Source of the DNA: Armatimonadota bacterium | GTDB taxonomy: Bacteria; Sysuimicrobiota; Sysuimicrobiia; Sysuimicrobiales; Sysuimicrobiaceae | Assembly: GCA_025059775.1 (NCBI GenBank) | Contig: JANXCW010000003.1 | Location: forward strand, 80,284 to 144,283 | DNA length: 64,000 nt | Direction: 5' to 3' | Shown here: piece by piece, positions 1 through 64,000 of the stretch | Position numbering within the stretch: the stretch's first letter is position 1 | Layout of the letters: each line of letters opens with the position of its first letter | The notes under the pieces: model-generated | What the model saw: only the letters and a program-made list of their open reading frames with translations | Told to the model about the DNA's origin: nothing | Database searches by the model: none | Made by a program: the position numbers and the translations under genes

Positions 1-1
1 A

Positions 2-292
2 AACGGATGGCGGACCTTCTGGGGTGTGGTGGCGCGGCTGGTGTGGCCCTCCGTGGCGGTGGGTTGGATCCTCAGCTTCGTGCTCATCGTGCGGGAGGTG
101 AGTGCCTCCATCATGCTGGCCGCTCCAGGGGCCCAGGTGCTCTCCGTGAGCATCGTGTACCTGTGGGGACAGGGAAGGCTGGAGGAGGTGTGTGTGGTGG
201 CGGTGCTCATGCTCGTGCCGGTTTTCCTCGGGAGGTACTTGGTGGGGCGACTGCAGCGGGCCGAGCTGCAGCGCGGGAGCGCCGGAGGATAG
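2..292 (+). CDS. ABC transporter permease, C-terminal fragment (5' end outside window)
   Basis: Frame-2 ORF ends TAG 290-292. Hydrophobic C-terminal segment typical of binding-protein-dependent permease tails. A strong RBS for the next gene follows immediately. Confidence 0.5.
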   Translation, partial: NGWRTFWGVVARLVWPSVAVGWILSFVLIVREVSASIMLAAPGAQVLSVSIVYLWGQGRLEEVCVVAVLMLVPVFLGRYLVGRLQRAELQRGSAGG

Positions 293-303
293 GAGGTGAG
301 GAG

Positions 304-1989
304 ATGCGCGGCACGGAGACGGGGCAGGTGAGGGCTGCGTACGCCTTGCTGGGGGTTCTGCGAGCCCGGGGCGTGCGGTTCCTCTTCGGCCTGCCGGGCA
401 GCACGGAGGCTGCGGTGCTGGATGCCCTGCGGGAGGTGCCGGACATCCGGTACGTGCTGGCCCTGCAGGAGGGGATCGCGGTGGCCATGGCGGACGGATA
501 CGCCCGGGCGAGTGGAGGTGTGAGCGTGGTGAACCTGCACACCACGGTGGGGACCCTGGGGGGCTTGAGCCTGCTGTACAACGCGTGGCGGGATCGGGTT
601 CCCGTGGTGGTCCTGGCGTGCCACAAGGACACCCGGATCTTGGGACGCGGCGGGTTCACCACGCTTCCGGACACCACGGCCCTGGTACGTCCCCTGACGA
701 AGTGGGCGCACCAGACCCTGAATCCGGAGCAGGTGGCGGAAGATGTGGAACGGGCCTTCCAGCAGGCCCTGGCCTGGCCTCGGGGCCCCGCGTACGTGAT
801 CGTGCCCGAGAACCTGCTCGCCGCGCCGGTCTCCGTGGATCCTCCACGTCCTGCGCCCCTTCCGTTCCCTTCCCGCCCGCACCCGGAGGCGGTACGGGAG
901 ATCGTGGGGCATCTGAGCCGGTCGGAGCGGGCCGTGCTCGTGGTGGGGACGGAGGTGGCGCGCCGGGGGGCGGTGGAGCACGCGGTGCAGCTCGCGCATG
1001 CGCTGGAACTTCCCGTCCTGTGGGAGTCGCGGCGCACCCTGCTCGAGCCCTCGTATCCCGTGGAGGATCCGCACTTCGTGGGGATCTACGATCCCAGGCA
1101 CCCCGCGGTGGCGGAAGCGGAGGTACTGCTGGTGGTGGGAGCGATCCTGTTCGTGGAGTTCGCCCCCGCTCCTGCTCAGGAGGTCCCGCCTCGGGCTTTC
1201 CTCATCCATGTGCACCCCGATGCCGGGGAACTGGGCCGTCTGTATCCGCCGAATCTGGCGGTCCAGGCGGACGTGGGGCTGCTGTTGCGGGACCTGGTGG
1301 AGGCGGGGCGTTTGGAACGCTCCTCCCTGGAGGACCGCAGGGCCTCCCGGAGGAGGTGGGTGGCGGAGTTGCGGGCCCGGTGGGAAGCGCAGCGGGCGGA
1401 GCAGCGCCGCCGGGAAGCCGGGATGCGGCCCCTCACGGCGTTCCAGGTGGGCGAGGTCCTAGGCCGGGTCCTCCCCCAGGAGGCGGTGGTGGTGGAGGAA
1501 GCCGTCCGCTCATGCTGGGCGTTTCTGGCGGGATTTCCCGTGCGCTTGGGCGGGCTGTTCCGGACAGCCGGGGGGTCGCTCGGGTGGGGAGTCCCGGCGG
1601 CCCTGGGGGCGCAGATGGCACTGGGGGATCGGCCGGTGGTGGCCGTGGTAGGGGACGGAAGCCTGCACTTCACTCCTCAAGCCCTGTGGACGGGGGTCCA
1701 GCAACGCCTACCGGTGCTGGTGGTGGTTCTCAACAACCGCAAATACCTCGCGGTGGAGGTCGGGGTCCGGGAGCTCCTGAGGACCTCGGAGTCCCTCCCT
1801 GGACTTCCCGGCATCGAGCTTCCGGGCCTCGATCATGCGACCGTGGCCCGGGGATACGGCGCGGGGGGGGTTCGAGTGGAGGAGCCGGGTACCCTCGGGG
1901 ATGTGGTGGGTGATGCCTTTCGGAAGGCCCGGGAGGAGGGACGGCCATACCTCGTGGACGTGCCCATCCGGGAGGAGTGGGGAAGGTAG
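304..1989 (+). CDS. Thiamine-pyrophosphate-dependent enzyme (acetolactate synthase large subunit / benzoylformate decarboxylase family)
   Basis: ATG 304 preceded by GGAGGATAGGAGGTGAGGAG. N-terminal TPP-enzyme Pyr domain (GLPGSTEAAVLDAL...), central domain and C-terminal GDGS..N TPP-binding motif (VVGDGSLHFT...VVVLNN). The 7..1989 ORF is an upstream extension of this frame. Confidence 0.85.
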   Translation: MRGTETGQVRAAYALLGVLRARGVRFLFGLPGSTEAAVLDALREVPDIRYVLALQEGIAVAMADGYARASGGVSVVNLHTTVGTLGGLSLLYNAWRDRVPVVVLACHKDTRILGRGGFTTLPDTTALVRPLTKWAHQTLNPEQVAEDVERAFQQALAWPRGPAYVIVPENLLAAPVSVDPPRPAPLPFPSRPHPEAVREIVGHLSRSERAVLVVGTEVARRGAVEHAVQLAHALELPVLWESRRTLLEPSYPVEDPHFVGIYDPRHPAVAEAEVLLVVGAILFVEFAPAPAQEVPPRAFLIHVHPDAGELGRLYPPNLAVQADVGLLLRDLVEAGRLERSSLEDRRASRRRWVAELRARWEAQRAEQRRREAGMRPLTAFQVGEVLGRVLPQEAVVVEEAVRSCWAFLAGFPVRLGGLFRTAGGSLGWGVPAALGAQMALGDRPVVAVVGDGSLHFTPQALWTGVQQRLPVLVVVLNNRKYLAVEVGVRELLRTSESLPGLPGIELPGLDHATVARGYGAGGVRVEEPGTLGDVVGDAFRKAREEGRPYLVDVPIREEWGR

Positions 1990-2385
1990 CGAATGGCTTG
2001 CCCTTCCCCGGACGGTGAACCGGAAAAGCCCCCTGGCCACGTATCCGTCATCCGCGGAGACCGCGACCCACCGGACCGTGTAGGTTCCCGGGGCCAGACG
2101 CCGCACCCGGACCATGAGACTCCGCCGATCCAGGTCCTCCAGGTCCACGCCACCCCGGGCAACTAGGCGTCCCCGCGGATCCAGGACCTCGATCCGACTC
2201 CTGGAGGGATCTAGCTCCTCGTTGAACCAGGCGCGGACCACGGAAGGGGGAATGAAGAGCACGGCCCCATTCTGAGGGGTCGACCCCACCAATCGGGCGT
2301 GGGCGGACAGCGGGAGATGGTAGACTCCCACCAGCAGCAGGAGGAAAAGAGCTCGTCCGATTCCCTTCCTGATCGGTTCGCTCAC
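1708..2385 (-). CDS. CopC-domain copper-binding protein with a low-complexity C-terminal extension
   Basis: GTG start overlaps the TGA of the upstream gene (GTGA). N-terminal hydrophobic signal, then CopC hallmarks (HARLVGSTPQNGAVL ... YTVRWVAVSADDGY..GLFRFTV). The last ~100 aa are P/G/R-rich and overlap the 3' end of the convergent TPP gene. Confidence 0.6.
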   Translation of the reverse strand: MSEPIRKGIGRALFLLLLVGVYHLPLSAHARLVGSTPQNGAVLFIPPSVVRAWFNEELDPSRSRIEVLDPRGRLVARGGVDLEDLDRRSLMVRVRRLAPGTYTVRWVAVSADDGYVARGLFRFTVRGRASHSLPSPLLPDGHVHEVWPSLLPGLPKGITHHIPEGTRLLHSNPPRAVSPGHGRMIEARKLDAGKSREGLRGPQELPDPDLHREVFAVVENHHQHR

Positions 2386-4235
2386 GGGGACAGCAGCAGG
2401 AGGGCGTCGCTCACGGGGCGCTCTCCCGTCTCATCGGATGGCCGGTTCCACACCCGGCCGTGGACCACGAGGGTGGTGGAGCCGCCGCCATCGAGGTTCA
2501 AGGCTTCTACGGCACCCAACCGCCGCATCTCCGCGGCGAGCTCTGGAATGGTCATCCCCAGGCTGTGCTCGGGGGCGCGCCCGTCCACCACGAGGAGGAT
2601 CACGGTACCGTCCGGATCCACCCCGATCGCGGTCCGCGGATGCCTCCGGTAGAGGAACGCCTCCGGAAACCCTTCCGGATCCGGTACCGGTTGGCCCCGT
2701 CTCAGCAGCCTCGGACCTCCGCACAGGATGTCCCGTACCTGTTGCCAGCGGGGATCTCCGGAGGAGGGCTCCGCGCGAATCCGCACGTGCACGGGATCCC
2801 CGACTCGGAGTCTGGCGAGCAACGCCCCGGGAGCCCCGTGACCGGAGAGGACAAATCCGTCAGGGGGGACCCAGGCCGGCGGCGCCTCTCGGACCTCCTG
2901 GACCATCCCCCCAGAAACCACCACCTCCACACCCCTCACCTGGACCCGGGGGGTTCCGCCGAACCGGGGGGTAAACAGCACCACCTCACCGGATCCCCGC
3001 GTGCGGTTGAGTCCTTGGATCGGGATGGTTGCCCAAGCGGTCACCGCTTCCGCCCTCCACTCCAGCGTGTCGAACACCACCTCCTGCGTGTCCGTGATCC
3101 CGAGGCACGAACGGCCGGGGAGGGGTTCGCTCGCCCATTCCCTTTGGATCATCACCCCTCCCACCGGATCTCCCTCCGGAGCGAAGTACCCGCCGTTCAC
3201 CGCGGCCACGGCTCCGGATCGCTGCGCGATGGCGGAGGTTCGCTCCCGCCCCATTACCCGGTCCTGGGCAAGGGCCACCCGAAGCCTTCCGCTTCCCCTC
3301 GTGATCCGGAGGGTGGCCGTCCACTGGGGTCCGGGCAGGGAGTCGAAGTCACGCAGGGTGGAGATGACCCACGTAGGATAGCCTTCCTCCGCGAGACGGG
3401 TACGAAGGAATTCCGCCTCCACCCGGCTCCCAAACGACCCCACCCGCACCTTCGCGAGCCCGTCGAGGAGGTCCACGAAAACGGGAAGTCCCCGCTTCCG
3501 GATCTCCTGGGCCAGACGGTGAGCGTTCTGGAGGGACGCAAAAGCCCCCACCTGCACCCGCCAGACGGGCAGCGTCCGCAACGCTCCCCGTTTCTCCACC
3601 GTCAGCAGCACGCCGGGGCGAAGGAGGTGCAGTACGCGCAGACGGGTGCCGTTCTCCAGGGCCTGGAGTAGGGTCCAGATCAGGAAGGCTCCTTCCGTCC
3701 GGCTGACGTGGGCCAGGGGGCGGAACCTGCGGGAGGAGGGGTCTGGGAGGAGGGAGGGACGGCTGAGGAGGGCTACCGCTACTGCTCCTCGGTAGGAGGG
3801 AGAGATCCGATCGAGATCCTCGAACGGGAGCGGATGGTCCGCGAGGGCGGCGGCCTCCCACGCGTGTCCCAGGGCCCGCACCGTCCACAGGATCGCGTCC
3901 TGTCGGGTAAGGGGGGCGTGCGGCCGGAACAGCCCCTGCACGTTGAGGATTCCGTGAGCCAGGGCCGCGTGCACGAAGGGCGCCATCTCCCGAGGCACGT
4001 CCGGGAGCGGTGTGCGGACTCCGGAATCCAGCGGCAGGCCCTTCGCGCGCACCAGCCACCGCACGTACTCTCCCCGCAGCACGGGGCGGAGGTGCTTCTC
4101 CTCGGCGGATTCCAGAATCCCGCGCTCCGCGAGGAGGGCCAGAGGATCCCCGGTCCGGAGGGATTTCTCCGTCGGCCCCGGGAAGGAACCCGTCCCAAGC
4201 GCAATGGCCAACGCGAGCGCCACGGGAATCCGCAT
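2382..4235 (-). CDS. SLH-domain / SPOR-domain phosphodiester glycosidase family protein (cell-wall anchored)
   Basis: Signal peptide, three SLH-like repeats (..FVHAALAHGILNVQGLFRPHAPLTRQDAILW..; FEDLDRISPSYRGAVAVALL), a SPOR-like segment (RVQVGAFASLQNAHRLAQEIRKRGLPVFV..VRVGSFGSRVEAEFLR) and a C-terminal phosphodiester-glycosidase/NAGPA motif (ALNLDGGGSTTLVV). Confidence 0.8.
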   Translation of the reverse strand: MRIPVALALAIALGTGSFPGPTEKSLRTGDPLALLAERGILESAEEKHLRPVLRGEYVRWLVRAKGLPLDSGVRTPLPDVPREMAPFVHAALAHGILNVQGLFRPHAPLTRQDAILWTVRALGHAWEAAALADHPLPFEDLDRISPSYRGAVAVALLSRPSLLPDPSSRRFRPLAHVSRTEGAFLIWTLLQALENGTRLRVLHLLRPGVLLTVEKRGALRTLPVWRVQVGAFASLQNAHRLAQEIRKRGLPVFVDLLDGLAKVRVGSFGSRVEAEFLRTRLAEEGYPTWVISTLRDFDSLPGPQWTATLRITRGSGRLRVALAQDRVMGRERTSAIAQRSGAVAAVNGGYFAPEGDPVGGVMIQREWASEPLPGRSCLGITDTQEVVFDTLEWRAEAVTAWATIPIQGLNRTRGSGEVVLFTPRFGGTPRVQVRGVEVVVSGGMVQEVREAPPAWVPPDGFVLSGHGAPGALLARLRVGDPVHVRIRAEPSSGDPRWQQVRDILCGGPRLLRRGQPVPDPEGFPEAFLYRRHPRTAIGVDPDGTVILLVVDGRAPEHSLGMTIPELAAEMRRLGAVEALNLDGGGSTTLVVHGRVWNRPSDETGERPVSDALLLLSP

Positions 4236-4239
4236 CAGG

Positions 4240-4815
4240 CTAACGGAGCTCCAGGGACTCTACGCGAAGTTCAAGTTCCTCGAGTACAACGCGGAGTTCG
4301 TAGTGGCCTATGGGAACCTGGGAGAAGGCGAACTGCCCGAGGTCGTCCAGGGGAGCCGAGAAGGAGAACGAGGCCGAGGAGAGGATCACCTCTCCTCGAG
4401 GAGGGGTCCTGTACCCTCCGAGGATTCCGAACACGGATCTGCAAGCGGGATCTCGGGGGTCTCCGGCCACCTCCAGGGTGAGCGTGTATCCCTCTTCCGC
4501 GTATGCGGCTCGGGAGGGGGACGTTTCTCCCCGGAAGGCGAAGGCAGGGGGAAGGGAGGGGATCGGGCGAAGCAGAAGGATTCGACGCCCGAGCTGGGGG
4601 ACGCCCGTTGCCAACAGAGCGTCCAGCCACCGGAGCTCCTCCCGGCAGTAGGGGCAGACGGTCAGGTGGTCCGGGATCTCCGGAGCCTCAAGGAGGCCGA
4701 GACGCCACTCCCCCAACCGCTCCGGGGGAGGGCAGTGGAGACGGTACAGCCGTCGGTGGAGGGTGTCCTCCAGGGGATCCGGGGGGTGGGCAGGTTGCGC
4801 CGGACGCTCCGACAT
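4240..4815 (-). CDS. Putative zinc-finger (zf-HC2 / ZAS-type) anti-sigma-factor-like protein
   Basis: ATG at 4815..4813, 4 nt upstream of the SLH gene start. Contains the H-x3-C-x2-C motif (DHLTVCPYCREELRWL) characteristic of zinc-binding anti-sigma factors. The rest has no recognisable domain. Confidence 0.55.
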   Translation of the reverse strand: MSERPAQPAHPPDPLEDTLHRRLYRLHCPPPERLGEWRLGLLEAPEIPDHLTVCPYCREELRWLDALLATGVPQLGRRILLLRPIPSLPPAFAFRGETSPSRAAYAEEGYTLTLEVAGDPRDPACRSVFGILGGYRTPPRGEVILSSASFSFSAPLDDLGQFAFSQVPIGHYELRVVLEELELRVESLELR

Positions 4816-4941
4816 AAATCCCCCAATCGAGACAAATGGTTTTCGATTGCCTATTCGAACTCAATGAGCGGGATCCTGCGAACCTGGCAAGGAAGTTGCT
4901 GGAATTCCGACAGCGGATCTGGAAAACATTTGATCGCATTA

Positions 4942-4962
4942 TTGCACGGTTTAACCGTGCAA
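4942..4962. promoter_or_regulatory. 21-bp near-perfect palindrome TTGCACGGTT-T-AACCGTGCAA (candidate operator)
   Basis: Seen directly in an AT-rich divergent intergenic region between the minus-strand operon (start 4815) and the XRE regulator gene. 10-bp arms around one central base. Confidence 0.45.
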
Positions 4963-5008
4963 ATTTCTCGGTCTAATTCGATGTACTGTCAGGTAAAGTT
5001 AGCCATTT

Positions 5009-5017
5009 TGATAGAAT
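5009..5017 (+). promoter_or_regulatory. Extended -10-like element TGATAGAAT upstream of the XRE regulator gene
   Basis: TG-n-TAGAAT lies ~20 nt upstream of the GAGGAGGGG RBS. No good -35 is seen. The AT-rich context fits a promoter. Confidence 0.3.
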
Positions 5018-5037
5018 AGATCGTGAGGAGGGGATGG

Positions 5038-5607
5038 ATGGGCCGGCTGGTGGCGGAGGTTCTGCGCACGTTCGGATTACGGGTTTACGAGGCCCGCACG
5101 GCCGCGGGGCTCTCGCAGCGGGCGCTGGCGAGGCTGCTGGGCTTGCGGAGCGCGGTAGCGGTGGGAGACTGGGAACGGGGTAAGGCCTTCCCCAAGTTCC
5201 TCACCTTCCTTCGCTTGTGTGAGGTCCTCAACCGGCCCCCGGCGTATTTTCTGGAGGGCTATACGGAAGCCCCCGCTCAGGAGGGGACCGTGGAGGCGCT
5301 GGAGCGCCTGGAGGCGAAGCTGCACCAGCGTCATCTGGAGCTCCTCCACCGGCTGGAGCAGTTGCCCGCGGAAATCAGTGGGTGCATACCTCCCGACGAA
5401 ATCCTCTCCTTCCTGCAGAAGATGGACTTCGAGCGGGATGTGCTCCCACACCTCCCCCTCGACCTCCGCGCCGCCCTTCGGGCCCGGAAGCTTCCCCCCG
5501 AATTCGAGGAGGCCGCTTACAGCATCGCCCGCAACGCCGCCTGGCATGCCTGGGAGGTGACCCGTGAGGAGGTTCGGGATTGGGTCCGGAAGCGGAGAAG
5601 GGTCTGA
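5038..5607 (+). CDS. XRE-family helix-turn-helix transcriptional regulator with uncharacterised C-terminal domain
   Basis: ATG 5038 after GAGGAGGGG. N-terminal HTH_XRE signature (RTAAGLSQRALARLLGLRSAVAVGDWERGKAFPKFLTFLRLCEVL). A GTG at 5023 is possible but has a worse RBS. Confidence 0.75.
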   Translation: MGRLVAEVLRTFGLRVYEARTAAGLSQRALARLLGLRSAVAVGDWERGKAFPKFLTFLRLCEVLNRPPAYFLEGYTEAPAQEGTVEALERLEAKLHQRHLELLHRLEQLPAEISGCIPPDEILSFLQKMDFERDVLPHLPLDLRAALRARKLPPEFEEAAYSIARNAAWHAWEVTREEVRDWVRKRRRV

Positions 5608-5697
5608 AAACCGTCAGCGGCTGCGCTTCCAAAGTGACCTCGGTCGGTTCCCCGGCCTCGACCCCTCTGGATCGCTTGCCGCTGACGGTTTTCTTTT
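5607..5697 (+). terminator. Long stem (15 bp) with structured loop and U-tract, candidate terminator for the XRE gene
   Basis: AAAACCGTCAGCGGC (5607-5621) pairs with GCCGCTGACGGTTTT (5678-5692) and is followed by CTTTT. The loop contains an internal GGTCGG/CCGGCC hairpin. Lies between convergent genes. Confidence 0.35.
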
Positions 5698-5700
5698 ACC

Positions 5701-5743
5701 ACGGATTTAAAGCAAAAAGCAATGGGGAACATATGTTCCCCAT
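5701..5743 (-). terminator. Rho-independent terminator of the minus-strand DUF402 gene
   Basis: 22-nt perfect palindrome ATGGGGAACATATGTTCCCCAT (5722-5743) directly after the DUF402 stop (5745-5747). On the minus strand it is followed by UGCUUUUUGCUUUAAAU. Confidence 0.55.
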
Positions 5744-5744
5744 C

Positions 5745-6239
5745 TCACCAGGCCCCCCTCTCTGCGGCGGAGAGCAGGCGGTGGGTGGCGGCGGTCACCT
5801 CCTTCACGATGGAGGGCCAGCGAGCAAGGATCTCCGCAAGCGCCTGCTGCGCCTGGACCCTCAGGGTTTCCGGGAGGGATCCCATCTCCTCCTCGTCCAG
5901 CACCTTCGGCTGTGCATTGGGCAGAACAAGCACGTCGGCTGCCAGGTCGAGCCAGGCGATCCGATCCGCCTCCAGCCGTACCTCCCCGCTCAGATTGATG
6001 TACCACCCCAGGGTTTCCCCGTGCGGTGTGACCCAGTGGTACACGTTGTACGGACGGTCCACCCAGAAATGGCCATAGGTGACCGTGCCGGGATCCAAGG
6101 ATAGGTCGTCCACCCGCCAGGGGTGCGTGATCACGTAACGGAGCACCACGCGGTCTGCGTCCCGGAGGAGGAGTTCGCACGGGAACACCTCCTCGCGGCC
6201 GTCCGGTCGCCGTTTGATCTCCAGGAACAGGACCCCCAT
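5745..6239 (-). CDS. DUF402-family protein (nucleoside di/triphosphatase-like fold)
   Basis: ORF 5745..6419, but the conserved part starts at the internal ATG at 6239 (MGVLFLEIKRRPDGREEVFP...). The upstream 60 codons are S/R/P-rich read-through, so I prefer the 6239 start. DUF402-like core (YGHFWVDRPYNVYHWVTPHGETLGWYINL). Confidence 0.65.
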   Translation of the reverse strand: MGVLFLEIKRRPDGREEVFPCELLLRDADRVVLRYVITHPWRVDDLSLDPGTVTYGHFWVDRPYNVYHWVTPHGETLGWYINLSGEVRLEADRIAWLDLAADVLVLPNAQPKVLDEEEMGSLPETLRVQAQQALAEILARWPSIVKEVTAATHRLLSAAERGAW

Positions 6240-6381
6240 GGCGCCGATCCCAGGGTCCCTTCGACGTCTCCTGCTCGAACTCCTAGTACAATGGGGGTAC
6301 CCGGAACGGTCTTGGGGCCTTTGGGGAACCCCGGGGCTTACCGGAGACGGCAGGGAAGGGATTCCTGAGCGGGAGTGCACG

Positions 6382-6945
6382 ATGAACATCGTCCTCACGG
6401 CCAAGAACGTGACGCTCAACGAGCATCTGCGCCAGTATGCAACGAAGAAAATCGAACGGCTGGCCCGGTTCTTTGACCACGTTCAGGAGGCAAAGGTGGT
6501 CCTCCGGACCAGCCGGGATCGCAACCAGGGACGCGAATCCCTCGTGGAGGTCACGGTGTACGGAGACGGTTTTGTGCTGCGGGGGGAGGAGGCCGCGCCG
6601 GACTTCTTCGCGGCCGTGGACCTGGTGTCCGAAAAACTGGAGCGGCAGATCCAGAAGGTACGGGACCGCTGGATCCACAAGCGCCGTCTGGACGAGGCCC
6701 GCCGGCGGCGCCAGGAGGAGGTGGAGGCGGAGGAGGCGCGAAGGGCCGAGGAGTTCCCGGAACCCCTTCCGCAGATCGTGCGCCGCAAGCAGCTCACCAC
6801 CAAACCCATGACGGAAGAGGAGGCCACCGTCCAGATGGAGCTGCTGGGCCACAGCTTCTTCGTGTACCGGGACGCGGACACGGGACACGTTCGGGTGCTG
6901 TACCGTCGGCGGGACGGGCAGCTGGGCCTCCTCGAGGTGGAATGA
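6382..6945 (+). CDS. hpf: Ribosome hibernation-promoting factor, long form
   Basis: MNIVLTAKNVTLNEHLRQYATKKIERLARFFDHVQEAKVVLRTS... (RaiA/HPF N-domain) plus the C-terminal dimerisation domain of long HPFs (TEEEATVQMELLGHSFFVYRDADTGHVRVLYRRRDGQLGLLE). GGGAG RBS 6 nt upstream. Confidence 0.9.
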   Translation: MNIVLTAKNVTLNEHLRQYATKKIERLARFFDHVQEAKVVLRTSRDRNQGRESLVEVTVYGDGFVLRGEEAAPDFFAAVDLVSEKLERQIQKVRDRWIHKRRLDEARRRRQEEVEAEEARRAEEFPEPLPQIVRRKQLTTKPMTEEEATVQMELLGHSFFVYRDADTGHVRVLYRRRDGQLGLLEVE

Positions 6946-7967
6946 GGCGGGTGGCGTGGGCCTGCGCATGGGCCGCGCTCCTCGCGGGGTGCGCGGTCCG
7001 GCCCGATCTCTCCCGCCTGCCTCCCCTGCGCCTGCGGGCGCCGGGGGATATGGTCCGGCAGGTGAAGCCGGGCTACACCCTCTCCGGGAGTCTAGTGACC
7101 GCCTGTGCCCCCACCCACGACGGACGGCTGGTGGGGGTGGTCGTGGACAACGACCCGCGCGCCCGGCCGCAGAGCGGACTGAGCTTCGCGTGCCTCCTCT
7201 ACGAGATCCCTACGGAGGCTCGGATTCCCCGCTTCCTCGCGGTGTTCAACGGCCAGGAACCGGCCCGTGTGGGACCCGTGCGCAGCGTGCGGCCCGCGTT
7301 CCTGGAGATCGCCCAGGAGCTGGATGCCGTGGTGGCCCACGCAGGGCAGAGCCTCCCCGCCTTCCAGTGGATCCGCGCCCACCGTTACCCCGTGGTCAAC
7401 GAGTTCTGGACTCCGCAGCCATTCTGGCGCAGCCGGGACCGGCGCATGCCCCACAACCTCTACGGAGCCGTTCCCCGGATCCGGGAGGTCATGCGGCGTC
7501 GGGGCTATGACCGTCCTCCCGTGCTTCCGCGGCCCGCTGCCCTCACCTACACGGAGCCTTACGGTCCCGCCGCGGGTCACATCCGGATCGGGGTTATGAA
7601 GGGGTTCCAGGCCGAGTTCGTCTACCAGGACGGCCGCTACCTCCGGACCACCGCGGGCCGGCCACATCTCGATGCCCTCACCGGGGCGCCGGTGTGGGCT
7701 CGGGCCGTGTTGGTCCAGTTCGTCACGTGGCGGGGGGGGCGGTCGGGGAGGGTGGACGTCTCGGAAGTCGGGGTGGTGGGACAGGGGAGGGCCCTGATCT
7801 TTGCCTACGGACGCGCGGTGGAGGGTCGATGGGAGAGAGCCTCCGAGGAAACTCCTACGGCGTTCACGGATTCCCAGGGCCGGGGCCTGTTGCTCCCGTC
7901 CGGCCCTCTCTGGGTGGTCCTTGTACCCCTCGGCACTCCGGTCACGTACGTCCCGAGAGGGCTCTGA
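6942..7967 (+). CDS. DUF3048-domain lipoprotein (YerB-like)
   Basis: ATGA overlap with the hpf stop. Lipobox LLAGC after a signal peptide. Body resembles DUF3048 proteins (..[36 protein letters not shown]..). Confidence 0.65.
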
Positions 7968-8016
7968 CGGAACCCCCGGCCTCATCCGGCGGTTTATACT
8001 GAAAGGGAGTGAGCCC

Positions 8017-10680
8017 ATGCTGAAGACTCTGGCGAGGCTGTTCGGGCGGGGAGAGGACGCGGCGGTGCGCCGCTACCTGCCTGCGGTGCAACGCATCAAC
8101 GGGCTGGAACCGGAGTTCGAGCGCCTCTCGGACGAGGCCCTGCGGGCCAAGACGGAGGAGTTCCGGACCCGCCTGCGCTCCGGCGAGACCCTGGATGATC
8201 TCCTCCCCGAGGCCTTTGCCGCGGTGCGGGAGGCCAGCAAGCGCACCCTCGGGCTCAGACACTTTGACGTCCAGCTCATCGGCGGCATCGTGCTGCACGA
8301 GGGCAAGGTGGCGGAGATGAAAACGGGGGAAGGGAAGACCCTGGTGGCCACCCTGCCCGTCTACCTCAACGCGCTTTTAGGCCGCGGGGTGCACGTGGTC
8401 ACCGTCAACGACTACCTGAGCCGCCGGGACGCGGGCTGGATGGGGCCCATCTACCATACCCTGGGGCTGCGGGTGGCGGCCATTGCGCATGAGTTCAGTG
8501 GCCTCTACGATCCCGCCTACCAGGACCCCAAGCCCCATGCGGACGACCGCCTGAACCACTTCCGTCCCATCTCCCGACGGGAGGCCTACCTGGCGGACGT
8601 CACCTACGGTACCAACAACGAGTTCGGATTCGACTACCTCCGGGACAACATGGCCCTGCGTCCAGAGGACATCGTGCAGCGGGAGCTCTACTACGCCATC
8701 GTGGACGAGGTGGACTTCATCCTCATCGACGAGGCCCGTACCCCCCTCATCATCTCCGGGCAGTTGGAGGAATCCACCCGCAAGTACTACGAGTTTGCAC
8801 GCTTGGTGCGTCGACTGCGCCTCGGTGAGGACTACACCGTGGACGAGAAGCTGAAGACCGCCACCCTCACGGAAGCGGGGATTCGGAAGGTGGAGCAGAT
8901 GCTGGGGGTGGACAACCTCACAGACCCGGAGCACCTGGACCTCATGCATCACGTCCACCAGGCCCTGCGGGCCCATGCCTGCTACAAGCGGGACGTGGAC
9001 TACGTGGTGAAGGATGGCCAGGTGATCATCGTGGACGAGTTCACGGGCCGGCTCATGTTCGGCCGGCGGTACGCGGATGGACTGCACCAGGCCATCGAGG
9101 CCAAGGAGGGCGTGCGGATCGAGCGGGAGACCCAGACCCTAGCTACCATCACCCTCCAGAACTACTTCCGCATGTACGAGAAGCTGGCGGGCATGACGGG
9201 GACCGCGAAGACGGAGGAGGAGGAGCTCCGAAAGATCTACGGTCTCGAGGTGGTGGTGATCCCTACCCACAAGCCCATGATCCGAGTGGATCTCCCGGAC
9301 CTGGTGTTCAAGACGGAGGCGGCCAAGTGGCGGGCCGTGGTGCAGGAGATCAAGGAGTGCTACCAGAAGGGCCGTCCCGTGCTGGTGGGGACCCGGTCCA
9401 TCGAGAAGAGCGAAATGCTGTCCCGGATGCTGCGTCAGGAGGGGGTTCCGCACCAGGTGCTCAACGCCAAGTACCACGAGAGGGAGGCGGAGATCATCGC
9501 CCAGGCCGGACGCCTGGGAGCCGTCACCATCGCCACCAATATGGCGGGCCGCGGGGTGGACATCCTCCTCGGCGGCAATCCCCCGGATCCGGAGGAAGCA
9601 GAGAAGGTCCGGCAGCTCGGGGGGCTGCACGTGATCGGCACGGAGCGACACGAGGCCCGGCGCATCGACAACCAGCTGCGAGGGCGCTCCGGCCGCCAGG
9701 GGGATCCCGGCAGCAGCCGGTTCTATGTCTCCGCGGAGGACGAGCTCCTGCGCCTGTTCGGAGGCGAACGCATCGCGGCCATCATGGATCGGTTCCGCAT
9801 CGACGAGGATACCCCTATCGAGAGCCCGTTGCTTACCCGACAGATTGAGGCGGCGCAGAAGCGGGTGGAGCAGTATCACTTCGACATCCGCAAGCACCTT
9901 CTGGAGTACGACGATGTGATGAACGTGCAGCGGCAGACCCTCTACCGGGAGCGCCGCAAGGTGCTCTTCGGCGAGAACCTCCGAGAGAACGTGCTGGACA
10001 TGATGGAGCGGGTCGTGGCGGAGGTGGTGGAGACCTACTGCCCCGCCTCCCTTCCCCGCGAGGAGTGGGATCTGGAGGGCATGCTCCAGGAGCTGGAGCA
10101 GCTGGCACCTGTTCCGGAGATCCTGGCCATTTCCCTCCAGGACCTGGCGGGCCGTTCCCGGGAGGAGACTCAGGAGATCCTCACCACAGCCGTGCTCCGG
10201 GCCTATGAAGCCAAGGAGGAGGCGGTGGGCCCGGAGGTGATGCGGGAGGTGGAGCGGATAGTACTCCTCTCCCACATCGATCGCAAGTGGATAGACCACC
10301 TGTATGCCATGGACGAGTTGCGGGAGGGGATCGGGCTAAGGGCCTACGGACAGGTAAGCCCGCTGGTGGAGTACCAGCGGGAGGCGTACGAGATGTTCCA
10401 GCAGATGCTGCGGGCCATCCAATCCGACACCGTCCGGGACCTCCTCCGGGTGCGGGTGGAGCGCGAGATCCCCCGCGTCCTCCGACCCGTGGCCCGCATT
10501 ACTGCCCAGGCGGGTCCGGACGCGGACCGCATCCTGGGAGCCCTCCCGGCCTCCACCGACCGCGCGGCGACTCCCCCCAAGCCCCAGCCTGTGGTGGTGG
10601 GGGCCAAGGTGGGGCGCAACGACCCCTGCCCCTGCGGCAGCGGTAAGAAATACAAGAAGTGCTGCGGCCGGGAATCCTGA
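8017..10680 (+). CDS. secA: Preprotein translocase ATPase SecA
   Basis: ATG 8017 after AAAGGGAGTGAG. Full-length SecA signatures throughout (Walker [31 protein letters not shown]). C-terminal zinc-binding [14 protein letters not shown] tail. Confidence 0.95.
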
Positions 10681-10753
10681 TCCCCTCCCACCGGTTTGCG
10701 GTTTTGCGGGGATTCCGCAGCGGATACCATGATCGCGGAGAGGTGAGGGAAGG

Positions 10754-11879
10754 ATGACGTATGCTACCCTGGACGAACTGCGGGCCCAGGTAGGTGAGGA
10801 CCTGGCGCGACTCCGGGAGATCAGGGGGCACCTTTGACCTGGATCGCATCCGGCGCCGCATCCAGGAGCTGGAGGAGGCAGCTGCCCGCCCCGAGGTGTG
10901 GTCGGATCCGGAGCGGGCCCGGGAGGTAGGCCGGGAGCTGGGGCGCCTCCGCGCGCAGCTGGTGGCCTTCGAGGCGCTGGAACGGGGGCTCCTGGACCTG
11001 GAGGAGCTGCTGATCCGGGGGCCGGAGGATCCTGAGGAGCTCGGGCTTTTATGGGAGGAGGCCCAGACCCTACACGCCCGGCTGGAGCGGCTGGAGATCG
11101 AGACCCTGCTCTCCGGTGAGCACGATCCCTCCAACGCCATCCTCTCCATCCACGCGGGCGCGGGAGGGACGGACTCCCAGGACTGGGCGGAGATGCTCCT
11201 CCGGATGTACCTGCGGTGGGCTGTCTCCAAGGGGTACGAGGCAGAGGTGGTGGACCTCTCCTTGGGCGAGGAGGCGGGGATTAAGAGCGCCACGGTGATG
11301 GTGCGGGGGCCGTATGCCTACGGGTACCTGAAGGCGGAACGGGGGACCCATCGCCTGGTGCGCATCTCGCCCTTTGACGCGGCCCACCGGCGTCACACCT
11401 CCTTCGCCCTGGTGGAGGTTCTCCCAGAGGTGGAGCCCGTGACGGTGGACATTCGGCCGGAGGATTTGCGGATAGAGACCTTCCGGTCCCGGGGGGCCGG
11501 CGGGCAGAACGTGAACAAGGTGGAGACCGCGGTCCGCATTACGCACCTGCCCACGGGGATCGTGGTGCAGTGTCAGAACGAGCGCAGCCAGCACGCCAAC
11601 CGGGAGACCGCCCTTCGCCTCCTCGCCGCCCGCCTATACGAGCACTACCGACGGGAGCAGGAGAGGAAATTGCAGCAGCTGCGGGGGGAACACCGCGATG
11701 CCTCCTGGGGGAACCAGATCCGTTCATACGTCCTCCATCCATATACCCTCGTGAAGGACCACCGGACGGGCGTGGAGACGGGGAACGTGCAGGCGGTGCT
11801 CGAGGGCGAGCTGGATCCCTTCATCTACGCCTACCTGCGGGCTCAGGCGGCCACAGACCGGGTTCGGGCAAGAGGATAG
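10754..11879 (+). CDS. prfB: Peptide chain release factor 2, expressed via programmed +1 ribosomal frameshift
   Basis: Frame 0 runs from ATG 10754 ([27 protein letters not shown]) into an in-frame UGA at 10835-10837 within AGGGGGCAC-CUU-UGA-C. The +1 frame from GAC 10836 continues [14 protein letters not shown]... through SPF and GGQ ([23 protein letters not shown]) to TAG 11877-11879. Confidence 0.9.
10821..10838 (+). promoter_or_regulatory. RF2 autoregulatory +1 frameshift site (internal SD-like AGGGGG, then CUU UGA C)
   Basis: Canonical arrangement. The SD-like AGGGGG sits 3 nt before the CUU slippery codon, followed by UGA and C. Confidence 0.85.
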
Positions 11880-11881
11880 GG

Positions 11882-13900
11882 GTGCGGCTTCTTCCCCCCT
11901 TGATCCTCCTGGGTCTTTTCGCCTCCCTCGCGGTAGTCTGGGAGCGCCACGGGGTGGAAGCTCCCTACCGCACCGTGGAGCTCGTCCTCGACAGCGAGGG
12001 CTGGCGGCTCGTGGCCAGGCGGGAGGGCCTGGAGGAGGAGGGGTTCTGGCGGACGCTGCGGGAGGCGGGAGCCACCAGCGTGGCGGTGTACGAGCAGACC
12101 CTGCGGCGCCTGGAGGATGCGGGGTTGGTGGCGGTCCTCGATGGCCCGGAACTGCTGGCGCAGGCGCGGACCGGCCGCCTCTCTGCGGCTCTCTCCGCCC
12201 TGACGCGTCGGCCGGACCTCCTCCGGTCCGTATACGTACTGCCACTTCGACCCGACGTGGCCACCCTGGTGGAGCAGGGCTTTCGGAACGCCCTGGGAGC
12301 CCACCGGATCCGCCTCGTGCTCCGGAATCCCCTCGTGTACGAGCTCCTCGGGTGGCGCAAGGATCTGGAGGAGGTCGGCCTCGGGTTCCTTCCCTGGGAG
12401 GTCCGGCGATGGGAGCGGCGGGGGTTCTGGGTGGTCCTGCGGCCCCGGAACGTGCGGACCCTGGATGCGGAACGCCTGCGGGAACGGGTCCGGGCATACG
12501 GAACGCTGGGACATGGTCTCACCCTGATCTTCGAGGGGGTGGAGGTTCTCGGGTACGAACACCTGATCCCTCAGGCGGCCGCGGTCCTCCGGGAGATCGG
12601 CGCGGTCTACGGACGGGTGGAGGTCCTCACCGCGGCGCGCCGGATGCGGGGAGAGCAGAGCCTGGCGGTCCGGATGATGCCTCGGGTGGTGCGGGTGTTC
12701 AGCATCGGACAGGACGAACTAGATCGCATGAACCCTCCGGCGGCCCGGGAGCGGTTCCTGCGGGCGGCCCGGGAGCGCAACCTCCGGATCCTCTACATTC
12801 GGCCGTTCCAGTCTGTGCCCGGAGGCGTGGATCCCGTGGCGTACAACCTCCACTACCTCCGATCCCTCGTCGCCGACCTGCAGACCGCCGGTTTCCAGCG
12901 CGGACGGGCGGCTCCGCTTCCGATGCTGCGGCTTCCGCGCCCCGTGCTGTACGCCGCGGGGTTAGGGGCCGTAGCGGCGGGTGTGCTCTCGCTCGTCCTC
13001 CTCGTCGGGAGGACTTGCTCTCCCCTCGGAGCGGTGGTCCTGGTGGGCGCGGGATGGGTTGGACTTTTGGGGCTGGGTATGGTCTCCGAGCTGTGGGCGC
13101 GCAAGCTCACGGCCCTCCTGAGTGCCGTGGTCATCCCCCCCCTCGCGATCCACGCAGGTCTACCCCGGGGCGGACCGCGGGCGGTCTCCGGAGGTCGGGT
13201 GCTGCTGGAGGCCGTGGGCCGGCTGTGGCTTATCTCCCTGGGATCCACCGCGGGGGGATTCCTGGTGGCCGCGCTGCTCACGGACTGGCCCTTCCTGCTG
13301 GCCTTCGAGGTCTTCTTCGGGGTGAAGGCGGCCACCGTCCTCCCCCTCGTCCTGATCCTGCTGTTGGAGCTCTCGGAGCCGACAACCGCCGACCCTCCGT
13401 GGCGGAGGCTGTGGCGGGCCATGGACCGGCCCCTCTCCCTTCGAACAGCCCTGATCCTGGTGGTGCTGGGATCCGCGGGCTTGCTGTTGGTGCTGCGTAC
13501 CGGCAACGTGAGCCTGCCCATGCTCGATCTGGAGGAGCGACTGCGTACGGCGTTGGAGACGGCCATGGGAGCCCGGCCCCGCACGAAAGAGTACCTGGTG
13601 GGCCACCCCGCCCTGCTGCTCGGCGTTGCCGCGTATCTCGTGGGTATGCGGCGATGGGGCCTCCCCCTGGTCGTGGTGGGAGCCGTCGGGCAGGCGGGAC
13701 TCGTGAACTCCTTCGCCCACCTCCACACCCCCATCCTCTATACCCTCTGGCGCACCGCCAACGGTCTGCTGCTGGGAACCGTGATCGGGGTGGCGGTCTG
13801 GGTAGTGGCGTGGTTCCTCCTCCGGCCCCGGGGGCTCCTTCCCGCCCCCGGGCATCCTGTGCTGGTGCAGGCCGCGATTCGCGAACAGCTCCCTCCCTAG
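11882..13900 (+). CDS. Large membrane protein (N-terminal anchor, extracytoplasmic domain, C-terminal polytopic domain); resembles the DUF5693-type proteins that precede csaB
   Basis: GTG 11882, 3 nt after the prfB stop. N-terminal hydrophobic anchor (LLPPLILLGLFASLAVVW). The last ~250 aa hold multiple predicted TM helices. Family assignment is tentative, by gene neighbourhood (immediately upstream of csaB). Confidence 0.55.
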   Translation: MRLLPPLILLGLFASLAVVWERHGVEAPYRTVELVLDSEGWRLVARREGLEEEGFWRTLREAGATSVAVYEQTLRRLEDAGLVAVLDGPELLAQARTGRLSAALSALTRRPDLLRSVYVLPLRPDVATLVEQGFRNALGAHRIRLVLRNPLVYELLGWRKDLEEVGLGFLPWEVRRWERRGFWVVLRPRNVRTLDAERLRERVRAYGTLGHGLTLIFEGVEVLGYEHLIPQAAAVLREIGAVYGRVEVLTAARRMRGEQSLAVRMMPRVVRVFSIGQDELDRMNPPAARERFLRAARERNLRILYIRPFQSVPGGVDPVAYNLHYLRSLVADLQTAGFQRGRAAPLPMLRLPRPVLYAAGLGAVAAGVLSLVLLVGRTCSPLGAVVLVGAGWVGLLGLGMVSELWARKLTALLSAVVIPPLAIHAGLPRGGPRAVSGGRVLLEAVGRLWLISLGSTAGGFLVAALLTDWPFLLAFEVFFGVKAATVLPLVLILLLELSEPTTADPPWRRLWRAMDRPLSLRTALILVVLGSAGLLLVLRTGNVSLPMLDLEERLRTALETAMGARPRTKEYLVGHPALLLGVAAYLVGMRRWGLPLVVVGAVGQAGLVNSFAHLHTPILYTLWRTANGLLLGTVIGVAVWVVAWFLLRPRGLLPAPGHPVLVQAAIREQLPP

Positions 13901-13903
13901 CCC

Positions 13904-14947
13904 ATGCGGGCGGTGGTCCTGGGCTACTATGGCTTCGGCAACGTAGGAGACGAGGCGGTGCTGTGGGCCATGCGCCAGCACCTGCGGGAGGTTCTTCCGA
14001 ACCTCCGGCTCTGTGTGCTCTCCGCGGACCCTGAGGCCACATCCGCCCTGCACGGCACGGAGAGCGTCCTGCGCACGGATCCCAAAGGGGTGCGGCGGGC
14101 CATGCGGGAAAGTGTGGTGGTCCTGAGCGGCGGAGGTAGCCTCTTCCAGGACGCCACCAGCTGGCGGAGCCCACTCTACTACGCCTGGCTGCACGAGCTC
14201 GCCGCCAGGGAACGCAGGCCCCTGGTGGTGTACGCGCAGGGCATAGGCCCCCTCCGGCGGCGCCTCAGTCGGTGGACGACCCGACGGGCCATGGGACACG
14301 CCGCGCGCCTCACGGTGCGGGATGCCCCAAGCGCCCGACTCCTCAGACACCTCGGCGTGCGGGACCCCGTCGAGGTAGTCTGCGATCCCGTCCTCGGGTT
14401 GCCGACTCCCGGGCCCGGAGAGGGCTCCCCGTGGATCGGCGTCTCCCTCCGTCCCTGGCCGGGGGTATCCCTAGATCCCATCGTCGAGGCCATCGCGAGG
14501 CTTCAGGACGAGGTCGGAATTCCGGTACGGGTGGTGTGCTTCCACGAAAGCATGGATCGGGGGCTGAACGAAGTCCTGGCCCGCCGGGTGCGGGCCGAGG
14601 ACCTCGTGGTGGTGCGCTCGCCCCAGGAGGCTTGGCGGGTCTTCTGCGGCGCGGGTCTCGTGGTGGCCATGCGGCTCCATGCCCTCCTCTTCGCGGCCCT
14701 GGCAGGGGCCGTTCCCGTGGGTATTGCGTACGATCCGAAGGTTCAGGCCCTGGCGGACCAGCTCCCCGGCTTGGAGGTGGTTTCCCTGGAGGAACTCTCC
14801 CGCGGCCTGTGGGGGGCCGTGGAGCGCGCGTGGCGGGATCGGGAGTCCAGAGTGGAGCAGCTGCGGAAGGCGGTTCCCCCGCTTTCAGCCCGGGCCCGGC
14901 TCCCCGCCCGGGCCGTCGCCGCCTTGTTGGGGGGTGTACCCCTCTAG
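13904..14947 (+). CDS. csaB: Polysaccharide pyruvyl transferase CsaB
   Basis: MRAVVLGYYGFGNVGDEAVLWAMRQHL..SGGGSLFQDATSW.. typical of CsaB/PS_pyruv_trans. Starts 4 nt after the upstream stop. Confidence 0.85.
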   Translation: MRAVVLGYYGFGNVGDEAVLWAMRQHLREVLPNLRLCVLSADPEATSALHGTESVLRTDPKGVRRAMRESVVVLSGGGSLFQDATSWRSPLYYAWLHELAARERRPLVVYAQGIGPLRRRLSRWTTRRAMGHAARLTVRDAPSARLLRHLGVRDPVEVVCDPVLGLPTPGPGEGSPWIGVSLRPWPGVSLDPIVEAIARLQDEVGIPVRVVCFHESMDRGLNEVLARRVRAEDLVVVRSPQEAWRVFCGAGLVVAMRLHALLFAALAGAVPVGIAYDPKVQALADQLPGLEVVSLEELSRGLWGAVERAWRDRESRVEQLRKAVPPLSARARLPARAVAALLGGVPL

Positions 14948-14953
14948 GGACGG

Positions 14954-15724
14954 ATGGGCGGACGGGTGTGGGTCCTGGGAGTTCCCTTCGACCCTGTAGA
15001 TCTGGAGGGTGCGGTGGCGGCGTGCATCCGCATGGTGGCCGACGGGCGGCCGCACCTGGCGGTCACCGCCAATCCCGAGGCGGTGGTCCGGGCCCAGGAC
15101 GATCCGGAGTTTGCGGAGATACTCCGGAGGGCGGATCTCGTGGTCGCGGATGGAATCGGCGTGGTGTGGGCGTCCCGGAGGCTGGGGCAGCCGCTGCCCA
15201 TGCGGGTCCCCGGCATCGAGCTCATGGAGGCCCTCTGCGCCCACGCGGCGCGCGCAGGGCTGAGGGTGTTCCTGCTGGGCGGAGCCGAGGGAGTGGCAGA
15301 GCAGGCAGCCCGCACCCTCCTCCGAAATCACCCCGGCCTGCGGATTGCGGGCACCCACCACGGGTACTTCCCGGACGACGGACCGGTGGTCGAGCGGATC
15401 GCGGAGAGCCGCGCGGACCTGCTGTTCGTGGGGATGGGGATGCCCCGGCAGGAGAAGTGGTTGAGCCGCCACCTTCCCGAGCTCGGGGTACGGCTGGCCA
15501 TGGGGGTGGGCGGGAGCCTGGATGTGCTCGCGGGCCGGGTCCGCCGGGCACCGGGCTTTGTACAGCGGGTGCACCTGGAGTGGCTGTACCGCCTCCTGCA
15601 GGAACCCCGCCGGTGGCGCCGCCAACTCGCCCTGGTGCGTTTCGTGTGGCTGGTCCTCCGGAGGGGAGAGGAGAAGCCAGGGGGAAGGCGGAATACAAAC
15701 ACGCGACAGGACACGCGGGGGTGA
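14954..15724 (+). CDS. WecB/TagA/CpsF-family glycosyltransferase (N-acetylmannosaminyltransferase-like)
   Basis: VLGVPFDPVDLEGAV...ANPEAVV...DLVVADGIGVVWASRRLG..PRQEKWL... matches the TagA/WecG family. Confidence 0.85.
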   Translation: MGGRVWVLGVPFDPVDLEGAVAACIRMVADGRPHLAVTANPEAVVRAQDDPEFAEILRRADLVVADGIGVVWASRRLGQPLPMRVPGIELMEALCAHAARAGLRVFLLGGAEGVAEQAARTLLRNHPGLRIAGTHHGYFPDDGPVVERIAESRADLLFVGMGMPRQEKWLSRHLPELGVRLAMGVGGSLDVLAGRVRRAPGFVQRVHLEWLYRLLQEPRRWRRQLALVRFVWLVLRRGEEKPGGRRNTNTRQDTRG

Positions 15725-15728
15725 GTCG

Positions 15729-16031
15729 GTGCCGGAGGTGCTGAAGGTCTCTGCGGAGTCAAACCCGAAGGCGGTGGCCGGAGCCATCGCGGCGATCCTG
15801 CGGGAGCACGGATCCGTGGAGCTGCAGGCGATCGGAGCCGGTGCCGTGAACCAAGCGGTGAAGGCCATCGCCATCGCACGGGGGTTCGTGGCGCCCAACG
15901 GCCTGGAGATCGTGGTGGTCCCCGCCTTCACCAAGGTCCTCATCAACGGCGAGGAGCGGACCGCCATCCGGTTCCTGGTGGAGGCGCGGCGGTCGGGCCG
16001 GGCGAGCGCACCCCCGTCGGACCGCGCCTAA
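15729..16031 (+). CDS. spoVS: Stage V sporulation protein S homologue
   Basis: GTG 15729 after GGGGGTGAG, 4 nt after the tagA-like stop. VLKVSAESNPKAVAGAIAAILREHGSVELQAIGAGAVNQAVKAIAIARGFVAPNGLEIVVVPAFTKVLINGEERTAIRFLVE is a near-textbook SpoVS sequence. Confidence 0.85.
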   Translation: MPEVLKVSAESNPKAVAGAIAAILREHGSVELQAIGAGAVNQAVKAIAIARGFVAPNGLEIVVVPAFTKVLINGEERTAIRFLVEARRSGRASAPPSDRA

Positions 16032-16061
16032 GAGCCGCCACGTGGTAGGATCCGGTTGGGG

Positions 16062-17003
16062 ATGGACTACGGACCCCTGAAGGTCTTCTCCGGAACCGCG
16101 AACCCTGGTCTGGCACAGGAGATCGTGGACTACCTGGAGATCCCCATGGGCCGGGTCTACATCCGACGGTTCGCGGATGGGGAGATCTACGTGCGGTACG
16201 AGGAGAACGCCCGGGGGGTGGACGCCTTCGTGGTCCAGCCCCTGTGCCATCCCGTGAACGAGAACCTGATGGAGCTCCTCATCATGCTCGACGCCCTCCG
16301 CCGGGCCAGCGCGGGGCGGATCACCGCGGTGATCCCGTACTACGCGTACGCGCGGCAGGACCGGAAGTCCGCACCCCGGGAGCCGATCTCCGCGCGCCTG
16401 GTGGCCGACCTGCTCACGGTGGCGGGGATCCATCGGGTGCTCACCATGGACCTGGATGCGGACCAGATCGAGGGGTTCTTTACCGTCCCCGTGGACCACC
16501 TGCGGGCCCTCCCCCTGTTCGCGGAGGCCCTCCGGCAGCGTCAGATCTCGGACGGGGTGGTGGTGGCGCCGGACGACGGCGCAGTGAAGCAGGCCAAGCG
16601 CCTCGCGGATCGTCTCGGCCTGCCACTTGCGGTGGTGTTCCAGCGCAGGGCCGAGGGCGGCAAGACGCCGGTGCAGCTGGTGGGCGAGGTGGAGGGGCGC
16701 ACGCCCATCCTCATCGACCGGATGATCGCCACGGCGGAGACGGTGGAGGTGGCGGTAGAGGCGCTGCTGCGGGCAGGGGCGCGGCCGGAGGTGTACCTGT
16801 GTGCCACGCATCCCATCCTGGCTCCGGGAGCCCTGGAACGGCTCGCCCGCCCGGAGATCCGGGAACTCCTGGTGACGAACACCATTCCGGTGGCCGAGGA
16901 GAAGCGGCGAGCCAACATCACAGTGCTTTCCGCAGCACCGTTGCTGGCGGAGGCCATCCGCCGCATCCACGCGGATCAGTCCGTGAGCGCCCTGTTCACG
17001 TAA
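16062..17003 (+). CDS. prs: Ribose-phosphate pyrophosphokinase
   Basis: LKVFSGTANPGLAQEIVDYLEIPMG...DGEIYVRYEENARGVDAFVVQ..VNENLMELLIMLDALRRASAGRITAVIPYYAYARQDRK.. is the canonical PRPP synthetase. A TTG at 16056 is also possible. Confidence 0.95.
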   Translation: MDYGPLKVFSGTANPGLAQEIVDYLEIPMGRVYIRRFADGEIYVRYEENARGVDAFVVQPLCHPVNENLMELLIMLDALRRASAGRITAVIPYYAYARQDRKSAPREPISARLVADLLTVAGIHRVLTMDLDADQIEGFFTVPVDHLRALPLFAEALRQRQISDGVVVAPDDGAVKQAKRLADRLGLPLAVVFQRRAEGGKTPVQLVGEVEGRTPILIDRMIATAETVEVAVEALLRAGARPEVYLCATHPILAPGALERLARPEIRELLVTNTIPVAEEKRRANITVLSAAPLLAEAIRRIHADQSVSALFT

Positions 17004-17027
17004 TCCGGTTAGCCCCGGGAGGAGGAC

Positions 17028-18545
17028 ATGAGCGTTCGGACGCGGTACGCGCCGAGCCCCACGGGGTTCCTGCACGTGGGCGGAGCGTGGAACGCCTTCT
17101 TCAACTGGCTGTTCAGCCGCCACCACGGAGGTGTCTTCGTACTCCGCATCGAGGACACGGACCGCTCCCGCTCCACCGTGGAATACGAGCAGGCCATCTG
17201 TGAGGATCTGCGGTGGCTGGGGATCGACTGGGACGAGGGTCCGGACGTGGGCGGACCCTACGGTCCTTACCGCCAGACGGAGCGGAGGGAGCTCTACGCC
17301 CGCTACGCGGAGGAGTTCCTGCGCCGGGGAGTCGCCTACCCGTGTTACTGCACCCCCGAGGAACTCCTGGCGGAACGACGGCGGGCGGAGGCAGAGCGCC
17401 GACCTCCTCGATACTCCGGCCGGTGCCGGAACCTGGACGATGCGGAACGTGCGAGGCTGCAGGCGGAGGGCCGGCGGCCGGCGCTGCGGTTTCACGTGGA
17501 GCAGTTCCGAAATCCCTCCCTCGGAGATCCCGGGTGGCTGCAGGAACGGGAAGGGCGGAGGGCGGTGGTGGTCCAGGACCTCATCCGAGGGGAGGTCGTG
17601 TTTGACCTCGCGGAGCTCGATGACTTCCTCATCGTGCGTTCGGACGGTACCCCGCTGTACAACTTCGCGAACGTGGTGGACGACCACACCATGGCCATCA
17701 CCCACGTCCTGCGGGGCGTGGAGCACCTGGGGAACACCCCCCGTCAGCTTCTCATGTACCACGCCCTGGGCTGGACTCCCCCCGCCTTCGCCCACCTCCC
17801 CGTCCTCCTGGGGCCGGACCGGAAGAAGCTCAGCAAGCGACACGGGGATACCGCCCTCCGGGAGTACCGGGACGAGCTCTTCCTGCCGGAGGCCCTGCGG
17901 AACTTCTTCGCCCTCCTGGCCTGGTATCCGGAGGACGGCCGGGAGCTCTTCCCCACAGAGGAGCTCATCGAGCGGTTCGACATCCGGGAGCTCAAGGGTG
18001 CGAGCCCCGTGTTCGACCGGCAGAAGCTCGTGTGGATGAACGGAGAGTACCTGCGTCAGTTGCGGCAATCTGACCCTGATCGGCTCGTGGACCTAGCGAC
18101 CGCCTACCTGGTCCGACGGGGACTGCTGGAAGAGCCGGTGACGGAGGCGGAGCGAAGCCTGGTGCGGCGGGTGATCGGGATCCTGGGTGACCGGCTGAAG
18201 GTGGGATCCGATCTAGTGCTCTACGCGGATTTCTTCTTCCTGGACCGACCCCGCTACGACCCTCAGGCGGTGGCCAGGTATCTCGCGGGCGCGTCCGAGC
18301 TCCTGGCCGAGGTGCGGGCGACCCTGGAGCCCGTGGACCCCTTCCACGCGGACCGCATCGAGCAGGCCCTCCGGGCGTTCGCAGAGGCTTCCGGGCTCGG
18401 GATGCGGGCGGTGGTGCATCCGGTGCGGGTAGCCCTGACCGGACGGACGGTGGGCCCCGGGCTGTTCGAGCTCATGGAGGTACTGGGAAAGGAGCGGGTG
18501 CTGCGACGGCTGGAAGAGGCCCGAGCCCTGGCAGGGGTGGCGTAG
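17028..18545 (+). CDS. gltX: Glutamate--tRNA ligase
   Basis: RYAPSPTGFLHVGGAWNAFFNW (HIGH region) and KLSKRHG (KMSKS). Zinc-binding CYC..C motif region. GGGAGGAGGA RBS. Confidence 0.95.
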   Translation: MSVRTRYAPSPTGFLHVGGAWNAFFNWLFSRHHGGVFVLRIEDTDRSRSTVEYEQAICEDLRWLGIDWDEGPDVGGPYGPYRQTERRELYARYAEEFLRRGVAYPCYCTPEELLAERRRAEAERRPPRYSGRCRNLDDAERARLQAEGRRPALRFHVEQFRNPSLGDPGWLQEREGRRAVVVQDLIRGEVVFDLAELDDFLIVRSDGTPLYNFANVVDDHTMAITHVLRGVEHLGNTPRQLLMYHALGWTPPAFAHLPVLLGPDRKKLSKRHGDTALREYRDELFLPEALRNFFALLAWYPEDGRELFPTEELIERFDIRELKGASPVFDRQKLVWMNGEYLRQLRQSDPDRLVDLATAYLVRRGLLEEPVTEAERSLVRRVIGILGDRLKVGSDLVLYADFFFLDRPRYDPQAVARYLAGASELLAEVRATLEPVDPFHADRIEQALRAFAEASGLGMRAVVHPVRVALTGRTVGPGLFELMEVLGKERVLRRLEEARALAGVA

Positions 18546-18548
18546 CGG

Positions 18549-18594
18549 GCCGGAGGCGTTTGACAGAGGAGGCCGGAGGCGTTTGACAGAGGAG
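18549..18594. repeat. Tandem 23-bp direct repeat x2 (GCCGGAGGCGTTTGACAGAGGAG), each copy containing TTGACA
   Basis: Two adjacent identical copies seen directly, right after the gltX stop and upstream of the tRNA genes. Confidence 0.8.
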
Positions 18595-18612
18595 GCGGAG
18601 TTCGGGAATAAT
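18583..18612 (+). promoter_or_regulatory. Sigma-A-type promoter for the tRNA-Gln/tRNA-Glu genes (-35 TTGACA, 18-nt spacer, -10 AATAAT)
   Basis: TTGACA at 18583-18588 (a second copy at 18560-18565 in the upstream repeat unit), AATAAT at 18607-18612, tRNA-Gln starts at 18626. Confidence 0.5.
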
Positions 18613-18625
18613 GATGGGCGGCCGG

Positions 18626-18699
18626 TGGGGGATCGTCTAACGGTAGGACAACGGGCTCTGGACCCGTTAGTGGAGGTTCGAATCCTCCTCCCCCAGCCA
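18626..18699 (+). tRNA. tRNA-Gln (anticodon CUG), CCA encoded
   Basis: Acceptor stem TGGGGGA/TCCCCCA, anticodon loop CTCTGGA (CTG), T-arm GGAGGTTCGAATCCTCC, discriminator G, then genomic CCA. Confidence 0.9.
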
Positions 18700-18714
18700 G
18701 CGGCAGCGGTGGGT

Positions 18715-18790
18715 GGCCCCATCGTCTAGAGGCCTAGGATACCGCCCTCTCAAGGCGGAGACGGGGATTCGAATTCCCCTGGGGCCACCA
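18715..18790 (+). tRNA. tRNA-Glu (anticodon CUC), CCA encoded
   Basis: Acceptor stem GGCCCCA/TGGGGCC, anticodon stem CCGCC/GGCGG with loop CTCTCAA (CTC), T-loop ATTCGAAT, discriminator A, then CCA. Confidence 0.9.
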
Positions 18791-18828
18791 AGCTCCAGGT
18801 TCCCGTCCTGGGACGCGGGAAGGATTCC

Positions 18829-20076
18829 GTGGACAAAGCCGACGTGGTCGTGGTGGGTGGGGGTGCCATAGGCCTGTGCTGCGCGTGCGCGTTGGCGCGC
18901 GATGGGCTGCGGGTGCTCCTCCTGGAACGCAAACACCCCGGGGCAGGCGCCTCCTGGGGGAATGCAGGGTTGGTGGCGCCCTCGCACAGCCTCCCCCTCG
19001 CGGAGCCCGGTGTCGTGCGGCGCGGCCTGCGGTGGATGCTGGACCCCGAAAGCCCCCTGTACGTGCCTCTGCGGCCGGACAGAAACCTGTGGACCTGGCT
19101 ATGGCGCTTCCTAAGGTCCGGTACGGACGCGCACGTACGCCTTGCCGTCCCCCTGCTGGTGCGGTTGCAGCGCCGGAGCCTGGAACTGTACGAGCAGCTG
19201 GCGGCGGAGGGACTGGACTTCGGATGGCACCGGGCCGGCTCGCTTTCTGTCTTCCTGGACGAGCGGGAGTACCGGGCCTTCCTGCACGAGGTCAATCGGC
19301 TCCGCCGAGAGGGGATGGTCGCGGAGGTGCTGGACGGCGAGGCCGCGCGGGAGCGGGAGCCCTTGCTGCGACCTGAGGTGGCCGGTGCGGTGTACTTTCC
19401 CCACGACGCCCACCTGGATCCCGCGGCCCTGGTGCAGGCCCTGGCGCAGCGCGCCCTGTGCCTCGGCGTGGAGGTGCGGGCGGGTTGCCCCGCGCGCCTT
19501 CAGCGGCGCGGCAGGATGGTGGCGGTGCAATGGAACGGGCAGGAGATCCGGCCGGCGGCGGTGGTGGTGGCCGCGGGCGCGTGGAGCGGGCCATTGTTGT
19601 GCCCTGTGGGGGTGCGCCTCCCTGTCCTCCCCGCCAAGGGATACAGCGTGACCCTGGCCGGTGGGTCCCTACCGGGAAGCCCCCTGATGCTCAGCGAGGC
19701 CCGGGTGGCTGTGACTCCGCTTTGGAGTCGTGCGGAGGGGCCCCGGGTGCGACTGGCGGGCACCCTGGAGTTGGGGATAGGGGAGGACGCCGCCAACCCC
19801 CGGCGCGTGAGGGCCATCCGCAGGGCTACCTCCCGGTACCTGCGGCTGGAGCCGGAGGGAGGGGTGGTTTGGTCCGGGCTCCGGCCGTGCACGCCGGATG
19901 GCCTCCCCGTAGTGGGTAGGCCGCGGGGTCTGGACAACCTGGTGGTAGCAACCGGCCACGGGACCCTGGGCATCTCCCTGGCCCCGGTGACCGGGGAGCT
20001 GGTAGCGCAGCTCGTGGCGGGGGAAGAACCCGAAGACCTGGTGCCCCTGAGCCCTGACCGGTTCAGCCCGCTCTGA
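18829..20076 (+). CDS. FAD-dependent oxidoreductase, DAO family (D-amino-acid dehydrogenase-like)
   Basis: GTG 18829. N-terminal dinucleotide-binding fold VVVVGGGAIGLCCACALARDGLRVLLLER. C-terminal GHG..G DAO-type motif (VVATGHGTLGISLAP). Confidence 0.8.
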   Translation: MDKADVVVVGGGAIGLCCACALARDGLRVLLLERKHPGAGASWGNAGLVAPSHSLPLAEPGVVRRGLRWMLDPESPLYVPLRPDRNLWTWLWRFLRSGTDAHVRLAVPLLVRLQRRSLELYEQLAAEGLDFGWHRAGSLSVFLDEREYRAFLHEVNRLRREGMVAEVLDGEAAREREPLLRPEVAGAVYFPHDAHLDPAALVQALAQRALCLGVEVRAGCPARLQRRGRMVAVQWNGQEIRPAAVVVAAGAWSGPLLCPVGVRLPVLPAKGYSVTLAGGSLPGSPLMLSEARVAVTPLWSRAEGPRVRLAGTLELGIGEDAANPRRVRAIRRATSRYLRLEPEGGVVWSGLRPCTPDGLPVVGRPRGLDNLVVATGHGTLGISLAPVTGELVAQLVAGEEPEDLVPLSPDRFSPL

Positions 20077-20241
20077 CCCGTCCGGGAAACCGCCGTGGAG
20101 CCGTCGAGAAGCCGGCGGTAGACCGCCCGACAGCGGTCGGGGCCCACGCGTTGGCAGGAAGGGGGATCCTGTTCGTAGAAGTCCCGCATCCAGACGGATT
20201 CCATGCCTCGGAGGCGAGAGGTGCGGGCACACCGGGTGGTG

Positions 20242-20769
20242 ATGACGGGGCTGCTCGTGGCGGTGGCCTTCCTGCTCATGGCTACGGTGCAGCTCCCGAT
20301 CCTACCTCAGGCCCCCTTTCTGAAGTACGATCCCAGCGACGCCGCCGCCTTGGTGGCCGGGGTCCTCTACGGTCCCGGCACCGGGGTGCTGGTGGTGTTC
20401 CTGAAGGACGTGCTTTTCCTCCTGTTCCGGGCAAAAGGACCCTTCGGGCCCCTCGCGGACTTCATTGCCGCGGGCACGTTCGTGGCCGTGACCGCATGGG
20501 CCTACCGGCGCATGGGCGGTGCCTTCCCCTGGCGGCTCCTGGCCGCGGCCCTGGTGGGGATGGGTGCCCGGGTGCTGGTGATGATCCCCGCTAACTTCGT
20601 GATCCTGTACCTGGAGTTCGGGATGCCACCGGCTCGGGTGGCGGGGCTGCTGCTTCCAGCCATCGTTCCCTTCAACGCGGTGAAGGCGGCCCTCAATGCC
20701 CTCCTGGCCCTGGTGGTGGCGGAACCCTTGGGCCGCTACCTGCCCGTGCCGGAGTTTCCCGACCGATAG
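20242..20769 (+). CDS. ECF-type transporter S (substrate-capture) component, substrate unknown
   Basis: ~175-aa all-helical membrane protein with the ECF_trnsprt hallmark (FLKYDPSDAAALVAGVLYGPGTGVLVVFLKDVLFLLF ... IPANFVILYL). Sits alone with no EcfA/EcfT adjacent. Confidence 0.7.
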   Translation: MTGLLVAVAFLLMATVQLPILPQAPFLKYDPSDAAALVAGVLYGPGTGVLVVFLKDVLFLLFRAKGPFGPLADFIAAGTFVAVTAWAYRRMGGAFPWRLLAAALVGMGARVLVMIPANFVILYLEFGMPPARVAGLLLPAIVPFNAVKAALNALLALVVAEPLGRYLPVPEFPDR

Positions 20770-20834
20770 GTTGAGCAGGGTTGCGCGGCCCCGTGGCCAA
20801 TTCTCGTCCTGGAGGATGCCCAGGAGGACTTTCC

Positions 20835-21611
20835 TTGCGGGTTGCGGTCAATCTCTCCATCCTGTTCACGGAGTTCCCTTTCCTGGAACGGTTCGAGCAC
20901 GCCCGCCGGGCGGGGTTTTCCGCGGTGGAGTTCTGGTTCCCCTACGGGGAGGATCTGGGGGCCATCGCCCGGGAGCTGCGACGGCTACGGCTGGAACTCG
21001 TGCTCTTCAACCTGGAAGTGGGGAACTTCGCCGCTGGGGAACGGGGGTACGCATGTCACCCAGACCGGCGGGAGCGCTTCCGGGAAACGGTGGAGCTGGG
21101 GATCGAGGTGGCGCAGCATCTGGGATGCCGCCGCCTGAACGTACTGGTGGGAAACGCCCTCCCGGACATCCCCCGGGCGGACCAGCGCCGGGTTCTGGTG
21201 GAGAACCTCCGGGAGGCGGCCCGGGCCATTGAGCGCTGGGGAATCCTGCTGCTCTTCGAGGCCCTCAACCCCCACGATGCTCCCGACTACTTCCTGCACA
21301 CCTCCGCGGAAGCCTTCGCGATCCTGGAGGAGGTGGCGGAGCCCAACCTGAAGTTCCAGTACGACGTCTACCACATGCAGCGCAGCGAGGGGAACCTCAC
21401 CGACACCATCACCCGGCACGTGGACAGGATCGGCCACATCCAGATTGCGGATTCCCCGGATCGCGGACCGCCCGGCACCGGTGAGATCAACTTTCGCTAC
21501 CTGCTGCGCCGGATTGCGGCAAGCGGGTACACGGGATATGTAAGTGCGGAGTACCGGCCTCAGGGACCGAGCGCGGAGTCCTTCGGGTGGATGCGGGAGG
21601 TGCTTCCTTGA
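20835..21611 (+). CDS. Hydroxypyruvate isomerase-like TIM-barrel sugar-phosphate isomerase/epimerase (Hyi/OtnI family)
   Basis: TTG 20835, 7 nt after AGGAGG. LRVAVNLSILFTEFPFLERFEHARRAGFSAVEFWFPY... matches the Hyi N-terminus. ~258 aa. Confidence 0.75.
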   Translation: MRVAVNLSILFTEFPFLERFEHARRAGFSAVEFWFPYGEDLGAIARELRRLRLELVLFNLEVGNFAAGERGYACHPDRRERFRETVELGIEVAQHLGCRRLNVLVGNALPDIPRADQRRVLVENLREAARAIERWGILLLFEALNPHDAPDYFLHTSAEAFAILEEVAEPNLKFQYDVYHMQRSEGNLTDTITRHVDRIGHIQIADSPDRGPPGTGEINFRYLLRRIAASGYTGYVSAEYRPQGPSAESFGWMREVLP

Positions 21612-22387
21612 TGGAAAACCGGGTCAAACGCCGGCTGCAGCGGGGCCTTCCCGTGATCGGACACTGGCTGAGCTTTCCGTGCCCGGCGGTGGCGGAGCTG
21701 CTGAGTGCCTTCGAACCGGACTGGCTCGTGGTGGACACGGAGCACGGGCCCGCCAGCTGGGAGACGGTGGAGCACCAGCTGCGGGCCATGCGGGGGACCG
21801 GCGTGACCCCCATCGTGCGGGTGGCGGCCAACGACGCCGCCCTCATCAAGCTGGCCCTGGATCGGGGCGCCATGGGCGTGATCGTTCCCCTGGTGAGTTC
21901 TCCGGAGGAGGCCCGGAGGGCCGTCCTAGCCTCCCGCTACCCTCCCGAGGGGATTCGAGGGGTCGCGGGCACCCGGGCGAGCCGATACGGCCTGGACCTC
22001 CCGGCGTACTTCGCCGCCTGGAACCGGGAGGCCTTGGTGATCTGCCAAGTGGAGACGGTGCAGGGACTGGAGCAGGCGGAGGAGATTGCGGCCGTGGAGG
22101 GGGTGGACGTCCTCTTTGTGGGGCCCAACGATCTCTCCGCGAGCGTAGGGTGCTTCCGGCGGTTCGAGGCACCGGAGTACGAGGAGGCGGTGCAGAAGGT
22201 GCTCTCCGCGGCCCTGGGGCACGGCAAGGCCGCCGGGTACCTGGCCTCAGATCCGGAGGAGGCGCTCCGCCGCATCGCGCAGGGATTCCGGTTCGTGGGC
22301 ATCGCCAGCGACAGCCGCCTTCTGGCGGCTGCGGCCTCCTCAGCCCTGCAGCGGGTGCGGGCACACCTCCAGGAGGGAACGTCATGA
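21611..22387 (+). CDS. HpcH/HpaI-family 2-keto-3-deoxy-acid aldolase
   Basis: Start overlaps the upstream stop (TGATG). GHWLSFPCPAVAELL...VVDTEHGP...PIVRVAANDAALIKLALDRGAMGVIVPLV matches the HpcH family. Confidence 0.85.
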   Translation: MENRVKRRLQRGLPVIGHWLSFPCPAVAELLSAFEPDWLVVDTEHGPASWETVEHQLRAMRGTGVTPIVRVAANDAALIKLALDRGAMGVIVPLVSSPEEARRAVLASRYPPEGIRGVAGTRASRYGLDLPAYFAAWNREALVICQVETVQGLEQAEEIAAVEGVDVLFVGPNDLSASVGCFRRFEAPEYEEAVQKVLSAALGHGKAAGYLASDPEEALRRIAQGFRFVGIASDSRLLAAAASSALQRVRAHLQEGTS

Positions 22388-23301
22388 GGGTGACCCCGGA
22401 GACCACCCGGGTGGGCGTGATCGGCCTCGGGATCATGGGCAGACCCATGGCCCGCAACCTCCTGCGGGCCGGGTACCGCCTGGTGGTGCACAACCGGAGC
22501 CGGGCGCCCGTGGAGGAACTGGTGGCCCTGGGAGCCACGGATGGGGGATCCCCGAAGGGCGTCGGACAGGCCTCGGATGTGGTGATCACCGTCCTTCCGG
22601 ACACCCCGGACGTGGAGCGGGTGCTCTTCGGGCCAGAGGGACTCGTGGAGGGGATGCGGCCGGGCTCGGTGCTCATCGACATGAGCACCATATCGCCCGA
22701 GGCCACCCGGAGCTTCGCGAAACGGTTGCACGAGCGCGGGATCGAGATGCTGGATGCACCCGTCAGCGGTGGACAGCGGGGTGCGGAGGAGGGAACCCTC
22801 GCCATCATGGTGGGAGGGCCCGCGGAGGTCTTCCAGCGATGCCGTCCCCTCTTCGAGATCCTGGGGCGGCACGTCGTGCACCTGGGACCCCATGGAGCGG
22901 GGCAGGTGTGCAAGGCCTGCAACCAGATCGTGGTAGCCCTCACCCTCCAGGCGGTCTCCGAGGCCTTGGTGCTGGCGGAGCGGGCAGGGGTGGATCCCGC
23001 AAAGGTGCGGGAGGCTCTGCTCGGGGGCTTCGCCTATAGCCGCATCCTGGAGGTGCACGGGCAGCGCATGCTGGAGGGCAACTTCGTCCCGGGCTTTCGG
23101 GTGGAGCTGCACCACAAGGATCTGCGCCTTGCCCTGGAGGCCGGACGGGCCTACGGGGTGCCCCTTCCCGGAACCGCCATCACCCACGAGCTCCTGGGAG
23201 CCCTGGTGGCCACGGGCCGCGGAAAGCTGGACCACTCGGCCCTGGTCCTGCTCGCGCGGCAGCTCGCGGGTGGGGGCGGGCTTGACGCGGGGTCCGTATA
23301 A
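22384..23301 (+). CDS. 2-hydroxy-3-oxopropionate (tartronate semialdehyde) reductase / beta-hydroxyacid dehydrogenase family
   Basis: ATGA overlap. VGVIGLGIMGRPMARNLLRAGYRLVVHNRS (NAD-binding) and the 6-PGDH-like C-terminal domain. The 21544..23301 ORF is an artefactual upstream extension. Confidence 0.85.
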   Translation: MRVTPETTRVGVIGLGIMGRPMARNLLRAGYRLVVHNRSRAPVEELVALGATDGGSPKGVGQASDVVITVLPDTPDVERVLFGPEGLVEGMRPGSVLIDMSTISPEATRSFAKRLHERGIEMLDAPVSGGQRGAEEGTLAIMVGGPAEVFQRCRPLFEILGRHVVHLGPHGAGQVCKACNQIVVALTLQAVSEALVLAERAGVDPAKVREALLGGFAYSRILEVHGQRMLEGNFVPGFRVELHHKDLRLALEAGRAYGVPLPGTAITHELLGALVATGRGKLDHSALVLLARQLAGGGGLDAGSV

Positions 23302-23376
23302 TTAAGGCGGATCGGGGGCGGTGATAGGGGCGGCCTTGCGCAGGAGGGTCTACAGAATAGGCGCGGAGAGGGCCGG

Positions 23377-24318
23377 ATGAGGTCGTCCACTGCTGCTGTC
23401 CGGCCCTGGGTGAGCTTCCTCACGCGGGGGGGCCGCTGGCTTCGGAGGGAGCGGGTGTTCGCGCCCCTGCTCGTTTTGCCCGCCTTCCTGTACGTAGTCC
23501 TCCTCGTAGGTCTGCCCTTCCTCTATGCGCTCTACCTGAGCCTCACGGACGCCACCACCGGGAACCCCTACGGGAGCTTCATCGGGTTGCGGAACTTCTC
23601 AGAGGTGGTCCAGGACCGGGTCTTCCGCACGGCCCTCAAGAACACCTTCGTCTTCACCCTCTCCGCACAGGGGGCGGTGATCCTGCTCTCCAATGTCCTC
23701 GCCCGGGCCCTGAGTACGGAGTTCCGGGGCAAGGGGTTCGTGCTCTTTCTCCTCCTGCTCCCCTGGGTGGCCCCGGTCTCGCTCTCCACCATCGGCTGGC
23801 TGTGGATCCTCCACGCCCGGTTCAGCGTCCTGGACTGGGTGGCCTGGCAGCTGGGATTGCTGCCCCACGGCCAGAACACCTTCTGGCTTGGGAAACCGAA
23901 TCTGGCTATGTTCTCCGTGGTGATGGTGCACGTGTGGCGGATGCTGCCCTTCGCCACCGTGGTCCTCCTGGCTGGCCTTACCTCCCTGCCCCGGGACCTG
24001 CTGGACCAGGCGGAGGTGGATGGGGCGAGGTTCTGGCGGAAGCTCTTCCAGATCGAGCTCCCCCTGCTGCTTCCCATCATGAGCGTGGCGGTTCTGTTCG
24101 GCACTATCTTCACCTTCACGGACATGGCGGTGGTGTATGTGCTCACCCGGGGCGGGCCCTTTGACACCACCCAGGTGCTCAGCAGCCTCGCCTTCTTCAA
24201 GGGGATCGTGGGCGGAAACCTCAGCGTAGGGGCGGCCATCTCCCTCTTCCTGTTCCCCGTGCTCCTTGTGGCGGCGGTCCTCATCCTGCGAGCCGCCCGG
24301 CGGGCGGAGGTGACGTAG
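23377..24318 (+). CDS. Carbohydrate ABC transporter permease (MalF/UgpA-type)
   Basis: Six-TM permease with the EAA-like motif region (..LDQAEVDGARFWRKLFQIELPLLLP..). Confidence 0.85.
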   Translation: MRSSTAAVRPWVSFLTRGGRWLRRERVFAPLLVLPAFLYVVLLVGLPFLYALYLSLTDATTGNPYGSFIGLRNFSEVVQDRVFRTALKNTFVFTLSAQGAVILLSNVLARALSTEFRGKGFVLFLLLLPWVAPVSLSTIGWLWILHARFSVLDWVAWQLGLLPHGQNTFWLGKPNLAMFSVVMVHVWRMLPFATVVLLAGLTSLPRDLLDQAEVDGARFWRKLFQIELPLLLPIMSVAVLFGTIFTFTDMAVVYVLTRGGPFDTTQVLSSLAFFKGIVGGNLSVGAAISLFLFPVLLVAAVLILRAARRAEVT

Positions 24319-25172
24319 TGCGGAAGCGCGGAAACTGGCAGAGAGCTCTGCGGGTCGGCGGGCGTGCCCTGATCCTGGTGGCCTTCTGCACCTTCACCTC
24401 CTTCCCCTTTGCCTGGATGCTCATCACCGCCTTCAAGCGGAATTCCGACCTCTACAACCCCGTGAACAACCCCTTTTGGTTTAACGAACCTCCCACCCTG
24501 GAGCACCTGGAGTACGTGTTCACCAAGACCCTGTATGCCAACTGGATCGTGAACACCGCCCTGGTGGGGGTGGTGGTGGTGGCCATCACCCTCCTGCTGG
24601 CCCTGCCCGCGGGCTACAGCCTCAGCCGGTTTTTGGGACCGTGGGGCACGCAGCTGGGGATCGGGATGTTCCTCGTGTACCTGGTTCCTCCCACCCTGCT
24701 CTTCATCCCTCTCGCCCGGGTGGTGAGTGAACTGCGGCTGCACAACACCCTCTGGTCCCTCATCCTGATCTACCCCACCATCACCGTGCCCTTCGCCACC
24801 TGGCTGCTGATGGGGTTCTTCAAGTCCATCCCTCCGGAGCTGGAGGAGCAGGCCCTGGTGGACGGGTACAGCCGACTGGGCGCCTTCTGGCGGGTCACCC
24901 TGCCCCTCGCGGTTCCGGGTATCATCGCGGTGGTGATCTTCAGCTTTACCATCTCCGCTCAGGAGTTCGTCTACGCCCTCTCCTTCGTCACCAACGTGGC
25001 CCGCAAGACGGTGAGTGTGGGGGTCCCCGCGGACATGGTCCGCGGGGATATCTTCGACTGGGGGCCGCTCATGGCGAGCGCGTTCCTGGCGAGTGTGCCC
25101 GTGGCTATCCTGTACTACTTCGTGATAGACAAGTTCGTGCGTGGGTTCACCACGGCGGGAGCGATCCGATGA
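24318..25172 (+). CDS. Carbohydrate ABC transporter permease (MalG/UgpE-type)
   Basis: GTG start overlaps the upstream TAG by 1 nt. EQALVDGYSRLGAFWRVTLPLAVPG signature. Confidence 0.85.
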   Translation: MRKRGNWQRALRVGGRALILVAFCTFTSFPFAWMLITAFKRNSDLYNPVNNPFWFNEPPTLEHLEYVFTKTLYANWIVNTALVGVVVVAITLLLALPAGYSLSRFLGPWGTQLGIGMFLVYLVPPTLLFIPLARVVSELRLHNTLWSLILIYPTITVPFATWLLMGFFKSIPPELEEQALVDGYSRLGAFWRVTLPLAVPGIIAVVIFSFTISAQEFVYALSFVTNVARKTVSVGVPADMVRGDIFDWGPLMASAFLASVPVAILYYFVIDKFVRGFTTAGAIR

Positions 25173-26743
25173 GAAGGGGGGTGCACGAGGACATGTCGGA
25201 CGAGAGGCAGGAACTGCGGTGGGTACGGGTCGCGGAGGGGAGGTGGCGCCTCGTGACCCGGAGGGAGTTCTTGCGGCTTGTGGGCGCGGGGCTCACCGCG
25301 GCCAGTTTCGGACCGTTCATCTTTACGGAGAAGACCGCGGCTCAGCCCGTGACCCTGCGCATCCTGCAGTGGAGACACTTCGTTCCACCCTACGACGAAT
25401 GGTTCAACAAGGTGTTCGCGCCCCGGTGGGGGGAGAAGAACGGCGTACGGGTGGTGGTGGAGAACGTGGGACTGGCGGAAATCCCCGCCATTGCCGCGGG
25501 GGAGGCGGCCCGGGTGGCCGCGGGTGCGGATCCGGGGCACGACATGATCCAGTACCTCACCCCGCCCGCCACCCTGGAGCGGCAGGTGGACACGGACGCC
25601 CACCGGGAGGTCATCGAGGAGCTCAAGCGCAAGGTAGGACCGTACATCCCGCTTGCGGAGAAGAGCACCTACAACCCCGTGACCCGGCGGTACTTCGGGA
25701 TCTCAGACAACTTCGTGCCGGACCCCATGCACTACCGGGGGTGGATGTGGCGGGAAGCCTCCGGTAAGGCCCTGGGGCGCTCCACACCGGGACCGGTGAC
25801 GTGGGACGACGTCCGCAAGGTGGGGCGGGAGCTGCGACGCATGGGCCACCCCGTGGGCCTGGGGCTGAGCCAGGAGATCGACACGGGGATGTGGCTGCGC
25901 AGCCTCCTCTACTCCTGGGGCACCGGCGAGCAGGACGAGGGCGGCAACGTGATCCTGGATGTCCCGCCCTACCGACAGCGGACCCTGGACGCCCTGAAGT
26001 TCGTGCGGGATCTCTACAACGAGACCATGTTTGCGGGGGTCTTCGCGTGGACCGCGGCCTCCAACAACGAGGAATTCCTGGCAGGCCGTATCTCCATCGC
26101 CATGAACGCCATCTCCATCACCCGGACCGCCCAGGCCCTGGCCGCCCAGGCCCTCAAGCGGGGAGAGGATCCCAAGACCAGCAAGGCCGTGCTCCTCGCG
26201 CGGGATACCCTGATCACGGAGCGGGCGCCGCAGGGACCGGCAGGAGCCCGCGGGCTGGAGCACGTCATGGGGGTTTACTTCATCTGGAAGAACCGGCCCC
26301 GTCCCGTGCGGGAGGCGGCGAAGAAGCTGCTCATCGACCTCATCCTGAGCTACGATCCCGACGTGGCAGCCCGGGAGGGTTGGGCCCCCGGGAAGTTCCA
26401 GGCTTCCCAGGCCTACGACTACCCCACCTTCGAGAACGCCATCCCCAAGGCCAAGCGGCTCGCATACCTGCGCAACGATCCCGTGAGCCGGGCCGCGGGA
26501 GACCGTCCGGATAAGCTGGTGACCATCGAGACCGCATACGAGTGGGCACACAACGTGGGGTGGCCCGGGCCCTCGAGTGCGGCCATCGACGAGGTGTTCA
26601 ACACGTGGATCCTCAACGTGATGTTCGCCCGGGTGGCCCAGGGGATCGACACGCCCGAGCAGGCCCTGGACGCCGCGGCCCGTCAGATCCGCCGGGTGTT
26701 CCAGAAGTGGCGGGAGCAGGGGCTGGTGGGCGGTCGGCGGTGA
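25169..26743 (+). CDS. ABC transporter extracellular solute-binding protein (family 1) with Tat-type signal
   Basis: ATGA overlap with the permease. TRREFLRLVGAGLTAASF twin-arginine signal. An alternative GTG start at 25253 (M-TRREFL) has a strong GGAGGGGAGGTGG RBS and may be the true start. Confidence 0.8.
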   Translation: MRRGVHEDMSDERQELRWVRVAEGRWRLVTRREFLRLVGAGLTAASFGPFIFTEKTAAQPVTLRILQWRHFVPPYDEWFNKVFAPRWGEKNGVRVVVENVGLAEIPAIAAGEAARVAAGADPGHDMIQYLTPPATLERQVDTDAHREVIEELKRKVGPYIPLAEKSTYNPVTRRYFGISDNFVPDPMHYRGWMWREASGKALGRSTPGPVTWDDVRKVGRELRRMGHPVGLGLSQEIDTGMWLRSLLYSWGTGEQDEGGNVILDVPPYRQRTLDALKFVRDLYNETMFAGVFAWTAASNNEEFLAGRISIAMNAISITRTAQALAAQALKRGEDPKTSKAVLLARDTLITERAPQGPAGARGLEHVMGVYFIWKNRPRPVREAAKKLLIDLILSYDPDVAAREGWAPGKFQASQAYDYPTFENAIPKAKRLAYLRNDPVSRAAGDRPDKLVTIETAYEWAHNVGWPGPSSAAIDEVFNTWILNVMFARVAQGIDTPEQALDAAARQIRRVFQKWREQGLVGGRR

Positions 26744-27567
26744 GTCCGGCGAGCACCGCAGGGGTCAAGCTCCGGGGGGGCGCGCGGCGGAGCCAGGGAA
26801 TCGTTCCCTCCGTCCTTCGGGCCATCCGGATCCTGGAGGCCGTGGGCAGCGCCGCGCACCCCCCGACCCTGGGAGAACTCGCGCGGATCCTGGGAATCCC
26901 CAAGAGCAGCCTACACGATCTCTGCACCACCCTCCTGCAGGAGCGCCTGCTGGAGCGCACGGACGGAGGGGGCTTCCGGATCGGGGTGCGGGTGTTGGAC
27001 TTCTACAGGGCGTACGACGCCGCCACCCACCTGGGCACGGAGTTCCACCGGGTATGCGAGGAGCTGGTTCCCCGACACGAGGAGACCATTGTGCTCTCCG
27101 TGCTGGATGGACGGGAGGTGGTGTACGTGGCCTGCCGGAACGGCACCCAGCCCATCGCGGTGAACTACCGGATCGGCCTGCGCCTTCCGGCCCACACCAC
27201 AGCCACGGGAAAGGCCATTCTGAGCACCCTCCGGGAGGAGGAGGTGCGCGCCCTGTTCTCCGGCCAGCCCCTGGTACGCCCCACCCGGCGCAGCATCGGG
27301 CAGGTGGAGGAACTCCTCGAGGAGCTGCGAACGACCCGGGCCCGGGGATACTCCGTGGACGACGAGGAGACGGTGGAAGGGATGTGCTGCGTGGGAGCTC
27401 CCCTGTGCGTATCCGGAGACGTACGCGCGGGAGTCGCCTTCAGCATGGTGAAGGCCAGAACCCGGCGGGATCGCCTCCAGGATCTCGGCGGGAAAATCCG
27501 ACACCTCGCCACCGTGCTGTCCGAACGGCTGGGAGGACGGGTTCCGGTCTGCCGTCCGCGGGGATAA
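26740..27567 (+). CDS. IclR-family transcriptional regulator
   Basis: GTGA overlap with the binding-protein gene. N-terminal wHTH (SVLRAIRILEAVGSAAHPPTLGELARILGIPKSSLHDLCTTLLQERLL) and C-terminal IclR effector domain. Confidence 0.85.
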   Translation: MSPASTAGVKLRGGARRSQGIVPSVLRAIRILEAVGSAAHPPTLGELARILGIPKSSLHDLCTTLLQERLLERTDGGGFRIGVRVLDFYRAYDAATHLGTEFHRVCEELVPRHEETIVLSVLDGREVVYVACRNGTQPIAVNYRIGLRLPAHTTATGKAILSTLREEEVRALFSGQPLVRPTRRSIGQVEELLEELRTTRARGYSVDDEETVEGMCCVGAPLCVSGDVRAGVAFSMVKARTRRDRLQDLGGKIRHLATVLSERLGGRVPVCRPRG

Positions 27568-27574
27568 CAGCCAG

Positions 27575-27650
27575 TTGACAAAATTCCAGGGGGTTTGCTG
27601 TACTGAAGCCGATTGTTCTAAATATCGGATAATGTCCGGATATCCGAACA
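27575..27650 (+). promoter_or_regulatory. AT-rich promoter/operator region: TTGACA -35-like box plus clustered CGGATA / TATCCG repeats
   Basis: TTGACA at 27575-27580, followed by ATCGGATAATGTCCGGATATCCGAAC containing the palindrome CGGATATCCG and a direct CGGATA repeat. Lies between the IclR stop and the ALDH start. Confidence 0.35.
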
Positions 27651-27698
27651 CCCCCCAGGGGAAGGTACCCCGGGGAGGATGGGTGGGAGGATCACGGG

Positions 27699-29159
27699 AT
27701 GCGGGGCGTGGAGGTCCAGGAGGTTCTGAACTGCGTGGGTGGGGTGTGGAAGCGGCCCCAGGGGCAGGAGGTCCTGCCCGTGTACAACCCCGCCACCGGG
27801 GAGGTCATCGCGCGGGTGGTGACGAGCAGCCCGGAGGACGTGGACCGGGCGGCCCTGGCCGCGGCCCGCGCGGGTGCGGAGTGGCGCCGAACTCCGCCCA
27901 CGGAGCGGGTGCAATACCTGTTCCGGTTGAAACACCTGCTGGAGGAGAACCTGGAGGACCTCGCCCGCACCATCACGGAGGAATGCGGGAAAACGTATGC
28001 GGAGGCCGTAGGGGAGCTGCGGCGGGGCATCGAGAACGTGGAGGTGGCCTGCGGGATCCCCAGCCTCATGCAGGGGTACAACAACGAGGACATCGCCCGG
28101 GGTATCGACGAGTACATGTTTCGGCAGCCCGTGGGCGTGGTGGCCGCCATCACCCCGTTCAACTTCCCTGGGATGATCCCCCTGTGGTTTTTGCCGTACG
28201 CCATCGCGTGCGGCAACACGTTTATCGTGAAACCGTCTGAGAAGACGCCGCTGACGATGCAGAAGCTCATGCGCCTGGTGGAGCAGACAGGGCTTCCGCC
28301 GGGCGTGGTGAACGTGGTGAACGGGGCGAAGGAGACGGTAGACGCCCTCCTGGATCACCCGCTGATCCGGGCCATCAGCTTCGTGGGCTCCACCCCCGTG
28401 GCGAAGTATGTGTACGCACGGGCCGCCGCGGGGGGCAAGCGCGCCCAGTGCCAGGGTGGAGCGAAGAACCCCGTGATCGTGCTCCCGGACGCGGATCTGG
28501 AGTGGGTACCCCGGGCCGTGGCCGATTCCGCCTTCGGGTGCGCGGGGCAGCGGTGCCTGGCGAGCTCGCTGGCGGTGGTGGTGGGCGAAGCGCAGGGGCG
28601 GTTTCGGGAGGCCATCGCAGACCTGGCCGCCTCCCGCCGGGTGGGGTACGGGCTGGATCCGGGAGTGGAGATGGGGCCGGTGATCCGGCGGGAGAGCAAG
28701 GAGCGCATCGAGGGACTCATCGGCAAAGGCGCGGAGGAAGGAGCCCGGATCCTGGTGGACGGACGGGGCGCTCGGATCCCTGGATATGAGGGCGGCTTCT
28801 TCGTGCGGCCCACGGTGCTGGAGGACGTCCCGCCGGAAGGTCTAGTTGCCCGCACGGAGATCTTCGGACCGGTGCTGGGCCTGATCTATGTGCGGGACCT
28901 GGACGAGGCCATTCAGCTGGTGAACCGGGGCCAGTACGGGAACATGGCCTGCCTGTTCACCCGCAGCGGGGCCGCGGCCCGGAAGTTCCGCTATGAGGCG
29001 CAGGTGGGCAACATCGGGATCAACGTGGGGGTGGCCCAGCCCATCGCCTTCTACCCCTTCGGGGGCATGAAGGAGAGCTTCTTCGGCGACCTCCACGGCC
29101 AGGGGCGGGACGCGGTGGAGTTCTACACGGAGAAGAAGATCGTGGTGGAGCGGTGGTAG
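27699..29159 (+). CDS. CoA-acylating methylmalonate-semialdehyde dehydrogenase-like aldehyde dehydrogenase
   Basis: GGGAGGA RBS. ALDH catalytic region ([12 protein letters not shown]..., [11 protein letters not shown] with catalytic Cys) and an MmsA-like overall pattern. Confidence 0.85.
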
Positions 29160-29182
29160 TTCCCCGTTGACGGCACCCGAGG

Positions 29183-30046
29183 ATGAAACCGGCGCCGTTT
29201 CGGTACGTACGGCCGCAGACCCGCATGGAGGCCATGGAGGCGCTTGCCCGCTACGGGGAGGACGCCAAGGTGCTGGCGGGGGGGCAGAGTTTGGTGCCTC
29301 TGATGAATCTGCGGCTCGCCCGCCCCAAGGTGTTGGTGGACATCAACCGCGTCGCGGAGCTGGGAACCCTGGAGCGGCGGGATGGAGTGCTGATCCTGGG
29401 AGCCCTCGTCCGGCACCGGCAGGTGGAGCGGGATGTGAGGGTAACGGAAGCCTGTCCCATCCTGAGTCGGGCCGCAGCCCACATCGGGTTTCCCGCCGTC
29501 CGGAACCGCGGGACCGTGGGAGGAAGTCTCGCCCATGCGGATCCCGCGGCAGAACTCGGTTGCGTGCTTCTCGCCACGGGGGCCGTGGTGGTGCTGGAGT
29601 CCACAGACGGCCGACGGGAAGTGCCGATCGAAGATCTGTTCGTGGGTCCCTACACCACCTGCATCCGCCCTGAGGAACTCCTGGTGGAGGTCCGGGTACC
29701 CGTGTTCGGAGAGACCACCCGCTGGGGATTTGCGGAGTTCACCCGCCACGAGGGTGGGTTCGCCCTAGCCCTGGCCGCCTGCGTACTCCACCTGGACGGG
29801 CAGGGCAGGGTGGCTGCTGCCCGGGTGGCGGTGGGCGGTGCAGGACCCGTTCCGGTAAGGCTTCGCGAGGCCGAGCAGGTCCTACAGGGCGCTCCCCTCT
29901 CGGAGGAGCGGGTGGCCGAGGCTGCCTCCTTCGCCTGCGCCGTGGAGGGCTACGACGACGTCCACGCGCCCGCCTGGTACCGCCAGCGGCTGGCAGGCTG
30001 GCTCGTACGCCGGGTGCTTCAACAGGCCGTGGGAGAGGAGATGTAA
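29183..30046 (+). CDS. Molybdopterin dehydrogenase FAD-binding subunit (CoxM/XdhB-like medium subunit)
   Basis: MKPAPFRYVRPQT..VLAGGQSLVPLMNLRLARP...AVRNRGTVGGSLAHADPAAE matches the FAD_binding_5/CO_deh_flav_C family. Confidence 0.85.
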   Translation: MKPAPFRYVRPQTRMEAMEALARYGEDAKVLAGGQSLVPLMNLRLARPKVLVDINRVAELGTLERRDGVLILGALVRHRQVERDVRVTEACPILSRAAAHIGFPAVRNRGTVGGSLAHADPAAELGCVLLATGAVVVLESTDGRREVPIEDLFVGPYTTCIRPEELLVEVRVPVFGETTRWGFAEFTRHEGGFALALAACVLHLDGQGRVAAARVAVGGAGPVPVRLREAEQVLQGAPLSEERVAEAASFACAVEGYDDVHAPAWYRQRLAGWLVRRVLQQAVGEEM

Positions 30047-30540
30047 TGGACCGTATCTCCATCGCCCTGTCGGTCAACGGCAAGCCCTACCAGTTGGCGG
30101 TAGAGCCGCGCCGCCTGTTGGCGGACGTCCTGCGCCGCGATCTGGGGTTCACGGGCGTGCATCTGGGGTGCGAGCACGGGGTGTGCGGCGCGTGCACCGT
30201 GCTCCTGGATGGGGAGGTGGTGCGTTCCTGCCTGATGTTCGCGGTGCAGGCGGACGGATATGAGATCCTTACGGTGGAGGGGCTGAACACCTCCGGGGAA
30301 CTTCACCCCGTCCAGCGGGCGTTCATCGAGGAGTTCGGGTTCCAGTGTGGGTTCTGCACGCCCGGCATGATCCTCTCCGCATACCGCCTGCTGCAGGAGC
30401 ATCCGAATCCCTCGGAGTACGAGATCCGTCGTGCTCTTGCGGGCAACCTGTGCCGCTGCACGGGATACGTGGATATTGTGCGGTCCGTTCAGCGCGCTGC
30501 TGTGCTCCTCACGCAGAGGGAGGCATACCGTGCTCCCTAG
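30046..30540 (+). CDS. (2Fe-2S)-binding small subunit of a molybdenum hydroxylase (CoxS-like)
   Basis: [15 protein letters not shown] (plant-type ferredoxin cluster) and QCGFCTPGM...CRCTGY (second cluster). Start overlaps the upstream TAA by 1 nt. Confidence 0.9.
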
Positions 30541-32887
30541 CGGCCGGTACGTGGGCCAGCGCGTCCCCCGTTGGGAGGACCGTCGGTTCGTGGAGGGCCG
30601 GGGACGGTACCTGGATGACCTCAGTCTTCCGGATCAGGTAGAGGTCGCTTTCGCCCGCAGTCCTTACGCCCATGCGCGCATTCGGCGCATCGACCTACAG
30701 GCCGCCCGGAGCCATCCGGAGGCGATCGGGGTGTATGCGTGGGAGGATCTGCGGGACCTCCTGCGTCCCTACTGGACCATGCCGCGGGGTCCTATCCGGC
30801 AGGCGCGCGTCACACCCCTGGCTAGCGAAAAAGTGCGGTGGGTCGGAGAACCGGTGGCCGTGGTGGTGGCGCGGGATCGGTATGTGGCGGAGGACCTGTG
30901 TGAGCTCGTGACGGTGGAGTACGAGCCGCTTGCCCCGGTGGTAGACGCGCTGGAGGCGATGAAGCCCGACAGCCCCCGGCTGTACGAGGAGTGGCCGGAC
31001 AACGTGGTCTCCCACCAGACCTTCCAGGCGGGGAATCCCGAAGCAGAGCTCAGGGGCTGTGCCGTAGTGGTCCGGAAGCGCTTCCGCAGCAATCGGGTCA
31101 CCGCGGTGCCCCTGGAGGGCCGGGGAGTTCTGGCTCGCTGGGACCCGCGGGAGGAAACCCTCACGGTGTGGATGGGGCACCAGGATGTGCACCTCGCCCG
31201 GGCAGTGCTCTCCGAGATCCTGGGCTTGCCCCTGAGCCGGATCCGCGTGGTCAGCCCGGACGTGGGGGGAGCCTTCGGAATCAAGTTGCCCATCTATCCG
31301 GAGGAGATGGTGGTGTGCGCCCTCTCAAGGCTTTTGGGGCGGCCCGTGAAGTGGGTGCAGGATCGACGGGAGAGCCTGCTGGGCGACACGCACGCGCGGG
31401 AAGCCGTGGTGGATGTGGAGGCGGGCTTCGACGCCGCGGGGAAGCTCCGGGCCATGCGGATCCACGTGATCAGCGATGCGGGCGCCTACGCGGTGGCGGG
31501 GCGGGGTCCCATCATCGAGGGCAGCATGCTGGCCCGGGAGCTCCCGGGACCGTACGATCTGCGCCACTACGCCTACACCCTGGACGTGGTGATGACCAAT
31601 AAGGCACCCGTGGCCGTGTACCGGGGCGTGGCCATCCCCGTGAGTACCTTTGTCATGGAACGGGTGATGGACCTCGCCGCGGACGCCCTCCAGATGGACC
31701 CCGCGGAGATCCGGCGCCGGAACCTCATCCGCACGTTCCCCTACGCGACGGTCACCGGGCACGTCTACGACGCGGGTCAGTACCTGGAGGGCCTGGAGAA
31801 GCTGCTGGAACTCGTGGACTACGGAAGGTGGAGGGCGGAGCAGGCGCGGCTGCGGGAGCAGGGGCGCTACCTGGGCGTGGGGATCTGCTGTCTTGTGGAC
31901 GCCACCGCCCGGGGAGGCGGGTTCTACGGTCGGCTGGGGCTGAAGGCGGCCACCCAGGAGGGCTGCATCCTCCGGGTGGATCCCTCCGGCGGGATCATCG
32001 CGGCTTTGGGGACCACCACGCAAGGGCAGGGGCTGCACACGGCGCTCGCGCAGCTCATCGCGGACACCCTCGGGGTTCCCCTGGAGCGGGTCACCGTGGT
32101 GATGGGGGATACCGCCACCACCCCATATGGCGGAGGAGCCTGGGCCAGCCGGGGGGCCGTGGCGGGTGGAGCCGTGGCCCTGCTGGCGGCCCGGAGGTTG
32201 CGGGAGAAAATCCAGCACATCGCGGCCCACCTGCTGGAAGCCGCGCCGGAGGACATCGAACTGGCGGAGGGACGTGCCTTTGTGCGGGGTACCACGGCCC
32301 GCAGTCTGTCGCTGGAGGAGATCGCCCACACCGCCTACTTCGTGGCCGTGGACCTGCCCGCTAGAATGGAGCCAGGCCTGGAGGTGATGGTCCACTGGGA
32401 GCCGGAGATCCCCGCCACCTTTGCATATACGGCGCAGGCCATGGTGGTGGAGGTGCAGCCCGAGACGGGGGCCGTGAACATTTTGAAATACGTCGTGGTG
32501 GAGGATTGCGGCCCCATCATCAACCCGGGGCTCGTGGACGGGCAGCTGCGGGGCGGAATCCTGCAGGGCCTGGGCCAGGCCCTCTACGAGGACCTCGTGT
32601 ACGACGCCCAGGGGCAGCTGCTCACCTCCACCCTCCTGGACTACCTCCTTCCCGGGTTCTGTGAGGCGCCGGAAGTGGAGATCCACCACCTCTCGACCCC
32701 GTCCACGCGGACCGTGGGGGGGCTGCGGGGGATGGCGGAGAGTGGGACCGCTGGTGCGCCCGCGGTGCTGGCGAATGCGGTGGCGGATGCCCTCAAGCCG
32801 TTCGGAGCGGAAGTCACCGCCCTTCCGCTCAGTCCCGCGCGGGTGGCGGAGCTGATACGGGGTCAGAAACCGACGAAAGGAGGGTGA
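30530..32887 (+). CDS. Molybdopterin-binding large subunit of a xanthine-dehydrogenase-family hydroxylase (not a canonical CO dehydrogenase)
   Basis: GTG 30530 after GAGGGAGG. Ald_Xan_dh_C/C2 architecture. The active-site loop reads AVYRGVAIP, not the CODH form I AYRCSFR or form II AYRGAGR. Confidence 0.8.
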   Translation: MLPSGRYVGQRVPRWEDRRFVEGRGRYLDDLSLPDQVEVAFARSPYAHARIRRIDLQAARSHPEAIGVYAWEDLRDLLRPYWTMPRGPIRQARVTPLASEKVRWVGEPVAVVVARDRYVAEDLCELVTVEYEPLAPVVDALEAMKPDSPRLYEEWPDNVVSHQTFQAGNPEAELRGCAVVVRKRFRSNRVTAVPLEGRGVLARWDPREETLTVWMGHQDVHLARAVLSEILGLPLSRIRVVSPDVGGAFGIKLPIYPEEMVVCALSRLLGRPVKWVQDRRESLLGDTHAREAVVDVEAGFDAAGKLRAMRIHVISDAGAYAVAGRGPIIEGSMLARELPGPYDLRHYAYTLDVVMTNKAPVAVYRGVAIPVSTFVMERVMDLAADALQMDPAEIRRRNLIRTFPYATVTGHVYDAGQYLEGLEKLLELVDYGRWRAEQARLREQGRYLGVGICCLVDATARGGGFYGRLGLKAATQEGCILRVDPSGGIIAALGTTTQGQGLHTALAQLIADTLGVPLERVTVVMGDTATTPYGGGAWASRGAVAGGAVALLAARRLREKIQHIAAHLLEAAPEDIELAEGRAFVRGTTARSLSLEEIAHTAYFVAVDLPARMEPGLEVMVHWEPEIPATFAYTAQAMVVEVQPETGAVNILKYVVVEDCGPIINPGLVDGQLRGGILQGLGQALYEDLVYDAQGQLLTSTLLDYLLPGFCEAPEVEIHHLSTPSTRTVGGLRGMAESGTAGAPAVLANAVADALKPFGAEVTALPLSPARVAELIRGQKPTKGG

Positions 32888-32892
32888 GGCGG

Positions 32893-34119
32893 ATGAAAAT
32901 CACACGGCGGGAGTTCCTGAGAGGTGCGCTGGCAGGAGGGGCAGCCCTGGCTGTCCCGGAGGCTCTGCGCTCCATCGCCCATGCGGCACCCCGGGAGCCC
33001 ATCCGCATTGGGTTCCCCGCCCCGCTCACGGGAGCCTTTGCGGACGAGGCGAACTACATGGTACAGGGAGCCACCCTGGCGGTGGAGGAGTTCAACCGGG
33101 CCGGGGGTGTGCTGGGCCGGCAGGTGGAGCTCCTCGTGCGGGACGATAGGCTCAGCCCAGATGAGGGAGCCCGGCGTGCGCTGGAGCTCATCGAGCGGGA
33201 GCGGGTGCACTTCCTGGCGGGCGTGCTCTCCGCCGCGGTGCAGCTCGCGGTGAACGAGGTGGCCAAGCGCCACCGCCGGATCTTCGTCTCCACCAGCCAG
33301 TCGGACAAGATCGTCATGCCTCCGGATTTCAGCCCGTGGACCTTCCACGAGGCCCTCACACCCTGGATGACCTCCACCGCCCTGGCCCGGTATGTCCTGC
33401 GGGAGGGCCGCGGAAAGCGGGTGTACATCCTCTATGCAGACTACGCCTACGGACAGGAGCACACCGCCGCCTGGCGCCGCGTGATCGGGGAGGTGGGAGC
33501 GACCCTGGTGGGGGTGGATCCACACCCCCTCGGTACCACGGACTACTCCGCATACCTGCCGAAGATCGTGGCAGCCCGTCCTGACGTGCTGGTGCTGAAC
33601 AACTTCGGAAGGGACATCGTGAATTCCGCCAAGCAGGCGGTGGAACTGGGCCTCAAGCAACGGGCGCAGATCGCGGTTCCCATCATCCCTACCGCCGCAG
33701 CCCTGGAGGCGGGTCCGGAGGTGCTCGGAGACGTGGTGTGTGCCTCAAGCTACTGGTGGGAGGTCCAGGAGCGGATTCCCAAGGCGAAGGAGTTCAACAC
33801 GAAGTTCAGCCGGCGCTTCAACCGGGTGCCCTCGGACTACGCGGCCTACGCCTACAGCGGCGTGCGGGAGCTACTGGAGGCCGTGCAGCGGACCGGAACC
33901 ACGGACAGCGACCGGGTGGCAAAGGCCATGGAGGGACGCCGCTACGCCCACTACAAGGACACCCAGTACTGGCGCGCGTGCGACCACCAGTCCGTCCAGA
34001 CCATCTTCCTCCTGCGGGGACGGGAGCGGCCGCGGGGGCCTTATGGGCTCTTCGACATCATCGCCACTGTGGAGGGGGAGCGCGTGATCCCCAGCTGCGA
34101 GGCCCTGGGACACCGCTAG
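32893..34119 (+). CDS. Branched-chain-amino-acid-type (Liv-family) ABC transporter substrate-binding protein, Tat signal
   Basis: MKITRREFLRGALAGGAALAVPEA signal, then the periplasmic binding fold of the LivJ/LivK family (..IRIGFPAPLTGAFADEANYMVQGATLAVEEFN..). Confidence 0.85.
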   Translation: MKITRREFLRGALAGGAALAVPEALRSIAHAAPREPIRIGFPAPLTGAFADEANYMVQGATLAVEEFNRAGGVLGRQVELLVRDDRLSPDEGARRALELIERERVHFLAGVLSAAVQLAVNEVAKRHRRIFVSTSQSDKIVMPPDFSPWTFHEALTPWMTSTALARYVLREGRGKRVYILYADYAYGQEHTAAWRRVIGEVGATLVGVDPHPLGTTDYSAYLPKIVAARPDVLVLNNFGRDIVNSAKQAVELGLKQRAQIAVPIIPTAAALEAGPEVLGDVVCASSYWWEVQERIPKAKEFNTKFSRRFNRVPSDYAAYAYSGVRELLEAVQRTGTTDSDRVAKAMEGRRYAHYKDTQYWRACDHQSVQTIFLLRGRERPRGPYGLFDIIATVEGERVIPSCEALGHR

Positions 34120-34141
34120 GGGAGGAGACGAGGCGGTCCCC

Positions 34142-35005
34142 GTGAGCGGGCAAGCCCTGTTGCTGCAGCTCGTGACGGGCGTGGTGGTAGGTGCCATCTG
34201 GGTGATCGTGGCCATTGGGCTTTCCCTTATTTTCGGGATCCTGCGCATTGTGAACTTCGCCCACGGCGCCTTCTACATGCTCGGAGCATACCTGGCCGCC
34301 TTCGCCGTCGGCTGGACCGGACACTTCTGGATTGCTCTCCTCGTGGCTCCCTTGAGCATGGCTGCCTTCGGCGTGCTGGTGGAGCGGGGACTGATCGGGC
34401 GGCTCTACGGCCGGGGCCTTGTTTACAGCGTGCTGGCCACCTACGCGGTCAGCCTGGTCGTGATCGAGGGGGTCAAGATCCTGTGGGGAACCGTGGGCCC
34501 TCAGTTCCGGGTGCCCGCGGAACTGGCGGGCATGGTGAACCTGGGGTTCAGTCTCTTCCCCAAATACCGGTTGTTCGTGCTCCTGGCTACAGCCCTCACG
34601 GTGTTGGGCGTGTGGTGGTGGCTGCACCGCACGCCCATGGGGCTCTTTGTCCGGGCCGCGAGCCAGGACCCTCTGATGACGCAGGCTCTGGGGGTGGACA
34701 TCGCCCGGGTGCTGGCCGGCGCCTTCGGCGCAGGGGTCGCCCTGGCGGGGCTAGGAGGGACTCTGGCGGGGCCCCTGCGGGGCGTCTTCCCGGAAATGGG
34801 GCTCGATATCCTCGTGGAGTCCTTCGTGGTCGTGGTCATCGGAGGGATGGGGAGCCTGCTGGGCGCGGTGGTGGCAGGGCTGCTGGTGGGTGTGGTTCAA
34901 AGCTTCACCTTCCTCCTGGCCCCGGTGTTCGCGCACGTGGTCCTCTTCCTCCTCATGATCGCCACCCTGCTGGTTCGGCCCCAGGGTCTGTTCGGCACGG
35001 AGTGA
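34142..35005 (+). CDS. Branched-chain amino acid ABC transporter permease (LivH-type)
   Basis: GTG 34142. Polytopic LivH-like permease (..IVNFAHGAFYMLGAYLA..). Confidence 0.85.
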   Translation: MSGQALLLQLVTGVVVGAIWVIVAIGLSLIFGILRIVNFAHGAFYMLGAYLAAFAVGWTGHFWIALLVAPLSMAAFGVLVERGLIGRLYGRGLVYSVLATYAVSLVVIEGVKILWGTVGPQFRVPAELAGMVNLGFSLFPKYRLFVLLATALTVLGVWWWLHRTPMGLFVRAASQDPLMTQALGVDIARVLAGAFGAGVALAGLGGTLAGPLRGVFPEMGLDILVESFVVVVIGGMGSLLGAVVAGLLVGVVQSFTFLLAPVFAHVVLFLLMIATLLVRPQGLFGTE

Positions 35006-35014
35006 GGGGTAGGC

Positions 35015-36031
35015 ATGGAGCTGAAGGTCCCGTCTGAATTGCTCATGACCCGCCGGCCCCTGCAGGCCCTGGCCTTTCCCGCGGCCCTGGTCGCCTTCCT
35101 CGTCCTCCTTCCCGTGGGGCTCCCCTACGAGGCCCTGGCAGCCCAGATCCTCGTATACGCCCTGTTCAGCCTGGGTTACAACCTGCTCTTTGGGTACACG
35201 GGGCTACTGTCCTTCGGGCACGCGGCCTTCTTCGGACTGGGAGGCTACACCGCGGGGCTGCTGGCCCGGAGGATCACCGCGAACGTGCTGTGGACCCTCC
35301 CCGCCGCCGTCGTCGTCGGTGCGGTGGCGGGAGCGGTGGTGGGGTTTTTCTGTCTCCGCCGGCGGGGGGACTACTTCTCCCTCATGACCCTGGCCTTCGG
35401 GCAGCTTCTGTACTTCATCGCGCACCAGTGGCGGGAGCTGACGGGGGGTGATGACGGTCTGCGTGGGATCCCCACGGCCTACCTGCAACTGGGACCGTGG
35501 ACGTTCCCGCTGGAGAGCTCCCGGGACGTCTACGTCCTCATCGCCACGCTGACCTTCGCGGGGTTCCTAGGCTTCCGGAGGTTGCTCCGCTCCCCCTTTG
35601 GCAGCGCCCTGCAGGCCATCCGGGAGAACGAGCTCCGGGCGGAGGCCGTGGGCTACGACACCTTTCGTCTGAAGCTGTGGGCCTTTGTGCTCTCCGCGGC
35701 CCTGAGCAGCGCCGCGGGGGCCCTGAACGTGTACCTCCTGAAGTTCGTGGGCCTCAACAGCCTGCACTGGACCACTTCCGGTTACGCGGTTCTGATCACC
35801 ATCCTGGGAGGAGCGGGGACGCTGCTGGGACCCCTCGTGGGAGCCCTAGCCTTCGTGGGGCTGCAGGACGTCCTCAGCGCCATTCCCGCCATCGTGGACC
35901 GATGGCCCTTTTTTGTGGGGCTGCTGTTCATTGTGTGCGTCCTGGTGTTCCCGCACGGGATCTGGGGGACTGTGGAGCGGCTGCAGGCCCGGCTGCGGTG
36001 GCGTGCGGTTCCAGGAGGGGTGGAGGGATGA
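35015..36031 (+). CDS. Branched-chain amino acid ABC transporter permease (LivM-type)
   Basis: LivM-like permease (..FGYTGLLSFGHAAFFGLGGYTAGLL..). Confidence 0.85.
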   Translation: MELKVPSELLMTRRPLQALAFPAALVAFLVLLPVGLPYEALAAQILVYALFSLGYNLLFGYTGLLSFGHAAFFGLGGYTAGLLARRITANVLWTLPAAVVVGAVAGAVVGFFCLRRRGDYFSLMTLAFGQLLYFIAHQWRELTGGDDGLRGIPTAYLQLGPWTFPLESSRDVYVLIATLTFAGFLGFRRLLRSPFGSALQAIRENELRAEAVGYDTFRLKLWAFVLSAALSSAAGALNVYLLKFVGLNSLHWTTSGYAVLITILGGAGTLLGPLVGALAFVGLQDVLSAIPAIVDRWPFFVGLLFIVCVLVFPHGIWGTVERLQARLRWRAVPGGVEG

Positions 36032-36777
36032 CGGCACCGGTGCTCGCAACGGAGCGGCTGACCCGGCGGTTCGGATCCCTGGCCGCGGTGGACGAGGTGA
36101 GCCTAGCCTTGTGGCCCGGGGAGATCCGGGGGATCATCGGACCGAACGGGGCCGGCAAGAGTACCCTCCTCCGCTTGATGGCGGGAGAGATCCGGCCGAG
36201 CGCGGGGAGGATCCTCTACCGGGGCCAGGACATAACGGGCCGGTCCATGTACCAGCTGGCGCGAAGCGGTATTGTGAAGTCCTTTCAGATCACGCAGGTG
36301 TTCCCGAACCTCACCTGCCTGGAGAACGTCCGGGTGGTGGTCCAGGGACCCGGTCGGGCGTGGAACTTCTGGCAGCGGGTGGATCTGGATCGGACCACCC
36401 TGGAGCGGGCGGAAGCCCTGCTGGCCCGGGTGGGGCTGTACGGGAAGCGGGACCTCCCCGCCTATGCGCTGTCCCACGGGGAACAGCGGCACCTGGAGAT
36501 CGCCATGGCCCTCGCCATGGATCCGGTGGTTCTGCTCCTGGACGAGCCGACCGCAGGGATGAGCGCGGAGGAGATCCAGAGCACCATGAAGCTCCTGCAG
36601 GACGTGGCACGGGAGCGGACCATCGTCATCGTGGAGCACAAGATGCCCGTCATCATGAACCTCTGTCAACGGATCACCGTGCTGCACTTCGGGCGCATCC
36701 TGGCGGAGGGGACTCCGGAGGAGATCCAGGCGTCCGAGGAGGTTCAGGCGGTGTACCTGGGGAGGGCCCGGGGATGA
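36028..36777 (+). CDS. ABC transporter ATP-binding protein (LivG-type)
   Basis: ATGA overlap. Walker A GPNGAGKSTLL, signature LSHGEQRHLEIAMAL, Walker B LLLDEPTAGM. Confidence 0.9.
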   Translation: MTAPVLATERLTRRFGSLAAVDEVSLALWPGEIRGIIGPNGAGKSTLLRLMAGEIRPSAGRILYRGQDITGRSMYQLARSGIVKSFQITQVFPNLTCLENVRVVVQGPGRAWNFWQRVDLDRTTLERAEALLARVGLYGKRDLPAYALSHGEQRHLEIAMALAMDPVVLLLDEPTAGMSAEEIQSTMKLLQDVARERTIVIVEHKMPVIMNLCQRITVLHFGRILAEGTPEEIQASEEVQAVYLGRARG

Positions 36778-37502
36778 GCCGGGAGGCACTGCGGCTGGAG
36801 GACGTTCACGCGTACTACGGGAAGAGCCATGTGCTCCAGGGCGTCTCCCTGGAGGTGGCGGAGGGGGAGTTCGTGGCCCTAGTCGGGCGCAACGGAGCGG
36901 GCAAGTCCACCATCCTCAAGAGCATCATGGGCATCGTGCCACCACGCACGGGCCGGGTGCTGCTGGGAGGGCAGGAGATCACCGGGTTCGCCCCACACGA
37001 GGTCTCCCGACGCGGGATCGCGTGGGTACCCGAAGAGCGCCGGGTGCTCCCGGAGCTCACCGTGGAGGAGAACCTGTGGCTCGCCCTGCACGCCGCGGGC
37101 ATAAGGGGGAGGGAGGCCAGCGCGCGGCTGGAGGATGCCTTCTCCCTGTTCCCCAGACTTCGGGAGCGGCTCCATCAGAAAGGCCGGACCCTCTCCGGCG
37201 GGGAGCAGCAGATGCTCGCCATCGCCCGGGCCCTGGTGGTGCGTCCCAAGGTCATGCTGGTGGACGAGCCCACCCAAGGGTTGATGCCCCGTCTGGTGAG
37301 CGCCCTGGCGGATGTCCTGCGGGAGATCCACGCCCGCGGGGTGACGGTGGTGCTGGTGGAGCAAATGGTCACGGTGGCCATGGAGCTGGCGCAACGGCTG
37401 TACATCGTGGATCAGGGAAGGGTGCGACTGTGTGCCACTCCCCAGGACATCCAGCGGGATCCACAGCTCGTGCAGTCCCTGCTGGGGGTCTCGGGGGTCT
37501 AG
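36774..37502 (+). CDS. ABC transporter ATP-binding protein (LivF-type)
   Basis: ATGA overlap. GRNGAGKSTIL, LSGGEQQMLAIARAL, MLVDEPTQGL. Confidence 0.9.
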   Translation: MSREALRLEDVHAYYGKSHVLQGVSLEVAEGEFVALVGRNGAGKSTILKSIMGIVPPRTGRVLLGGQEITGFAPHEVSRRGIAWVPEERRVLPELTVEENLWLALHAAGIRGREASARLEDAFSLFPRLRERLHQKGRTLSGGEQQMLAIARALVVRPKVMLVDEPTQGLMPRLVSALADVLREIHARGVTVVLVEQMVTVAMELAQRLYIVDQGRVRLCATPQDIQRDPQLVQSLLGVSGV

Positions 37503-37518
37503 GAACAGGAGGGAGCGC

Positions 37519-38274
37519 ATGCACCAGGAATACCGGGATCACGTGGTGGTGGAGCTCTTCGGAAAACGCATTCACGTGCTGGACCTTTCCCGGGAGATCG
37601 GGCCACACATCCCTGTCTATCCCGGCCACATGCGGGTGGCCACGTGGTGGCACCTGACCCACGAGGACGTCCGGAGGCTGCGTCTGCCGGCGGATTCCCC
37701 CTTCGGAGGATACGGGGTGTTCGGGATCGCCATGTGCGACCACATATCCACGCACGTGGACGCGGTCTACCACTTCAACCCCCAACGCCCGGAGAAGACC
37801 GTGGACCGAATCCCCCTGTCGCAGCTCATCACACCCGGAGTGTGGATCGATGTGAGCTGGGTGCCTCCCCGTCAGCACATCCGGCTTGCGGACGTGCAGC
37901 GAGCTCTGAGGGAAGCGCAGGTGGAGCTCCGCCCGGGCGTCACCCTCCTGTACTACACGGGAGCCGCACGGTACTGGGAAGATCCCTATCGGTTCCTGAC
38001 AGAGTACCCGGGCCTCGACGAGGAGGCCAGCCGCTGGATCCTGGATCAGGGAGTGGTCAACGTGTGCACGGACGCTCCCAGCACGGACAACCCCGCGGAC
38101 CTGAGCTATCCCAACCACAGGGTGCACGGGGAGCGGGAGGTGATCCACACGGAGATCGTGCACAACATCGAGCGCATCCCCCGACACGAGGGGTTCTACG
38201 TCATGTTCCTGCCCCTACGGTTCGTGGGGCTGTCGGGCTCCCCGGTGCGCGCTTTGGCCCTCTGGGAAGAGTAA
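37519..38274 (+). CDS. Cyclase-family protein (kynurenine formamidase / arylformamidase-like metal hydrolase)
   Basis: ATG 37519 after AGGAGGGAG. Cyclase-family His-rich motif region (..MCDHISTHVDAVYHF..) and later conserved HTE. Confidence 0.75.
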   Translation: MHQEYRDHVVVELFGKRIHVLDLSREIGPHIPVYPGHMRVATWWHLTHEDVRRLRLPADSPFGGYGVFGIAMCDHISTHVDAVYHFNPQRPEKTVDRIPLSQLITPGVWIDVSWVPPRQHIRLADVQRALREAQVELRPGVTLLYYTGAARYWEDPYRFLTEYPGLDEEASRWILDQGVVNVCTDAPSTDNPADLSYPNHRVHGEREVIHTEIVHNIERIPRHEGFYVMFLPLRFVGLSGSPVRALALWEE

Positions 38275-38298
38275 AATCAACGAAAGGAGGGGGTGGAG

Positions 38299-38481
38299 AT
38301 GCCTGTTATCCGCGTGAGCTCGTTCCCGCAGTCCAAGGAGACCCGCAAGGCCCTGGCGGAGGAGATCACGGAGGTAGTGCACCGCCACACCCAGGTTCCC
38401 AGGGAGTACATCTGGGTGATCTTCGATCCCGTCCCTCAGGAGAACTGGGCGGTGGCGGGTCGCCTGATCTCGGAGCAGTAA
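38299..38481 (+). CDS. 4-oxalocrotonate tautomerase-family protein (Pro-1 tautomerase)
   Basis: ATG 38299 gives an N-terminal M-PVIRVSSFP with the catalytic Pro at position 2. AAAGGAGGGGG RBS 6-8 nt upstream. ~60 aa, the family's typical size. Confidence 0.75.
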   Translation: MPVIRVSSFPQSKETRKALAEEITEVVHRHTQVPREYIWVIFDPVPQENWAVAGRLISEQ

Positions 38482-38499
38482 GCGGACTGCGCCGCGAAG

Positions 38500-39273
38500 G
38501 TGGATCCGAAAGGGACCGCGCGGTTCTCCCTGGAGGGCAAACGGGCCCTGGTGACGGGGGCGAGCCGGGGACTCGGGGAGGCCATCGCGGTGGGCCTCGC
38601 GGAGGCGGGAGCCCACGTCGCGGTAGCGGGGCGGAGTGGGGCGGACCTGGAACGGGTCGCCCGGCGGATCCAGGAGGTGGGACGACGAGCGGTGGTGGTG
38701 CAGGCGGACGTCACCAGGGTCCAGGACGTCCAGCGTATGGTGGCGGAGGCGGAGGAGCGACTGGGTCCTCTGCACATCCTGGTGAACAACGCGGGGATCA
38801 ACCTCCCGCGGCCCGCCCTGGAGGTCACGGAGGAGGAGTGGGACCTGGTCCTGGATACGAACCTCAAGGGCCTGTTCTTCGCGGCGCAGGCCGCGGGCCG
38901 GCGGATGGTGGAACGGCGCTACGGCCGCATCGTGAACATGGCCTCGCAGATGGGGTTCGTGGGATTCTACTTCCGGGCTGCGTACTGCGCCAGCAAGGCG
39001 GGGGTCGTGAACCTCACGCGGGTGCTCGCCGTAGAGTGGGCGCCGTATGGTGTGACGGTGAACGCAGTGGCGCCGACCTTTGTGGAGACCCCCATGACCC
39101 GGGGCATGCTAGAGGATCCCTGGTTCCGGGAGGAGGTGCTGCGCCGGATTCCCCTGGGCCGTTTGGCGGACCCTCAGGACGTGGTGGCCGCGGTCCTGTA
39201 TCTCGCCTCGGATGCCGCCGCCATGATTACGGGGCACACGCTCCTGGTGGATGGAGGCTGGGTCGCTTGGTGA
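38500..39273 (+). CDS. Short-chain dehydrogenase/reductase (SDR)
   Basis: KRALVTGASRGLGEAIAVGLAEAGAHV (TGxxxGxG), NNAG, catalytic YCASKAG. GTG 38500 start has a weak RBS. Confidence 0.8.
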   Translation: MDPKGTARFSLEGKRALVTGASRGLGEAIAVGLAEAGAHVAVAGRSGADLERVARRIQEVGRRAVVVQADVTRVQDVQRMVAEAEERLGPLHILVNNAGINLPRPALEVTEEEWDLVLDTNLKGLFFAAQAAGRRMVERRYGRIVNMASQMGFVGFYFRAAYCASKAGVVNLTRVLAVEWAPYGVTVNAVAPTFVETPMTRGMLEDPWFREEVLRRIPLGRLADPQDVVAAVLYLASDAAAMITGHTLLVDGGWVAW

Positions 39274-39283
39274 GGAGGAGGCC

Positions 39284-40561
39284 GTGCGGGAATACCTGAA
39301 GCGCGCTCTGCCGAAGGTGGAAGGGGACCGACGCACGGTGGAGGAGACGGTGCGCGGGATCCTGGAGGACGTGCGGCGGCGGGGGGAAGAGGCGGTGCGG
39401 GAGTACTCCCGCCGGTTCGATGGGTGGGATCCTCCGCGATTCCGGGTGACGGAGGAGGAGGTCCAGCGGGCCCGTCGGATCCTGCCGGGCCAACTTCTGG
39501 AAGACATCGAGTTCGCCGCGGAGCAGGTCCGGGCGTTTGCCCGCCTCCAACGGGAGACCCTGCAGCCCTTGGAGACCGAGATACGGCCTGGAGTGATCCT
39601 GGGACACCGACACATTCCCGTCGCTTCCGTGGGGTGCTACGTGCCAGGGGGACGGTACCCCCTCATCGCCTCCGCCCTCATGAGCATCATCACTCCCAAG
39701 GTGGCGGGGGTGGAACGGGTCGTGGCATGTGCCCCCCCACGGGGGGAGGGCATCTACCCCGCCACCCTGGTGGCCATGGCGGTGGCGGGAGCGGATGAGA
39801 TCTACTGCCTGGGCGGCGTACAGGCCCTTGCGGCCATGGCCTACGGGATCCCGGAGATCGAACCCGTGGACATGATCGTGGGCCCCGGTAACGCGTACGT
39901 GGTGGAGGCGAAGCGACAGCTGTTCGGGACCGTAGGCGTGGATCTCCTGGCGGGCCCCACGGAGATTCTCGTCATCGCGGACGATAGCGCGGACCCCCAC
40001 GTGGTGGCCGCGGATCTCCTGGGCCAGGCGGAGCACGGTCCGGACTCCCCGGCGGTGCTGGTGACCACGGATCGCCCTCTCGGCGTGCAGGTGCTGGAGG
40101 AGGTGGAGCGGCTCATTCCTCAACTGCCCACTCGCGAGATTGTCCAGGTCTCGTGGCGGGACCGCGGAGAGGTGATCTGGGTGGACTCCAGAGAGGAGGC
40201 GGTGGCGGTGGCGGACGAGTACGCACCGGAGCACCTGGAGGTTCAGACCCGCGACCCCTCCTGGTACCTGGAGCGGCTCCGGAACTACGGGACGCTCTTT
40301 TTGGGTGAGGAGTCCACGGTGGTGTACTCCGACAAGGCCATCGGCACCAACCACATCCTGCCCACGGGTCGCGCGGCCCGCTTCACGGGAGGGCTGTGGG
40401 TGGGGAAGTTCCTGAAGACGGTGACCTACCAGCGCCTGAGCCGGGAGGCCAGCGTGGAGATCGCCCGGCGGGCCGCGGGCATCTCGGAGGCGGAGGGGAT
40501 GATGGCCCACGCCTACACCGCGCGCTTGCGGATCGATCGGTACACGGAACCTGTGCCCTGA
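39284..40561 (+). CDS. Histidinol-dehydrogenase-family (HisD-like) NAD-dependent dehydrogenase, probably not in histidine biosynthesis
   Basis: GTG 39284 directly after GGTGAGGAGGAGG. HisD-fold signatures (..GCYVPGGRYPLIASALMSIITPKVAGV.., ..GPGNAYVVEAKRQLFGTVGVDLLAGPTE.., ..AEHGPDS..). An upstream in-frame ATG at 39251 would overlap the SDR by 23 nt. Confidence 0.75.
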   Translation: MREYLKRALPKVEGDRRTVEETVRGILEDVRRRGEEAVREYSRRFDGWDPPRFRVTEEEVQRARRILPGQLLEDIEFAAEQVRAFARLQRETLQPLETEIRPGVILGHRHIPVASVGCYVPGGRYPLIASALMSIITPKVAGVERVVACAPPRGEGIYPATLVAMAVAGADEIYCLGGVQALAAMAYGIPEIEPVDMIVGPGNAYVVEAKRQLFGTVGVDLLAGPTEILVIADDSADPHVVAADLLGQAEHGPDSPAVLVTTDRPLGVQVLEEVERLIPQLPTREIVQVSWRDRGEVIWVDSREEAVAVADEYAPEHLEVQTRDPSWYLERLRNYGTLFLGEESTVVYSDKAIGTNHILPTGRAARFTGGLWVGKFLKTVTYQRLSREASVEIARRAAGISEAEGMMAHAYTARLRIDRYTEPVP

Positions 40562-40588
40562 AGGCTGCATCGGGAAGGAGGGAGAGCG

Positions 40589-41029
40589 GTGGACATCCGG
40601 TCGCTGCAACACTGCAGCCTCGTGGTGCGGGACCTGGAACGCTCCCGGTGGTTCTACGGAACCGTCCTGGGGCTCGAGGAGATCCCGCGGCCCTCCACCT
40701 TCACCTTCCGGGGGGCATGGTTCCGGCGAGGGGGTGCGGAAGTACACCTCATCCTGGCGGAGGACACCACGGCTCCGCCGGGCTTTCCGGACGCGGGGAG
40801 CGCGAAGCGCACGGGTCTTGCCACCCATTTCGCCTTCGAGGTGGCGGACCTTGAGGCGGCCCGCGCGGAGCTCAGCCGGGCCGGGATCCCCATCGTGGGA
40901 GGTCCCATGCCGCGGGGCGATGGGGTGATGCAGATGTACGTGGAGGACCCGGACGGCTACCTAATTGAGCTCTTCCAGCGTACCCCCGAAGGGGTGGGAG
41001 GCCCGGAGCGGGGGGCGGTACGAGGATAG
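40589..41029 (+). CDS. VOC-family (glyoxalase/bleomycin-resistance/dioxygenase fold) protein, single domain
   Basis: GTG 40589 after GGGAAGGAGGGAGAG. LQHCSLVVRDLERSRWFYGTVLGLEEI... matches the VOC fold. Confidence 0.7.
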   Translation: MDIRSLQHCSLVVRDLERSRWFYGTVLGLEEIPRPSTFTFRGAWFRRGGAEVHLILAEDTTAPPGFPDAGSAKRTGLATHFAFEVADLEAARAELSRAGIPIVGGPMPRGDGVMQMYVEDPDGYLIELFQRTPEGVGGPERGAVRG

Positions 41030-41034
41030 GGGCC

Positions 41035-42264
41035 GTGCTCCGGAGGCCTCTGCGGGTCGCGGTCGCGGGGGGATCCCTGGGGGGACTCAACGCGGGGCTG
41101 TGGCTCCGCTCCATCGGCTGTGCGGTCACCGTTTACGAGCGCTCCTTGCACCTCCTGGAGGGTCGAGGAGTTGGGATCGTCCTGCATCCTGCCACCGTCC
41201 GGTACCTGGTGCGCCACGGGATGGCGCTTCCCTCGTTTGCGGCAGCGGTAGGTAAGCTACGGTATCTGGACCGCGCGGGTACGGTGGTCCACGAGAGTCC
41301 CTGCCGCTACTGGTTCGCCTCGTACTCCTCCCTGTACCGTGCGTTCCTTGGGTTTTTCGGGCGGGAGCGGTACCGCCTGGGCTGTGAGGTCTTGGCTTAC
41401 GAGGAACGGAGGGACGGAGTCCGGGTGCGGCTGGCGGACGGGACCGAGAAAAGCGCGGATCTTCTCGTGTGGGCGGACGGCGTCCGATCCACAGGCCGTG
41501 GGTGGATCGCGCCCGGAACTTCCTTCCGTTATGCGGGATACCTGGCCTGGCGGGGAACCGTGGGGCCGGGAGAGGTTTCTCCCCAGACCTTCGCGTGGCT
41601 GTCGGAGTCCATCACGTACTTCCTCCTGCAGCCCGGCCACGCCCTGGCTTACCCCATCGTGCAGGCGGATGAGGCCCGGGGAGCGGGCAGCCGGATCAAC
41701 TGGGTATGGTACTGGAACGTGGAGGCTGCCCATCTGGACGCGTTCATGACGGATCGGGCGGGCAATCGGCAGCCCGTCTCGGTTCCTCCGGGAAGCGTTC
41801 GGGAGAACTTGGTGGAGCAGCTGCGGGAGCGGGCGCGTTTGGAGCTCCCGCCGCAGCTGGCGGAGGTGGTTGTCGGGACTGTCCGGCCGTTCCTTCAGCT
41901 CATCGGCGACGTGGAGGTCGGGCGCATGGCCGACAGACGGACCTGCCTGATCGGAGACGCGGCCTTCGTGGCCCGACCGCACATCGCCGCGGGCACCGCG
42001 AAGGCCGCGGAGGACGCGTGGCAGCTCAGCCAGTTCCTGAGCCAGTGCCGGGGGGATGTGGAGGCGGCCTTAGAGCTCTGGGAGCCCCGACAGCGGGACC
42101 TGGGTGCGCGTGTGGTGGCCCGCTCCCGGGAGGTGGGCCAGCGGATGCAGGTGGAGGGCACGTGGCCCGTGGGGGCCCCCCTGCCTTATGGTCTGTACGA
42201 GCCGGGGGATAGCGAGTTCCAGGACGGGGGGGAGTCCGGGATCCGGCAGGGGAGGGGAGCATGA
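41035..42264 (+). CDS. Class A FAD-dependent aromatic-ring monooxygenase (salicylate / hydroxypyridine hydroxylase-like)
   Basis: GTG 41035. N-terminal RVAVAGGSLGGLNAGLWLRSIGCAVTVYER (GxGxxG), DG motif (LLVWADGVRS), C-terminal GD..H FAD contact (LIGDAAFVARPHIAAGTAKAAEDA). Confidence 0.8.
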   Translation: MLRRPLRVAVAGGSLGGLNAGLWLRSIGCAVTVYERSLHLLEGRGVGIVLHPATVRYLVRHGMALPSFAAAVGKLRYLDRAGTVVHESPCRYWFASYSSLYRAFLGFFGRERYRLGCEVLAYEERRDGVRVRLADGTEKSADLLVWADGVRSTGRGWIAPGTSFRYAGYLAWRGTVGPGEVSPQTFAWLSESITYFLLQPGHALAYPIVQADEARGAGSRINWVWYWNVEAAHLDAFMTDRAGNRQPVSVPPGSVRENLVEQLRERARLELPPQLAEVVVGTVRPFLQLIGDVEVGRMADRRTCLIGDAAFVARPHIAAGTAKAAEDAWQLSQFLSQCRGDVEAALELWEPRQRDLGARVVARSREVGQRMQVEGTWPVGAPLPYGLYEPGDSEFQDGGESGIRQGRGA

Positions 42265-43094
42265 GCGCACGGCGGTTCTCCCCAGTGACGCGGCTGGTGG
42301 GTCTGGTGTTCGCAAGCCCGGATCCTGCCAGACAGGTGCGGTTCTACCGCACCGTGATGGGCTTCGCCGCCCTCGGACCGAACCGGGTAGCGGCCGGCCC
42401 TGCACCCTGCTTTCTGGAGTTCCAGCCCGCTCCGGAGCCCGCCCTCCTGTGCACGGTGTATGAGGTGGAGGATCTGCGGGAGGCCCGCGGGCACCTAGAG
42501 GCCGCGGGGGTTCCCTACGAGGAGAGACCGGAGGGCCTGGCCCTGGAGGACGTGGAGGGGCGTCGGTTGGTACTGCAGCCCCCGCAGGAGGTTCCGGATC
42601 CTACCCCGCTGGCCTATCCGGGGCCATATCTACAGCACGTGACCTACACCACCCGGAACCCCGTGGGGGTGGCGGAGTGGTACGAGCGGGCTTTGGGGTT
42701 CCGGGTGTCCGACTGGCAGGGTCGCAACTTCGTGTGGCTCCGCTGCGGCCCCCCGCACCACGTGATGGCCGCGGTACGTGGACCGGAGGTGGGCCTGGAC
42801 CACTATGCCCTCGAGGTGGCTAGTTGGGAGGACATGAAGCGGTGGGCGGACCACCTGGCGACCCGTGGGATTCCCCTCATCTGGGGACCGGGCCGCCACG
42901 GGCCCGGTAACAACCTCTTCCTGTTCTTCCACGACGCGGACCGGAACCGGGTGGAGCTGTCCGCGGAGCTGGAGCGGTTCTACGACGAGCGGGCCCACTA
43001 CCCGCCCCGGGAGTGGCCTGATAGCCGCTGGGCCGCCAACCAGTGGGGCCCGCAGCCGGATTGGCGAAGGCCGGAGGGAGGCCCGGTGGAGTAG
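42261..43094 (+). CDS. Two-domain VOC-family extradiol ring-cleavage dioxygenase-like protein
   Basis: ATGA overlap. Two tandem VOC modules, the second with the HHVMAAV...HYALEV...GPGRHGPGNNLFLFFHDADRNRVELS pattern of catechol-2,3-dioxygenase-like enzymes. Confidence 0.7.
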   Translation: MSARRFSPVTRLVGLVFASPDPARQVRFYRTVMGFAALGPNRVAAGPAPCFLEFQPAPEPALLCTVYEVEDLREARGHLEAAGVPYEERPEGLALEDVEGRRLVLQPPQEVPDPTPLAYPGPYLQHVTYTTRNPVGVAEWYERALGFRVSDWQGRNFVWLRCGPPHHVMAAVRGPEVGLDHYALEVASWEDMKRWADHLATRGIPLIWGPGRHGPGNNLFLFFHDADRNRVELSAELERFYDERAHYPPREWPDSRWAANQWGPQPDWRRPEGGPVE

Positions 43095-43136
43095 GAGCAT
43101 CGGAGCGTAACGAGGACGTCGACCTAGCGTGGTAGG

Positions 43137-43658
43137 ATGACAGGAGTAAACGGGGAACGGTCGATGGATGCTCCCACCTTCCGTCGGATCATGGGGCAGT
43201 TCGCCACGGGGGTGACCATCCTCGCGGCGAGAGCGGGGAACGTGATACACGGCATGACCGCCAATGCCTTTACCTCCGTGTCCCTCCATCCCCCTCTCGT
43301 GCTCGTGTGCGTGGCGAACGCCTCCCGGACAAAGCAGGTGCTGGACAGGGCGGGCTGGTTTGCGGTAAGCATTCTGGCCGGTGACCAGGGGGAGGTGGCG
43401 CGGATCTTCTCGAACCCGGACCTGGACGGAACGCAGCGCTTCGCCCGGGTGCGGTGGCGGGCAGGGCAGAGCGGGGCCCCTATCATCGAGGATTGTCTCG
43501 CCTACCTGGAGTCCCGGGTCGTGGCCACCTACGAGGCCGGTGACCACACCGTGTACCTGGGGGAGGTGGAGCGGGGGGAGGTCGTCCGGCCGGAGGGAGC
43601 GCCCCTCGTCTTCTTTCGCGGGGACTACGGGATCCTGAACGGGAGGGGGGAAGCATGA
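43137..43658 (+). CDS. NAD(P)H-dependent flavin reductase (HpaC/RutF-like)
   Basis: FRRIMGQFATGVTILAARAGNVIHGMTANAFTSVSLHPPLVLVCV matches Flavin_Reduct. An alternative ATG at 43164 is in frame. Confidence 0.8.
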   Translation: MTGVNGERSMDAPTFRRIMGQFATGVTILAARAGNVIHGMTANAFTSVSLHPPLVLVCVANASRTKQVLDRAGWFAVSILAGDQGEVARIFSNPDLDGTQRFARVRWRAGQSGAPIIEDCLAYLESRVVATYEAGDHTVYLGEVERGEVVRPEGAPLVFFRGDYGILNGRGEA

Positions 43659-44878
43659 AGGTGTTCGTCTTCGATCTCCTGCCCTATGCGGAGCACCTGG
43701 ACCATCTGAAGAGAGGAGACGAGCTGCCGTGGCCGCTGCCGAGGAGGTACTTTAAGCCTGAAGTGGCGGTCCGCACGTACGAGGAGCACCTGGAGGCGTG
43801 GGAGGAGATGGAGCGGCTGGGCTACGACGGGGTGGGGTTCAACGAGCACCACACCTCCCCGTACGGCCTCATGAACTCTCCCAACCTCATGGCCGCGGCC
43901 CTGAGCCAGCGCACCAAGCGCCTACGCATGCTGATCTACGCGAACCTCCTGCCCCTCCACAACCCCCTCCGGCTCGCGGAGGAGATCGCCATGCTCGATT
44001 GCCTCACAAACGGCCGGATCATCGCGGGGATCGCCCGAGGTATTCCCCGGGAGTACCGGGTGTACAACATCCCCTATGCGGAGTCCCGGGAGCGGTTCGA
44101 GGAGGCGTGGGAGATCCTGCGGGGCCTGTGGACGGAGGAGATCTTCAGCTACGAGGGGAAGTACTGGACCTTCAAGGATGTGGCCATCTGGCCGAGGCCG
44201 GTCCAGCAGCCTCACCCTCCCGTGTGGGTGCCCGTGACCACCAGCAAGGAGACCATCGAATTCGCGGCCAAGTACAACCTGCCCATTACCCCGGGGCTTG
44301 GGGGCCGCGGGAGTCGGGGGCTACAACAGGACATCATCCGGTACTACGCGGCCCAACTGGCGGTCCACGGGCGTCGGATCACCCCGGAGCACCTGGTCAT
44401 TAGCGTGGACGTGTACGTAGCCGACAGCAAGGAACAGGCCTTCCGGGAGGCGGCACCGTACGCCCTGTACTTCTACCGGACGCTCTTCAGCCACGGGAAC
44501 GTGACGGACACCCGGGTGCAGCGGGAGATGGGGTACGTGAGCAAACATGCCCACGACTACATCCGGCCCGAGAACCGGACAGCGGCCCTCATGGAGCGGG
44601 AGTGGTACCGGGGGATGACCCCCGAGCGGCTCCGGCAGCATGTGGAGCACCTCCCCTGGGGAAGTCCGGAGGAGGTGCGGGAACGGATCCTCGAGGAGGC
44701 GGAGGCCCTGGGGGCGAACACCGTCCTCGTGCACATGAACCGGGGGGCCATGCCCCACGAGATGTTCTTAAACCAGCTCCGGCGTTTCGCCCGGGAGGTG
44801 CTGCCCGCCCTCCACGCCCATGAGGTACAGAAGGTGCCGTTGGAGGAAGAAGAAGTACCGGCCTCACGAAGGGAATAG
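43655..44878 (+). CDS. LLM-class (luciferase-like) flavin-dependent monooxygenase
   Basis: ATGA overlap with the flavin reductase. GYDGVGFNEHHTSPYGLMNSPNLMAAAL... matches the bacterial-luciferase-like TIM barrel. Confidence 0.85.
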   Translation: MKVFVFDLLPYAEHLDHLKRGDELPWPLPRRYFKPEVAVRTYEEHLEAWEEMERLGYDGVGFNEHHTSPYGLMNSPNLMAAALSQRTKRLRMLIYANLLPLHNPLRLAEEIAMLDCLTNGRIIAGIARGIPREYRVYNIPYAESRERFEEAWEILRGLWTEEIFSYEGKYWTFKDVAIWPRPVQQPHPPVWVPVTTSKETIEFAAKYNLPITPGLGGRGSRGLQQDIIRYYAAQLAVHGRRITPEHLVISVDVYVADSKEQAFREAAPYALYFYRTLFSHGNVTDTRVQREMGYVSKHAHDYIRPENRTAALMEREWYRGMTPERLRQHVEHLPWGSPEEVRERILEEAEALGANTVLVHMNRGAMPHEMFLNQLRRFAREVLPALHAHEVQKVPLEEEEVPASRRE

Positions 44879-44905
44879 CGAACAAACCCATAGGGGGTGA
44901 GGGGG

Positions 44906-46429
44906 ATGCGGAAGCGAATAATGGCCATTGCCGTCCTGCTCCCGCTCGCGTTGGGGGCGGTCAGTTTCGGGGGTCCGGCGGAGCCGGACACCCTCGTGAT
45001 CGTCTTTCCTTCCCATCAGACCACCCTGGACGGCCACTTCGCGGTCACCACCCAGGACATGCTGGTGGTCCGCAACGTGTACAACGCCCTCCTGAAGTAC
45101 AAGCCGGATAGCACGGAGCTTACGGGGGATCTGGCGGAGCGGTGGGAGGTCTCCCCGGACGGGCTTGTGTACACCTTCCGGCTGCGGCGGAACGTGACCT
45201 GGCAGAAGGGGTACGGACGCCTGACCGCGCAGGATGTGAAGGCCTCCTTCGACCGGCTGCGGGATCCGGAGACCCGATCCCCCTTCGCGGGGCTGCTTTC
45301 CATGGTGCGGGAGATCCGGATCCTCGACCCCTATACCGTCCGGTTCGTGCTGAGCGAGCCGTATGCCCCATTCCTGCACCTACTGACCAATTACCGGGTG
45401 GGTCCCGTGGTGAACGCCCGGGCGGCCCGGGAGCGGGGCACGGCCTTCGCGTGGGATCCCGTGGGCACCGGACCGTATGAGGTGGAGCGAGCTGTCCCCC
45501 GCACGGAGGTGGTCCTCCGGGCCTTCGACCAGCACTTCGGCGGACGCCCCCGCATCCGACGCATCATCACCCGAACGGTCCCGGATCTGAACGCCATGGT
45601 GGTGGGGCTGGAGAACGGGCAGTACCACATGCTGTACAGCATCCAGGCCCTGGACGAGACGGTGATCAAGCGCCTGCGGGAGCGGGGGTTCGCGGTGACC
45701 TACTACAGCCGGAACCTCCCCCGGGTGATCCTCATGAACGTCACAAAAAAGCCCCTGGACGACCTACGGGTACGACGGGCCATCGCCCACGCCATCAACC
45801 GGCAGCAGATCATCGCCCTCAGCATGGCGGGCTACGGCCGGCCGTGGTACTCGCCCGTTCCGGAGGGGTACTTCGCAGCCACCACGCAGGTGCCGCGGTA
45901 TGAGTACAGCCCGGACAAGGCCCGGCAGCTGTTGGCGGAGGCCGGCTACCGGGACGGCCTGGATCTCCCCATGCAGGTCTTCGACGTCATGAAGGTGACC
46001 TCGGATGTGATCGCGGAGCAGCTGCGGCGGGTGGGCATCCGGGTCCAGCAGGAGGTCCTGGATCAGCCCACCTTCATCCAGCGGGTCCTGCGGCGGGACG
46101 GCAGCATCTCCTTCGCGGTGCACTGCTGCGTGCGCCAGCCGGATCCGGACTTCTACCTCTCGGACGTCTTCAGCCGGTCCAAGGGCGGCGCCATCTACAT
46201 CAGCGGCCTGGATCTGGAGCCGGAGCTGGCGGCCGCGCGGCGGGAGACGAACGTGGAGAAGCGGCGGCAGATGTACGTGGCCCTCCAACGGAAGATCATG
46301 GAGAACGTGTGGATGATCCCGCTCGTGATGGAGTTCGACCGCAACGTGCACGTGCCCAATCTCCGGGGCCTACCGCGCAGGGTGGAGGCCCTGTGGGGCC
46401 TGGATCTCTCGCGGCTGTTCTTCGAGTGA
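44906..46429 (+). CDS. ABC transporter substrate-binding protein, family 5 (oligopeptide/nickel/opine type)
   Basis: ATG 44906 after GGGGGTGAGGGGG. Signal peptide (IMAIAVLLPLALGAVSF). SBP_bac_5 pattern (..YTFRLRRNVTWQKGYG.. DVKASFDRLRDP..). Confidence 0.85.
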   Translation: MRKRIMAIAVLLPLALGAVSFGGPAEPDTLVIVFPSHQTTLDGHFAVTTQDMLVVRNVYNALLKYKPDSTELTGDLAERWEVSPDGLVYTFRLRRNVTWQKGYGRLTAQDVKASFDRLRDPETRSPFAGLLSMVREIRILDPYTVRFVLSEPYAPFLHLLTNYRVGPVVNARAARERGTAFAWDPVGTGPYEVERAVPRTEVVLRAFDQHFGGRPRIRRIITRTVPDLNAMVVGLENGQYHMLYSIQALDETVIKRLRERGFAVTYYSRNLPRVILMNVTKKPLDDLRVRRAIAHAINRQQIIALSMAGYGRPWYSPVPEGYFAATTQVPRYEYSPDKARQLLAEAGYRDGLDLPMQVFDVMKVTSDVIAEQLRRVGIRVQQEVLDQPTFIQRVLRRDGSISFAVHCCVRQPDPDFYLSDVFSRSKGGAIYISGLDLEPELAAARRETNVEKRRQMYVALQRKIMENVWMIPLVMEFDRNVHVPNLRGLPRRVEALWGLDLSRLFFE

Positions 46430-46435
46430 CCGAGG

Positions 46436-47368
46436 ATGGCCAGGCGCCTCCTCCGCCGGATCGTGCAGATCCTGCCCACGGTCCTTGGGGCGGTGGTCAT
46501 CGCTTTCGTTCTCCTGCGGGTGGTCCCCGGGGATCCCGCGGCGGCCATGCTGGGCGTGAGCGCGACCCCTGAATCCGTGCAGGCCCTGCGGGCCCAGCTG
46601 GGCCTGGATCGGCCCCTGTGGCGGCAGTTCCTGGAGTACCTGGGCGGGCTGGTCCGGCTAGACCTGGGCACCTCTCTCGCGTTCCGGACCCCCGTGGCCC
46701 ACCTCCTGGCCCAGGCCCTGGGCCCGACCCTGCTGCTGGCCCTGGGAGGGACTGTGGTGAGCGTGCTCATCGGTGTCCCCACGGGGGTTGTGGCGGCCTT
46801 GAACCGGGGCAAGCCCGTGGACCAGCTGGTGAGCATCCTCGCCCTCGTGGGCGTGTCCCTTCCCGTGTTCGTGTGGGGGGTGGTGCTCCTCGTGGCCTTC
46901 ACCCTCCACTGGCGGATCTTCCCAGCTTCGGGGTTGGGGGAGGGGATCGGGGGAACCCTGAAGGCCCTGGTGCTTCCCTCCCTGGCCACGGGGATGTTCC
47001 TTGCGGGCTTGGTGAGCCGGATCACCCGGTCCAGCGTGCTGGGCGTCCTGAGCCAGGACTACGTGCGCACCGCCTGGGCCAAGGGCCTCGAGCCCTTCCA
47101 CGTGTTCCGGAGGCACGTCCTGCGGAACGCGCTCATCCCCGTGGTGACCGTGGTGGGCCTGAACATGGGGACCCTCCTGGGCGGCGTGGTGGTGGTGGAG
47201 GGGATCTTTGCTCGGCCGGGCCTGGGACGGCTGCTGCTGGACGCCATCTATGCCCGGGACTATCCCCTGATCCAGGGGATCGTGCTGGTCTCCGTCCTCC
47301 TCACCATCCTCCTCAACCAACTCGTGGATCTCCTCTACACCATCCTGGACCCCAGGGTGACGGCTTGA
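46436..47368 (+). CDS. ABC transporter permease (DppB/OppB-type)
   Basis: Polytopic BPD_transp_1 permease with the typical N-terminal RRIVQILPTVLGAVVIAFVLLRVVPGDP. Confidence 0.85.
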   Translation: MARRLLRRIVQILPTVLGAVVIAFVLLRVVPGDPAAAMLGVSATPESVQALRAQLGLDRPLWRQFLEYLGGLVRLDLGTSLAFRTPVAHLLAQALGPTLLLALGGTVVSVLIGVPTGVVAALNRGKPVDQLVSILALVGVSLPVFVWGVVLLVAFTLHWRIFPASGLGEGIGGTLKALVLPSLATGMFLAGLVSRITRSSVLGVLSQDYVRTAWAKGLEPFHVFRRHVLRNALIPVVTVVGLNMGTLLGGVVVVEGIFARPGLGRLLLDAIYARDYPLIQGIVLVSVLLTILLNQLVDLLYTILDPRVTA

Positions 47369-47376
47369 GGGGGGAG

Positions 47377-48327
47377 ATGGCGCAAGGCGGGTACTCCGGA
47401 GGCTGGGAGACCTCGGCGGTACGGCGGCTCCGGCGCACCATCCAGGGAAGCTGGATCCTCTGGCTGGCCTCCGGGTTCGTGGTCCTCCTGGTGGGGGTGG
47501 CGATTCTCGTCCCCTACCTGCGTTTGGCGGATCCCTTCGCGCAGAGCCTGGAGCGTCTGGCTCCTCCGACTCCGGAGCACCCCTTCGGGACGGATCGGCT
47601 GGGTCGGGACGTGCTCAGCCGTACGGTGTGGGCCACCCGGTACGCCCTGGTGGTGGGGATCGGGACCGTGGTGGTAGGGGGCGCCGTGGGAACGGTGTGG
47701 GGCATGGCCGCGGGCTTCTCCGGCCCCTTCGCCCAGGAGGTTCTCTCCAGGCTGGTGGATGTCTTCTTGGCCTTTCCTCCCCTGATCCTCGCCATGGTGG
47801 TGGTCACCCTGCTCGGAAACGGTGTTCTCCCCGTGGTGGTGGCCCTGAGCTTCGGAGTGGCGCCCCGGTTCGCGCGGGTGGCGAGGGCCGTGGTCCTGGC
47901 GATCCGTGTGCAGAGTTACGTGGAGGCGGCCCGCGCCATCGGAGCCTCCTCACCCCGCATCCTCCTGCGCCACATCCTGCCCAACACCCTGGACTCCCTC
48001 ATCGTGCTGGGAACCCTCACCATCCCCACCGCCATCCTCACGGAGGCCCTCCTGAGCTTCTTGGGGATCGGCATCGTGGAACCCACTCCCACCTGGGGCA
48101 ACATCGCCAGCATGGGGCAGATGGTGCTCCGGGAAGCGCCCTGGGTCGTGCTCTGCCCGAGCCTCGCGCTGCTGTGCACGGTGCTCTCCTTCAACCTGCT
48201 GGGAGACGCGGTGCGGGACGCCCTGGACCCCACCACCTCCCGGGGTGTTTGGATGCGGCGGGCGGAGCGGGCGGAACTGGAGACGGAGCCCGCCCGGCTT
48301 GCCTCCCGCAGGATCCCCGCGGGCTAG
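47377..48327 (+). CDS. ABC transporter permease (DppC/OppC-type)
   Basis: ATG 47377 after TGAGGGGGGAG. The 46618..48327 ORF is an upstream frame extension. Conserved LGTDRLGRDVLSR and a polytopic body. Confidence 0.8.
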   Translation: MAQGGYSGGWETSAVRRLRRTIQGSWILWLASGFVVLLVGVAILVPYLRLADPFAQSLERLAPPTPEHPFGTDRLGRDVLSRTVWATRYALVVGIGTVVVGGAVGTVWGMAAGFSGPFAQEVLSRLVDVFLAFPPLILAMVVVTLLGNGVLPVVVALSFGVAPRFARVARAVVLAIRVQSYVEAARAIGASSPRILLRHILPNTLDSLIVLGTLTIPTAILTEALLSFLGIGIVEPTPTWGNIASMGQMVLREAPWVVLCPSLALLCTVLSFNLLGDAVRDALDPTTSRGVWMRRAERAELETEPARLASRRIPAG

Positions 48328-48334
48328 GGAGATA

Positions 48335-49147
48335 ATGAAGGGGAGGGTGGCCGTCTTCACCGGAGCCGCCAAGCCCAGGAGCATCGGGTTCGCCGCGGCC
48401 GTGCGGCTTGCTCAGGAAGGCGCCTGCGTGGTGGTCGCGGATCTCTACGAGGCCGGGTTCGGAGCGCTCCGGTCCGCGGTGGAGGCCTTCGGTGTGCCGT
48501 GCGCGTGCGTGCGGGCGGACGTCAGCCGTCTGGAGGAGGTGGAGGCGGTAGCGGAGACGGTGGCGCGCCGGTTCGGGCGGGTCGACATCCTCGTGAACGC
48601 CGCGGGCGGGAGCTGGGCCATCGGACCGGAGGATCTGGAGGGGGGACCCCCCTCTGCCTTCCTGGGGATCACGAACTGTTCAAGGGAAGCCTGGCGCCGG
48701 ATTCTGGGCGTGAACCTGGAGGGGACCTTTTTCGCCTGCAGGACTTTTGCCCCGTGGATGATGCGGCAGGGATGGGGCCGGATCGTGAACTTCGCTTCCG
48801 TGACGGGACGGGCGGGCACGAGGCCCGCGGAGGTCTTCAGCAGCGGACCCTACGCGGTGGCGAAGGCGGGGGTCATCGGCCTCACCAAGCAGCTCGCTCT
48901 GGAGCTCGCACCCTACGGCATCACCGTGAACGCCATCGCCCCCGGGCTCGTGGCCAGCTGGCGGGGAAGGCGGGGGATGGAGGCCCTCCCGGAGGGCCAT
49001 CGGGAAGCGCTGATCGCCCAGATTCCCCTGCGCCGGCCTGGAACGCCGGAGGAGATGGCGGAGCTGGTAGCCGCCCTGTGCGCCGAGGAGATGGGGTATC
49101 TCACGGGCGTGGTGGTGGACGCAAACGGAGGGATCTACCGCGCGTGA
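48335..49147 (+). CDS. SDR-family oxidoreductase
   Basis: ATG 48335. KGRVAVFTGAA.., NAAG, YAVAKAG catalytic motif. Confidence 0.85.
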   Translation: MKGRVAVFTGAAKPRSIGFAAAVRLAQEGACVVVADLYEAGFGALRSAVEAFGVPCACVRADVSRLEEVEAVAETVARRFGRVDILVNAAGGSWAIGPEDLEGGPPSAFLGITNCSREAWRRILGVNLEGTFFACRTFAPWMMRQGWGRIVNFASVTGRAGTRPAEVFSSGPYAVAKAGVIGLTKQLALELAPYGITVNAIAPGLVASWRGRRGMEALPEGHREALIAQIPLRRPGTPEEMAELVAALCAEEMGYLTGVVVDANGGIYRA

Positions 49148-49908
49148 GGTTTACAGGAATCGCGGGGCGAGTGGCGGTGGTCACGGGCGCCGCGGGTGTG
49201 ATCGGCCAGGCCGTGGTGCGCCGGTTCCTGGAGGAGGGAGCCGCGGTGGCCGCGGTGGATCTCGATGAAAGGGGCCTGCAGAGCTTGGAGGAGGCGCTTT
49301 CCCACCCGCATCTGAAGGTCTACCCGGCGGATCTCACCTGCGAGGCGCACGTGGCTGGATTGGCGGAGCGGGTGGTGGAGGCCTGGGATCGGGTGGACTT
49401 CCTCGCGGGGCTCGCGGGCGGGATCCCGGGCCAACCGTGGATGGAGCGGGGATTCGAGCCGTTTGAGACCATAGATCTGGCCCGATGGCGGTTCGTGCTG
49501 GACGCCAACCTCACCACCGCGTTCCTGTGCTGCCGGGCCTTCGTGCCCGTGATGCGGCGGCAGCGGTTCGGCCGCATCGTCCTCTTCTCCTCCATCGCGG
49601 CCCGGCAGGGGAGCGTGCGGGTGGGGGCGCACTACGCCGCCGCGAAAGGAGGGATCCTCGGTCTCGTGAAGACCCTCGCCCTGGAACTTGCGCCCCACGG
49701 CATCACCGTCAATGCCCTGGCCCCGGGCTTCGTCCCGCACGGGGAGGTCCGGGGAGATCTGGAGGCCTTGGTCCAGAGGATTCCGCTTGGACGTCCGGGA
49801 ACCCCGGAGGAGATGGCCGCGGCGGTCCTGATGCTGTGTTCGGAGGCGGGCAACTACATCACGGGAGCCACCCTGGACGTGAACGGAGGCCTGTACCTCG
49901 CACCCTGA
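49144..49908 (+). CDS. SDR-family oxidoreductase (paralogue of the preceding gene)
   Basis: GTGA overlap. GRVAVVTGAAGVIGQAV, NAGG.., YAAAKGG. The C-terminal 40 aa are nearly identical in pattern to the upstream SDR. Confidence 0.85.
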   Translation: MRFTGIAGRVAVVTGAAGVIGQAVVRRFLEEGAAVAAVDLDERGLQSLEEALSHPHLKVYPADLTCEAHVAGLAERVVEAWDRVDFLAGLAGGIPGQPWMERGFEPFETIDLARWRFVLDANLTTAFLCCRAFVPVMRRQRFGRIVLFSSIAARQGSVRVGAHYAAAKGGILGLVKTLALELAPHGITVNALAPGFVPHGEVRGDLEALVQRIPLGRPGTPEEMAAAVLMLCSEAGNYITGATLDVNGGLYLAP

Positions 49909-49926
49909 GGAAAGGAGGTGGGGGAA

Positions 49927-50712
49927 GTGGAACCGACCTGGGAACGCGTCTCCGTGGCAGGGGTAGAAATCCGGATGTGGCAGGTCGGGGAGGGGCCACC
50001 CCTGGTGTTCCTCCACGGGGCCGGGGGCCCTGCATGGAGTCCGGGCATGGATCTTTTGGCCCGTCGGTACACCGTCCTCTACCCGGAGCACCCGGGATAC
50101 GGGGAGAGCGGGCGGCCGGGGTGGGTGGAGACGGTGCACGACTTGGGCATCTTCTACCTGGAGTTCCTGGAGGCGCAGGGCCTGCGGGATGCGGTACTCG
50201 TGGGCCACTCCCTGGGCGGTTGGATTGCCTCAGAGCTCGCGAGCGTGTGCACGCACCCGCTTCGGGCTCTCATCCTGGTGGCCCCCGTCGGGATCAACCT
50301 GGGAGCGGCGCAGGTGGACATCTTCGCTACCCCGCCCGATGAGCTCGCCCCCCTGGCATACTATGACAAGTCCCTGGCCGCGGCCCGGCCCCCCTTGGGG
50401 CGAGAGGAGGTGCGGATCCTGTACCGAAACCGGGCCACCTCCGCCCGCCTCTCCTGGGCCTCCGCGCCGACGGCTCCGAAGCTCGCGGCGCGGTTGTTCC
50501 GGATCCGCATCCCCACCCTGATCCTGTGGGGCCGGCAGGACGAGCTCATCCCCGCCAGCAGCGCGCAGATGTTCCTGGACCGGATCCCGCACGCCCAGCT
50601 TGTGACCCTCGATGCCTGCGGGCACGTTCCGCAGGTGGAACAGCCGGAGGCCTTCGCGCGGGCCATCACGGAGTTCCTGGACGCCGTGGTGGGGGTGGGA
50701 GGTCCGCGGTGA
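49927..50712 (+). CDS. Alpha/beta-hydrolase fold protein
   Basis: GTG 49927, 8 nt after AGGAGG. Nucleophile elbow GHSLGG, late DACGH His region. Confidence 0.75.
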   Translation: MEPTWERVSVAGVEIRMWQVGEGPPLVFLHGAGGPAWSPGMDLLARRYTVLYPEHPGYGESGRPGWVETVHDLGIFYLEFLEAQGLRDAVLVGHSLGGWIASELASVCTHPLRALILVAPVGINLGAAQVDIFATPPDELAPLAYYDKSLAAARPPLGREEVRILYRNRATSARLSWASAPTAPKLAARLFRIRIPTLILWGRQDELIPASSAQMFLDRIPHAQLVTLDACGHVPQVEQPEAFARAITEFLDAVVGVGGPR

Positions 50713-51809
50713 GGGCGGCAGTCCTTCCCGAAGTGGGCCAGCCCCTGCGTACGGAGATCCTGCGGGACCCTCGCCCGAAGGCCGGGGAGGTCCTGGTCCG
50801 CGTGAAGGCCTGCGGCGTGTGCCACACGGACCTCCACGTGCTCAAGGGGGAGGTGGTCTTTCCCACGCCGTGCGTGCTGGGCCACGAGATCAGCGGGATC
50901 GTGGAGGAGGTAGCAAGCGGGGTGGAGGAGCTCCGGCGGGGCCAGCCCGTGGTGTGCACCTTCATCCTTCCCTGCGGGCGATGCACGTACTGCGTGCGGG
51001 GGGAGGAGGACCTGTGCGAGCGGTTCTTCCAGTACAACCGCCTGCGGGGAACCCTCTACGATGGCGAGACGCGTCTGTTTCGTCCCGACGGGTCCCCCGT
51101 GTGGATGTACTCCATGGGAGGCCTCGCGGAGTACGCGGTGGTCCCGGCCACCGCCGTCTTCCCGCTGCCCCCCGCCATCCCCCTGGAGCCCGCCGCGGTG
51201 CTGGGGTGCGCGGTGTTCACCGCCTTCGGCGCGGTGCGCCACGCGGCCCGGCTGCGCTTCGGGGAGTCCGTGGCGGTGTTCGCGGTGGGCGGAGTGGGAT
51301 CCGCCCTCGTGACCCTGGCGCGGCTGTTTGGAGCCTACCCCGTCATCGCGGTGGATGTGCGGGAGGAGAAACTGGAGGCCGCGCGGCGTCTGGGAGCTAC
51401 CCACACCGTGGACGCCAGGCGGCAAAGCCCGCAGGAGGCCATCCGGGAGCTCACGGGGGAGCGGGGGGTGGACGTGGCCTTCGAGGCCCTCGGGCGGCCC
51501 GAGACCTTCGTGCAGGCGGTGGAGTCCGTGCGGGACGGCGGGCGGGCGGTGATGGTGGGGATCGCGCCTGCGGGGGTGACAGCTCCCGTGGAGGTCACCC
51601 GTCTGGTGCGGCGGAAGCTCCAGGTCGTGGGGTCCTACGGGGGCCGGGCCCGCTCGGATATGCCGCTCCTGGTGGAGTTGGTGGCCCGCGGCGCGTTCCC
51701 GCTTTCCCAGCTGATCTCCCGCACCTACCCCCTGGAGGAGGCGGACGCCGCCTATCGGGCCCTGGACCGGGGAGAGATCGTGGGACGGGCGGTGGTGGTT
51801 CCGGATTGA
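50709..51809 (+). CDS. Zinc-dependent alcohol dehydrogenase (MDR family)
   Basis: GTGA overlap. GVCHTDLHV, GHEISG, C..C..C..C structural-zinc cluster (CGRCTYCVRGEEDLC), GVGSA Rossmann. Confidence 0.85.
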   Translation: MRAAVLPEVGQPLRTEILRDPRPKAGEVLVRVKACGVCHTDLHVLKGEVVFPTPCVLGHEISGIVEEVASGVEELRRGQPVVCTFILPCGRCTYCVRGEEDLCERFFQYNRLRGTLYDGETRLFRPDGSPVWMYSMGGLAEYAVVPATAVFPLPPAIPLEPAAVLGCAVFTAFGAVRHAARLRFGESVAVFAVGGVGSALVTLARLFGAYPVIAVDVREEKLEAARRLGATHTVDARRQSPQEAIRELTGERGVDVAFEALGRPETFVQAVESVRDGGRAVMVGIAPAGVTAPVEVTRLVRRKLQVVGSYGGRARSDMPLLVELVARGAFPLSQLISRTYPLEEADAAYRALDRGEIVGRAVVVPD

Positions 51810-51810
51810 T

Positions 51811-51845
51811 CCCCGAGGGCCCGCAGGAAAAGCCTGCCGTCGGGG
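51811..51845 (+). terminator. GC-rich hairpin immediately after the alcohol dehydrogenase stop (weak terminator candidate, no U-tract)
   Basis: CCCCGA..GCAGG-AAAAG-CCTGC..TCGGGG nested stem seen directly. It lacks a 3' U-run. Confidence 0.25.
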
Positions 51846-51885
51846 CGTAACCGTTCCTCGAGGCTGAGGGAGGAGGTGGGTGGAG

Positions 51886-53330
51886 ATGGCAGAAGGGCGG
51901 AAAGTAGGGAACGAAGGCGGGGAGCGGATCTCCCGACGGGAGTTCCTCAGGCGGGCCGCGGTAGGCACCGCGGTGCTGTGGCTCCGTACGTGTTCGTGCG
52001 GAACTACGCCGCGGCCCAGCAGCGGGAGCTCCGGATCATGACCTGGAGCCACTTCGTGCCCGCCTTCGACGAGTGGTTCGACCCCTTCGCGGAGCGGTGG
52101 GGACGCGAGCGGGGGATCCGGGTCACCGTGGACCACATTTCGTTTGCGGACATCGTCCCGCGGGCCAACGCGGAGGTGGCCGCTCAGCAGGGCCACGACC
52201 TGTTCTTCTTCCTGGCTCCGCCCAGCGCCTTCGAGCCGCACGTCCTGGACCTGCGGGACATCAACCAGGAGGCGGAACGGCGGTACGGCCCCATGGTGCC
52301 GCTCGTGCGCAAGAGCGTGTACAACCCCAACACCCGGAAGTTCTATGGGTTCTCCGACAACTGGGTGCCGGATCCAGGCGACTACCTGCAGAGCGTGTGG
52401 ACCGCGGTGGGCTACCCCAACGGGCCAACGACCTGGGACGACCTGATCCGGGCCGGGAACGAGATCAAGCGCCGGTTTCCGGAGATCCAGATTCCCATCG
52501 GCATCGGCTTCAGCCAGGACATCGACTCCAACATGGCCTGCCGGGCCATCCTGTGGTCCTTCGGGGCCAGCATCCAGGATGCGAACGAGAACGTTGTCCT
52601 CAACAGCGAGCAGACCATCCGGGCGGTGGAGTACGGGGTGCGGCTCTTTCGGGAGTGCATGAACCCCGCGGTCCTGAGCTGGAACGCGGCCAGCAACAAC
52701 CAGGCCCTCAACGCCCGCCAGACCGCCTACATCCTGAACTCCATCTCCGCGTACCGTACGGCTCAGGACAACCGGCTTCCCGTGGCGGACGACATCTTCT
52801 TCGTGCCCGCCCTGCGGGGACCGGGAGGGCGGTGGGCCAGCGAGCACGTGATGGGCGTGTGGGTGATCTGGCGGTTCAGCCGCAACCCCGACAACGCCAA
52901 GGAGTTCCTGCTGCACCTGTTGGAGAACTACCGGGATGCGGTGCTGGCGAGCAAGCTCTACAACTTCCCCTCCTTCGTGGGCTCCGTGGCGGATCGGCGG
53001 GTGCCCGTGGCCCAGAAGCCCGACGAGGGGCGGAAGTGGATCCGGGCTGCCTGCCTGCGGGATCCCTTCGGGTCCAGGCCCCTCAACAAGCTCGCGGTGC
53101 TCGCGGATGCGGAGCAATGGTCCACGAACATCGGCCACCCCGGCCCTGCGAACCCCGCGGAGGGTGAGATCTTCGACACCTACCTCATCCCCGACATGTT
53201 CGCGCAGGCGGCCACGGGCCGTCTCTCCGTGCGGGAGGCCGTGGCGCAGACCCACCGCTGGTGTCTGGAGATCTTCCAGAAGTGGCGGCGCCAGGGATTC
53301 GTGGGGGGTGGTGACCGGGACCGGCGGTGA
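51886..53330 (+). pseudogene. Sugar ABC transporter solute-binding protein, apparently frameshifted within the signal peptide (paralogue of 25169..26743)
   Basis: Strong RBS GAGGGAGGAGGTGGGTGGAG then ATG 51886 encoding a Tat signal (MAEGRKVGNEGGERISRREFLRRAAVGTAVLW) that runs into a stop at 52039-52041. The mature domain (APYVFVRNYAAAQQRELRIMTWSHFVP...) lies in the other frame (51876..53330) and aligns along its length with the 25169 protein. The frames differ by one nucleotide near 51979-51983. Confidence 0.6.
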
Positions 53331-53361
53331 GCGAAAATGGCGATGTGTGGGAGCGGTGGCC

Positions 53362-54420
53362 ATGGGGTATGTGGAGATCCGAGACCTCCATAAGCACTTC
53401 GGGGACGTCCGGGCCGTGAACGGGGTGAACCTGTCGGTCGAGGAGGGTGAGCTGCTCGTCCTCCTCGGCCCCTCCGGTTGCGGCAAGACTACCCTCATGC
53501 GCATGATTGCGGGCCTGGAGGTGCCCACCCGCGGTGAGATCTACATCGGCGGGCAGCTGGTGGACGAGAACGTGCCGCCCCGGGCCCGGGGCATCGCCAT
53601 GGTCTTCCAGAGCTACGCCCTCTATCCCCACAAGACCGCGTTCGAGAACATCGCGTTTCCCCTGGAGGCCATGCGCCTGGCCCGGGAGAGCATCCGGGAG
53701 CGGGTGGTTCGCAGCGCCCAGATGTTCGGAATCGAGCGGCTGCTGGGCCGCAGGCCGCGGCAGCTGTCGGGTGGGGAGCGGCAGCGGGTGGCCCTGGCCC
53801 GGGCCGTGGTGCGGGACCCGAAGCTCTTTCTGCTCGACGAGCCCCTCAGCAACCTTGATGCGAAGCTGCGGGCGGTGGCACGGTTCGAGCTGAAGCAGCT
53901 GCAGCGACACCTGGGGACCACCACCATCTACGTAACCCACGATCAGGTGGAGGCCATGGGACTCGGAGATCGCATCGCGGTTATGGACGCGGGCCGGATC
54001 CGCCAGATCGGGAAGCCCCAGGAAGTCTACGACGATCCCGCGGACACCTTTGTGGCCACCTTCCTCGGCTCTCCGCCCATGAACCTCATCGAGCAGGATT
54101 CCCATACCCTCGTGGGGTTCCGGCCGGAGGCGTTTTTGCCCCGCAGCGTGTTCGATCCCGGGGAGGACGTGGTCACCTACTCCCTTCGGGTGCGGGAGGT
54201 GGAGTACCTGGGCTCGGACCGCTTGGTGTACGGGTACCTGGAGGAGGAACAGCGCACGGACCAGCCCGTGATCGCCGCGGTCCCCGCCACCATCACCGTG
54301 CCCATCGCGGAGGGGGAGGTGTACGCGTTCGCGGTTCCCCGACGGGCCCTCCGGTTTTTCGATCGGAACACGGGCCGCCGGCTGGAGCGGGCGGGAGCGG
54401 TGCGCCTCTCCACCCCCTAG
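53362..54420 (+). CDS. Sugar ABC transporter ATP-binding protein (MalK/UgpC-type)
   Basis: ATG 53362. GPSGCGKTT, LSGGERQRVALARA, LLDEPLSNLD and the C-terminal TOBE-like regulatory domain. The 52936..54420 ORF is an upstream extension. Confidence 0.9.
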   Translation: MGYVEIRDLHKHFGDVRAVNGVNLSVEEGELLVLLGPSGCGKTTLMRMIAGLEVPTRGEIYIGGQLVDENVPPRARGIAMVFQSYALYPHKTAFENIAFPLEAMRLARESIRERVVRSAQMFGIERLLGRRPRQLSGGERQRVALARAVVRDPKLFLLDEPLSNLDAKLRAVARFELKQLQRHLGTTTIYVTHDQVEAMGLGDRIAVMDAGRIRQIGKPQEVYDDPADTFVATFLGSPPMNLIEQDSHTLVGFRPEAFLPRSVFDPGEDVVTYSLRVREVEYLGSDRLVYGYLEEEQRTDQPVIAAVPATITVPIAEGEVYAFAVPRRALRFFDRNTGRRLERAGAVRLSTP

Positions 54421-54428
54421 GCGGGCCC

Positions 54429-55373
54429 ATGGCCCTGCGGCGCTCCGCGGAGTTCCCGGTTCCTGCCCCCGTGGCGCAGGCCCGACGCCGTACCCTGGCG
54501 GACCGGGAATCCGTCCTCGGTCCCCTTCTGCTCGCACCGGCCCTGCTCTACGTGATCCTTCTGGTGGGGGTCCCCTTCGTCCTCGCCATCCTCCTCAGCT
54601 TCTCCTCCGCGGTGGCGGGAGGGCTGGAGTTCTCCTGGGTGGGATTCCGGAACTTCCAGGTACTGCTCTCCGACAGCCAGTTCCACCGGGCCCTGCAGAA
54701 CACCCTGCGGTTCATGGTCGTCTCGCAGCTGCTGGTGATGGTGCTCGCCACCGTGGCGGCCCACGTACTGGATGCTGCCTTTGTGGGCAAGCGACTGGTG
54801 CGCTCCCTGCTCCTCCTGCCCTGGGCGGCTCCCGTGGCGCTGTCCTCCATGGCCTGGGTGTGGATCTTCGACTCCACCTTCAGCGTGATCAACTGGACCG
54901 CGAAGAAGCTGGGCCTCCTGCAGGGGTGGTGGTACTGGTTCGGAGACCCCGGGCTCGCCACCGTTGCCATCACCACCGTGCACGTGTGGCGCACCTTCCC
55001 CTTCGCCACCGTGGTGATCCTGGCAGGCATGGCCGCCATTCCCCAGGAGATCCGGGAGGCGGCCCTGATGGACGGAGCAGGGTTCTGGCGCAGGCTGTTT
55101 CACGTGAACCTGCCCATGCTGCTCCCGGTGGTGGCGGTGGCGGTGCTCTTCGGCCTTGTGTTCACCGCCACGGACTTCAGCGTGGTGTGGCTCCTGACCC
55201 GGGGAGGGCCCTACAACAGCACCCACGTGCTCAGCACCCTCGCCTTCCAGAGGGGAATCCTGGGCGCGAGCCTGGGCCAGGGGGCCGCGGTGGCCATCTT
55301 CCTCCTGCCCATCCTTCTGGTGGTGGCGGTGCTCCTGCTGCGGGTGGCCCGGAGGGCGGAGGTGGGGACTTGA
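54429..55373 (+). CDS. Carbohydrate ABC transporter permease (MalF/UgpA-type), paralogue of 23377..24318
   Basis: Same motifs as 23377 (..EIREAALMDGAGFWRRLFHVNLPMLLP..). Confidence 0.85.
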   Translation: MALRRSAEFPVPAPVAQARRRTLADRESVLGPLLLAPALLYVILLVGVPFVLAILLSFSSAVAGGLEFSWVGFRNFQVLLSDSQFHRALQNTLRFMVVSQLLVMVLATVAAHVLDAAFVGKRLVRSLLLLPWAAPVALSSMAWVWIFDSTFSVINWTAKKLGLLQGWWYWFGDPGLATVAITTVHVWRTFPFATVVILAGMAAIPQEIREAALMDGAGFWRRLFHVNLPMLLPVVAVAVLFGLVFTATDFSVVWLLTRGGPYNSTHVLSTLAFQRGILGASLGQGAAVAIFLLPILLVVAVLLLRVARRAEVGT

Positions 55374-56233
55374 AAGCCCGCAGGCTCGCCAAGTTCCTTC
55401 GGCGGGCGCTCCTGTACGCCGCGGCCCTGGCCTTCACCCTGTTCGCCGTCTTCCCTTTCTACTGGATGCTCATCACCGCCTTCAAACAGAACCGGGATCT
55501 GTACGTGGGGGCCACGAACCTGCAGCACATCCCCTGGATCTTCAACGAACCGCCCACCCTGCACCACGTGCGGCTCCTGTTCCTCAACACCCCCTACCTC
55601 CTGTGGCTTCGGAACACCGCCCTGGTGGGCGCCCTGGTGGTCCTCATCACCCTGCTGGTGGCGGTCCCCGCGGGCTACAGCCTCGCTCGCCTCGCGGGCC
55701 GGTGGGGGGAGCGGCTAGGGATCGGGATCTTCCTCACCTACCTCGTCCCGCCCACCCTGCTCTTCCTTCCCTTCGCCCGGGTGGTCTCGTGGCTCGGACT
55801 CCAGAACTCTCCTTGGGCCCTGGTGCTCGTCTATCCCACCTTCACCGTCCCGTTCTGCACTTGGCTCATGATGGGCTTCTTCCGATCCGTGCCCCGGGAG
55901 CTGGAGGAGCAGGGACTCGTGGACGGCTACAGCCGGCTCGCGGTGATCGGGAGGGTGGTGCTCCCCCTGGCGGTGCCCGGAATGCTCACCGTGGTCATCT
56001 TCGCCTTCACCCTGGTCCTGCAGGAATTCGTCTACGCCCTCACCTTCATCAGCCAGGTAGATCGCATGACCATCAGCCTGGGGGTTCCCGTGGCCCTGGT
56101 CCGGGGGGATGTGTTCTACTGGGGATCCCTCATGGCTGCCTGCTTTCTGACCAGCGTCCCCATTGCCGTGGTCTACTCTGCCTTCATGGACCGGTTCATC
56201 GCGGGCCTCACCGCGGGGGCCGTGAAAGGGTAG
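55370..56233 (+). CDS. Carbohydrate ABC transporter permease (MalG/UgpE-type), paralogue of 24318..25172
   Basis: TTG 55370 overlaps the upstream TGA. FPFYWMLITAFK, EQGLVDGYSRLAVIGRVVLPLAVPG. Confidence 0.8.
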   Translation: MKARRLAKFLRRALLYAAALAFTLFAVFPFYWMLITAFKQNRDLYVGATNLQHIPWIFNEPPTLHHVRLLFLNTPYLLWLRNTALVGALVVLITLLVAVPAGYSLARLAGRWGERLGIGIFLTYLVPPTLLFLPFARVVSWLGLQNSPWALVLVYPTFTVPFCTWLMMGFFRSVPRELEEQGLVDGYSRLAVIGRVVLPLAVPGMLTVVIFAFTLVLQEFVYALTFISQVDRMTISLGVPVALVRGDVFYWGSLMAACFLTSVPIAVVYSAFMDRFIAGLTAGAVKG

Positions 56234-56265
56234 GAGGTCTGTCACGGGGGTATGAAGCTCCCGCG

Positions 56266-56294
56266 TTGACCCCTCCCGTGGCCGGCGGTACCAT
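56266..56294 (+). promoter_or_regulatory. Candidate sigma-A promoter (TTGACC, 17-nt spacer, TACCAT) upstream of the MoxR operon
   Basis: TTGACC 56266-56271 and TACCAT 56289-56294, ~30 nt upstream of ATG 56324. Confidence 0.4.
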
Positions 56295-56323
56295 CGGATC
56301 AAACAGAGCCCCGGGAGGTCGGG

Positions 56324-57361
56324 ATGCCCCTTGCCACGGAAGTCTATGGGCAGGCGGCCAGCACCCTGCGCAACGTGCTCTTTGAGGTCAAGAAGGTCAT
56401 CGTGGGCCAGGACCTCATGCTGGAGCGGCTCCTGGTGGCCCTCCTTGCCCGAGGCCATGTGCTCATCGAGGGGGTCCCGGGGCTCGCGAAGACCCTCACG
56501 GTGAAGACCCTGGCCCGGGTCATCGGTGGAGAGTTCAAGCGGATCCAGTTCACCCCGGACCTCGTGCCCGCGGACCTCATCGGCACCCGCATCTACAACC
56601 AAGCCCGGGGGACCTTCGAGACGGAGCTGGGACCCATCTTTGCCAACCTGGTGCTGGCAGACGAGATCAACCGGGCTCCCGCCAAGGTGCAGTCGGCGCT
56701 TCTGGAGGCCATGCAGGAGCGGCAGGTCACCATCGGCAAGCAGACGTTTAAGCTTCCGGATCCCTTCCTCGTCATGGCGACCCAGAACCCCATCGAGAGC
56801 GAGGGAACGTACCCCCTGCCGGAGGCGCAGCTGGACCGGTTCATGTTCAAGGTGGTGATCGGGTATCCCTCCGTGCACGAGGAGATCGAGGTGGTGGAGC
56901 GGGGCACCGGAGAGCGCCCTCCGGAGGCGAACCAGGTGATCGACACGGAGCAGCTGCGGGAGCTGCAGCGGATTACGGACACCGTGTACGTGCCCCCGCG
57001 GGTGATGGAGTACGCGGTCTCCCTGGCGGTGGCTACCCGGGACCCGGGCGGCGTGGGGCTGCCGGAGCTGCGCCGGTACATCTCCTTCGGGGCAAGCCCC
57101 CGGGCCCCCCTGAACCTGGTGCTGGGTGGGAAGGCCCTGGCAGTCCTGCGGGGGCGGGAGTACGTGCTGCCCGAGGACGTGCGGGATCTGAGCTTTGAGG
57201 TCCTGCGGCACCGTATGGTGCTCTCCTACGAGGCCCTGGCGGAGGAGGTGAGCCCCGACCAGATCATCACCCGCATCCTGGAGCGGGTGCCCCTTCCCAA
57301 GGTGCACATCGGGGATCCGTATGGAGACACCCGAGCAGATCTTGAGGCGCCTCGAGTTTAA
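56324..57361 (+). CDS. MoxR-family AAA+ ATPase
   Basis: VIVGQDLMLERLLVALLARGHVLIEGVPGLAKT (Walker A), LADEINRAPAKVQSALLEAMQE, ATQNPIE matches MoxR/AAA_3. Confidence 0.9.
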   Translation: MPLATEVYGQAASTLRNVLFEVKKVIVGQDLMLERLLVALLARGHVLIEGVPGLAKTLTVKTLARVIGGEFKRIQFTPDLVPADLIGTRIYNQARGTFETELGPIFANLVLADEINRAPAKVQSALLEAMQERQVTIGKQTFKLPDPFLVMATQNPIESEGTYPLPEAQLDRFMFKVVIGYPSVHEEIEVVERGTGERPPEANQVIDTEQLRELQRITDTVYVPPRVMEYAVSLAVATRDPGGVGLPELRRYISFGASPRAPLNLVLGGKALAVLRGREYVLPEDVRDLSFEVLRHRMVLSYEALAEEVSPDQIITRILERVPLPKVHIGDPYGDTRADLEAPRV

Positions 57362-58211
57362 GGTCGTCCGGCGGCTGGACGGGTTCCTGTTCGGCGACTA
57401 CACGGGAATCTTCTACGGCCCCAGCCTCGACCTCGCGGAGGTCCGGGAGTACATCCCGGGGGACGAAGTCCGGCGCATCGACTGGAACGTCACCGCCCGC
57501 ACCGCCCGCCTGCATGTCCGCCAGTACCTGGAGGAGAAGGAGCTCACCGCGTGGTTCCTCGTGGACCTCTCCCCCTCCATGGGCTTCGGCACCCGGAGGG
57601 TCCTCAAGCGGGAGTTGGCCGCGGAGTTCTGCGGGGCCGCCGCCTACATCGTGGCACGGCACGGGGACAAGGTGGGGGCTTTGCTCTTCCCGAACCGGAT
57701 CCTGCTCCCACCCCGGACTGGCCGGCGACACGTCCTGCGGCTGGTGCACGCCCTCACCCGGACGGAGAAGGTTCCAAACGGAGGCCGCACGGACCTCGCG
57801 GAGGCCCTCCGCTCCCTGCACCGAATGCTGCGGCGGCGGTCGCTGTTGTTTCTGGTCTCCGATTTTCTGGCCCCGGACGGGTGGGAGGGACCGTTGCGGC
57901 ACCTGGCCCACCGGCATGACGTGATCGCGGTGCACATCACGGACCCCGCGGAACGGGAACTGCCAGACGTGGGCGTGGTGACCTTCGAGGATCCAGAGAC
58001 CGCGGAGCAGGTGCGGGTGGACACCTCAGATCCCGCGGTGCGCAAGGCCTACCGGGAGCTCGTGGCCGCGCGGGAGGAGCGGCTGCGGAGGGTCTTCCGG
58101 AGTGCGGGCGTGGACGTGCTTACCCTCTCCACCCACACCAGCATCGTGGAGCCCCTGGTGCGGTTCGTGGCGTTCCGGAGGAGGCGGCGGTGGAGTTCAC
58201 GTGGCCGGTGA
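57321..58211 (+). CDS. DUF58-domain protein (MoxR partner)
   Basis: ATG 57321, overlapping the MoxR gene by 41 nt. RRLDGFLFGDYTGIFYGPSLDLAEVREYIPGDEVRRIDWNVTART is the typical DUF58 core. Confidence 0.8.
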   Translation: METPEQILRRLEFKVVRRLDGFLFGDYTGIFYGPSLDLAEVREYIPGDEVRRIDWNVTARTARLHVRQYLEEKELTAWFLVDLSPSMGFGTRRVLKRELAAEFCGAAAYIVARHGDKVGALLFPNRILLPPRTGRRHVLRLVHALTRTEKVPNGGRTDLAEALRSLHRMLRRRSLLFLVSDFLAPDGWEGPLRHLAHRHDVIAVHITDPAERELPDVGVVTFEDPETAEQVRVDTSDPAVRKAYRELVAAREERLRRVFRSAGVDVLTLSTHTSIVEPLVRFVAFRRRRRWSSRGR

Positions 58212-59203
58212 TGCTGGTGGGGTTGGCGGGTGTGCCTCTGCTGGTGGCGGGGTGGTGGGCCCTGCGCCGCTACCAGGCCAGAGCCGCCACCGCATTCGCG
58301 GACCCCCACCTGCTGCCCCTGCTGCGCCGGGGACGGAGGGTGCGGGCACCGCACCTGCCGCTCTACCTGTACCTCGGGGCCATCGTGCTGTTCGTCCTGG
58401 CCTCCGCCCGTCCCGTGGGAGCCATCCTCCTCCCCGCGAACCGGGCCGCGGTGGTGCTCGCGGTGGACATGAGCAAGAGCATGGTGGCCACCGACCTCCC
58501 GCCCAGCCGCCTGGAAGTCGCCAAGCAGGTGGCCCGGGAATTCCTGCGGACTGTACCCCGCAGCGCCAAGGTGGGACTCGTGTCCTTCAGCGACTACGCA
58601 CAGGTGCTGGTGCGGCCCACCACCCAGCATCAGGACGTGCTGGAGGCCTTAGAACGCCTGCAGCCCACCCAGGCCACCTCCATCGGCTCAGCCATCCTCA
58701 CCGCGGTGCGAGCCCTCCCTGGCCGGGAACAGGCGGGGCAGGAGCTCCTCACAGGGCAGCCGGGGATGCTCCCGATTCCGCCTCCCACGCCCGCGCCCAC
58801 CCAGGAGCCTCTTCCGCCCGGCGCCATCCTTCTGATCTCAGACGGTGTGAGCAACCTCGGTGTGGATCCCTTCCAGGCGGCCCAGGTGGCCCGGCGGTTC
58901 GAGGTGAAGATCTACACGGTGGGGGTAGGAACCCCGCAGGGCAGTGTTCAGACGGTGGACGGCCAGCTGGTCTTCATCCCCTTCGACCCCACGGGGCTGC
59001 AGCAGATCGCGGCGATCACGGGCGGCCGGTACTTCTACCCTCCCACCAGTGAGGACCTGCGGCGGGTGTACCGGGAGCTGGGCCGGTCCTTCGGATGGGA
59101 GCGGCAGCGTATGGAGCTTTCGGTCCTCTTCGCCGCGGCCGGAGCGCTCGCCATGATGGCAGGGGGAGCGCTCTCCCTCGCGTGGCATCGGAGGCTCCCG
59201 TGA
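58190..59203 (+). CDS. VWA-domain membrane protein (BatA-like)
   Basis: N-terminal TM helix, vWA/MIDAS region (VVLAVDMSKSM...S.S...), C-terminal TM. Confidence 0.75.
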   Translation: MEFTWPVMLVGLAGVPLLVAGWWALRRYQARAATAFADPHLLPLLRRGRRVRAPHLPLYLYLGAIVLFVLASARPVGAILLPANRAAVVLAVDMSKSMVATDLPPSRLEVAKQVAREFLRTVPRSAKVGLVSFSDYAQVLVRPTTQHQDVLEALERLQPTQATSIGSAILTAVRALPGREQAGQELLTGQPGMLPIPPPTPAPTQEPLPPGAILLISDGVSNLGVDPFQAAQVARRFEVKIYTVGVGTPQGSVQTVDGQLVFIPFDPTGLQQIAAITGGRYFYPPTSEDLRRVYRELGRSFGWERQRMELSVLFAAAGALAMMAGGALSLAWHRRLP

Positions 59204-60177
59204 GCTTCCAGTGGCCCGCGGCCCTGGTGAGCCTGTTTCTGCTTCCCCTCTTGACCTGGGGATACCGGGGGCTACTGCGGCGGCGAAGCGCTCGGGCGGT
59301 CATGCATCCGGACGCCGCGACCCTCCTGACCGCCGCGGCCCGGGGAAGGCGCTGGTGGCAGCACCTGGGCGCGATCCTGTTCGGCAGCGCCCTCGCGGCG
59401 GCCCTGATGGCGCTTGCCCGGCCCGTGGCGCCGCTTCCGGTCCCCGCCAGCAACGTGTACGTGGTGCTCTCCCTGGACGTGAGCCGCAGCATGCTGGCGG
59501 AGGACATCCCGCCGAACCGCCTGGAGGCCACCAAGCGGGCGGCGGTGGAGTTCGTGCGGGCCATGCCCCGGGACGCCCGGGTGGGGCTTGTGACCTTCAG
59601 CTCGTACGCCTCCCTCCTGGTGCCGCCCACCACGGACCACGAGCGGGTGATCCGCGCCATCGAGGGGCTCGTGGCGGAGTTCGCCACCGCTATCGGGGAC
59701 GGGCTGTTGGAGGCCGTCTACGCCCTCCCGGGGCGGGAGCGACCCCAGGACCTCTCCACTCCCCCCCGAGCCCCTCAGGGCAAGCTCCCCCCCGGTACCG
59801 TGGTGCTCATGAGCGACGGACAGAGCAACCGGGGCGTCCCGCCCCTGGACGCGGCCCGCATCGCCCGGGATCTCCAGGTAAAGGTGTTCACGGTGGGGGT
59901 AGGGACTCCCGAGGGCACCTTCCTGAACCTCGGCGGCCGCATGATCTGGGTGCGCCTCGATGAGGAGACGCTCAAGGAGATCGCGGCCATCACGGACGGC
60001 ACCTATCACCACGCTTCCACCGCCTCGGAGCTGCGGCGCGTTTACCGTACCCTGGGCCGGGTGATCGGGTGGGAGAAGCGACCCACAGAGGTCACCGCCC
60101 TCGCGGCGGCCGCGGCCGCCGTCCTCCTCGCAGGCTCCGTGGCCATCTCCATGCTCCAGCTCCACCGCCTGCCCTGA
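59200..60177 (+). CDS. VWA-domain membrane protein (BatB-like), paralogue of the preceding gene
   Basis: GTGA overlap. VVLSLDVSRSM MIDAS motif. Same architecture as 58190. Confidence 0.75.
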   Translation: MSFQWPAALVSLFLLPLLTWGYRGLLRRRSARAVMHPDAATLLTAAARGRRWWQHLGAILFGSALAAALMALARPVAPLPVPASNVYVVLSLDVSRSMLAEDIPPNRLEATKRAAVEFVRAMPRDARVGLVTFSSYASLLVPPTTDHERVIRAIEGLVAEFATAIGDGLLEAVYALPGRERPQDLSTPPRAPQGKLPPGTVVLMSDGQSNRGVPPLDAARIARDLQVKVFTVGVGTPEGTFLNLGGRMIWVRLDEETLKEIAAITDGTYHHASTASELRRVYRTLGRVIGWEKRPTEVTALAAAAAAVLLAGSVAISMLQLHRLP

Positions 60178-60178
60178 C

Positions 60179-60691
60179 CTACTGCGCCCACAGGCCCCTC
60201 CGGGCCTCCCGCGCCAGGCGCTGGCAGGTTCGGAACCACTCCACGTACCGGACGTTGGGCGGTACGGTGTACAGCCGCGCGTACCCGGATTCCAGCAGCT
60301 CCAGGTTGAACAGACGCCCCCCGAGCCACACATAGCCCAGGAGTCTCCTGTAGCGGTCCCGTGGCTCCACGTCCAGCTCCAAACCCACCCGACGCCCCAC
60401 GAGCCGACCGCGGGTGAACTGGGCCGCGAGACGCGCCACCTCCCGGATGGACGGGCGGGGATCCCGCATCTCCGGGGTGTCCACCCCGATGAGCCGGATG
60501 CGCTCCAGATTCCCGTGGACCTCCACCTCCACCGTATCCCCGTCCACCGCGTGCCGCACGGTGGCTTCCAGGACCGCCTCCGGACGCGGCGGGTGGGGGC
60601 AGAGGGAGGTGGAGGGGCGCTGCTGCCACAGGAAGAATGCCGCGAGGAGAAGGGCGAGGGAACCGAGGCCCAGGGCACCGCGCCGTCGCAT
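60179..60691 (-). CDS. Secreted thermonuclease (staphylococcal nuclease-like, SNase fold)
   Basis: Signal peptide, VDGDTVEV...RIRLIGVDTPE... and later YVWLGGRLFNLELLESGYA, the SNase Ca-binding/catalytic pattern. Confidence 0.8.
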   Translation of the reverse strand: MRRRGALGLGSLALLLAAFFLWQQRPSTSLCPHPPRPEAVLEATVRHAVDGDTVEVEVHGNLERIRLIGVDTPEMRDPRPSIREVARLAAQFTRGRLVGRRVGLELDVEPRDRYRRLLGYVWLGGRLFNLELLESGYARLYTVPPNVRYVEWFRTCQRLAREARRGLWAQ

Positions 60692-60694
60692 GGG

Positions 60695-62137
60695 CTACAT
60701 GGGCTCCACGTCGTGCGGGTAGCTCTCCCGCAGACCCGCGGGGGTGATCCGGATGAACTCCGCGTTTCGCTGCAGCTCCTCGATGGTCCGGGCCCCGCAA
60801 TAGCTCATCCCGCCGCGCAGCCCGCCGAGGAGCTGCGCGACCACGTCCGCCACCTTGCCCCGGTAGGGCACCCGGGCTTCGATCCCCTCCGCCACGATCT
60901 GGCTCAGCTCCTCCTCCTCCACGGGGTGGTCCAGGGATCGCCTACGGGCCGTGGCCCACAGGCTCGCCATCCCGCGGAAGAGCTTGTACTGTTGCCCTCC
61001 CTGCACCACCAGCGCCCCGGGGCTCTCCTCCGTGCCCGCGAGGAGGTTGCCGAGCATTACGGTATGCGCACCCGCGGCCAGGGCCTTGGTGATGTCCCCG
61101 GAGTTCCGGATGCCGCCGTCCGCGATCACGGGCACGTCGTACTCCCGGGCCACCCGGGCCGCGTCCAGGATGGCGGTGAGCTGCGGTACGCCCGCGCCCG
61201 TGACGATGCGGGTGGTGCAGGTGCTGCCGGGCCCCACCCCTACTTTCACCGCATCCGCGCCTGCCAGGATGAGGTCCCGGGCTCCTTCCGCGGTGGCCAC
61301 GTTGCCCGCGATGAGGGGGATCCCCGGAAACTCCTCCCGGAGCCGCTCCAGGGCCCGGAGCACGCCCTCGCTGTGTCCGTGGGCCACGTCTACCACGAGC
61401 ACATCGACGTCCTCGGCCGCCAGGGCCGCGGCCCGCTCGAGGTAATCCCCCCGGATGCCCACCGCTGCACCCACCCGCAGACGGCCCTTATTGTCCTTCG
61501 TGGCCTGGGGGTAGCGCATCCGGCTCTGGATGTCCCGCTGGGTGATGAGGCCCCGGAGCCTGCCCTGCCTGTCCACGAGCGGCAGCTTCTCCACCCGGTG
61601 CCGGTGCAGGATCTCCTTGGCCTCCTCAATCGTCACCTCAGGTGGCGCGGTCACCAGCCGCTCCCGCGGAGTCATCACGCGGGTGATGGGCTGGTCCAGG
61701 TCCTCTTCGAAGAGGAGGTCGCGGGCGGTCACGAGCCCCAGGAGCCTTCCCTCCTCGTCCACCACCAGCAGTCCCGCGGACCCGTGCTCCTCCATGAAGG
61801 CCACCGCCTCCCGCAGGGTCTGGTGTGGCCGGAAGGTATAGGGGCGGTCGATGACCACGCTTTCGGCCCGTTTCACCCGCCGCACCTCCGCGGCCTGCTG
61901 CTCGATGGGCAGGAACCGGTGGATGATACCGATCCCACCCACCCGGGCCATGGCGATGGCCATCTCGCTCTCCGTGACGGAGTCCATGTTGGCGCTCACG
62001 ATGGGGATCTCCATCTCGATCCCCCGGCACAGGCGGGTGCGGGTGCTCACCTCCGCGCGGGAGGCCACGCCGCTGCGCTTGGGCACCAACAGCACGTCGT
62101 CAAATGTGAGTCCCAACCGGAACGTGTCCTGAGGCAT
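60695..62137 (-). CDS. guaB: Inosine-5'-monophosphate dehydrogenase
   Basis: [10 protein letters not shown], tandem CBS pair, active-site loop [28 protein letters not shown]. Confidence 0.95.
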
Positions 62138-62206
62138 GATCCGCCTCCTGGTGGCCGACTTCGGGGGAAGAGTTACCCCTTACGCAGAATGAAGGAAGAA
62201 GGGATC

Positions 62207-63715
62207 ATGCGCAACGGGGCCAAGGAGCTGCTGGCCTACCACGAGGCCACCAAGCACTCCTACTGGAGCGTGCGGAGCGCTCCGGGAGGGTTGGACTGGT
62301 CCAACGAGCCCCGCCTGCGGAAGCGCTACCGGGGACCGGACCTGCTTCCGCTTCCCCGGGACCTCCCAAGGGGCGGCCTTGCCGCGGTGGAGGCAGTGGC
62401 CTCGCCCGGGAGCGAGGGGAGGGGGAGCCTCGATCTCCGCACCCTGACGGCCCTGCTGCATTACTCTGCGGGGATCCTGCGCACCCGCCGCTACCCGGGC
62501 GGCGAGATCGCCTTCCGGGCCGCTCCCTGTACCGGGGCCCTCTACCACCTCGAGGTCTATGTGGTGTGCGCGGACCTGGTGGGGCTTCCCGCGGGCGTGT
62601 ACCACTACGGGCCGCACGACCACGGGCTGCACCGACTGCGCACGGGGGACTACCGAGCCCTCCTGGCCCGGGCCGCGGGAGGGGAGGAGAGGGTGGAGCG
62701 GTGTGCGGCGGCGCTGATCGTGACCAGCATGTGGCAGCGGAATGCCTGGAAGTACCGGGCCCGGGCCTACCGGCACGTCTTCTGGGACGCGGGCACCCTG
62801 CTCAGCAACCTCCTCGCGATGTCGGCCGCCCATGAAATCCCCGCGCGGGTGCTTGTTGGGTTCGTGGATCGGGAGGTCGCGCGGCTTTTGGATCTGGATC
62901 CGGACCGGGAGCTCCCCGTGGCCCTGGTGGCCCTGGGGAGCGGAGATCCCCCTTCGCCGTCGCCCCCCGTAGGACCCCTGGACTACGCCACAGAGCCCAT
63001 CCTGCGCCGGGAGATCAGAGAGCCCCTCCTCCTCGCCGCCCACGCGGCCTCCTCGTTCAGGAGTCCGGAGGAAGTGCGGACCTGGCGCGACTTCCAGGTT
63101 GACGTCCGGCGCGGAGAGGTGTCCGGAACCCTCTACCCCCTTCGCCGCATGCCTCCGGACCAGCTGCCGAGGATCCCCGTGGAAGACGTGATCCTCCGGA
63201 GGCGATCCACCCGTCGGTTCGGGAGGACGGCGATTCCCTTCGAGGCTTTCTCGGAGATCCTCCTGCGGGCTACGGGAGCCATTCCCGCGGATTTCGTCTC
63301 GGACGATACCTCCCTTGTCGTTCCCTTCCTGATCGTGCACGCAGTGGAAGCACTCCCACAGGGTACGTACGTGTTCCATCGGGATCGAGGGGCCTTAGAG
63401 CTCCTTCGGGCAGGGGAGTTCCGGGAGGAGGCCAGCTACCTGGCCCTGGAGCAGCCCGCGGCGGGGTCGGCGGCGGTGGCGGTGTTCTGGATGACGCGGC
63501 TGGATCAGGTCCTGGGGTCCCTGGGAGCCAGGGGATATCGGGCTGCGCAGCTGGAGGGCGGGGTCCGGGGAGGGAAGGTTTACCTCCTGGCCCACGCCCT
63601 GGGCCTGCGGGCCACGGCTCTCACCTTCTACGACGACGAGGTCACGGAATTCCTCCTGCCGGCCGCTTCCGGCTACAGCCCCATGTTCCTGGTGGTGTTC
63701 GGCCCTAGGGCGTAG
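62207..63715 (+). CDS. Two-domain SagB-type dehydrogenase / nitroreductase-superfamily protein
   Basis: ATG 62207 after GAAGGAAGAAGGGATC. Two tandem nitroreductase-like halves, each with the SagB/ThcOx-type start (..LLAYHEATKHSYWS.. and ..VILRRRSTRRFGRTAIPFEAF..). The 60515..63715 ORF is an upstream extension over the divergent region. Confidence 0.7.
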   Translation: MRNGAKELLAYHEATKHSYWSVRSAPGGLDWSNEPRLRKRYRGPDLLPLPRDLPRGGLAAVEAVASPGSEGRGSLDLRTLTALLHYSAGILRTRRYPGGEIAFRAAPCTGALYHLEVYVVCADLVGLPAGVYHYGPHDHGLHRLRTGDYRALLARAAGGEERVERCAAALIVTSMWQRNAWKYRARAYRHVFWDAGTLLSNLLAMSAAHEIPARVLVGFVDREVARLLDLDPDRELPVALVALGSGDPPSPSPPVGPLDYATEPILRREIREPLLLAAHAASSFRSPEEVRTWRDFQVDVRRGEVSGTLYPLRRMPPDQLPRIPVEDVILRRRSTRRFGRTAIPFEAFSEILLRATGAIPADFVSDDTSLVVPFLIVHAVEALPQGTYVFHRDRGALELLRAGEFREEASYLALEQPAAGSAAVAVFWMTRLDQVLGSLGARGYRAAQLEGGVRGGKVYLLAHALGLRATALTFYDDEVTEFLLPAASGYSPMFLVVFGPRA

Positions 63716-63903
63716 GGATCCTGGCACGCTTCTTGCCGTCCCCCCCTGCAGGTGGGAAGGCGGATGTGCCGTGGAGGCGTGGCTGGACCGGGTTTCGGTG
63801 TCCGGGGAGGACTTCCGGGGGGTCGCCCGGAGGGGGCTCGTGGTGGTCCTGCTTGGAGGTCCCCTGGCAGCCGTCCTCGCCCTGGCCGCGCACCCCGCCT
63901 GGG

Positions 63904-64000
63904 ATGTCCCGGAGGGTGGCGGATGTGCGGGCCCTGTGGTTGGGGTTGGCGTTTCTGAGCATCTCTGGATTTTTCCTGGTCCACGCCCTTGCCACCCCGC
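63904..64000 (+). CDS. Possible start of a membrane protein (3' end outside window)
   Basis: ATG 63904 gives MSRRVADVRALWLGLAFLSISGFFLVHALATP (basic N-terminus then hydrophobic stretch). Too short for the ORF track. Weak. Confidence 0.25.
   Translation, partial: MSRRVADVRALWLGLAFLSISGFFLVHALATP

Follow-up and report, generated by a model that had tools for sequence, protein, structure and literature searches.

An orphan anti-sigma-like zinc-finger gene heads a lineage-specific operon with genes for a predicted wall-associated NAGPA enzyme and a CopC-fold protein in Sysuimicrobiota

The locus described here is a real, lineage-specific operon built of known domains, in which functional coupling of the products is unproven. 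It lies in a metagenome-assembled genome of the CSP1-3/Sysuimicrobiota ("Armatimonadota"), from an uncultivated hot-spring bacterium, and was studied within a 64-kb stretch of DNA, hereafter the window. Our reading, to which we assign a probability of about 0.5, is that of four genes forming a block specific to the lineage of Ca. Sysuimicrobium-like CSP1-3 bacteria, with an XRE-family regulator gene divergent to a three-gene operon. The three operon products are probably co-expressed, and their joint function is not established.

Three minus-strand ORFs, 4815-4240 (gene 1, 191 aa), 4235-2382 (gene 2, 617 aa) and 2385-1708 (gene 3, 225 aa), follow one another closely, with the TAG stop of gene 1 separated from the gene 2 ATG by 'cctg' (4-nt gap) and the gene 3 GTG start overlapping the gene 2 TGA stop as GTGA. 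This layout, claimed in an earlier note made from the DNA, was borne out at the sequence level, and the short gap and the overlap suggest translational coupling. A consensus scan of positions 1500-5300 returned no promoter, and the single terminator, located within gene 2, was at chance level. Rfam searched at a lax threshold over positions 1-9000 likewise yielded chance-level matches only, PADLOC reported generic HTH matches but no defence-system match, and no CRISPR or defence genes were found at the window locus.

Gene 1 (ZF; 4240..4815, minus strand) would encode a helical domain with a ZAS-like zinc finger (aa 14-69, nt 4609-4776) and, behind a linker in which R95-G96 (nt 4528-4533) is invariant, a beta-sandwich (aa 101-190, nt 4246-4515). 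The H-x3-C-x2-C signature claimed for the protein is present as H50-x3-C54-x2-C57 (nt 4645-4668), preceded by C28 (nt 4732-4734); these four residues were invariant across alignments of 4, 8, 32 and 64 sequences, and R25 and G96 were invariant together with them in the 64 diverse homologues. When the family was compared by hhalign with the ZAS domains of RsrA, RshA, ChrR, RslA and RsiW (five reference sequences), a match of 84.7% (E 6.7e-06) was obtained with the four ligands in register, the tetrad C-x21-H-x3-C-x2-C falling on C11/H37/C41/C44 of RsrA. The AF2 model based on the 64-sequence alignment (pLDDT 88.9) displayed four helices and then a beta-sandwich, and was used instead of the run with four close homologues alone, which was unusable (pLDDT 43.5). 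No hydrophobic or transmembrane segment was detected, so that the protein is predicted to be soluble.

An HMM check against zf-HC2, which the earlier note had proposed, gave a divided result: the window sequence alone matched neither Pfam zf-HC2 nor any NCBIfam model, and 47 of 64 family members were matched by zf-HC2. Sisters of gene 1 reached 16.9 bits (gathering score 22.2), and short family members exceeded the gathering score at the equivalent position (24.5 and 23.5 bits). The C-terminal part gave weak matches to the CarboxypepD_reg and EMC7 beta-sandwiches, a PDB profile search returned nothing, and fold searches recovered generic beta-sandwiches only. Gene 1 is thus classed as a predicted ZAS/zf-HC2-type anti-sigma-like protein because of family-level homology, and not because of a match of the window sequence itself; beyond the motif, nothing points to redox or zinc sensing.

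A profile search recovered 1066 representatives of the gene 1 family, nearly all 185-265 aa long and matched over their full length, defining a large unnamed group of predicted soluble proteins that begin with a zinc finger and end in a beta-sandwich; a word-index protein search with the alignment A2 profile returned 18 proteins, and a genome scan with alignment A4 two loci. In a metagenome sample of one subfamily, a sigma-like ORF lay directly upstream of the ZF-family gene in 51/62 loci and a TPR-CHAT ORF downstream in 35/45, the ZF-family gene sitting between the divergent sigma-like gene and the TPR-CHAT protease gene. The sigma-like partner family matched ECF sigmas by hhalign (87%, E 4e-06) from sigma2 through sigma4. 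Upstream of the sigma-like genes, examined for a shared ECF-type promoter to set against the intergenic motif of the window, no common motif was detected; several of these loci showed a sigma-70-like TTGnnn-N17-TGCTATACT there.

At the window locus such partners are missing. The claim that gene 1 lacks an adjacent ECF sigma gene holds across the entire 64 kb, where none was detected by phmmer with three ECF sigmas or by a profile of the sigma-like partner family; no sigma-like or TPR-CHAT homologue was found anywhere in the window either, nor any sigma gene in the syntenic related loci. The XRE and NAGPA genes occupy the positions where relatives hold the sigma-like and TPR-CHAT genes. Gene 1 is therefore an orphan locally, a label that is meaningful because its family elsewhere adjoins a sigma-like gene. 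That it has an unlinked sigma partner is an assumption, the search having covered the 64-kb window.

Gene 2 (2382..4235, minus strand) is predicted to encode a secreted, cell-wall-associated phosphodiester glycosidase, with a signal peptide (nt 4179-4235), three SLH-like repeats (nt 3648-4178), a SPOR domain (aa 225-291, nt 3363-3563; Pfam 47.5 bits, 2.3e-12, cut-off 21) and a NAGPA domain (PF09992; aa 435-614, nt 2394-2933; 151.3 bits, 3.9e-44, cut-off 25). NAGPA enzymes cut the glycosidic bond of GlcNAc-1-phosphodiesters; no substrate of a bacterial member was found in the literature searched. The domain assignment made in the earlier note thus stands on Pfam and hhalign matches and on the ALNLDGGGSTT stretch at about aa 577-587. 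Only the second SLH repeat passed Pfam singly (26.5 bits); for repeats 1 and 3, which Pfam did not recognise, hhalign gave matches to repeat 2 (96.3% and 92.6%). Relatives in the PDB include 6OZD, 5H3K, 3OHG and vertebrate NAGPA, and the SPOR domain matched the CwlC SPOR structure 1X60. The DGGGS of gene 2 (aa 582-586, nt 2478-2492) aligns to 'nldgggs' of 6OZD and corresponds to the invariant NAGPA motif carrying the catalytic Asp (PMC13474241), suggesting that the domain is catalytically intact. The SLH-SPOR-NAGPA architecture is common in this phylum (~50 clusters).

The canonical CopC Cu(II) site consists of the N-terminal His and the Asp and His of a D-x-H/DGH motif, as in 5ICU. For gene 3, described earlier as a CopC copper chaperone-like protein, the fold part of the claim was confirmed, with a conserved core (2005..2385, minus strand) comprising a signal peptide and a CopC domain (aa 29-125; Pfam E 5.8e-17, 62.9 bits, cut-off 23.3) that matched PDB 5ICU at 5e-09. 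Its mature N-terminus would be His29, and in the 5ICU alignment His1 and the Asp are kept and the second His is replaced by Tyr, giving DDGY in place of DGH; the Tyr is kept in all clade members, with Asp there in L096, a more distant locus treated below. The canonical Cu(II) ligand set is hence incomplete, the single Met leaves no Met-rich Cu(I) site, and the scores stay below the NCBIfam CopC/YobA equivalog cut-offs (55 vs 95 bits; 33.9 vs 129 bits). 'Copper chaperone' is doubtful because one canonical Cu(II) ligand is gone and a Met-rich site is lacking. The 225-aa ORF also stands only in part: its last ~100 codons (1708..2004, minus strand), which have no Pfam match, overlap in antisense the end of a convergent TPP-enzyme gene terminating at 1989. 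Orthologues are called at 114-199 aa and stop directly after FRFTV in L001, L002 and L096, others extending with differing lengths and frames. These codons are an unconserved read-through, and the His-rich tail was ruled out as a metal-binding extension, being unconserved and antisense of the TPP gene.

The block of the divergent XRE gene and the ZF, NAGPA and CopC genes recurs in about six related lineages, namely in loci L001-L010, L021 and L011 (CopC missing in L011) and in L096/L097, where ZF identity is 43% and the downstream flanks differ. Conservation of the triplet, which the earlier note had proposed to examine, is therefore found in related genomes together with the divergent regulator, and the missing zf-HC2 match of the window protein does not coincide with an unconserved trio, the pair of results named there as speaking against it. 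The claim of a joint module fared worse, since L011 has lost CopC, NAGPA orthologues of 49-55% identity have neither a ZF nor a CopC neighbour, and neither NAGPA nor CopC adjoined a distant ZF-family gene in any of 80 loci. These same observations, and the full synteny over 16 kb of most trio-bearing loci, would suit an adjacency devoid of functional meaning, in which unrelated genes of a narrow clade are kept together by shared ancestry and operon inertia. We consider this unlikely, as the block survives in L096/L097 despite the altered flanks and the low ZF identity, the 4-nt gap and the GTGA overlap suggest translational coupling, and a conserved motif is present upstream.

That motif lies in the divergent intergenic control region (4816..5037), which is lower in GC than its surroundings, contains conserved blocks in an alignment of five orthologous regions, and yielded no sigma-70-type promoter or terminator consensus. 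A conserved 15-nt motif, GCAACTTCCTTGCCA (4885..4899, minus strand), is a candidate for an operator or a promoter element; no second copy occurs in the 64-kb window, even with up to 2 mismatches allowed (0.12 expected). Each of the 12 related syntenic loci that include the upstream region (L001-L004, L006-L011, L021 and L096) carries one exact GCAAMTTCCYTGCCA copy ahead of the ZF gene, and L098 carries none. A perfect palindrome, TTGCACGGTT-A-AACCGTGCAA (4942..4962), is also present, of which the orthologous regions retain only part.

On the other side of this region, the gene noted earlier as a divergent regulator is an XRE-type HTH gene (5038..5607, plus strand, 189 aa; Pfam HTH_3 7.5e-09, 35.9 bits, cut-off 23; HTH_31 1e-08, 35.8 bits, cut-off 27), which probably begins with the ATG at 5038 and for which the ORF finder gives a GTG at 5023. 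The possibility that it is a disguised sigma factor was ruled out by its weak, HTH-level likeness (E 0.022 against SigR and 8.6 against the sigma-like profile). The earlier note had treated the regulator as a negative point, standing where a sigma gene was sought; it is instead the most persistent partner of gene 1, divergent to it in L001-L011, L096 and L098 and retained by all the relatives examined, including L098, in which ZF identity is as low as 39% and no NAGPA gene start occurs within 142 nt downstream of ZF. Its orthologues (189-197 aa) are 87-97% identical, the most conserved of the neighbourhood, against 50-77% for ZF, the fastest-evolving gene. Such a pairing, in a window free of sigma-like genes, could mean that ZF was re-purposed to act on the XRE regulator as an anti-repressor or co-regulator and no longer on a sigma factor, the two forming a two-component switch for the wall-enzyme operon. 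We regard this as improbable: no ZAS domain is known to us that binds an XRE protein, and R95-G96 and the whole family signature are as invariant here as in the sigma/CHAT-linked relatives, suggesting that the ancestral partners are still used. It is very improbable that gene 1 encodes a generic zinc-ribbon-like Cys/His protein with an HxxxCxxC that resembles ZAS by chance, as the window sequence's failure to match Pfam or NCBIfam and the uninformative PDB and fold searches might suggest, given the zf-HC2 matches at family level, the RsrA register of all four ligands and the relatives systematically placed directly downstream of an ECF-like sigma gene.

Under the preferred reading, a lineage-specific block of regulator and operon, the XRE protein would act through the conserved GCAACTTCCTTGCCA element to control the intergenic region shared by its own gene and the operon. 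The gene 1 product would bind zinc and sequester a protein partner, most likely an ECF-like sigma encoded elsewhere, like those that flank related genes in other phyla. The gene 2 glycosidase, attached to the wall through its three SLH repeats and SPOR domain, may trim or release phosphodiester-linked wall glycopolymers at the septum, and gene 3 would supply a secreted protein of CopC fold whose copper site is incomplete. A wider, tentative reading joins the locus to its family: the unnamed >1000-cluster family may comprise the missing anti-sigma factors of ECF-like sigmas that Pfam misses, controlled by the neighbouring TPR-CHAT protease, which might cut the invariant Arg-Gly of the flexible linker, as a CRISPR-independent counterpart of Csx29-Csx30-sigma. 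In the Sysuimicrobium clade such a protein would have lost the link to its sigma and protease genes, come under an XRE regulator and taken the first position in a wall-glycopolymer-trimming operon.

All domains at the locus are already known, and the locus overturns nothing; it is a lineage-specific rearrangement of known parts and its import is modest. What it offers is a name and a testable role for a large 'hypothetical' family, as soluble zinc-finger anti-sigma candidates normally encoded between an ECF-like sigma and a TPR-CHAT protease, an arrangement that parallels the CRISPR-associated Csx29/Csx30 switch and may explain ECF groups reported with "no anti-sigma" yet with 'carboxypeptidase' and CHAT neighbours. 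It also provides a natural example of such a protein parted from its partners and associated with a cell-wall-anchored NAGPA enzyme. If the wider reading is true, a proteolytic sigma switch would be linked to cell-wall remodelling.

Among known systems, the ZAS anti-sigma factors (the soluble RsrA and RshA, and ChrR, RslA and RsiW; zf-HC2, PF13490) share with gene 1 the tetrad in register, the helical N-terminal domain, as modelled, and, with RsrA, the predicted solubility, and relatives of gene 1 have an ECF-like sigma gene immediately upstream. Gene 1 differs from them in having no adjacent sigma gene, in a C-terminus formed by a CarboxypepD_reg-like beta-sandwich in place of a membrane anchor, cupin or bare tail, and in a window sequence below Pfam detection. 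Two protease-controlled sigma/anti-sigma modules with TPR-CHAT proteases, Csx29-Csx30-CASP-sigma of type III-E CRISPR (PMC10028731) and DdvA-DdvS, in which DdvA bears CHAT on the anti-sigma itself (PMC11506125), appear by analogy to follow the same logic of a CHAT protease directed at a sigma inhibitor, distant gene 1 relatives being ordered as ECF-like sigma, zinc-finger/beta-sandwich and TPR-CHAT. In contrast, the window locus holds neither a sigma nor a CHAT gene, and Csx30 belongs to a CRISPR system and is unrelated in sequence to gene 1. ECF54, whose gene context was given as 'carboxypeptidase, subtilase, CHAT' (PMC8999054), is a further lead for the sigma-like family. Gene 3 shares with CopC proteins (5ICU, 6NFQ and the YcnJ N-domain 9C14) the fold, signal peptide, mature N-terminal His and Asp, but has Tyr (Asp in L096) for the second His, one Met and no CopD partner. 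Finally, gene 2 shares its domain and DGGGS loop with the NAGPA/DUF2233 glycosidases (human uncovering enzyme; 3OHG, 6OZD and 5H3K) and differs from them in being fused to three SLH repeats and SPOR, a fusion that points to a wall-bound, septum-directed enzyme.

Three ORFs were verified on the minus strand, i.e. gene 1 (ZF, 191 aa, 4815-4240), gene 2 (NAGPA, 617 aa, 4235-2382) and gene 3 (CopC, 225 aa, 2385-1708); the gene 1/gene 2 junction reads TAG, 'cctg' and ATG, and the gene 2/gene 3 junction is GTGA. Codon-position GC of all three matched the pattern expected of true genes, and the first 10 kb of the window is GC-rich (~0.61-0.71). The three-gene observation of the earlier note was borne out, with corrections for the zf-HC2 match of gene 1 and the tail of gene 3. 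The gene 1 product matches NCBI N0A24_03065, from an "Armatimonadetes" MAG, at 100% identity, and as Ca. Sysuimicrobium calidum is among the near relatives, the host was assigned to CSP1-3/Sysuimicrobiota, an uncultivated lineage with some members in hot springs (PMC11604079).

Gene 2 carries a signal-peptide-like N-terminus, three SLH-like repeats, one passing Pfam and two backed by profile comparison (96% and 93%), and Pfam-matched SPOR (47.5 bits) and NAGPA (151 bits) domains. Its DGGGS loop, reported as invariant and bearing the catalytic Asp (PMC13474241), is intact, and the domain calls of the earlier note hold for this gene. Solved relatives include 6OZD, 5H3K, 3OHG and vertebrate NAGPA, and the SLH-SPOR-NAGPA architecture is frequent in the phylum (~50 clusters). 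By analogy with NAGPA chemistry, the wall-bound enzyme could cut GlcNAc-1-phosphodiester linkages in wall glycopolymers; no bacterial NAGPA substrate was found in the literature searched.

The gene 3 product combines a signal peptide with a CopC fold. Aligned with 5ICU, it retains the N-terminal His and the Asp, while the second His is replaced by Tyr (Asp in the related locus L096); with a single Met and scores below the NCBIfam equivalog cut-offs as well, copper binding is doubtful; of the 'CopC copper chaperone-like' call, the fold stands and the copper function is questionable. The last ~100 codons of the ORF overlap a convergent TPP-enzyme gene, the tail (1708-2004 versus 7-1989) running ~280 nt antisense into it. 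Tail length and frame vary among relatives, and those in L001, L002 and L096 end immediately past FRFTV. The His-rich, unconserved tail is not a conserved domain but read-through, which arose when the ancestral stop was lost in a GC-rich stretch. The TPP-enzyme ORF (7-1989) is listed as 660 aa, whereas its orthologues have 558-561 aa; the true start probably lies ~100 codons further in, near nt 310-320.

Searching the gene 1 sequence against Pfam and NCBIfam yielded no zf-HC2/anti-sigma match, only weak beta-sandwich matches at aa 139-182, and its sister proteins scored up to 16.9 bits with zf-HC2 (gathering score 22.2). A word-index search returned just four clusters; an exhaustive profile search brought up 1066 representatives (E <= 1e-3), of which 282 pass E <= 1e-10, and almost all of them are 185-265 aa long and matched over full length. 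In a 64-sequence alignment, R25, C28, H50, C54, C57 and G96 were invariant, 47 of the 64 members matched zf-HC2 and 24 matched CarboxypepD_reg. At the site corresponding to the window motif, two short members exceeded the zf-HC2 gathering score (P0095, 24.5 bits; P0077, 23.5 bits). When 32 short members were combined into a profile, it aligned with five ZAS domains (RsrA, RshA, ChrR, RslA and RsiW) at 84.7% probability (E 6.7e-06), pairing C28/H50/C54/C57 with RsrA C11/H37/C41/C44. Members of ~240 aa (e.g. P0062-P0070 and P0208-P0211) possess a second, more canonical N-terminal zf-HC2 (HxxxCxxC; hhalign 93.7% versus ZAS domains), and those of ~190 aa, including the window protein, have the inner finger only. 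A confident deep-alignment AF2 model (pLDDT 88.9) displayed four helices (aa 14-69) and a nine-strand sandwich (aa 101-190) joined by a lower-confidence linker, and its fold searches retrieved generic sandwiches only. No hydrophobic segment was found in the protein or in 61/64 relatives. Judged by family-level homology rather than a direct match, the gene 1 product is soluble and pairs a ZAS-like domain with a beta-sandwich; the H-x3-C-x2-C signature named in the earlier note is present, and zf-HC2 matches occur in the family but not for the window sequence itself. Inside the otherwise variable linker, an Arg-Gly pair (R95-G96, window 4528-4533) is invariant in 64 diverse relatives, and could, speculatively, be a putative protease (CHAT) cleavage site.

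At each of three distant loci, the family member is preceded, at a distance of 28-47 nt, by a gene for a 170-243-aa protein and followed by one for a TPR-CHAT protein. Among 80 distant loci, most of them retrieved by scanning metagenomes for LGEYHLG[LM]L and so drawn from one subfamily, a homologous same-strand ORF directly preceded the zf gene in 51 of 62 with enough DNA, a same-strand CHAT homologue followed in 35 of 45, and NAGPA and CopC homologues each occurred in 0/80. The upstream family matched Sigma70_r2 weakly (E 0.005-0.008) and PDB ECF sigma2 domains non-significantly; against the ECF sigmas RpoE, SigW, SigR and AlgU, its profile aligned from sigma2 to sigma4 (87%, E 4e-06, 152 columns). 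The context counts and this alignment define the family norm as an ECF-like sigma, then the zf/sandwich protein, then TPR-CHAT, placing the 'orphan anti-sigma-like' reading on a firmer footing, since the usual sigma partner is now identified. The three-gene cassette is conserved in other phyla (L015-L020, L022-L095, e.g. L015:5242-9540), its sigma-like member being invisible to Pfam. At several soil-metagenome loci (L063, L065, L069, L071, L073, L077, L083, L085), a housekeeping-type promoter (TTG-type -35, extended -10 TGCTATACT) precedes the ECF-like sigma gene, which suggests that it is not autoregulated there.

The window locus is an exception to this norm: no ECF sigma, sigma-like family member or CHAT homologue was detectable among the ORFs of the 64 kb, and the divergent neighbour of gene 1 is instead an HTH gene of XRE type. 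The related loci L001-L010 and L021 (ZF 66-77%, NAGPA 78-86% identity) keep XRE<->ZF-NAGPA-CopC within a fully syntenic 16-kb region. L096/L097 (ZF 43%, NAGPA 63%) hold all four genes with changed downstream neighbours (glyoxalase, flavin reductase, HpaB), which means that more than regional synteny is involved. L011 (ZF 51%, NAGPA 66%) has XRE, ZF and NAGPA without CopC; L098 (ZF 39%) has the divergent XRE, with 142 nt to the contig end and no NAGPA start; and L012-L014 carry a solitary NAGPA orthologue (49-55%) of identical architecture. The block is genuine, and a small clade conserves it; its CopC gene is dispensable, and the enzyme is usually solitary. About 3 kb downstream of the L012 orthologue, beyond a transposase and a YibE_F gene, lies a copper cluster (L012:11050-13908; CopC, CopD, cytochrome c, CopC, CopC-CopD fusion), which may be left over from an earlier linkage of NAGPA with copper genes or may be a coincidence.

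In the XRE/ZF intergenic region, the 15-nt element GCAACTTCCTTGCCA occurs nowhere else in the window (allowing up to 2 mismatches, 0.12 copies would be expected). Each of the 12 related loci that include the region upstream of ZF has one copy there; it is absent from L098. A perfect 10+10 palindrome there is window-specific, and neither a sigma-70 consensus promoter nor a terminator was found in the region. Elsewhere, a 23-nt tandem repeat (18548-18600, 2.3 copies, GGCCGGAGGCGTTTGACAGAGGA) containing TTGACA lies directly upstream of a tRNA-Gln/tRNA-Glu pair (18626-18790) and may be a duplicated promoter element.

We favour, at a probability of roughly 0.5, an XRE-controlled operon whose first product would still act on an unlinked ECF-like sigma. 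Adjacency without joint function, with which the solitary enzymes agree and the rearranged L096/L097 neighbourhoods do not, is rather unlikely. It is unlikelier still that ZF was re-purposed to act on the XRE protein, its divergent neighbour in the clade. XRE is the most conserved gene of the neighbourhood (87-97% identity; HPF 80-88%, ZF lowest at 50-77%); 5038-5607 keeps this level across lineages whose neighbouring genes are 50-86% identical, exceeding even the adjoining ribosome hibernation factor, and its C-terminal 110 aa have no Pfam match. That gene 1 is not ZAS-like at all, as its own missing zf-HC2 match might imply, is highly improbable beside the family alignment. Any mechanistic link from the cytoplasmic zinc-finger protein to the secreted enzyme is hypothetical, as is the 'envelope-stress/wall-remodelling module' proposed earlier, of which the conserved block itself stands.

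All parts of the locus are of known kinds, and neither the wider sigma/zf-sandwich/TPR-CHAT context nor the window arrangement was found described in the literature searched; both the arrangement and the recognised family context appear new. As a lead, the family norm recalls the ECF54 gene context, 'carboxypeptidase, subtilase, CHAT', where a recognised anti-sigma is absent (PMC8999054). It also parallels DdvA, an anti-sigma bearing a CHAT domain (PMC11506125), and the Csx29-Csx30-CASP-sigma system, in which the TPR-CHAT protease Csx29 cleaves Csx30, the inhibitor of the ECF-like CASP-sigma (PMC10028731); the cassette in other phyla follows a similar logic, but without CRISPR genes.

Follow-up and report, generated by a model that had tools for sequence, protein, structure and literature searches.

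A species-specific perfect palindrome and the conserved elements beside it in the divergent control region of an XRE-family regulator gene

The region upstream of a gene for an XRE-family regulator contains a perfect inverted repeat of 21 bp, which raises the question of whether this repeat is the operator through which the regulator controls its own gene and the divergent one, as a preliminary description of the locus had proposed, or has another origin. The locus lies in a window of 64 kb, meaning the whole stretch of DNA that was analysed, and its features are collected in Table 1. The repeat itself is as described: TTGCACGGTT (4942-4951) and AACCGTGCAA (4953-4962) pair in 10/10 positions around a single T (4952), and the half-site centres are 11 bp apart, the half-site spacing of an XRE/Cro-C1 operator. 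It is real and non-random. When the 222-nt intergenic region was simulated with an order-1 Markov model, a perfectly paired palindrome of this size (arms of at least 10 nt, loop of 0-1 nt) appeared in 0.045% of 20,000 simulated regions, about 5 in 10,000, and over the whole 64-kb window two palindromes with such arms and loops are observed against 0.33 expected from simulation. A second assembly (L024, Logan SRR15826900) is identical to the window over 4842 nt; since it is independent, the palindrome is no artefact of one assembly pipeline. A look-up with the exact XRE protein likewise yielded nothing but an identical contig, which is of no comparative use. That the repeat arose by chance alone and has neither a particular origin nor a function is hardly credible: by our own estimate, about one perfect palindrome with 10-nt arms is expected per 64 kb when loops of up to 6 nt are allowed, but the probability within the 222-nt region is only about 4.5e-4, and within 1.5 kb there are two others, likewise perfect and species-specific.

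Table 1. Features of the locus, with positions counted from the first nucleotide of the window
Feature	Position	Strand	Remarks
zf-HC2 (zinc anti-sigma-like) gene	4240-4815	-	191 aa; C-terminal beta-sandwich
Second palindrome, CGAGGAGAGG-ATCA-CCTCTCCTCG	4375-4398	.	Inside zf-HC2 coding sequence, aa 140-147
Divergent control region	4816-5037	.	Between zf-HC2 gene (minus) and XRE gene (plus); 45% GC
Two-part motif, TCGAAT-N14-CATTTG	4833-4858	-	Candidate ECF-sigma-type promoter, 17 nt upstream of zf-HC2 start codon
GGATCC-centred palindrome, GCGGGATCCTGC	4868-4879	.	Window copy of conserved (G)CAGGATCCTG(C)
Sigma-54-like -24/-12 element, CTGGCAAGGAAGTTGCT	4884-4900	+	TGGCA-N6-TTGC; points to XRE gene
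Dyad, degenerate copy, GAAAAC-ATTT-GATCGC	4922-4937	.	3/12 mismatches to family-wide GCGAAC-N4-GTTCGC
Palindrome	4942-4962	.	Perfect 10+1+10 inverted repeat, unique to window species
Extended -10 element, TGATAGAAT	5009-5017	+	Predicted XRE gene promoter; hexamer TAGAAT at 5012-5017
XRE-family regulator gene	5038-5607	+	189 aa; Pfam HTH_3; Cro/C1-type HTH, long helix, helical C-terminal domain
Structured small RNA gene	5604-5700	-	Convergent with XRE gene; RNA ~5686 to ~5604, ~83 nt
Predicted small RNA promoter	-10 5693-5698, -35 5717-5722	-	-35 outside the 5604-5700 stretch
Third palindrome, ATGGGGAACAT|ATGTTCCCCAT	5722-5743	.	Small RNA promoter, just past DUF402 stop codon

The surroundings of the palindrome had been described as an AT-rich divergent control region with an extended -10-like element, and these points are upheld by the comparison with relatives. 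The GC content of the 222-nt intergenic region is 45%, against 68% in the window. Genome and metagenome collections were scanned and yielded 22 orthologous loci; the 17 that are non-redundant have orthologous intergenic regions of 166-344 nt. The element TGATAGAAT fits the pattern TGn plus TAnnnT, 20 nt ahead of ATG 5038, and its hexamer (TAGAAT, rarely TAGAAC or TAGAAA) is kept in 17/17 non-redundant loci, which bears it out as a promoter; TAGAAT is also the most enriched hexamer, with 14 loci against 1.1 expected. Scanned for promoter and terminator consensus patterns, the stretch 4600-5200 gave no hit; such a scan misses the XRE promoter because this conserved promoter has no good -35. From these sequence patterns we infer the promoter assignments across the control region, including predicted starts of XRE transcription near 5024 and of zf-HC2 transcription near 4827 on the minus strand. 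Translation most likely starts at ATG 5038, behind GAGGAGGGG at 5025-5033; GTG 5023, where the mechanical open reading frame begins, is less probable. In four lineages, only 10-12 nt separate the -10 from the start codon, which implies that their messages would be leaderless. Leaderless starts are also common among controller-protein genes, so that the leaderless or near-leaderless starts predicted for several XRE orthologues are a likeness to genes of the C.AhdI and C.BclI type.

Relative to these elements, the palindrome lies 63 nt (from its end) or 74 nt (from its centre) upstream of the XRE ribosome-binding site, so the earlier figure of about 75 bp was about right. Between its end and the conserved -10 lie 50 nt, its centre is ~72 nt from the predicted transcription start (near -72), and ~80 nt separate it from the candidate promoter of the divergent zf-HC2 gene. 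Thus neither core promoter is overlapped by it, and a repressor of either one would be ill placed there. TTGCAC in its left arm was considered as a -35 and rejected, because a usable -10 is absent on both strands.

The regulator has a Cro/C1-type helix-turn-helix in residues 17-71 of its 189 aa. In the PDB, this domain comes closest to the P22 c2 repressor and to two restriction-modification controllers, C.AhdI and C.BclI. All three are of the autoregulatory Cro/C1 type, and the regulator differs from them by an extra C-terminal region of ~110 aa. The protein was modelled by AlphaFold with a pLDDT of 82.6, and in a Foldseek search with this model only the HTH domain was matched; the long helix and the helical C-terminal domain found no structural match. 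Restriction-modification genes are not noted in the gene lists of the loci examined. Identity of the XRE protein across the orthologues is 73-98%, reaching 98% in L001 and 95% in L009, which represent the sister species. In the recognition helix, RSAVAVGDWERGK, only two positions vary, conservatively (A/G and D/E), and the helix is unchanged in L001 and L009. Because the recognition helix is nearly constant, a DNA site read by the XRE protein should be common to the orthologues.

The palindrome is not common to them. It is absent from L001, L009 and every other orthologous locus compared; the aligned position reads TTGTAAGTTCTTACCAAACAT in L001 and TTGATCGACTAAAGCAAACAA in L009, leaving 5/10 and 6/10 arm pairs, respectively. 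Between the window and L001, DNA identity is 90% in the XRE gene, 68% in the intergenic region and 57% in the palindrome stretch. The predicted hairpin energy at the site falls from -13 kcal/mol in the window to -0.1 kcal/mol in L001, and L009 has no hairpin at the aligned position. If the -10 is taken as the common anchor of the loci, the palindrome is found inside a spacer that is unalignable between lineages and yet constant in length. The palindrome is thus species-specific among the loci compared and stands outside the conserved control logic.

These observations speak against the proposal that the palindrome is the operator of the XRE protein and controls both its own gene and the divergent gene. 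The proposal is a natural one for a perfect dyad of operator size that lies upstream of the regulator's own gene, as the operators of Cro/C1-type proteins do, when the HTH of the regulator is nearest to autoregulatory Cro/C1-type proteins (restriction-modification controllers and P22 c2) and the regulator gene is constantly paired with the zf-HC2 gene. However, this palindrome differs from the operators of such proteins in lying off the -35/-10 region and in not being conserved with the regulator: it is missing in L001 and L009 despite an identical recognition helix. In addition, a different dyad is conserved family-wide, its core recurring at a small RNA promoter in the closer clade, and the window has no further half-sites: the half-site TTGCACGG does not occur a second time within the 64 kb, and searches of the same window for the full palindrome, for 8-mer and 10-mer half-sites and for a gapped dyad gave no other copy. 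We therefore regard the operator assignment as quite improbable. The exact 21-bp palindrome is also absent from a viral contig collection.

More distant XRE homologues (P0028, P0059 and P0052, with 45-56% identity) could not be used for footprinting because their genomic context differs: a GGACT gene comes after them, and neither the zf-HC2 gene nor the small RNA is found beside them.

Which site, then, might the XRE protein read? Among the orthologous intergenic regions, GCGAAC/GTTCGC is enriched, and most relatives have a dyad with one to three mismatches to GCGAAC-N4-GTTCGC, L002, L003, L010 and L019 with a single one. In 16/18 loci scanned, 72-75 nt separate the end of the best match from the -10 downstream of it, although the intervening DNA is unalignable. 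The copy in the window ends 74 nt upstream of the -10 and 4 nt before the palindrome. In the window, L009, L010, L011 and L002, a second dyad of the same core occupies a constant position downstream of the XRE gene, where the small RNA promoter is predicted. Elsewhere in the 64-kb window, GAAC-N4-GTTC sites are not enriched, and lexA, recA and uvrA were not identified in the window or locus sequences. As a conserved operator, the dyad at 4922-4937 is the strongest candidate, and its reader could be the XRE protein or LexA. The Gram-positive LexA SOS box (Cheo box) is CGAAC-N4-GTTCG, and LexA is considered because the core of the family-wide dyad, not that of the palindrome, is identical to it; clade A and L002 have a second copy, the one at the small RNA promoter, that shares this likeness. 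Points of difference from an SOS box are that the dyad is off the core promoter, ~90 nt before the predicted XRE start, and that the window copy carries three mismatches. The XRE protein seems somewhat more likely as the reader, because both dyad sites are inside the conserved module.

Three further elements accompany the dyad. The block CTGGCAAGGAAGTTGCT, which resembles a sigma-54 promoter in having GG and GC 11 nt apart in TGGCA-N6-TTGC, does not differ between the window and the two sister species, L001 and L009; no other block of the intergenic region is conserved as well among the closest species. TGGCA-N6-TTGC is retained in 5/6 loci of the closest clade, including L011 and L012, and is broken in L010. 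The more distant clade has no such block. The pattern has two matches in the window against 0.33 expected, the second being TGGCACGCTTCTTGC at 63722, which is also intergenic. GAFTGA and RpoN-box signatures were found neither in the window nor in the sequence of any orthologous locus. Reading TGGCA...TTGC instead as a minus-strand -35 (TTGCCA) was rejected, since neither the window nor L001 has a -10 at a distance of 16-18 nt. On the minus strand, 12/17 loci have TCGAAA-N14-CGTTTG with up to three mismatches, in 10 of them 17-38 nt before the zf-HC2 start codon; the motif resembles the AAC...CGT pattern of ECF-sigma promoters. Finally, the hexamers AGGATC, CAGGAT and GCAGGA, which correspond to the GGATCC-centred palindrome, are enriched in 9-10/17 loci. 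From zf-HC2 to XRE, the conserved layout would accordingly consist of the ECF-like motif on the minus strand, the GGATCC palindrome, the sigma-54-like block (limited to the closest clade), the dyad and the TAGAAT -10.

The sigma-54-like block bears on two other explanations of the 21-bp palindrome. In the first, some other dimeric regulator would bind the palindrome as a site that this species has gained: either an activator of the XRE promoter bound near -72 or an NtrC-type enhancer-binding protein that serves the sigma-54-like promoter. The statistical singularity of the repeat, the position of its centre relative to the predicted start site and the conserved sigma-54-like block 43 nt to its left are all consistent with such a site, and TGCAC-N9-GTGCA within the palindrome presumably resembles NtrC half-sites. 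However, there is no second copy in the window, the palindrome is downstream of the sigma-54-like element while enhancer sites are usually upstream, no enhancer-binding protein or RpoN signature appears in the window or locus sequences, and the sister species retain the sigma-54-like block without the palindrome. Taken together, this explanation appears unlikely. In the second, transcripts from the sigma-54-like promoter, which would start at ~4911, would meet the palindrome as an RNA hairpin ~30-50 nt further on, and this weak terminator or attenuator would insulate the XRE promoter. The predicted hairpin has an energy of -13 kcal/mol with a z-score of -3.9 and is followed by AUUUCUC. It failed a terminator test, nevertheless, the stem being present with a T-run too weak for any terminator-like site to be reported; an Rfam scan of 4600-5300 on both strands gave chance-level matches only, with no family for the hairpin; and L001 and L009 keep the sigma-54-like block with no comparable hairpin at the site. 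Only a slim chance is left to it.

A different origin is suggested by two further palindromes. The 64-kb window holds four palindromes that are perfect over arms of 10 nt or more, and three of them lie in the 1.5-kb module formed by the zf-HC2 gene, the XRE gene and the small RNA, where by our own estimate ~0.02-0.03 would be expected. Outside this module, perfect palindromes in the window are at chance level, and the other 15 lineages show no palindrome enrichment. All three are imperfect in L001 and L009, and in each the left arm is as in the relatives and the right arm has changed toward complementarity. In the intergenic palindrome, three adjacent bases of the right arm have changed from AAA to GTG and are now complementary to CAC in the left arm, counting positions where L001 and L009 agree and both differ from the window. 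The palindrome in the zf-HC2 coding sequence was perfected by synonymous changes (R140, AGG to CGA; G141, GGG to GGA). The left arm of the third is part of the near-invariant motif CAATGGGGAAC, and at least one base of its right arm has changed (GTTCGCC to GTTCCCC); this palindrome also yields a terminator-like hairpin for the convergent DUF402 gene. Because the three sequences are unrelated, they are not sites for one protein.

Correction of quasi-palindromes by template switching, raised in highly transcribed DNA, is documented (PMC7202029, PMC3820800). In this process, an older imperfect repeat would be 'corrected' to a perfect one during DNA synthesis, and the clustered one-arm substitutions that lead to exact complementarity at three sites here resemble the mutations described for E. 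coli and yeast. The reading that we favour, with moderate confidence, is that the 21-bp palindrome is a young repeat confined to this species, located in a spacer of free sequence and fixed length, which most likely originated by template switching and is probably not the XRE operator. In contrast to the documented cases, we infer the mutational origin from a comparison of three species and have not observed it, and with only two sister species (L001 and L009) the ancestral state is ambiguous at several arm positions. A general mechanism also leaves the clustering in one 1.5-kb module unexplained: template switching should scatter palindromes over the genome, yet the rest of the window is at chance level, so the local clustering has to be accounted for separately, for instance by heavy or convergent transcription or by hairpin selection. 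Two properties of the palindrome argue against its being merely a young repeat: dimeric HTH proteins bind targets of this kind, perfect 10+1+10 dyads whose half-site centres are 11 bp apart, and its centre near -72 is a position used by upstream activators. Hairpin selection in the window species and a newly gained binding site are live alternatives to a template-switch product, and a function gained later may be compatible with a mutational origin. If genome-wide comparison confirms it, the three lineage-perfected palindromes would provide a clear natural case of quasi-palindrome correction.

The divergent gene next to the control region was earlier taken to encode an anti-sigma-like protein in an operon with SLH and CopC genes. 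The first part is supported: C28, H50, C54 and C57 are invariant in 17 orthologues and form the zinc anti-sigma motif C-x21-H-x3-C-x2-C, and Pfam zf-HC2 matches 11/17 orthologues, all with sub-threshold E-values (best E = 1e-4). Pfam CarboxypepD_reg, a carboxypeptidase-regulatory beta-sandwich, matches 17/17, again sub-threshold, and no Pfam family is above threshold for the 191-aa protein of the window. Searches of PDB sequences and NCBIfam models gave zero matches to this protein, and a word-based homology search with it found four relatives only. The operon was a matter of close relatives. The XRE and zf-HC2 genes are divergently paired in every locus showing the upstream side, which implies a functional link, but the SLH/SPOR/NAGPA gene stands behind the zf-HC2 gene only in the closest relatives, CopC was found in L001 only, and in the other clade the zf-HC2 gene is alone, its left neighbour being a convergent housekeeping gene. 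The neighbours found across the loci are the XRE gene, SLH/SPOR/NAGPA, asd, aspartokinase and QRPTase, together with two left neighbours that have no Pfam match. The invariant C...H-x3-C-x2-C motif is shared with zinc-binding anti-sigma factors (ZAS) such as RsrA, the partner of SigR. Unlike in the RsrA/SigR pair, no sigma factor gene is next to the zf-HC2 gene in the loci examined, and the conserved partner is an XRE-type regulator; the protein also differs in having a beta-sandwich domain and no visible membrane segment.

On the other side of the XRE gene, every locus has, right after the XRE stop codon, a nested-hairpin element, (A)TTATAC and the near-invariant CAATGGGGAAC. Read on the minus strand, (A)TTATAC and CAATGGGGAAC constitute a putative promoter with a -35 of TTGC.. 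and a -10 of TATAAT (TGGTAAAAG in the window), from which a small RNA of ~83 nt, closed by a stem and a U run, would be transcribed. Its consensus fold has 27 pairs. Standard pairs make up 97% of the cells, compensatory change is seen at nine pairs, and the fold has a covariation score of 0.35, compared with 0.17 in shuffles and at most 0.065 in slid controls. The invariant G-U pairs fit the minus strand only. A covariance model finds exactly one small RNA per locus, including two loci outside model building, and none next to the distant XRE homologues. The RNA matches no Rfam family, and its core pattern is absent from the viral contig collection. A short open reading frame from ATG 5722 (MGN...) was rejected as a gene, since it has an early stop in L005 and no ATG in L013.

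Considering all parts of the locus, it is tempting to see an undescribed regulatory module of three parts: the XRE regulator, a divergent zinc anti-sigma-like protein without a sigma factor encoded nearby, and the convergent ~83-nt small RNA. In such a module, the zinc-finger protein would control the XRE regulator in place of a sigma factor, the XRE regulator would act through GAAC-N4-GTTC-type dyads upstream of its gene and at the small RNA promoter, and the burst of palindromes would mark a hot spot of template switching caused by convergent transcription, or selection for hairpins. We offer this reading tentatively and consider it doubtful as a whole.

Taken alone, the palindrome is minor, species-specific and ordinary, and its label as the XRE operator is probably wrong. 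When an operator is called from one sequence only, its conservation has to be checked: nothing in this region is less conserved than the perfect repeat, and the elements beside it that are common to the relatives are imperfect and easily missed. The conserved module, with its candidate sigma-A, ECF-type and sigma-54-type elements, offers targets for metatranscriptome mapping and in-vitro binding. The window comes from Candidatus Sysuimicrobiota, and the main paper on this phylum does not mention sigma factors or transcription. The phylum is uncultured, and the closest public genome is a MAG of Candidatus Sysuimicrobium calidum.

Inverted repeats that are perfect over arms of 10 nt or more are clustered in the 64-kb window, three of the four falling within one 1.5-kb module that holds the zf-HC2 gene, the XRE-type regulator gene and a small RNA gene. 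None of the three module repeats is perfect in either of the two closest species; every time, it is the right arm that was altered and now matches the left arm. One of them lies within coding sequence, where it was created by synonymous changes. The repeat at 5722-5743 is situated directly after the stop codon of the DUF402 gene (5745-5747) and is followed on the minus strand by UGCUUUUUGCUUU (region 5703-5721). Because of this position and the sequence that follows, it looks like a terminator of DUF402. This repeat also overlaps the small RNA promoter, at the latter's upstream edge.

The small RNA gene is present as one copy in each of the orthologous loci of related genomes, three of which are listed in the table. 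Standard pairs occupy 97% of the pair cells in its fold, with compensatory changes at nine pairs, and no match was found in Rfam. Its predicted U-run terminator overlaps the XRE stop codon.

Features of the module and their counterparts in related loci
Feature	Location	Strand	Remark
Perfect inverted repeats of the module	window 4375-4398, 4942-4962, 5722-5743
Structured small RNA gene, ~83 nt	window 5604-5700	minus	conserved; convergent with the XRE gene
Small RNA copies in relatives	L001 4567-4663; L003 3909-4006; L007 573-669
Small RNA promoter (predicted)	-35 at 5717-5722; -10 at 5693-5698	minus	own promoter
GAAC-N4-GTTC dyad	window 4922-4937 and 5727-5738; upstream regions of L002, L003, L010, L019

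Throughout the family, the dyad GAAC-N4-GTTC lies upstream of the XRE -10 element at a constant distance of 72-75 nt, and in the closer clade it is present at the small RNA promoter as well. Its core is that of the Gram-positive LexA SOS box; either LexA or the XRE protein itself is a candidate reader of the dyad. In four orthologous loci (L002, L004, L015, L019), the XRE start codon is situated 10-12 nt past the -10 element, and several XRE orthologues thus seem to have leaderless messages. The XRE gene of the window, by contrast, has a strong Shine-Dalgarno sequence.

A soluble protein that combines a zinc anti-sigma motif with a beta-sandwich domain is encoded by the zf-HC2 gene (minus strand, 4240-4815) and by the 16 genes orthologous to it. 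An XRE-type regulator is its constant pairing partner, and none of the neighbouring genes seen in the loci examined codes for a sigma factor. A non-sigma partner for a zinc anti-sigma domain would, if true, be unusual. The sigma-54 promoter pattern TGGCA-N6-TTGC has only two matches in the window (4884-4900 and 63721-63737), both intergenic, on the plus strand and with GGATCC just upstream; the first is kept in four related species.

Follow-up and report, generated by a model that had tools for sequence, protein, structure and literature searches.

[quoted passage not shown] The four ORFs were found where the initial annotation had placed them, all on the forward strand and separated by gaps of 3, 6 and 4 nt, and encode a DUF5693 membrane protein (11882..13900, 672 aa, GTG start), the ketal-pyruvyltransferase for the SLH-binding wall polymer CsaB (13904..14947, 347 aa), a TagA-like WecG/TagA/CpsF glycosyltransferase (14954..15724, 256 aa) and a SpoVS homologue (15729..16031, 100 aa, GTG start). 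The cluster had also been described as fused to spoVS, which is incorrect, since each ORF stands by itself and the frames differ. The genome is a member of the phylum CSP1-3/Sysuimicrobiota and has 87.8% DNA identity to Ca. Sysuimicrobium calidum.

The module sits in a housekeeping block with the order hpf, DUF3048, secA, prfB, module, spoVS, prs, gltX, tRNA-Gln and tRNA-Glu. Upstream, secA (8017..10680, forward strand; assigned from the ORF and synteny in 80 loci) opens a conserved secA–prfB–DUF5693–csaB block, and prfB (10755..11879, forward strand; PCRF and RF-1 domains) is read through a programmed +1 frameshift at CTT TGA C (about 10836–10842), with the DUF5693 ORF starting 2 nt past its stop. 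Downstream lie prs (ribose-phosphate pyrophosphokinase, 16056..17003, forward strand; assigned by Pfam, synteny and gaps) and gltX (glutamyl-tRNA synthetase, 17028..18545, forward strand; ORF and synteny), which is the final protein-coding gene of the co-directional string and whose name we presume from an N-terminal class-I synthetase signature and the conserved position. No terminator or sigma-70-like promoter was found anywhere along this gene string.

The initial annotation's view of the locus as an SCWP pyruvylation cluster is borne out both by family assignments and by the survey of csaB neighbourhoods described below. The csaB product scores 268.2 bits against the TIGR03609 CsaB equivalog (cut-off 213.1), with residues 2–296 aligned to model positions 1–297 of 301, and also matches PF04230 (E 1e-38). 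The tagA product matches PF03808 (231.9 bits, cut-off 27.4) and TIGR00696 (185 bits, cut-off 69), and its nearest solved structure is TagA 7mpk (E 1.6e-59, residues 4–236). It does not reach the threshold of the TarA equivalog NF041710 (200.7 bits versus a cut-off of 350), and because of this the sugar specificity can only be proposed, with ManNAc as the probable substrate. No tagO was found by tblastn with the Pontibacillus TagO as query, whether in the 64-kb window or among the 80 loci. The gene set is ordinary and widely conserved, and serves to make the pyruvate-tagged wall sugar by which surface proteins are anchored.

The fourth gene is identified by a match to PF04232 of 131 bits (E 1e-38, residues 3–85 on model positions 1–83 of 83), a match to the Thermus SpoVS-related protein PDB 2eh1 (E 2.6e-28) and 72–97% identity across relatives. 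SpoVS belongs to a nucleic-acid-binding family with a predicted Alba fold that is also found in non-sporulating phyla (PMC2732212). The tagA stop codon (TGA, 15722–15724) is followed 4 nt on by the spoVS start, and a Shine-Dalgarno-like GGGGG run lies 8–12 nt 5′ of that start. This 4-nt gap is found only in the window and in the congener L001, and in every relative outside the genus the spacer 5′ of spoVS, measured from tagA or csaB, is 27–304 nt. A C-terminal alignment places 11–15 more residues at the end of TagA in the window and L001 than in relatives, covering the old spacer, and conservation is lost over this tail (about 15 aa). The alignment shows the 4-nt gap in this genus as the apparent outcome of the tagA frame extending through a spacer with a putative promoter.

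The putative promoter in question is a two-box motif, RNAGGA(G/A)TT–11/12 nt–NNGGAATAG, which occurs 32–99 nt 5′ of the spoVS start in 42 of the 54 upstream regions, taken from 53 relatives and the window, and which matches the sigma-H consensus RNAGGAWWW/RNNGAATWW, the one used for Bacillus thuringiensis spoVS. In B. thuringiensis, spoVS1 and spoVS2 are sigH-dependent and SigH binding was seen in EMSA (PMC8510167). When 1.2 Mb was scanned on both strands, 53 of the 62 PWM hits of at least 18 bits were located 5′ of spoVS. The window retains a weakened copy, AGAGGAGAA–12 nt–GCGGAATAC, within the 3′ end of tagA (15667..15696, forward strand; located by regex and by a PWM from relatives), which ends 32 nt 5′ of the spoVS start, is without the conserved TT of the −35 box and scores 11.7 bits. 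In the 64 kb, both strands included, just three sites reach 11 bits, this one among them. Both boxes are the same in L001, where the spacer differs at two positions, and the family nearest to the window's genus (L002–L007) has no recognisable motif. The window copy is probably a remnant of, or a weak, spoVS promoter, and both the promoter function and the sigma factor are what we infer from the motif. Compared with spoVS of Bacillus subtilis and B. thuringiensis, the protein family is the same and the sigma-H −35/−10 consensus is matched by the motif of this phylum, but the window differs in its spoVS–prs–gltX context and in having a degenerate motif. The phylum is uncultivated, and sporulation is not mentioned in PMC11604079.

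The two boxes might instead be a regulator's operator or part of a structured 5′ leader, given that the sigma-H assignment in this phylum is a consensus match only, that in many relatives conservation continues after the motif with CGTCGCAGCATTCGAGGAGGC, and that hairpins, found by reading the sequences, overlap the first box in some of them. We regard this as unlikely, as a spacer fixed at 11–12 nt but variable in sequence, together with the 32–99 nt to the start codon, is the geometry of a promoter, and both boxes fit the published sigma-H consensus. Furthermore, the other two top PWM sites in the window also each precede a gene on their own strand, with 27 and 110 nt to the start, and no Rfam family matches the region.

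As a promoter, the motif would place spoVS at the head of the next unit, spoVS–prs–gltX, with its own sigma-H-type promoter across the phylum, and spoVS is probably the first gene of such a unit. Only within this phylum-level clade does spoVS–prs–gltX come after the module, with prs next to spoVS in nearly all relatives with enough downstream flank, and the context regarded as unusual in the initial annotation is how the clade normally arranges these genes. That annotation also tied spoVS functionally to the envelope genes. On this view, spoVS would work within an envelope operon, sharing a transcript and translational coupling with tagA, and its product would regulate or coordinate the expression of wall-polymer or envelope genes. 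Such a link is suggested by the 4-nt gap, by the Shine-Dalgarno-like run overlapping the end of tagA, by the uninterrupted gene string, by the 47 loci, of 60 with enough flank, where spoVS comes after csaB or tagA, and by B. subtilis spoVS mutants, for which raised sigma-D-directed expression, cell separation and autolysis are cited in PMC2732212. We nevertheless find it improbable, because the tight spacing is confined to this genus and is replaced elsewhere by the longer spacers with their promoter-like motif, spoVS is nearer to prs (commonly 0–60 nt), the adjacency is missing in all outgroups that keep DUF5693–csaB–tagA, those with secA–prfB in front included, and the whole secA-to-gltX block is an inherited housekeeping gene order. 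In Bacillus, spoVS presumably follows rny–ymdB and is not beside wall-polymer genes, which also counts against the link. A promoter or terminator separating spoVS from tagA had been named beforehand as part of what would undo the link, and relatives do show such a feature, a sigma-H-like promoter motif ahead of spoVS. As no terminator was found, read-through co-transcription of spoVS with the upstream genes is likely in this genome, and here the gene may depend mainly on the upstream operon; in this genus, spoVS would be transcribed by read-through and from the weakened internal promoter, probably both. Read-through is a local accident of gene packing and not evidence for shared function.

Returning to the module itself, csaB was found directly 3′ of DUF5693 in 63 of the 65 genome loci with enough flank, drawn from several phyla and including CSP1-3, Halanaerobiales, Saganbacteria/WOR-1, Margulisiibacteriota, Symbiobacterium and other Bacillota, with gaps mostly between −4 and +7 nt. 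The exceptions are L064 and L079, in which rnc and not csaB comes after DUF5693. The csaB and tagA genes are adjacent and co-directional, separated by 6 nt in the window and by −4 to +8 nt in nearly all tagA-bearing relatives (there are three larger outliers). A permuted order, csaB–tagA–tagO–DUF5693, is found on a Pontibacillus replicon, DUF5693–csaB–tagA lies away from secA–prfB in Acetoanaerobium, and metagenome contigs carry (LmeA–)DUF5693–PS_pyruv_trans, one of them adjoining lpxB. Judged by this gene order, DUF5693–csaB(–tagA) is a real and deeply conserved module.

The large membrane protein was also correctly counted as a member of the cluster, as the domain search returned DUF5693 and no unrelated known function. 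The match to PF18949 is full length (429.9 bits, E 2e-128, residues 30–645 on model positions 1–607 of 609), and the protein has the family architecture of an N-terminal anchor, a soluble domain and a polytopic C-terminus, seen in the AF2 model as a signal-anchor helix (aa 4–26), a (beta/alpha)-barrel (aa ~31–335) and about ten TM helices (aa 353–647). At 50% identity the family falls into about 3,400 clusters, and its members have 630–750 aa, and DUF5693 as a name had no match in the literature we searched. Across 46 sequences, down to 27% identity, 32 positions are invariant, with Arg, Lys, His, Glu and Asn making up most of them, which argues for catalysis or ligand binding, and the conserved motifs RTGN, EERLR, ARPRTKE and FxHxHTP share the barrel's side of the membrane. 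With the outward topology based on a charge count, the protein is confidently predicted to expose, on the exterior of the membrane, a barrel resembling those of carbohydrate enzymes together with a basic site that contains histidine. Neither Foldseek nor sequence searches gave a significant match to solved enzymes. We rejected a PAP2 lipid-phosphate phosphatase (such as the E. coli C55-PP phosphatase PgpB) as the identity of the membrane domain, where the score was barely over noise (next matches 6.9) and KX6RP, PSGH and SRX5HX3D are absent in that form; DUF5693 also differs from these phosphatases in its extra 300-aa barrel. It is very doubtful that DUF5693 is a housekeeping membrane protein tied to secA–prfB, or a passive scaffold, with csaB as a neighbour by inherited order only, since despite the presence of prfB within 1.3 kb upstream in 56 of the 61 loci, the two loci with rnc and the lack of matches to solved enzymes, the csaB link is kept where secA–prfB is not close by and in other gene orders, as in Pontibacillus (with tagO), in Acetoanaerobium and on the contig that adjoins lpxB, the stop and start codons overlap or nearly do so across phyla, and the invariant residues are retained.

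In the pathway we propose for the three-gene module, TagO, encoded elsewhere, would prime undecaprenyl phosphate with GlcNAc-1-P, the TagA-like enzyme would add beta-ManNAc, and CsaB would then move pyruvate from PEP to form a 4,6-ketal on the lipid-linked disaccharide. In a fourth step, the flipped lipid-linked pyruvylated unit would be handled at the outer face of the membrane by DUF5693, which would either polymerise it or transfer it to peptidoglycan. The second and third steps are based on family membership and published in-vitro work on the Paenibacillus alvei enzymes, and we infer the fourth, for which DUF5693 is proposed because of its near-constant pairing with CsaB, the outer-face barrel and the invariant Arg/Lys/His cluster. 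DUF5693 is thus a candidate for the polymer-assembly step. A stronger statement is possible but tentative, namely that the outward-facing enzyme still lacking from pyruvylated SCWP assembly is DUF5693 and, independently, that the pairing of a sigma-H-type promoter with spoVS is conserved in a phylum without known sporulation; the DUF5693 substrate would then be undecaprenyl-pyrophosphate-linked Pyr-ManNAc-GlcNAc, polymerised or moved to peptidoglycan.

The closest known system is the P. alvei locus orf1–csaB–tagA–tagO (Zarschler 2010; Hager 2018, PMC6030368), which resembles the window in the order of an unknown ORF, csaB and tagA. There, TagA makes ManNAc-GlcNAc-PP-lipid, which CsaB pyruvylates in vitro, and while CsaB acts on the lipid-linked disaccharide, polymerisation of the repeats and attachment to peptidoglycan are stated to be an open question (PMC6030368). 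The P. alvei locus includes tagO and adjoins S-layer genes, whereas the locus described here, like the whole 64 kb, is without tagO and lies between prfB and spoVS. In Pontibacillus sp. ALD_SL1 (NZ_CP062975, RefSeq annotation), the same families form one tight overlapping string, csaB – WecB/TagA/CpsF – MraY-family GT – DUF5693, although in that string DUF5693 is last and not first, tagO is included, and the operon is on an 898-kb secondary replicon with no secA–prfB or spoVS nearby. The Pontibacillus DUF5693 has fewer residues (604 aa) and an identity of about 27%. A CsaB-pyruvylated polymer also serves as the SLH ligand, as proposed here, in the Bacillus anthracis csaA–csaB system and in the CsaB–SLH(OmpM) tether of Thermus thermophilus and diderm Terrabacteria, but no OmpM or S-layer gene was seen in the window. 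In B. anthracis, we take the partner of csaB to be csaA, a Wzx-like flippase, and not DUF5693.

CsaB and SLH co-occur across Terrabacteria (bioRxiv 10.1101/2021.05.31.446380), and within the 64-kb window this co-occurrence is provided by the product of 2382..4235 (reverse strand) alone. This is the SLH-bearing glycosidase noted in the initial annotation, a wall-associated NAGPA phosphodiester-glycosidase with Pfam matches to SLH (26.5 bits, threshold 20.8, residues 78–114), SPOR (47.5 bits) and NAGPA (151 bits). It has a single SLH repeat over threshold compared with the typical three in tandem, and the flanking region has room for three degenerate repeats, with none further detected. The enzyme is likely to be a client of the pyruvylated polymer. 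A search with phmmer using the SLH region against all six-frame ORFs, with Pfam run on secreted candidates, found no second SLH protein, S-layer gene or OmpM in the window, a check suggested by the initial annotation.

S-layers and, in diderm Terrabacteria via OmpM, the outer membrane are held on the cell wall by binding to pyruvylated wall polymer. The spoVS result is mainly a caution, in that a 4-nt gap hinted at operon membership and the relatives showed otherwise. TagO, TagA and CsaB have already been characterised, and the most interesting item of the locus is the DUF5693 membrane protein before csaB. Nearly always encoded immediately 5′ of csaB, from Halanaerobiales to Saganbacteria to CSP1-3, DUF5693 is a concrete and testable candidate because of this adjacency across lineages and its predicted outer-face barrel and basic site. 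If true, the link between sigma-H and spoVS would predate, or exist outside, endospore formation, and DUF5693 and CsaB, often with an LmeA-like lipid-binding protein, would form an ancient core of SLH-based tethering across Terrabacteria, diderms included.

The interval 11882–16031 contains four co-directional ORFs on the plus strand of this 68% G+C genome, and the presence of a four-gene cluster, as proposed in the initial annotation, was confirmed by family assignments and by the gene junctions as they stand in the sequence. These ORFs encode a 672 aa protein matching DUF5693 over its full length (11882–13900, +; PF18949, E 2e-128), a 347 aa CsaB which passes the curated TIGR03609 equivalog threshold (13904–14947, +; 268 bits vs 213), a 256 aa WecG/TagA/CpsF glycosyltransferase (14954–15724, +; PF03808, 232 bits) whose closest solved relative is TagA (7mpk, E 1.6e-59), and a 100 aa SpoVS (15729–16031, +; PF04232, E 1e-38; Thermus 2eh1, E 2.6e-28). 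The prfB stop codon is followed after 2 nt by the DUF5693 GTG at 11882, the DUF5693 TAG (13900) after 3 nt by the csaB ATG (13904), the csaB TAG (14947) after 6 nt by the tagA ATG (14954), and the tagA TGA (15724) after 4 nt by the spoVS GTG (15729). To call the cluster fused to spoVS is too strong, since each ORF stands by itself and the frames differ, and a gene fusion between tagA and spoVS is ruled out by this and by the intervening stop codon.

We surveyed related loci with a search anchored on DUF5693 (10-sequence alignment) that confirmed 295 loci; the best 80 were taken, which biases the survey towards relatives of the window, and the positions of the window's eight proteins were determined in every one of them. 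Among these 80 loci, csaB lies directly after DUF5693 in 63 of the 65 with enough downstream sequence, mostly with a gap of -4 to +7 nt (gaps of -97, -199 and -457 nt are artefacts of start-codon choice and were left uninterpreted). The two exceptions come from an Actinomycetota MAG and a UBP8 MAG (L064 5328–8030 and L079 9974–12638), where the order is prfB, DUF5693 and then the RNase III gene rnc. The DUF5693–csaB order extends beyond the window's phylum to Halanaerobiales, Saganbacteria/WOR-1, Margulisiibacteriota, Symbiobacterium and other Bacillota MAGs, with secA–prfB upstream and tagA downstream kept in most of these loci. It is also found in Acetoanaerobium as DUF5693–csaB–tagA with secA–prfB not nearby, and the annotation of a 898-kb Pontibacillus replicon lists overlapping genes in the order csaB, WecB/TagA/CpsF, MraY-family glycosyltransferase and DUF5693. 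Three metagenome contigs carry an (LmeA-like)–DUF5693–PS_pyruv_trans arrangement, one of them adjoining lpxB and an MsbA-like ABC transporter gene. On that contig, L083 (425–9308), the DUF5693–CsaB pair comes directly after the genes for LpxB, the MsbA-like transporter, a DUF374 protein and an M48 peptidase, and this lpxB neighbourhood indicates that the pair is present in an LPS-making diderm organism. Within the best 80 of 295 loci tagA is optional (27/60 loci), and tagO was found neither in these nor in the window. The invariant core of the module is the DUF5693–CsaB pair, and the large membrane protein is part of the cluster, as had been suggested; no unrelated known function was found for it, its domain match being DUF5693.

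Many relatives also have a gene for an LmeA-like (PF11209) phospholipid-binding envelope protein between prfB and DUF5693, immediately upstream of the latter and in distant lineages as well (L031 9297–9980, L013 7601–8269, L025 6598–7302, L060 7505–8233, L084 392–1075 and L085 7075–7794). In L031 it overlaps the DUF5693 start by 4 nt, whereas neither the window nor L001–L007 has it. Two tandem DUF5693 paralogues, ~30% identical, lie ahead of csaB in Symbiobacterium (L060 8381–12415) and a Bacillota MAG (L069 7926–12061).

In the window, the module is preceded by hpf (6382–6945), a DUF3048 lipoprotein gene, secA and prfB, the last with a programmed +1 frameshift of the classical type (10755–10842) in which a short ORF runs from ATG 10755 to CTT TGA C, with a Shine-Dalgarno-like AGGGGG in front, and the main frame continues to 11879. 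After spoVS come prs, gltX, a promoter-like site, tRNA-Gln(CTG) (18626–18699) and tRNA-Glu(CTC) (18715–18790), so that the synthetase gene adjoins genes for the tRNA it charges and possibly one that it mischarges. The promoter-like site directly 3' of gltX (TTGACA-18-AATAAT, within 18583–18790) is near-consensus with 11/12 matches. All intergenic gaps from prfB to gltX are at most about 30 nt, and a scan of this interval for sigma-70 promoters and intrinsic terminators found none that were credible, with hairpins at chance level only; the two tRNAs were the only Rfam matches, with none in the window equivalent of the spoVS upstream region. The nearest relatives of the DUF5693 protein are labelled Armatimonadota MAGs, and the best genome locus is that of Candidatus Sysuimicrobium calidum (L001), which is collinear with the window across 16.9 kb and shares 87.8% nucleotide identity with it, indicating that the window derives from a congener within the uncultivated phylum CSP1-3/Sysuimicrobiota. 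The publication naming this phylum makes no mention of cell wall, S-layer or spores (PMC11604079).

The functional link that had been drawn between spoVS and the cluster is unsupported. A spoVS–prs–gltX string follows the module in 47 of the 60 loci with enough flank among the best 80 of 295, and every one of the 47 belongs to the CSP1-3-like clade. It never does so in the outgroups among these 80, where the place after tagA is taken by a CtpB-like protease, a serine dehydratase or purine genes. In relatives other than L001, spoVS lies 27–304 nt from tagA or csaB, and the spacer contains a two-box element (RNAGGA(G/A)TT, 11 or 12 variable nt, then NNGGAATAG) ending 32–99 nt before the spoVS start in 42 of the 54 upstream regions compared (those of the window and 53 relatives). 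Positions outside the search pattern are also conserved (TT in 39/40 and the first G in 37/40 sites), and a weight matrix built from the sites gave 62 matches of at least 18 bits when both strands of the loci (1.2 Mb) were scanned, 53 of them upstream of spoVS. The element fits the sigma-H consensus RNAGGAWWW / RNNGAATWW; sigma-H promoters reportedly have a spacing of 11–12 nt, and B. subtilis spoVS is said to be sigma-H-dependent. In B. thuringiensis, sigH is needed for spoVS1 and spoVS2, and SigH binds both (PMC8510167). Conservation of a sigma-H-type motif before spoVS outside the Firmicutes, as predicted here, would go beyond the known picture.

TagA is longer by 11–15 residues in the window and L001 than in relatives, and this non-conserved tail is encoded by sequence which is spacer elsewhere; within it is a degenerate copy of the two-box element (AGAGGAGAA-12-GCGGAATAC, 15667–15696, 11.7 bits). 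The 4-nt gap is thus a genus-level result of ORF extension over the former spacer, and the more fitting reading puts spoVS at the head of a spoVS–prs–gltX unit, since the gap to prs is commonly 0–60 nt. A promoter of its own for spoVS finds support in the element of the relatives; the degenerate copy in the window is probably a remnant of such a promoter or a weak one. No credible terminator was found between tagA and spoVS. Read-through from the envelope genes into spoVS is likely in this genome, so some co-expression may occur, though nothing points to a shared function. No protein of the block is more conserved than SpoVS (72–97% identical across the clade). The family occurs in non-sporulating phyla and has a predicted Alba-like nucleic-acid-binding fold (PMC2732212); the name carries no implication of sporulation in this organism.

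Only three two-box sites of at least 11 bits are found in the window, each 27–110 nt upstream of a same-strand gene. The two besides the copy in tagA may be further promoters of this class: one, at 4898–4927 (+), precedes an XRE-type HTH regulator gene (5038–5607) by 110 nt, and the other, at 44849–44878 (+), precedes a family-5 solute-binding protein gene (44906–46429) by 27 nt. A conserved leader, CGTCGCAGCATTCGAGGAGGC, is present between the element and the spoVS start in about 30 loci (e.g., L026 5520–5567) and is longer than needed for a ribosome-binding site. In L002–L007, the family nearest the window's genus, the region ~60–100 nt upstream of spoVS has TTGACA then AGGAAAAG instead of a sigma-H-like -10 box, and the promoter type may have been swapped in this sub-lineage.

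The SLH-anchored glycosidase linked to the cluster in the initial annotation (2382–4235, -) has one SLH repeat, a SPOR domain and a NAGPA phosphodiester-glycosidase domain, and a phmmer search of the window with its SLH region found no second SLH protein, the sensitivity being limited because the query SLH is itself weak. Its combination of SLH, SPOR and NAGPA domains in one protein is unusual; the SPOR domain binds denuded septal peptidoglycan. Anchored to a pyruvylated polymer, such a sugar-1-phosphodiester-cleaving enzyme could trim or release phosphodiester-linked wall polymers. Two further ORFs of 520 and 399 aa (25181–26743, + and 62180–63379, -) have good coding statistics and no Pfam match at E up to 0.001.

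DUF5693 proteins form a family of 3,411 clusters at 50% identity, all about 630–750 aa, and the name was found in no paper of the literature searched. A profile search with distant members recovered the same 51 proteins again, none from Paenibacillus, and a search with the Pontibacillus protein matched itself alone, again with no Paenibacillus member. The AlphaFold model (46 sequences) is confident (pLDDT 90.2, pTM 0.88), with an N-terminal helix, an alpha/beta domain (aa ~31–335) and about ten membrane helices. Foldseek against the PDB gave no match below E 0.01 and generic TIM barrels only, a sequence profile found no solved relative in the PDB, and Pfam searches with each half separately (E up to 10) returned DUF5693 only; PAP2 was weighed for the membrane domain and not adopted. 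Across sequences down to 27% identity 32 residues are invariant, including R187, N190, E247, E298-R299-N300 and R302 in the barrel and K482, R539, E551, R555, R565-P-R567, K569, H613, T616-P617 and R624 in the membrane part. Lys/Arg counts for the short loops over the alignment assign the net-positive loops to the same side as both termini, and the barrel and all conserved membrane motifs to the opposite side, which by the positive-inside rule suggests that the barrel faces outward. The modelled outward-facing site would combine a sugar-binding barrel with a basic, histidine-containing membrane surface, and would suit a pyrophosphate-lipid-linked anionic glycan.

Work on the P. alvei enzymes shows that TagA puts ManNAc on GlcNAc-PP-lipid and that CsaB next pyruvylates the lipid-linked disaccharide, and names polymerisation and ligation of the polymer to peptidoglycan as open questions (PMC6030368). 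The same cytoplasmic steps would be expected here from the family membership of the TagA-like and CsaB proteins, with TagO encoded elsewhere, though we infer the sugar added by the TagA-like enzyme because it falls below the TarA equivalog cut-off (200 vs 350). The interpretation as a wall-polymer pyruvylation cluster is supported by the CsaB and TagA family matches and the conserved DUF5693–csaB(–tagA) linkage, and the cluster belongs among the known CsaB/TagA loci, such as those of P. alvei, B. anthracis (csaAB) and the CsaB–SLH systems across the Terrabacteria (bioRxiv 10.1101/2021.05.31.446380), in a little-studied phylum. It differs from these in having no tagO and in being set inside a secA-to-gltX housekeeping block, and the near-obligatory DUF5693–CsaB pairing, with a predicted outward-facing catalytic architecture, would add to what is known. 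Gene linkage, fold and topology make DUF5693 a candidate for a later, extracytoplasmic step, and the cluster, though ordinary in itself, thus offers a definite candidate for one of the open steps of wall-polymer assembly.
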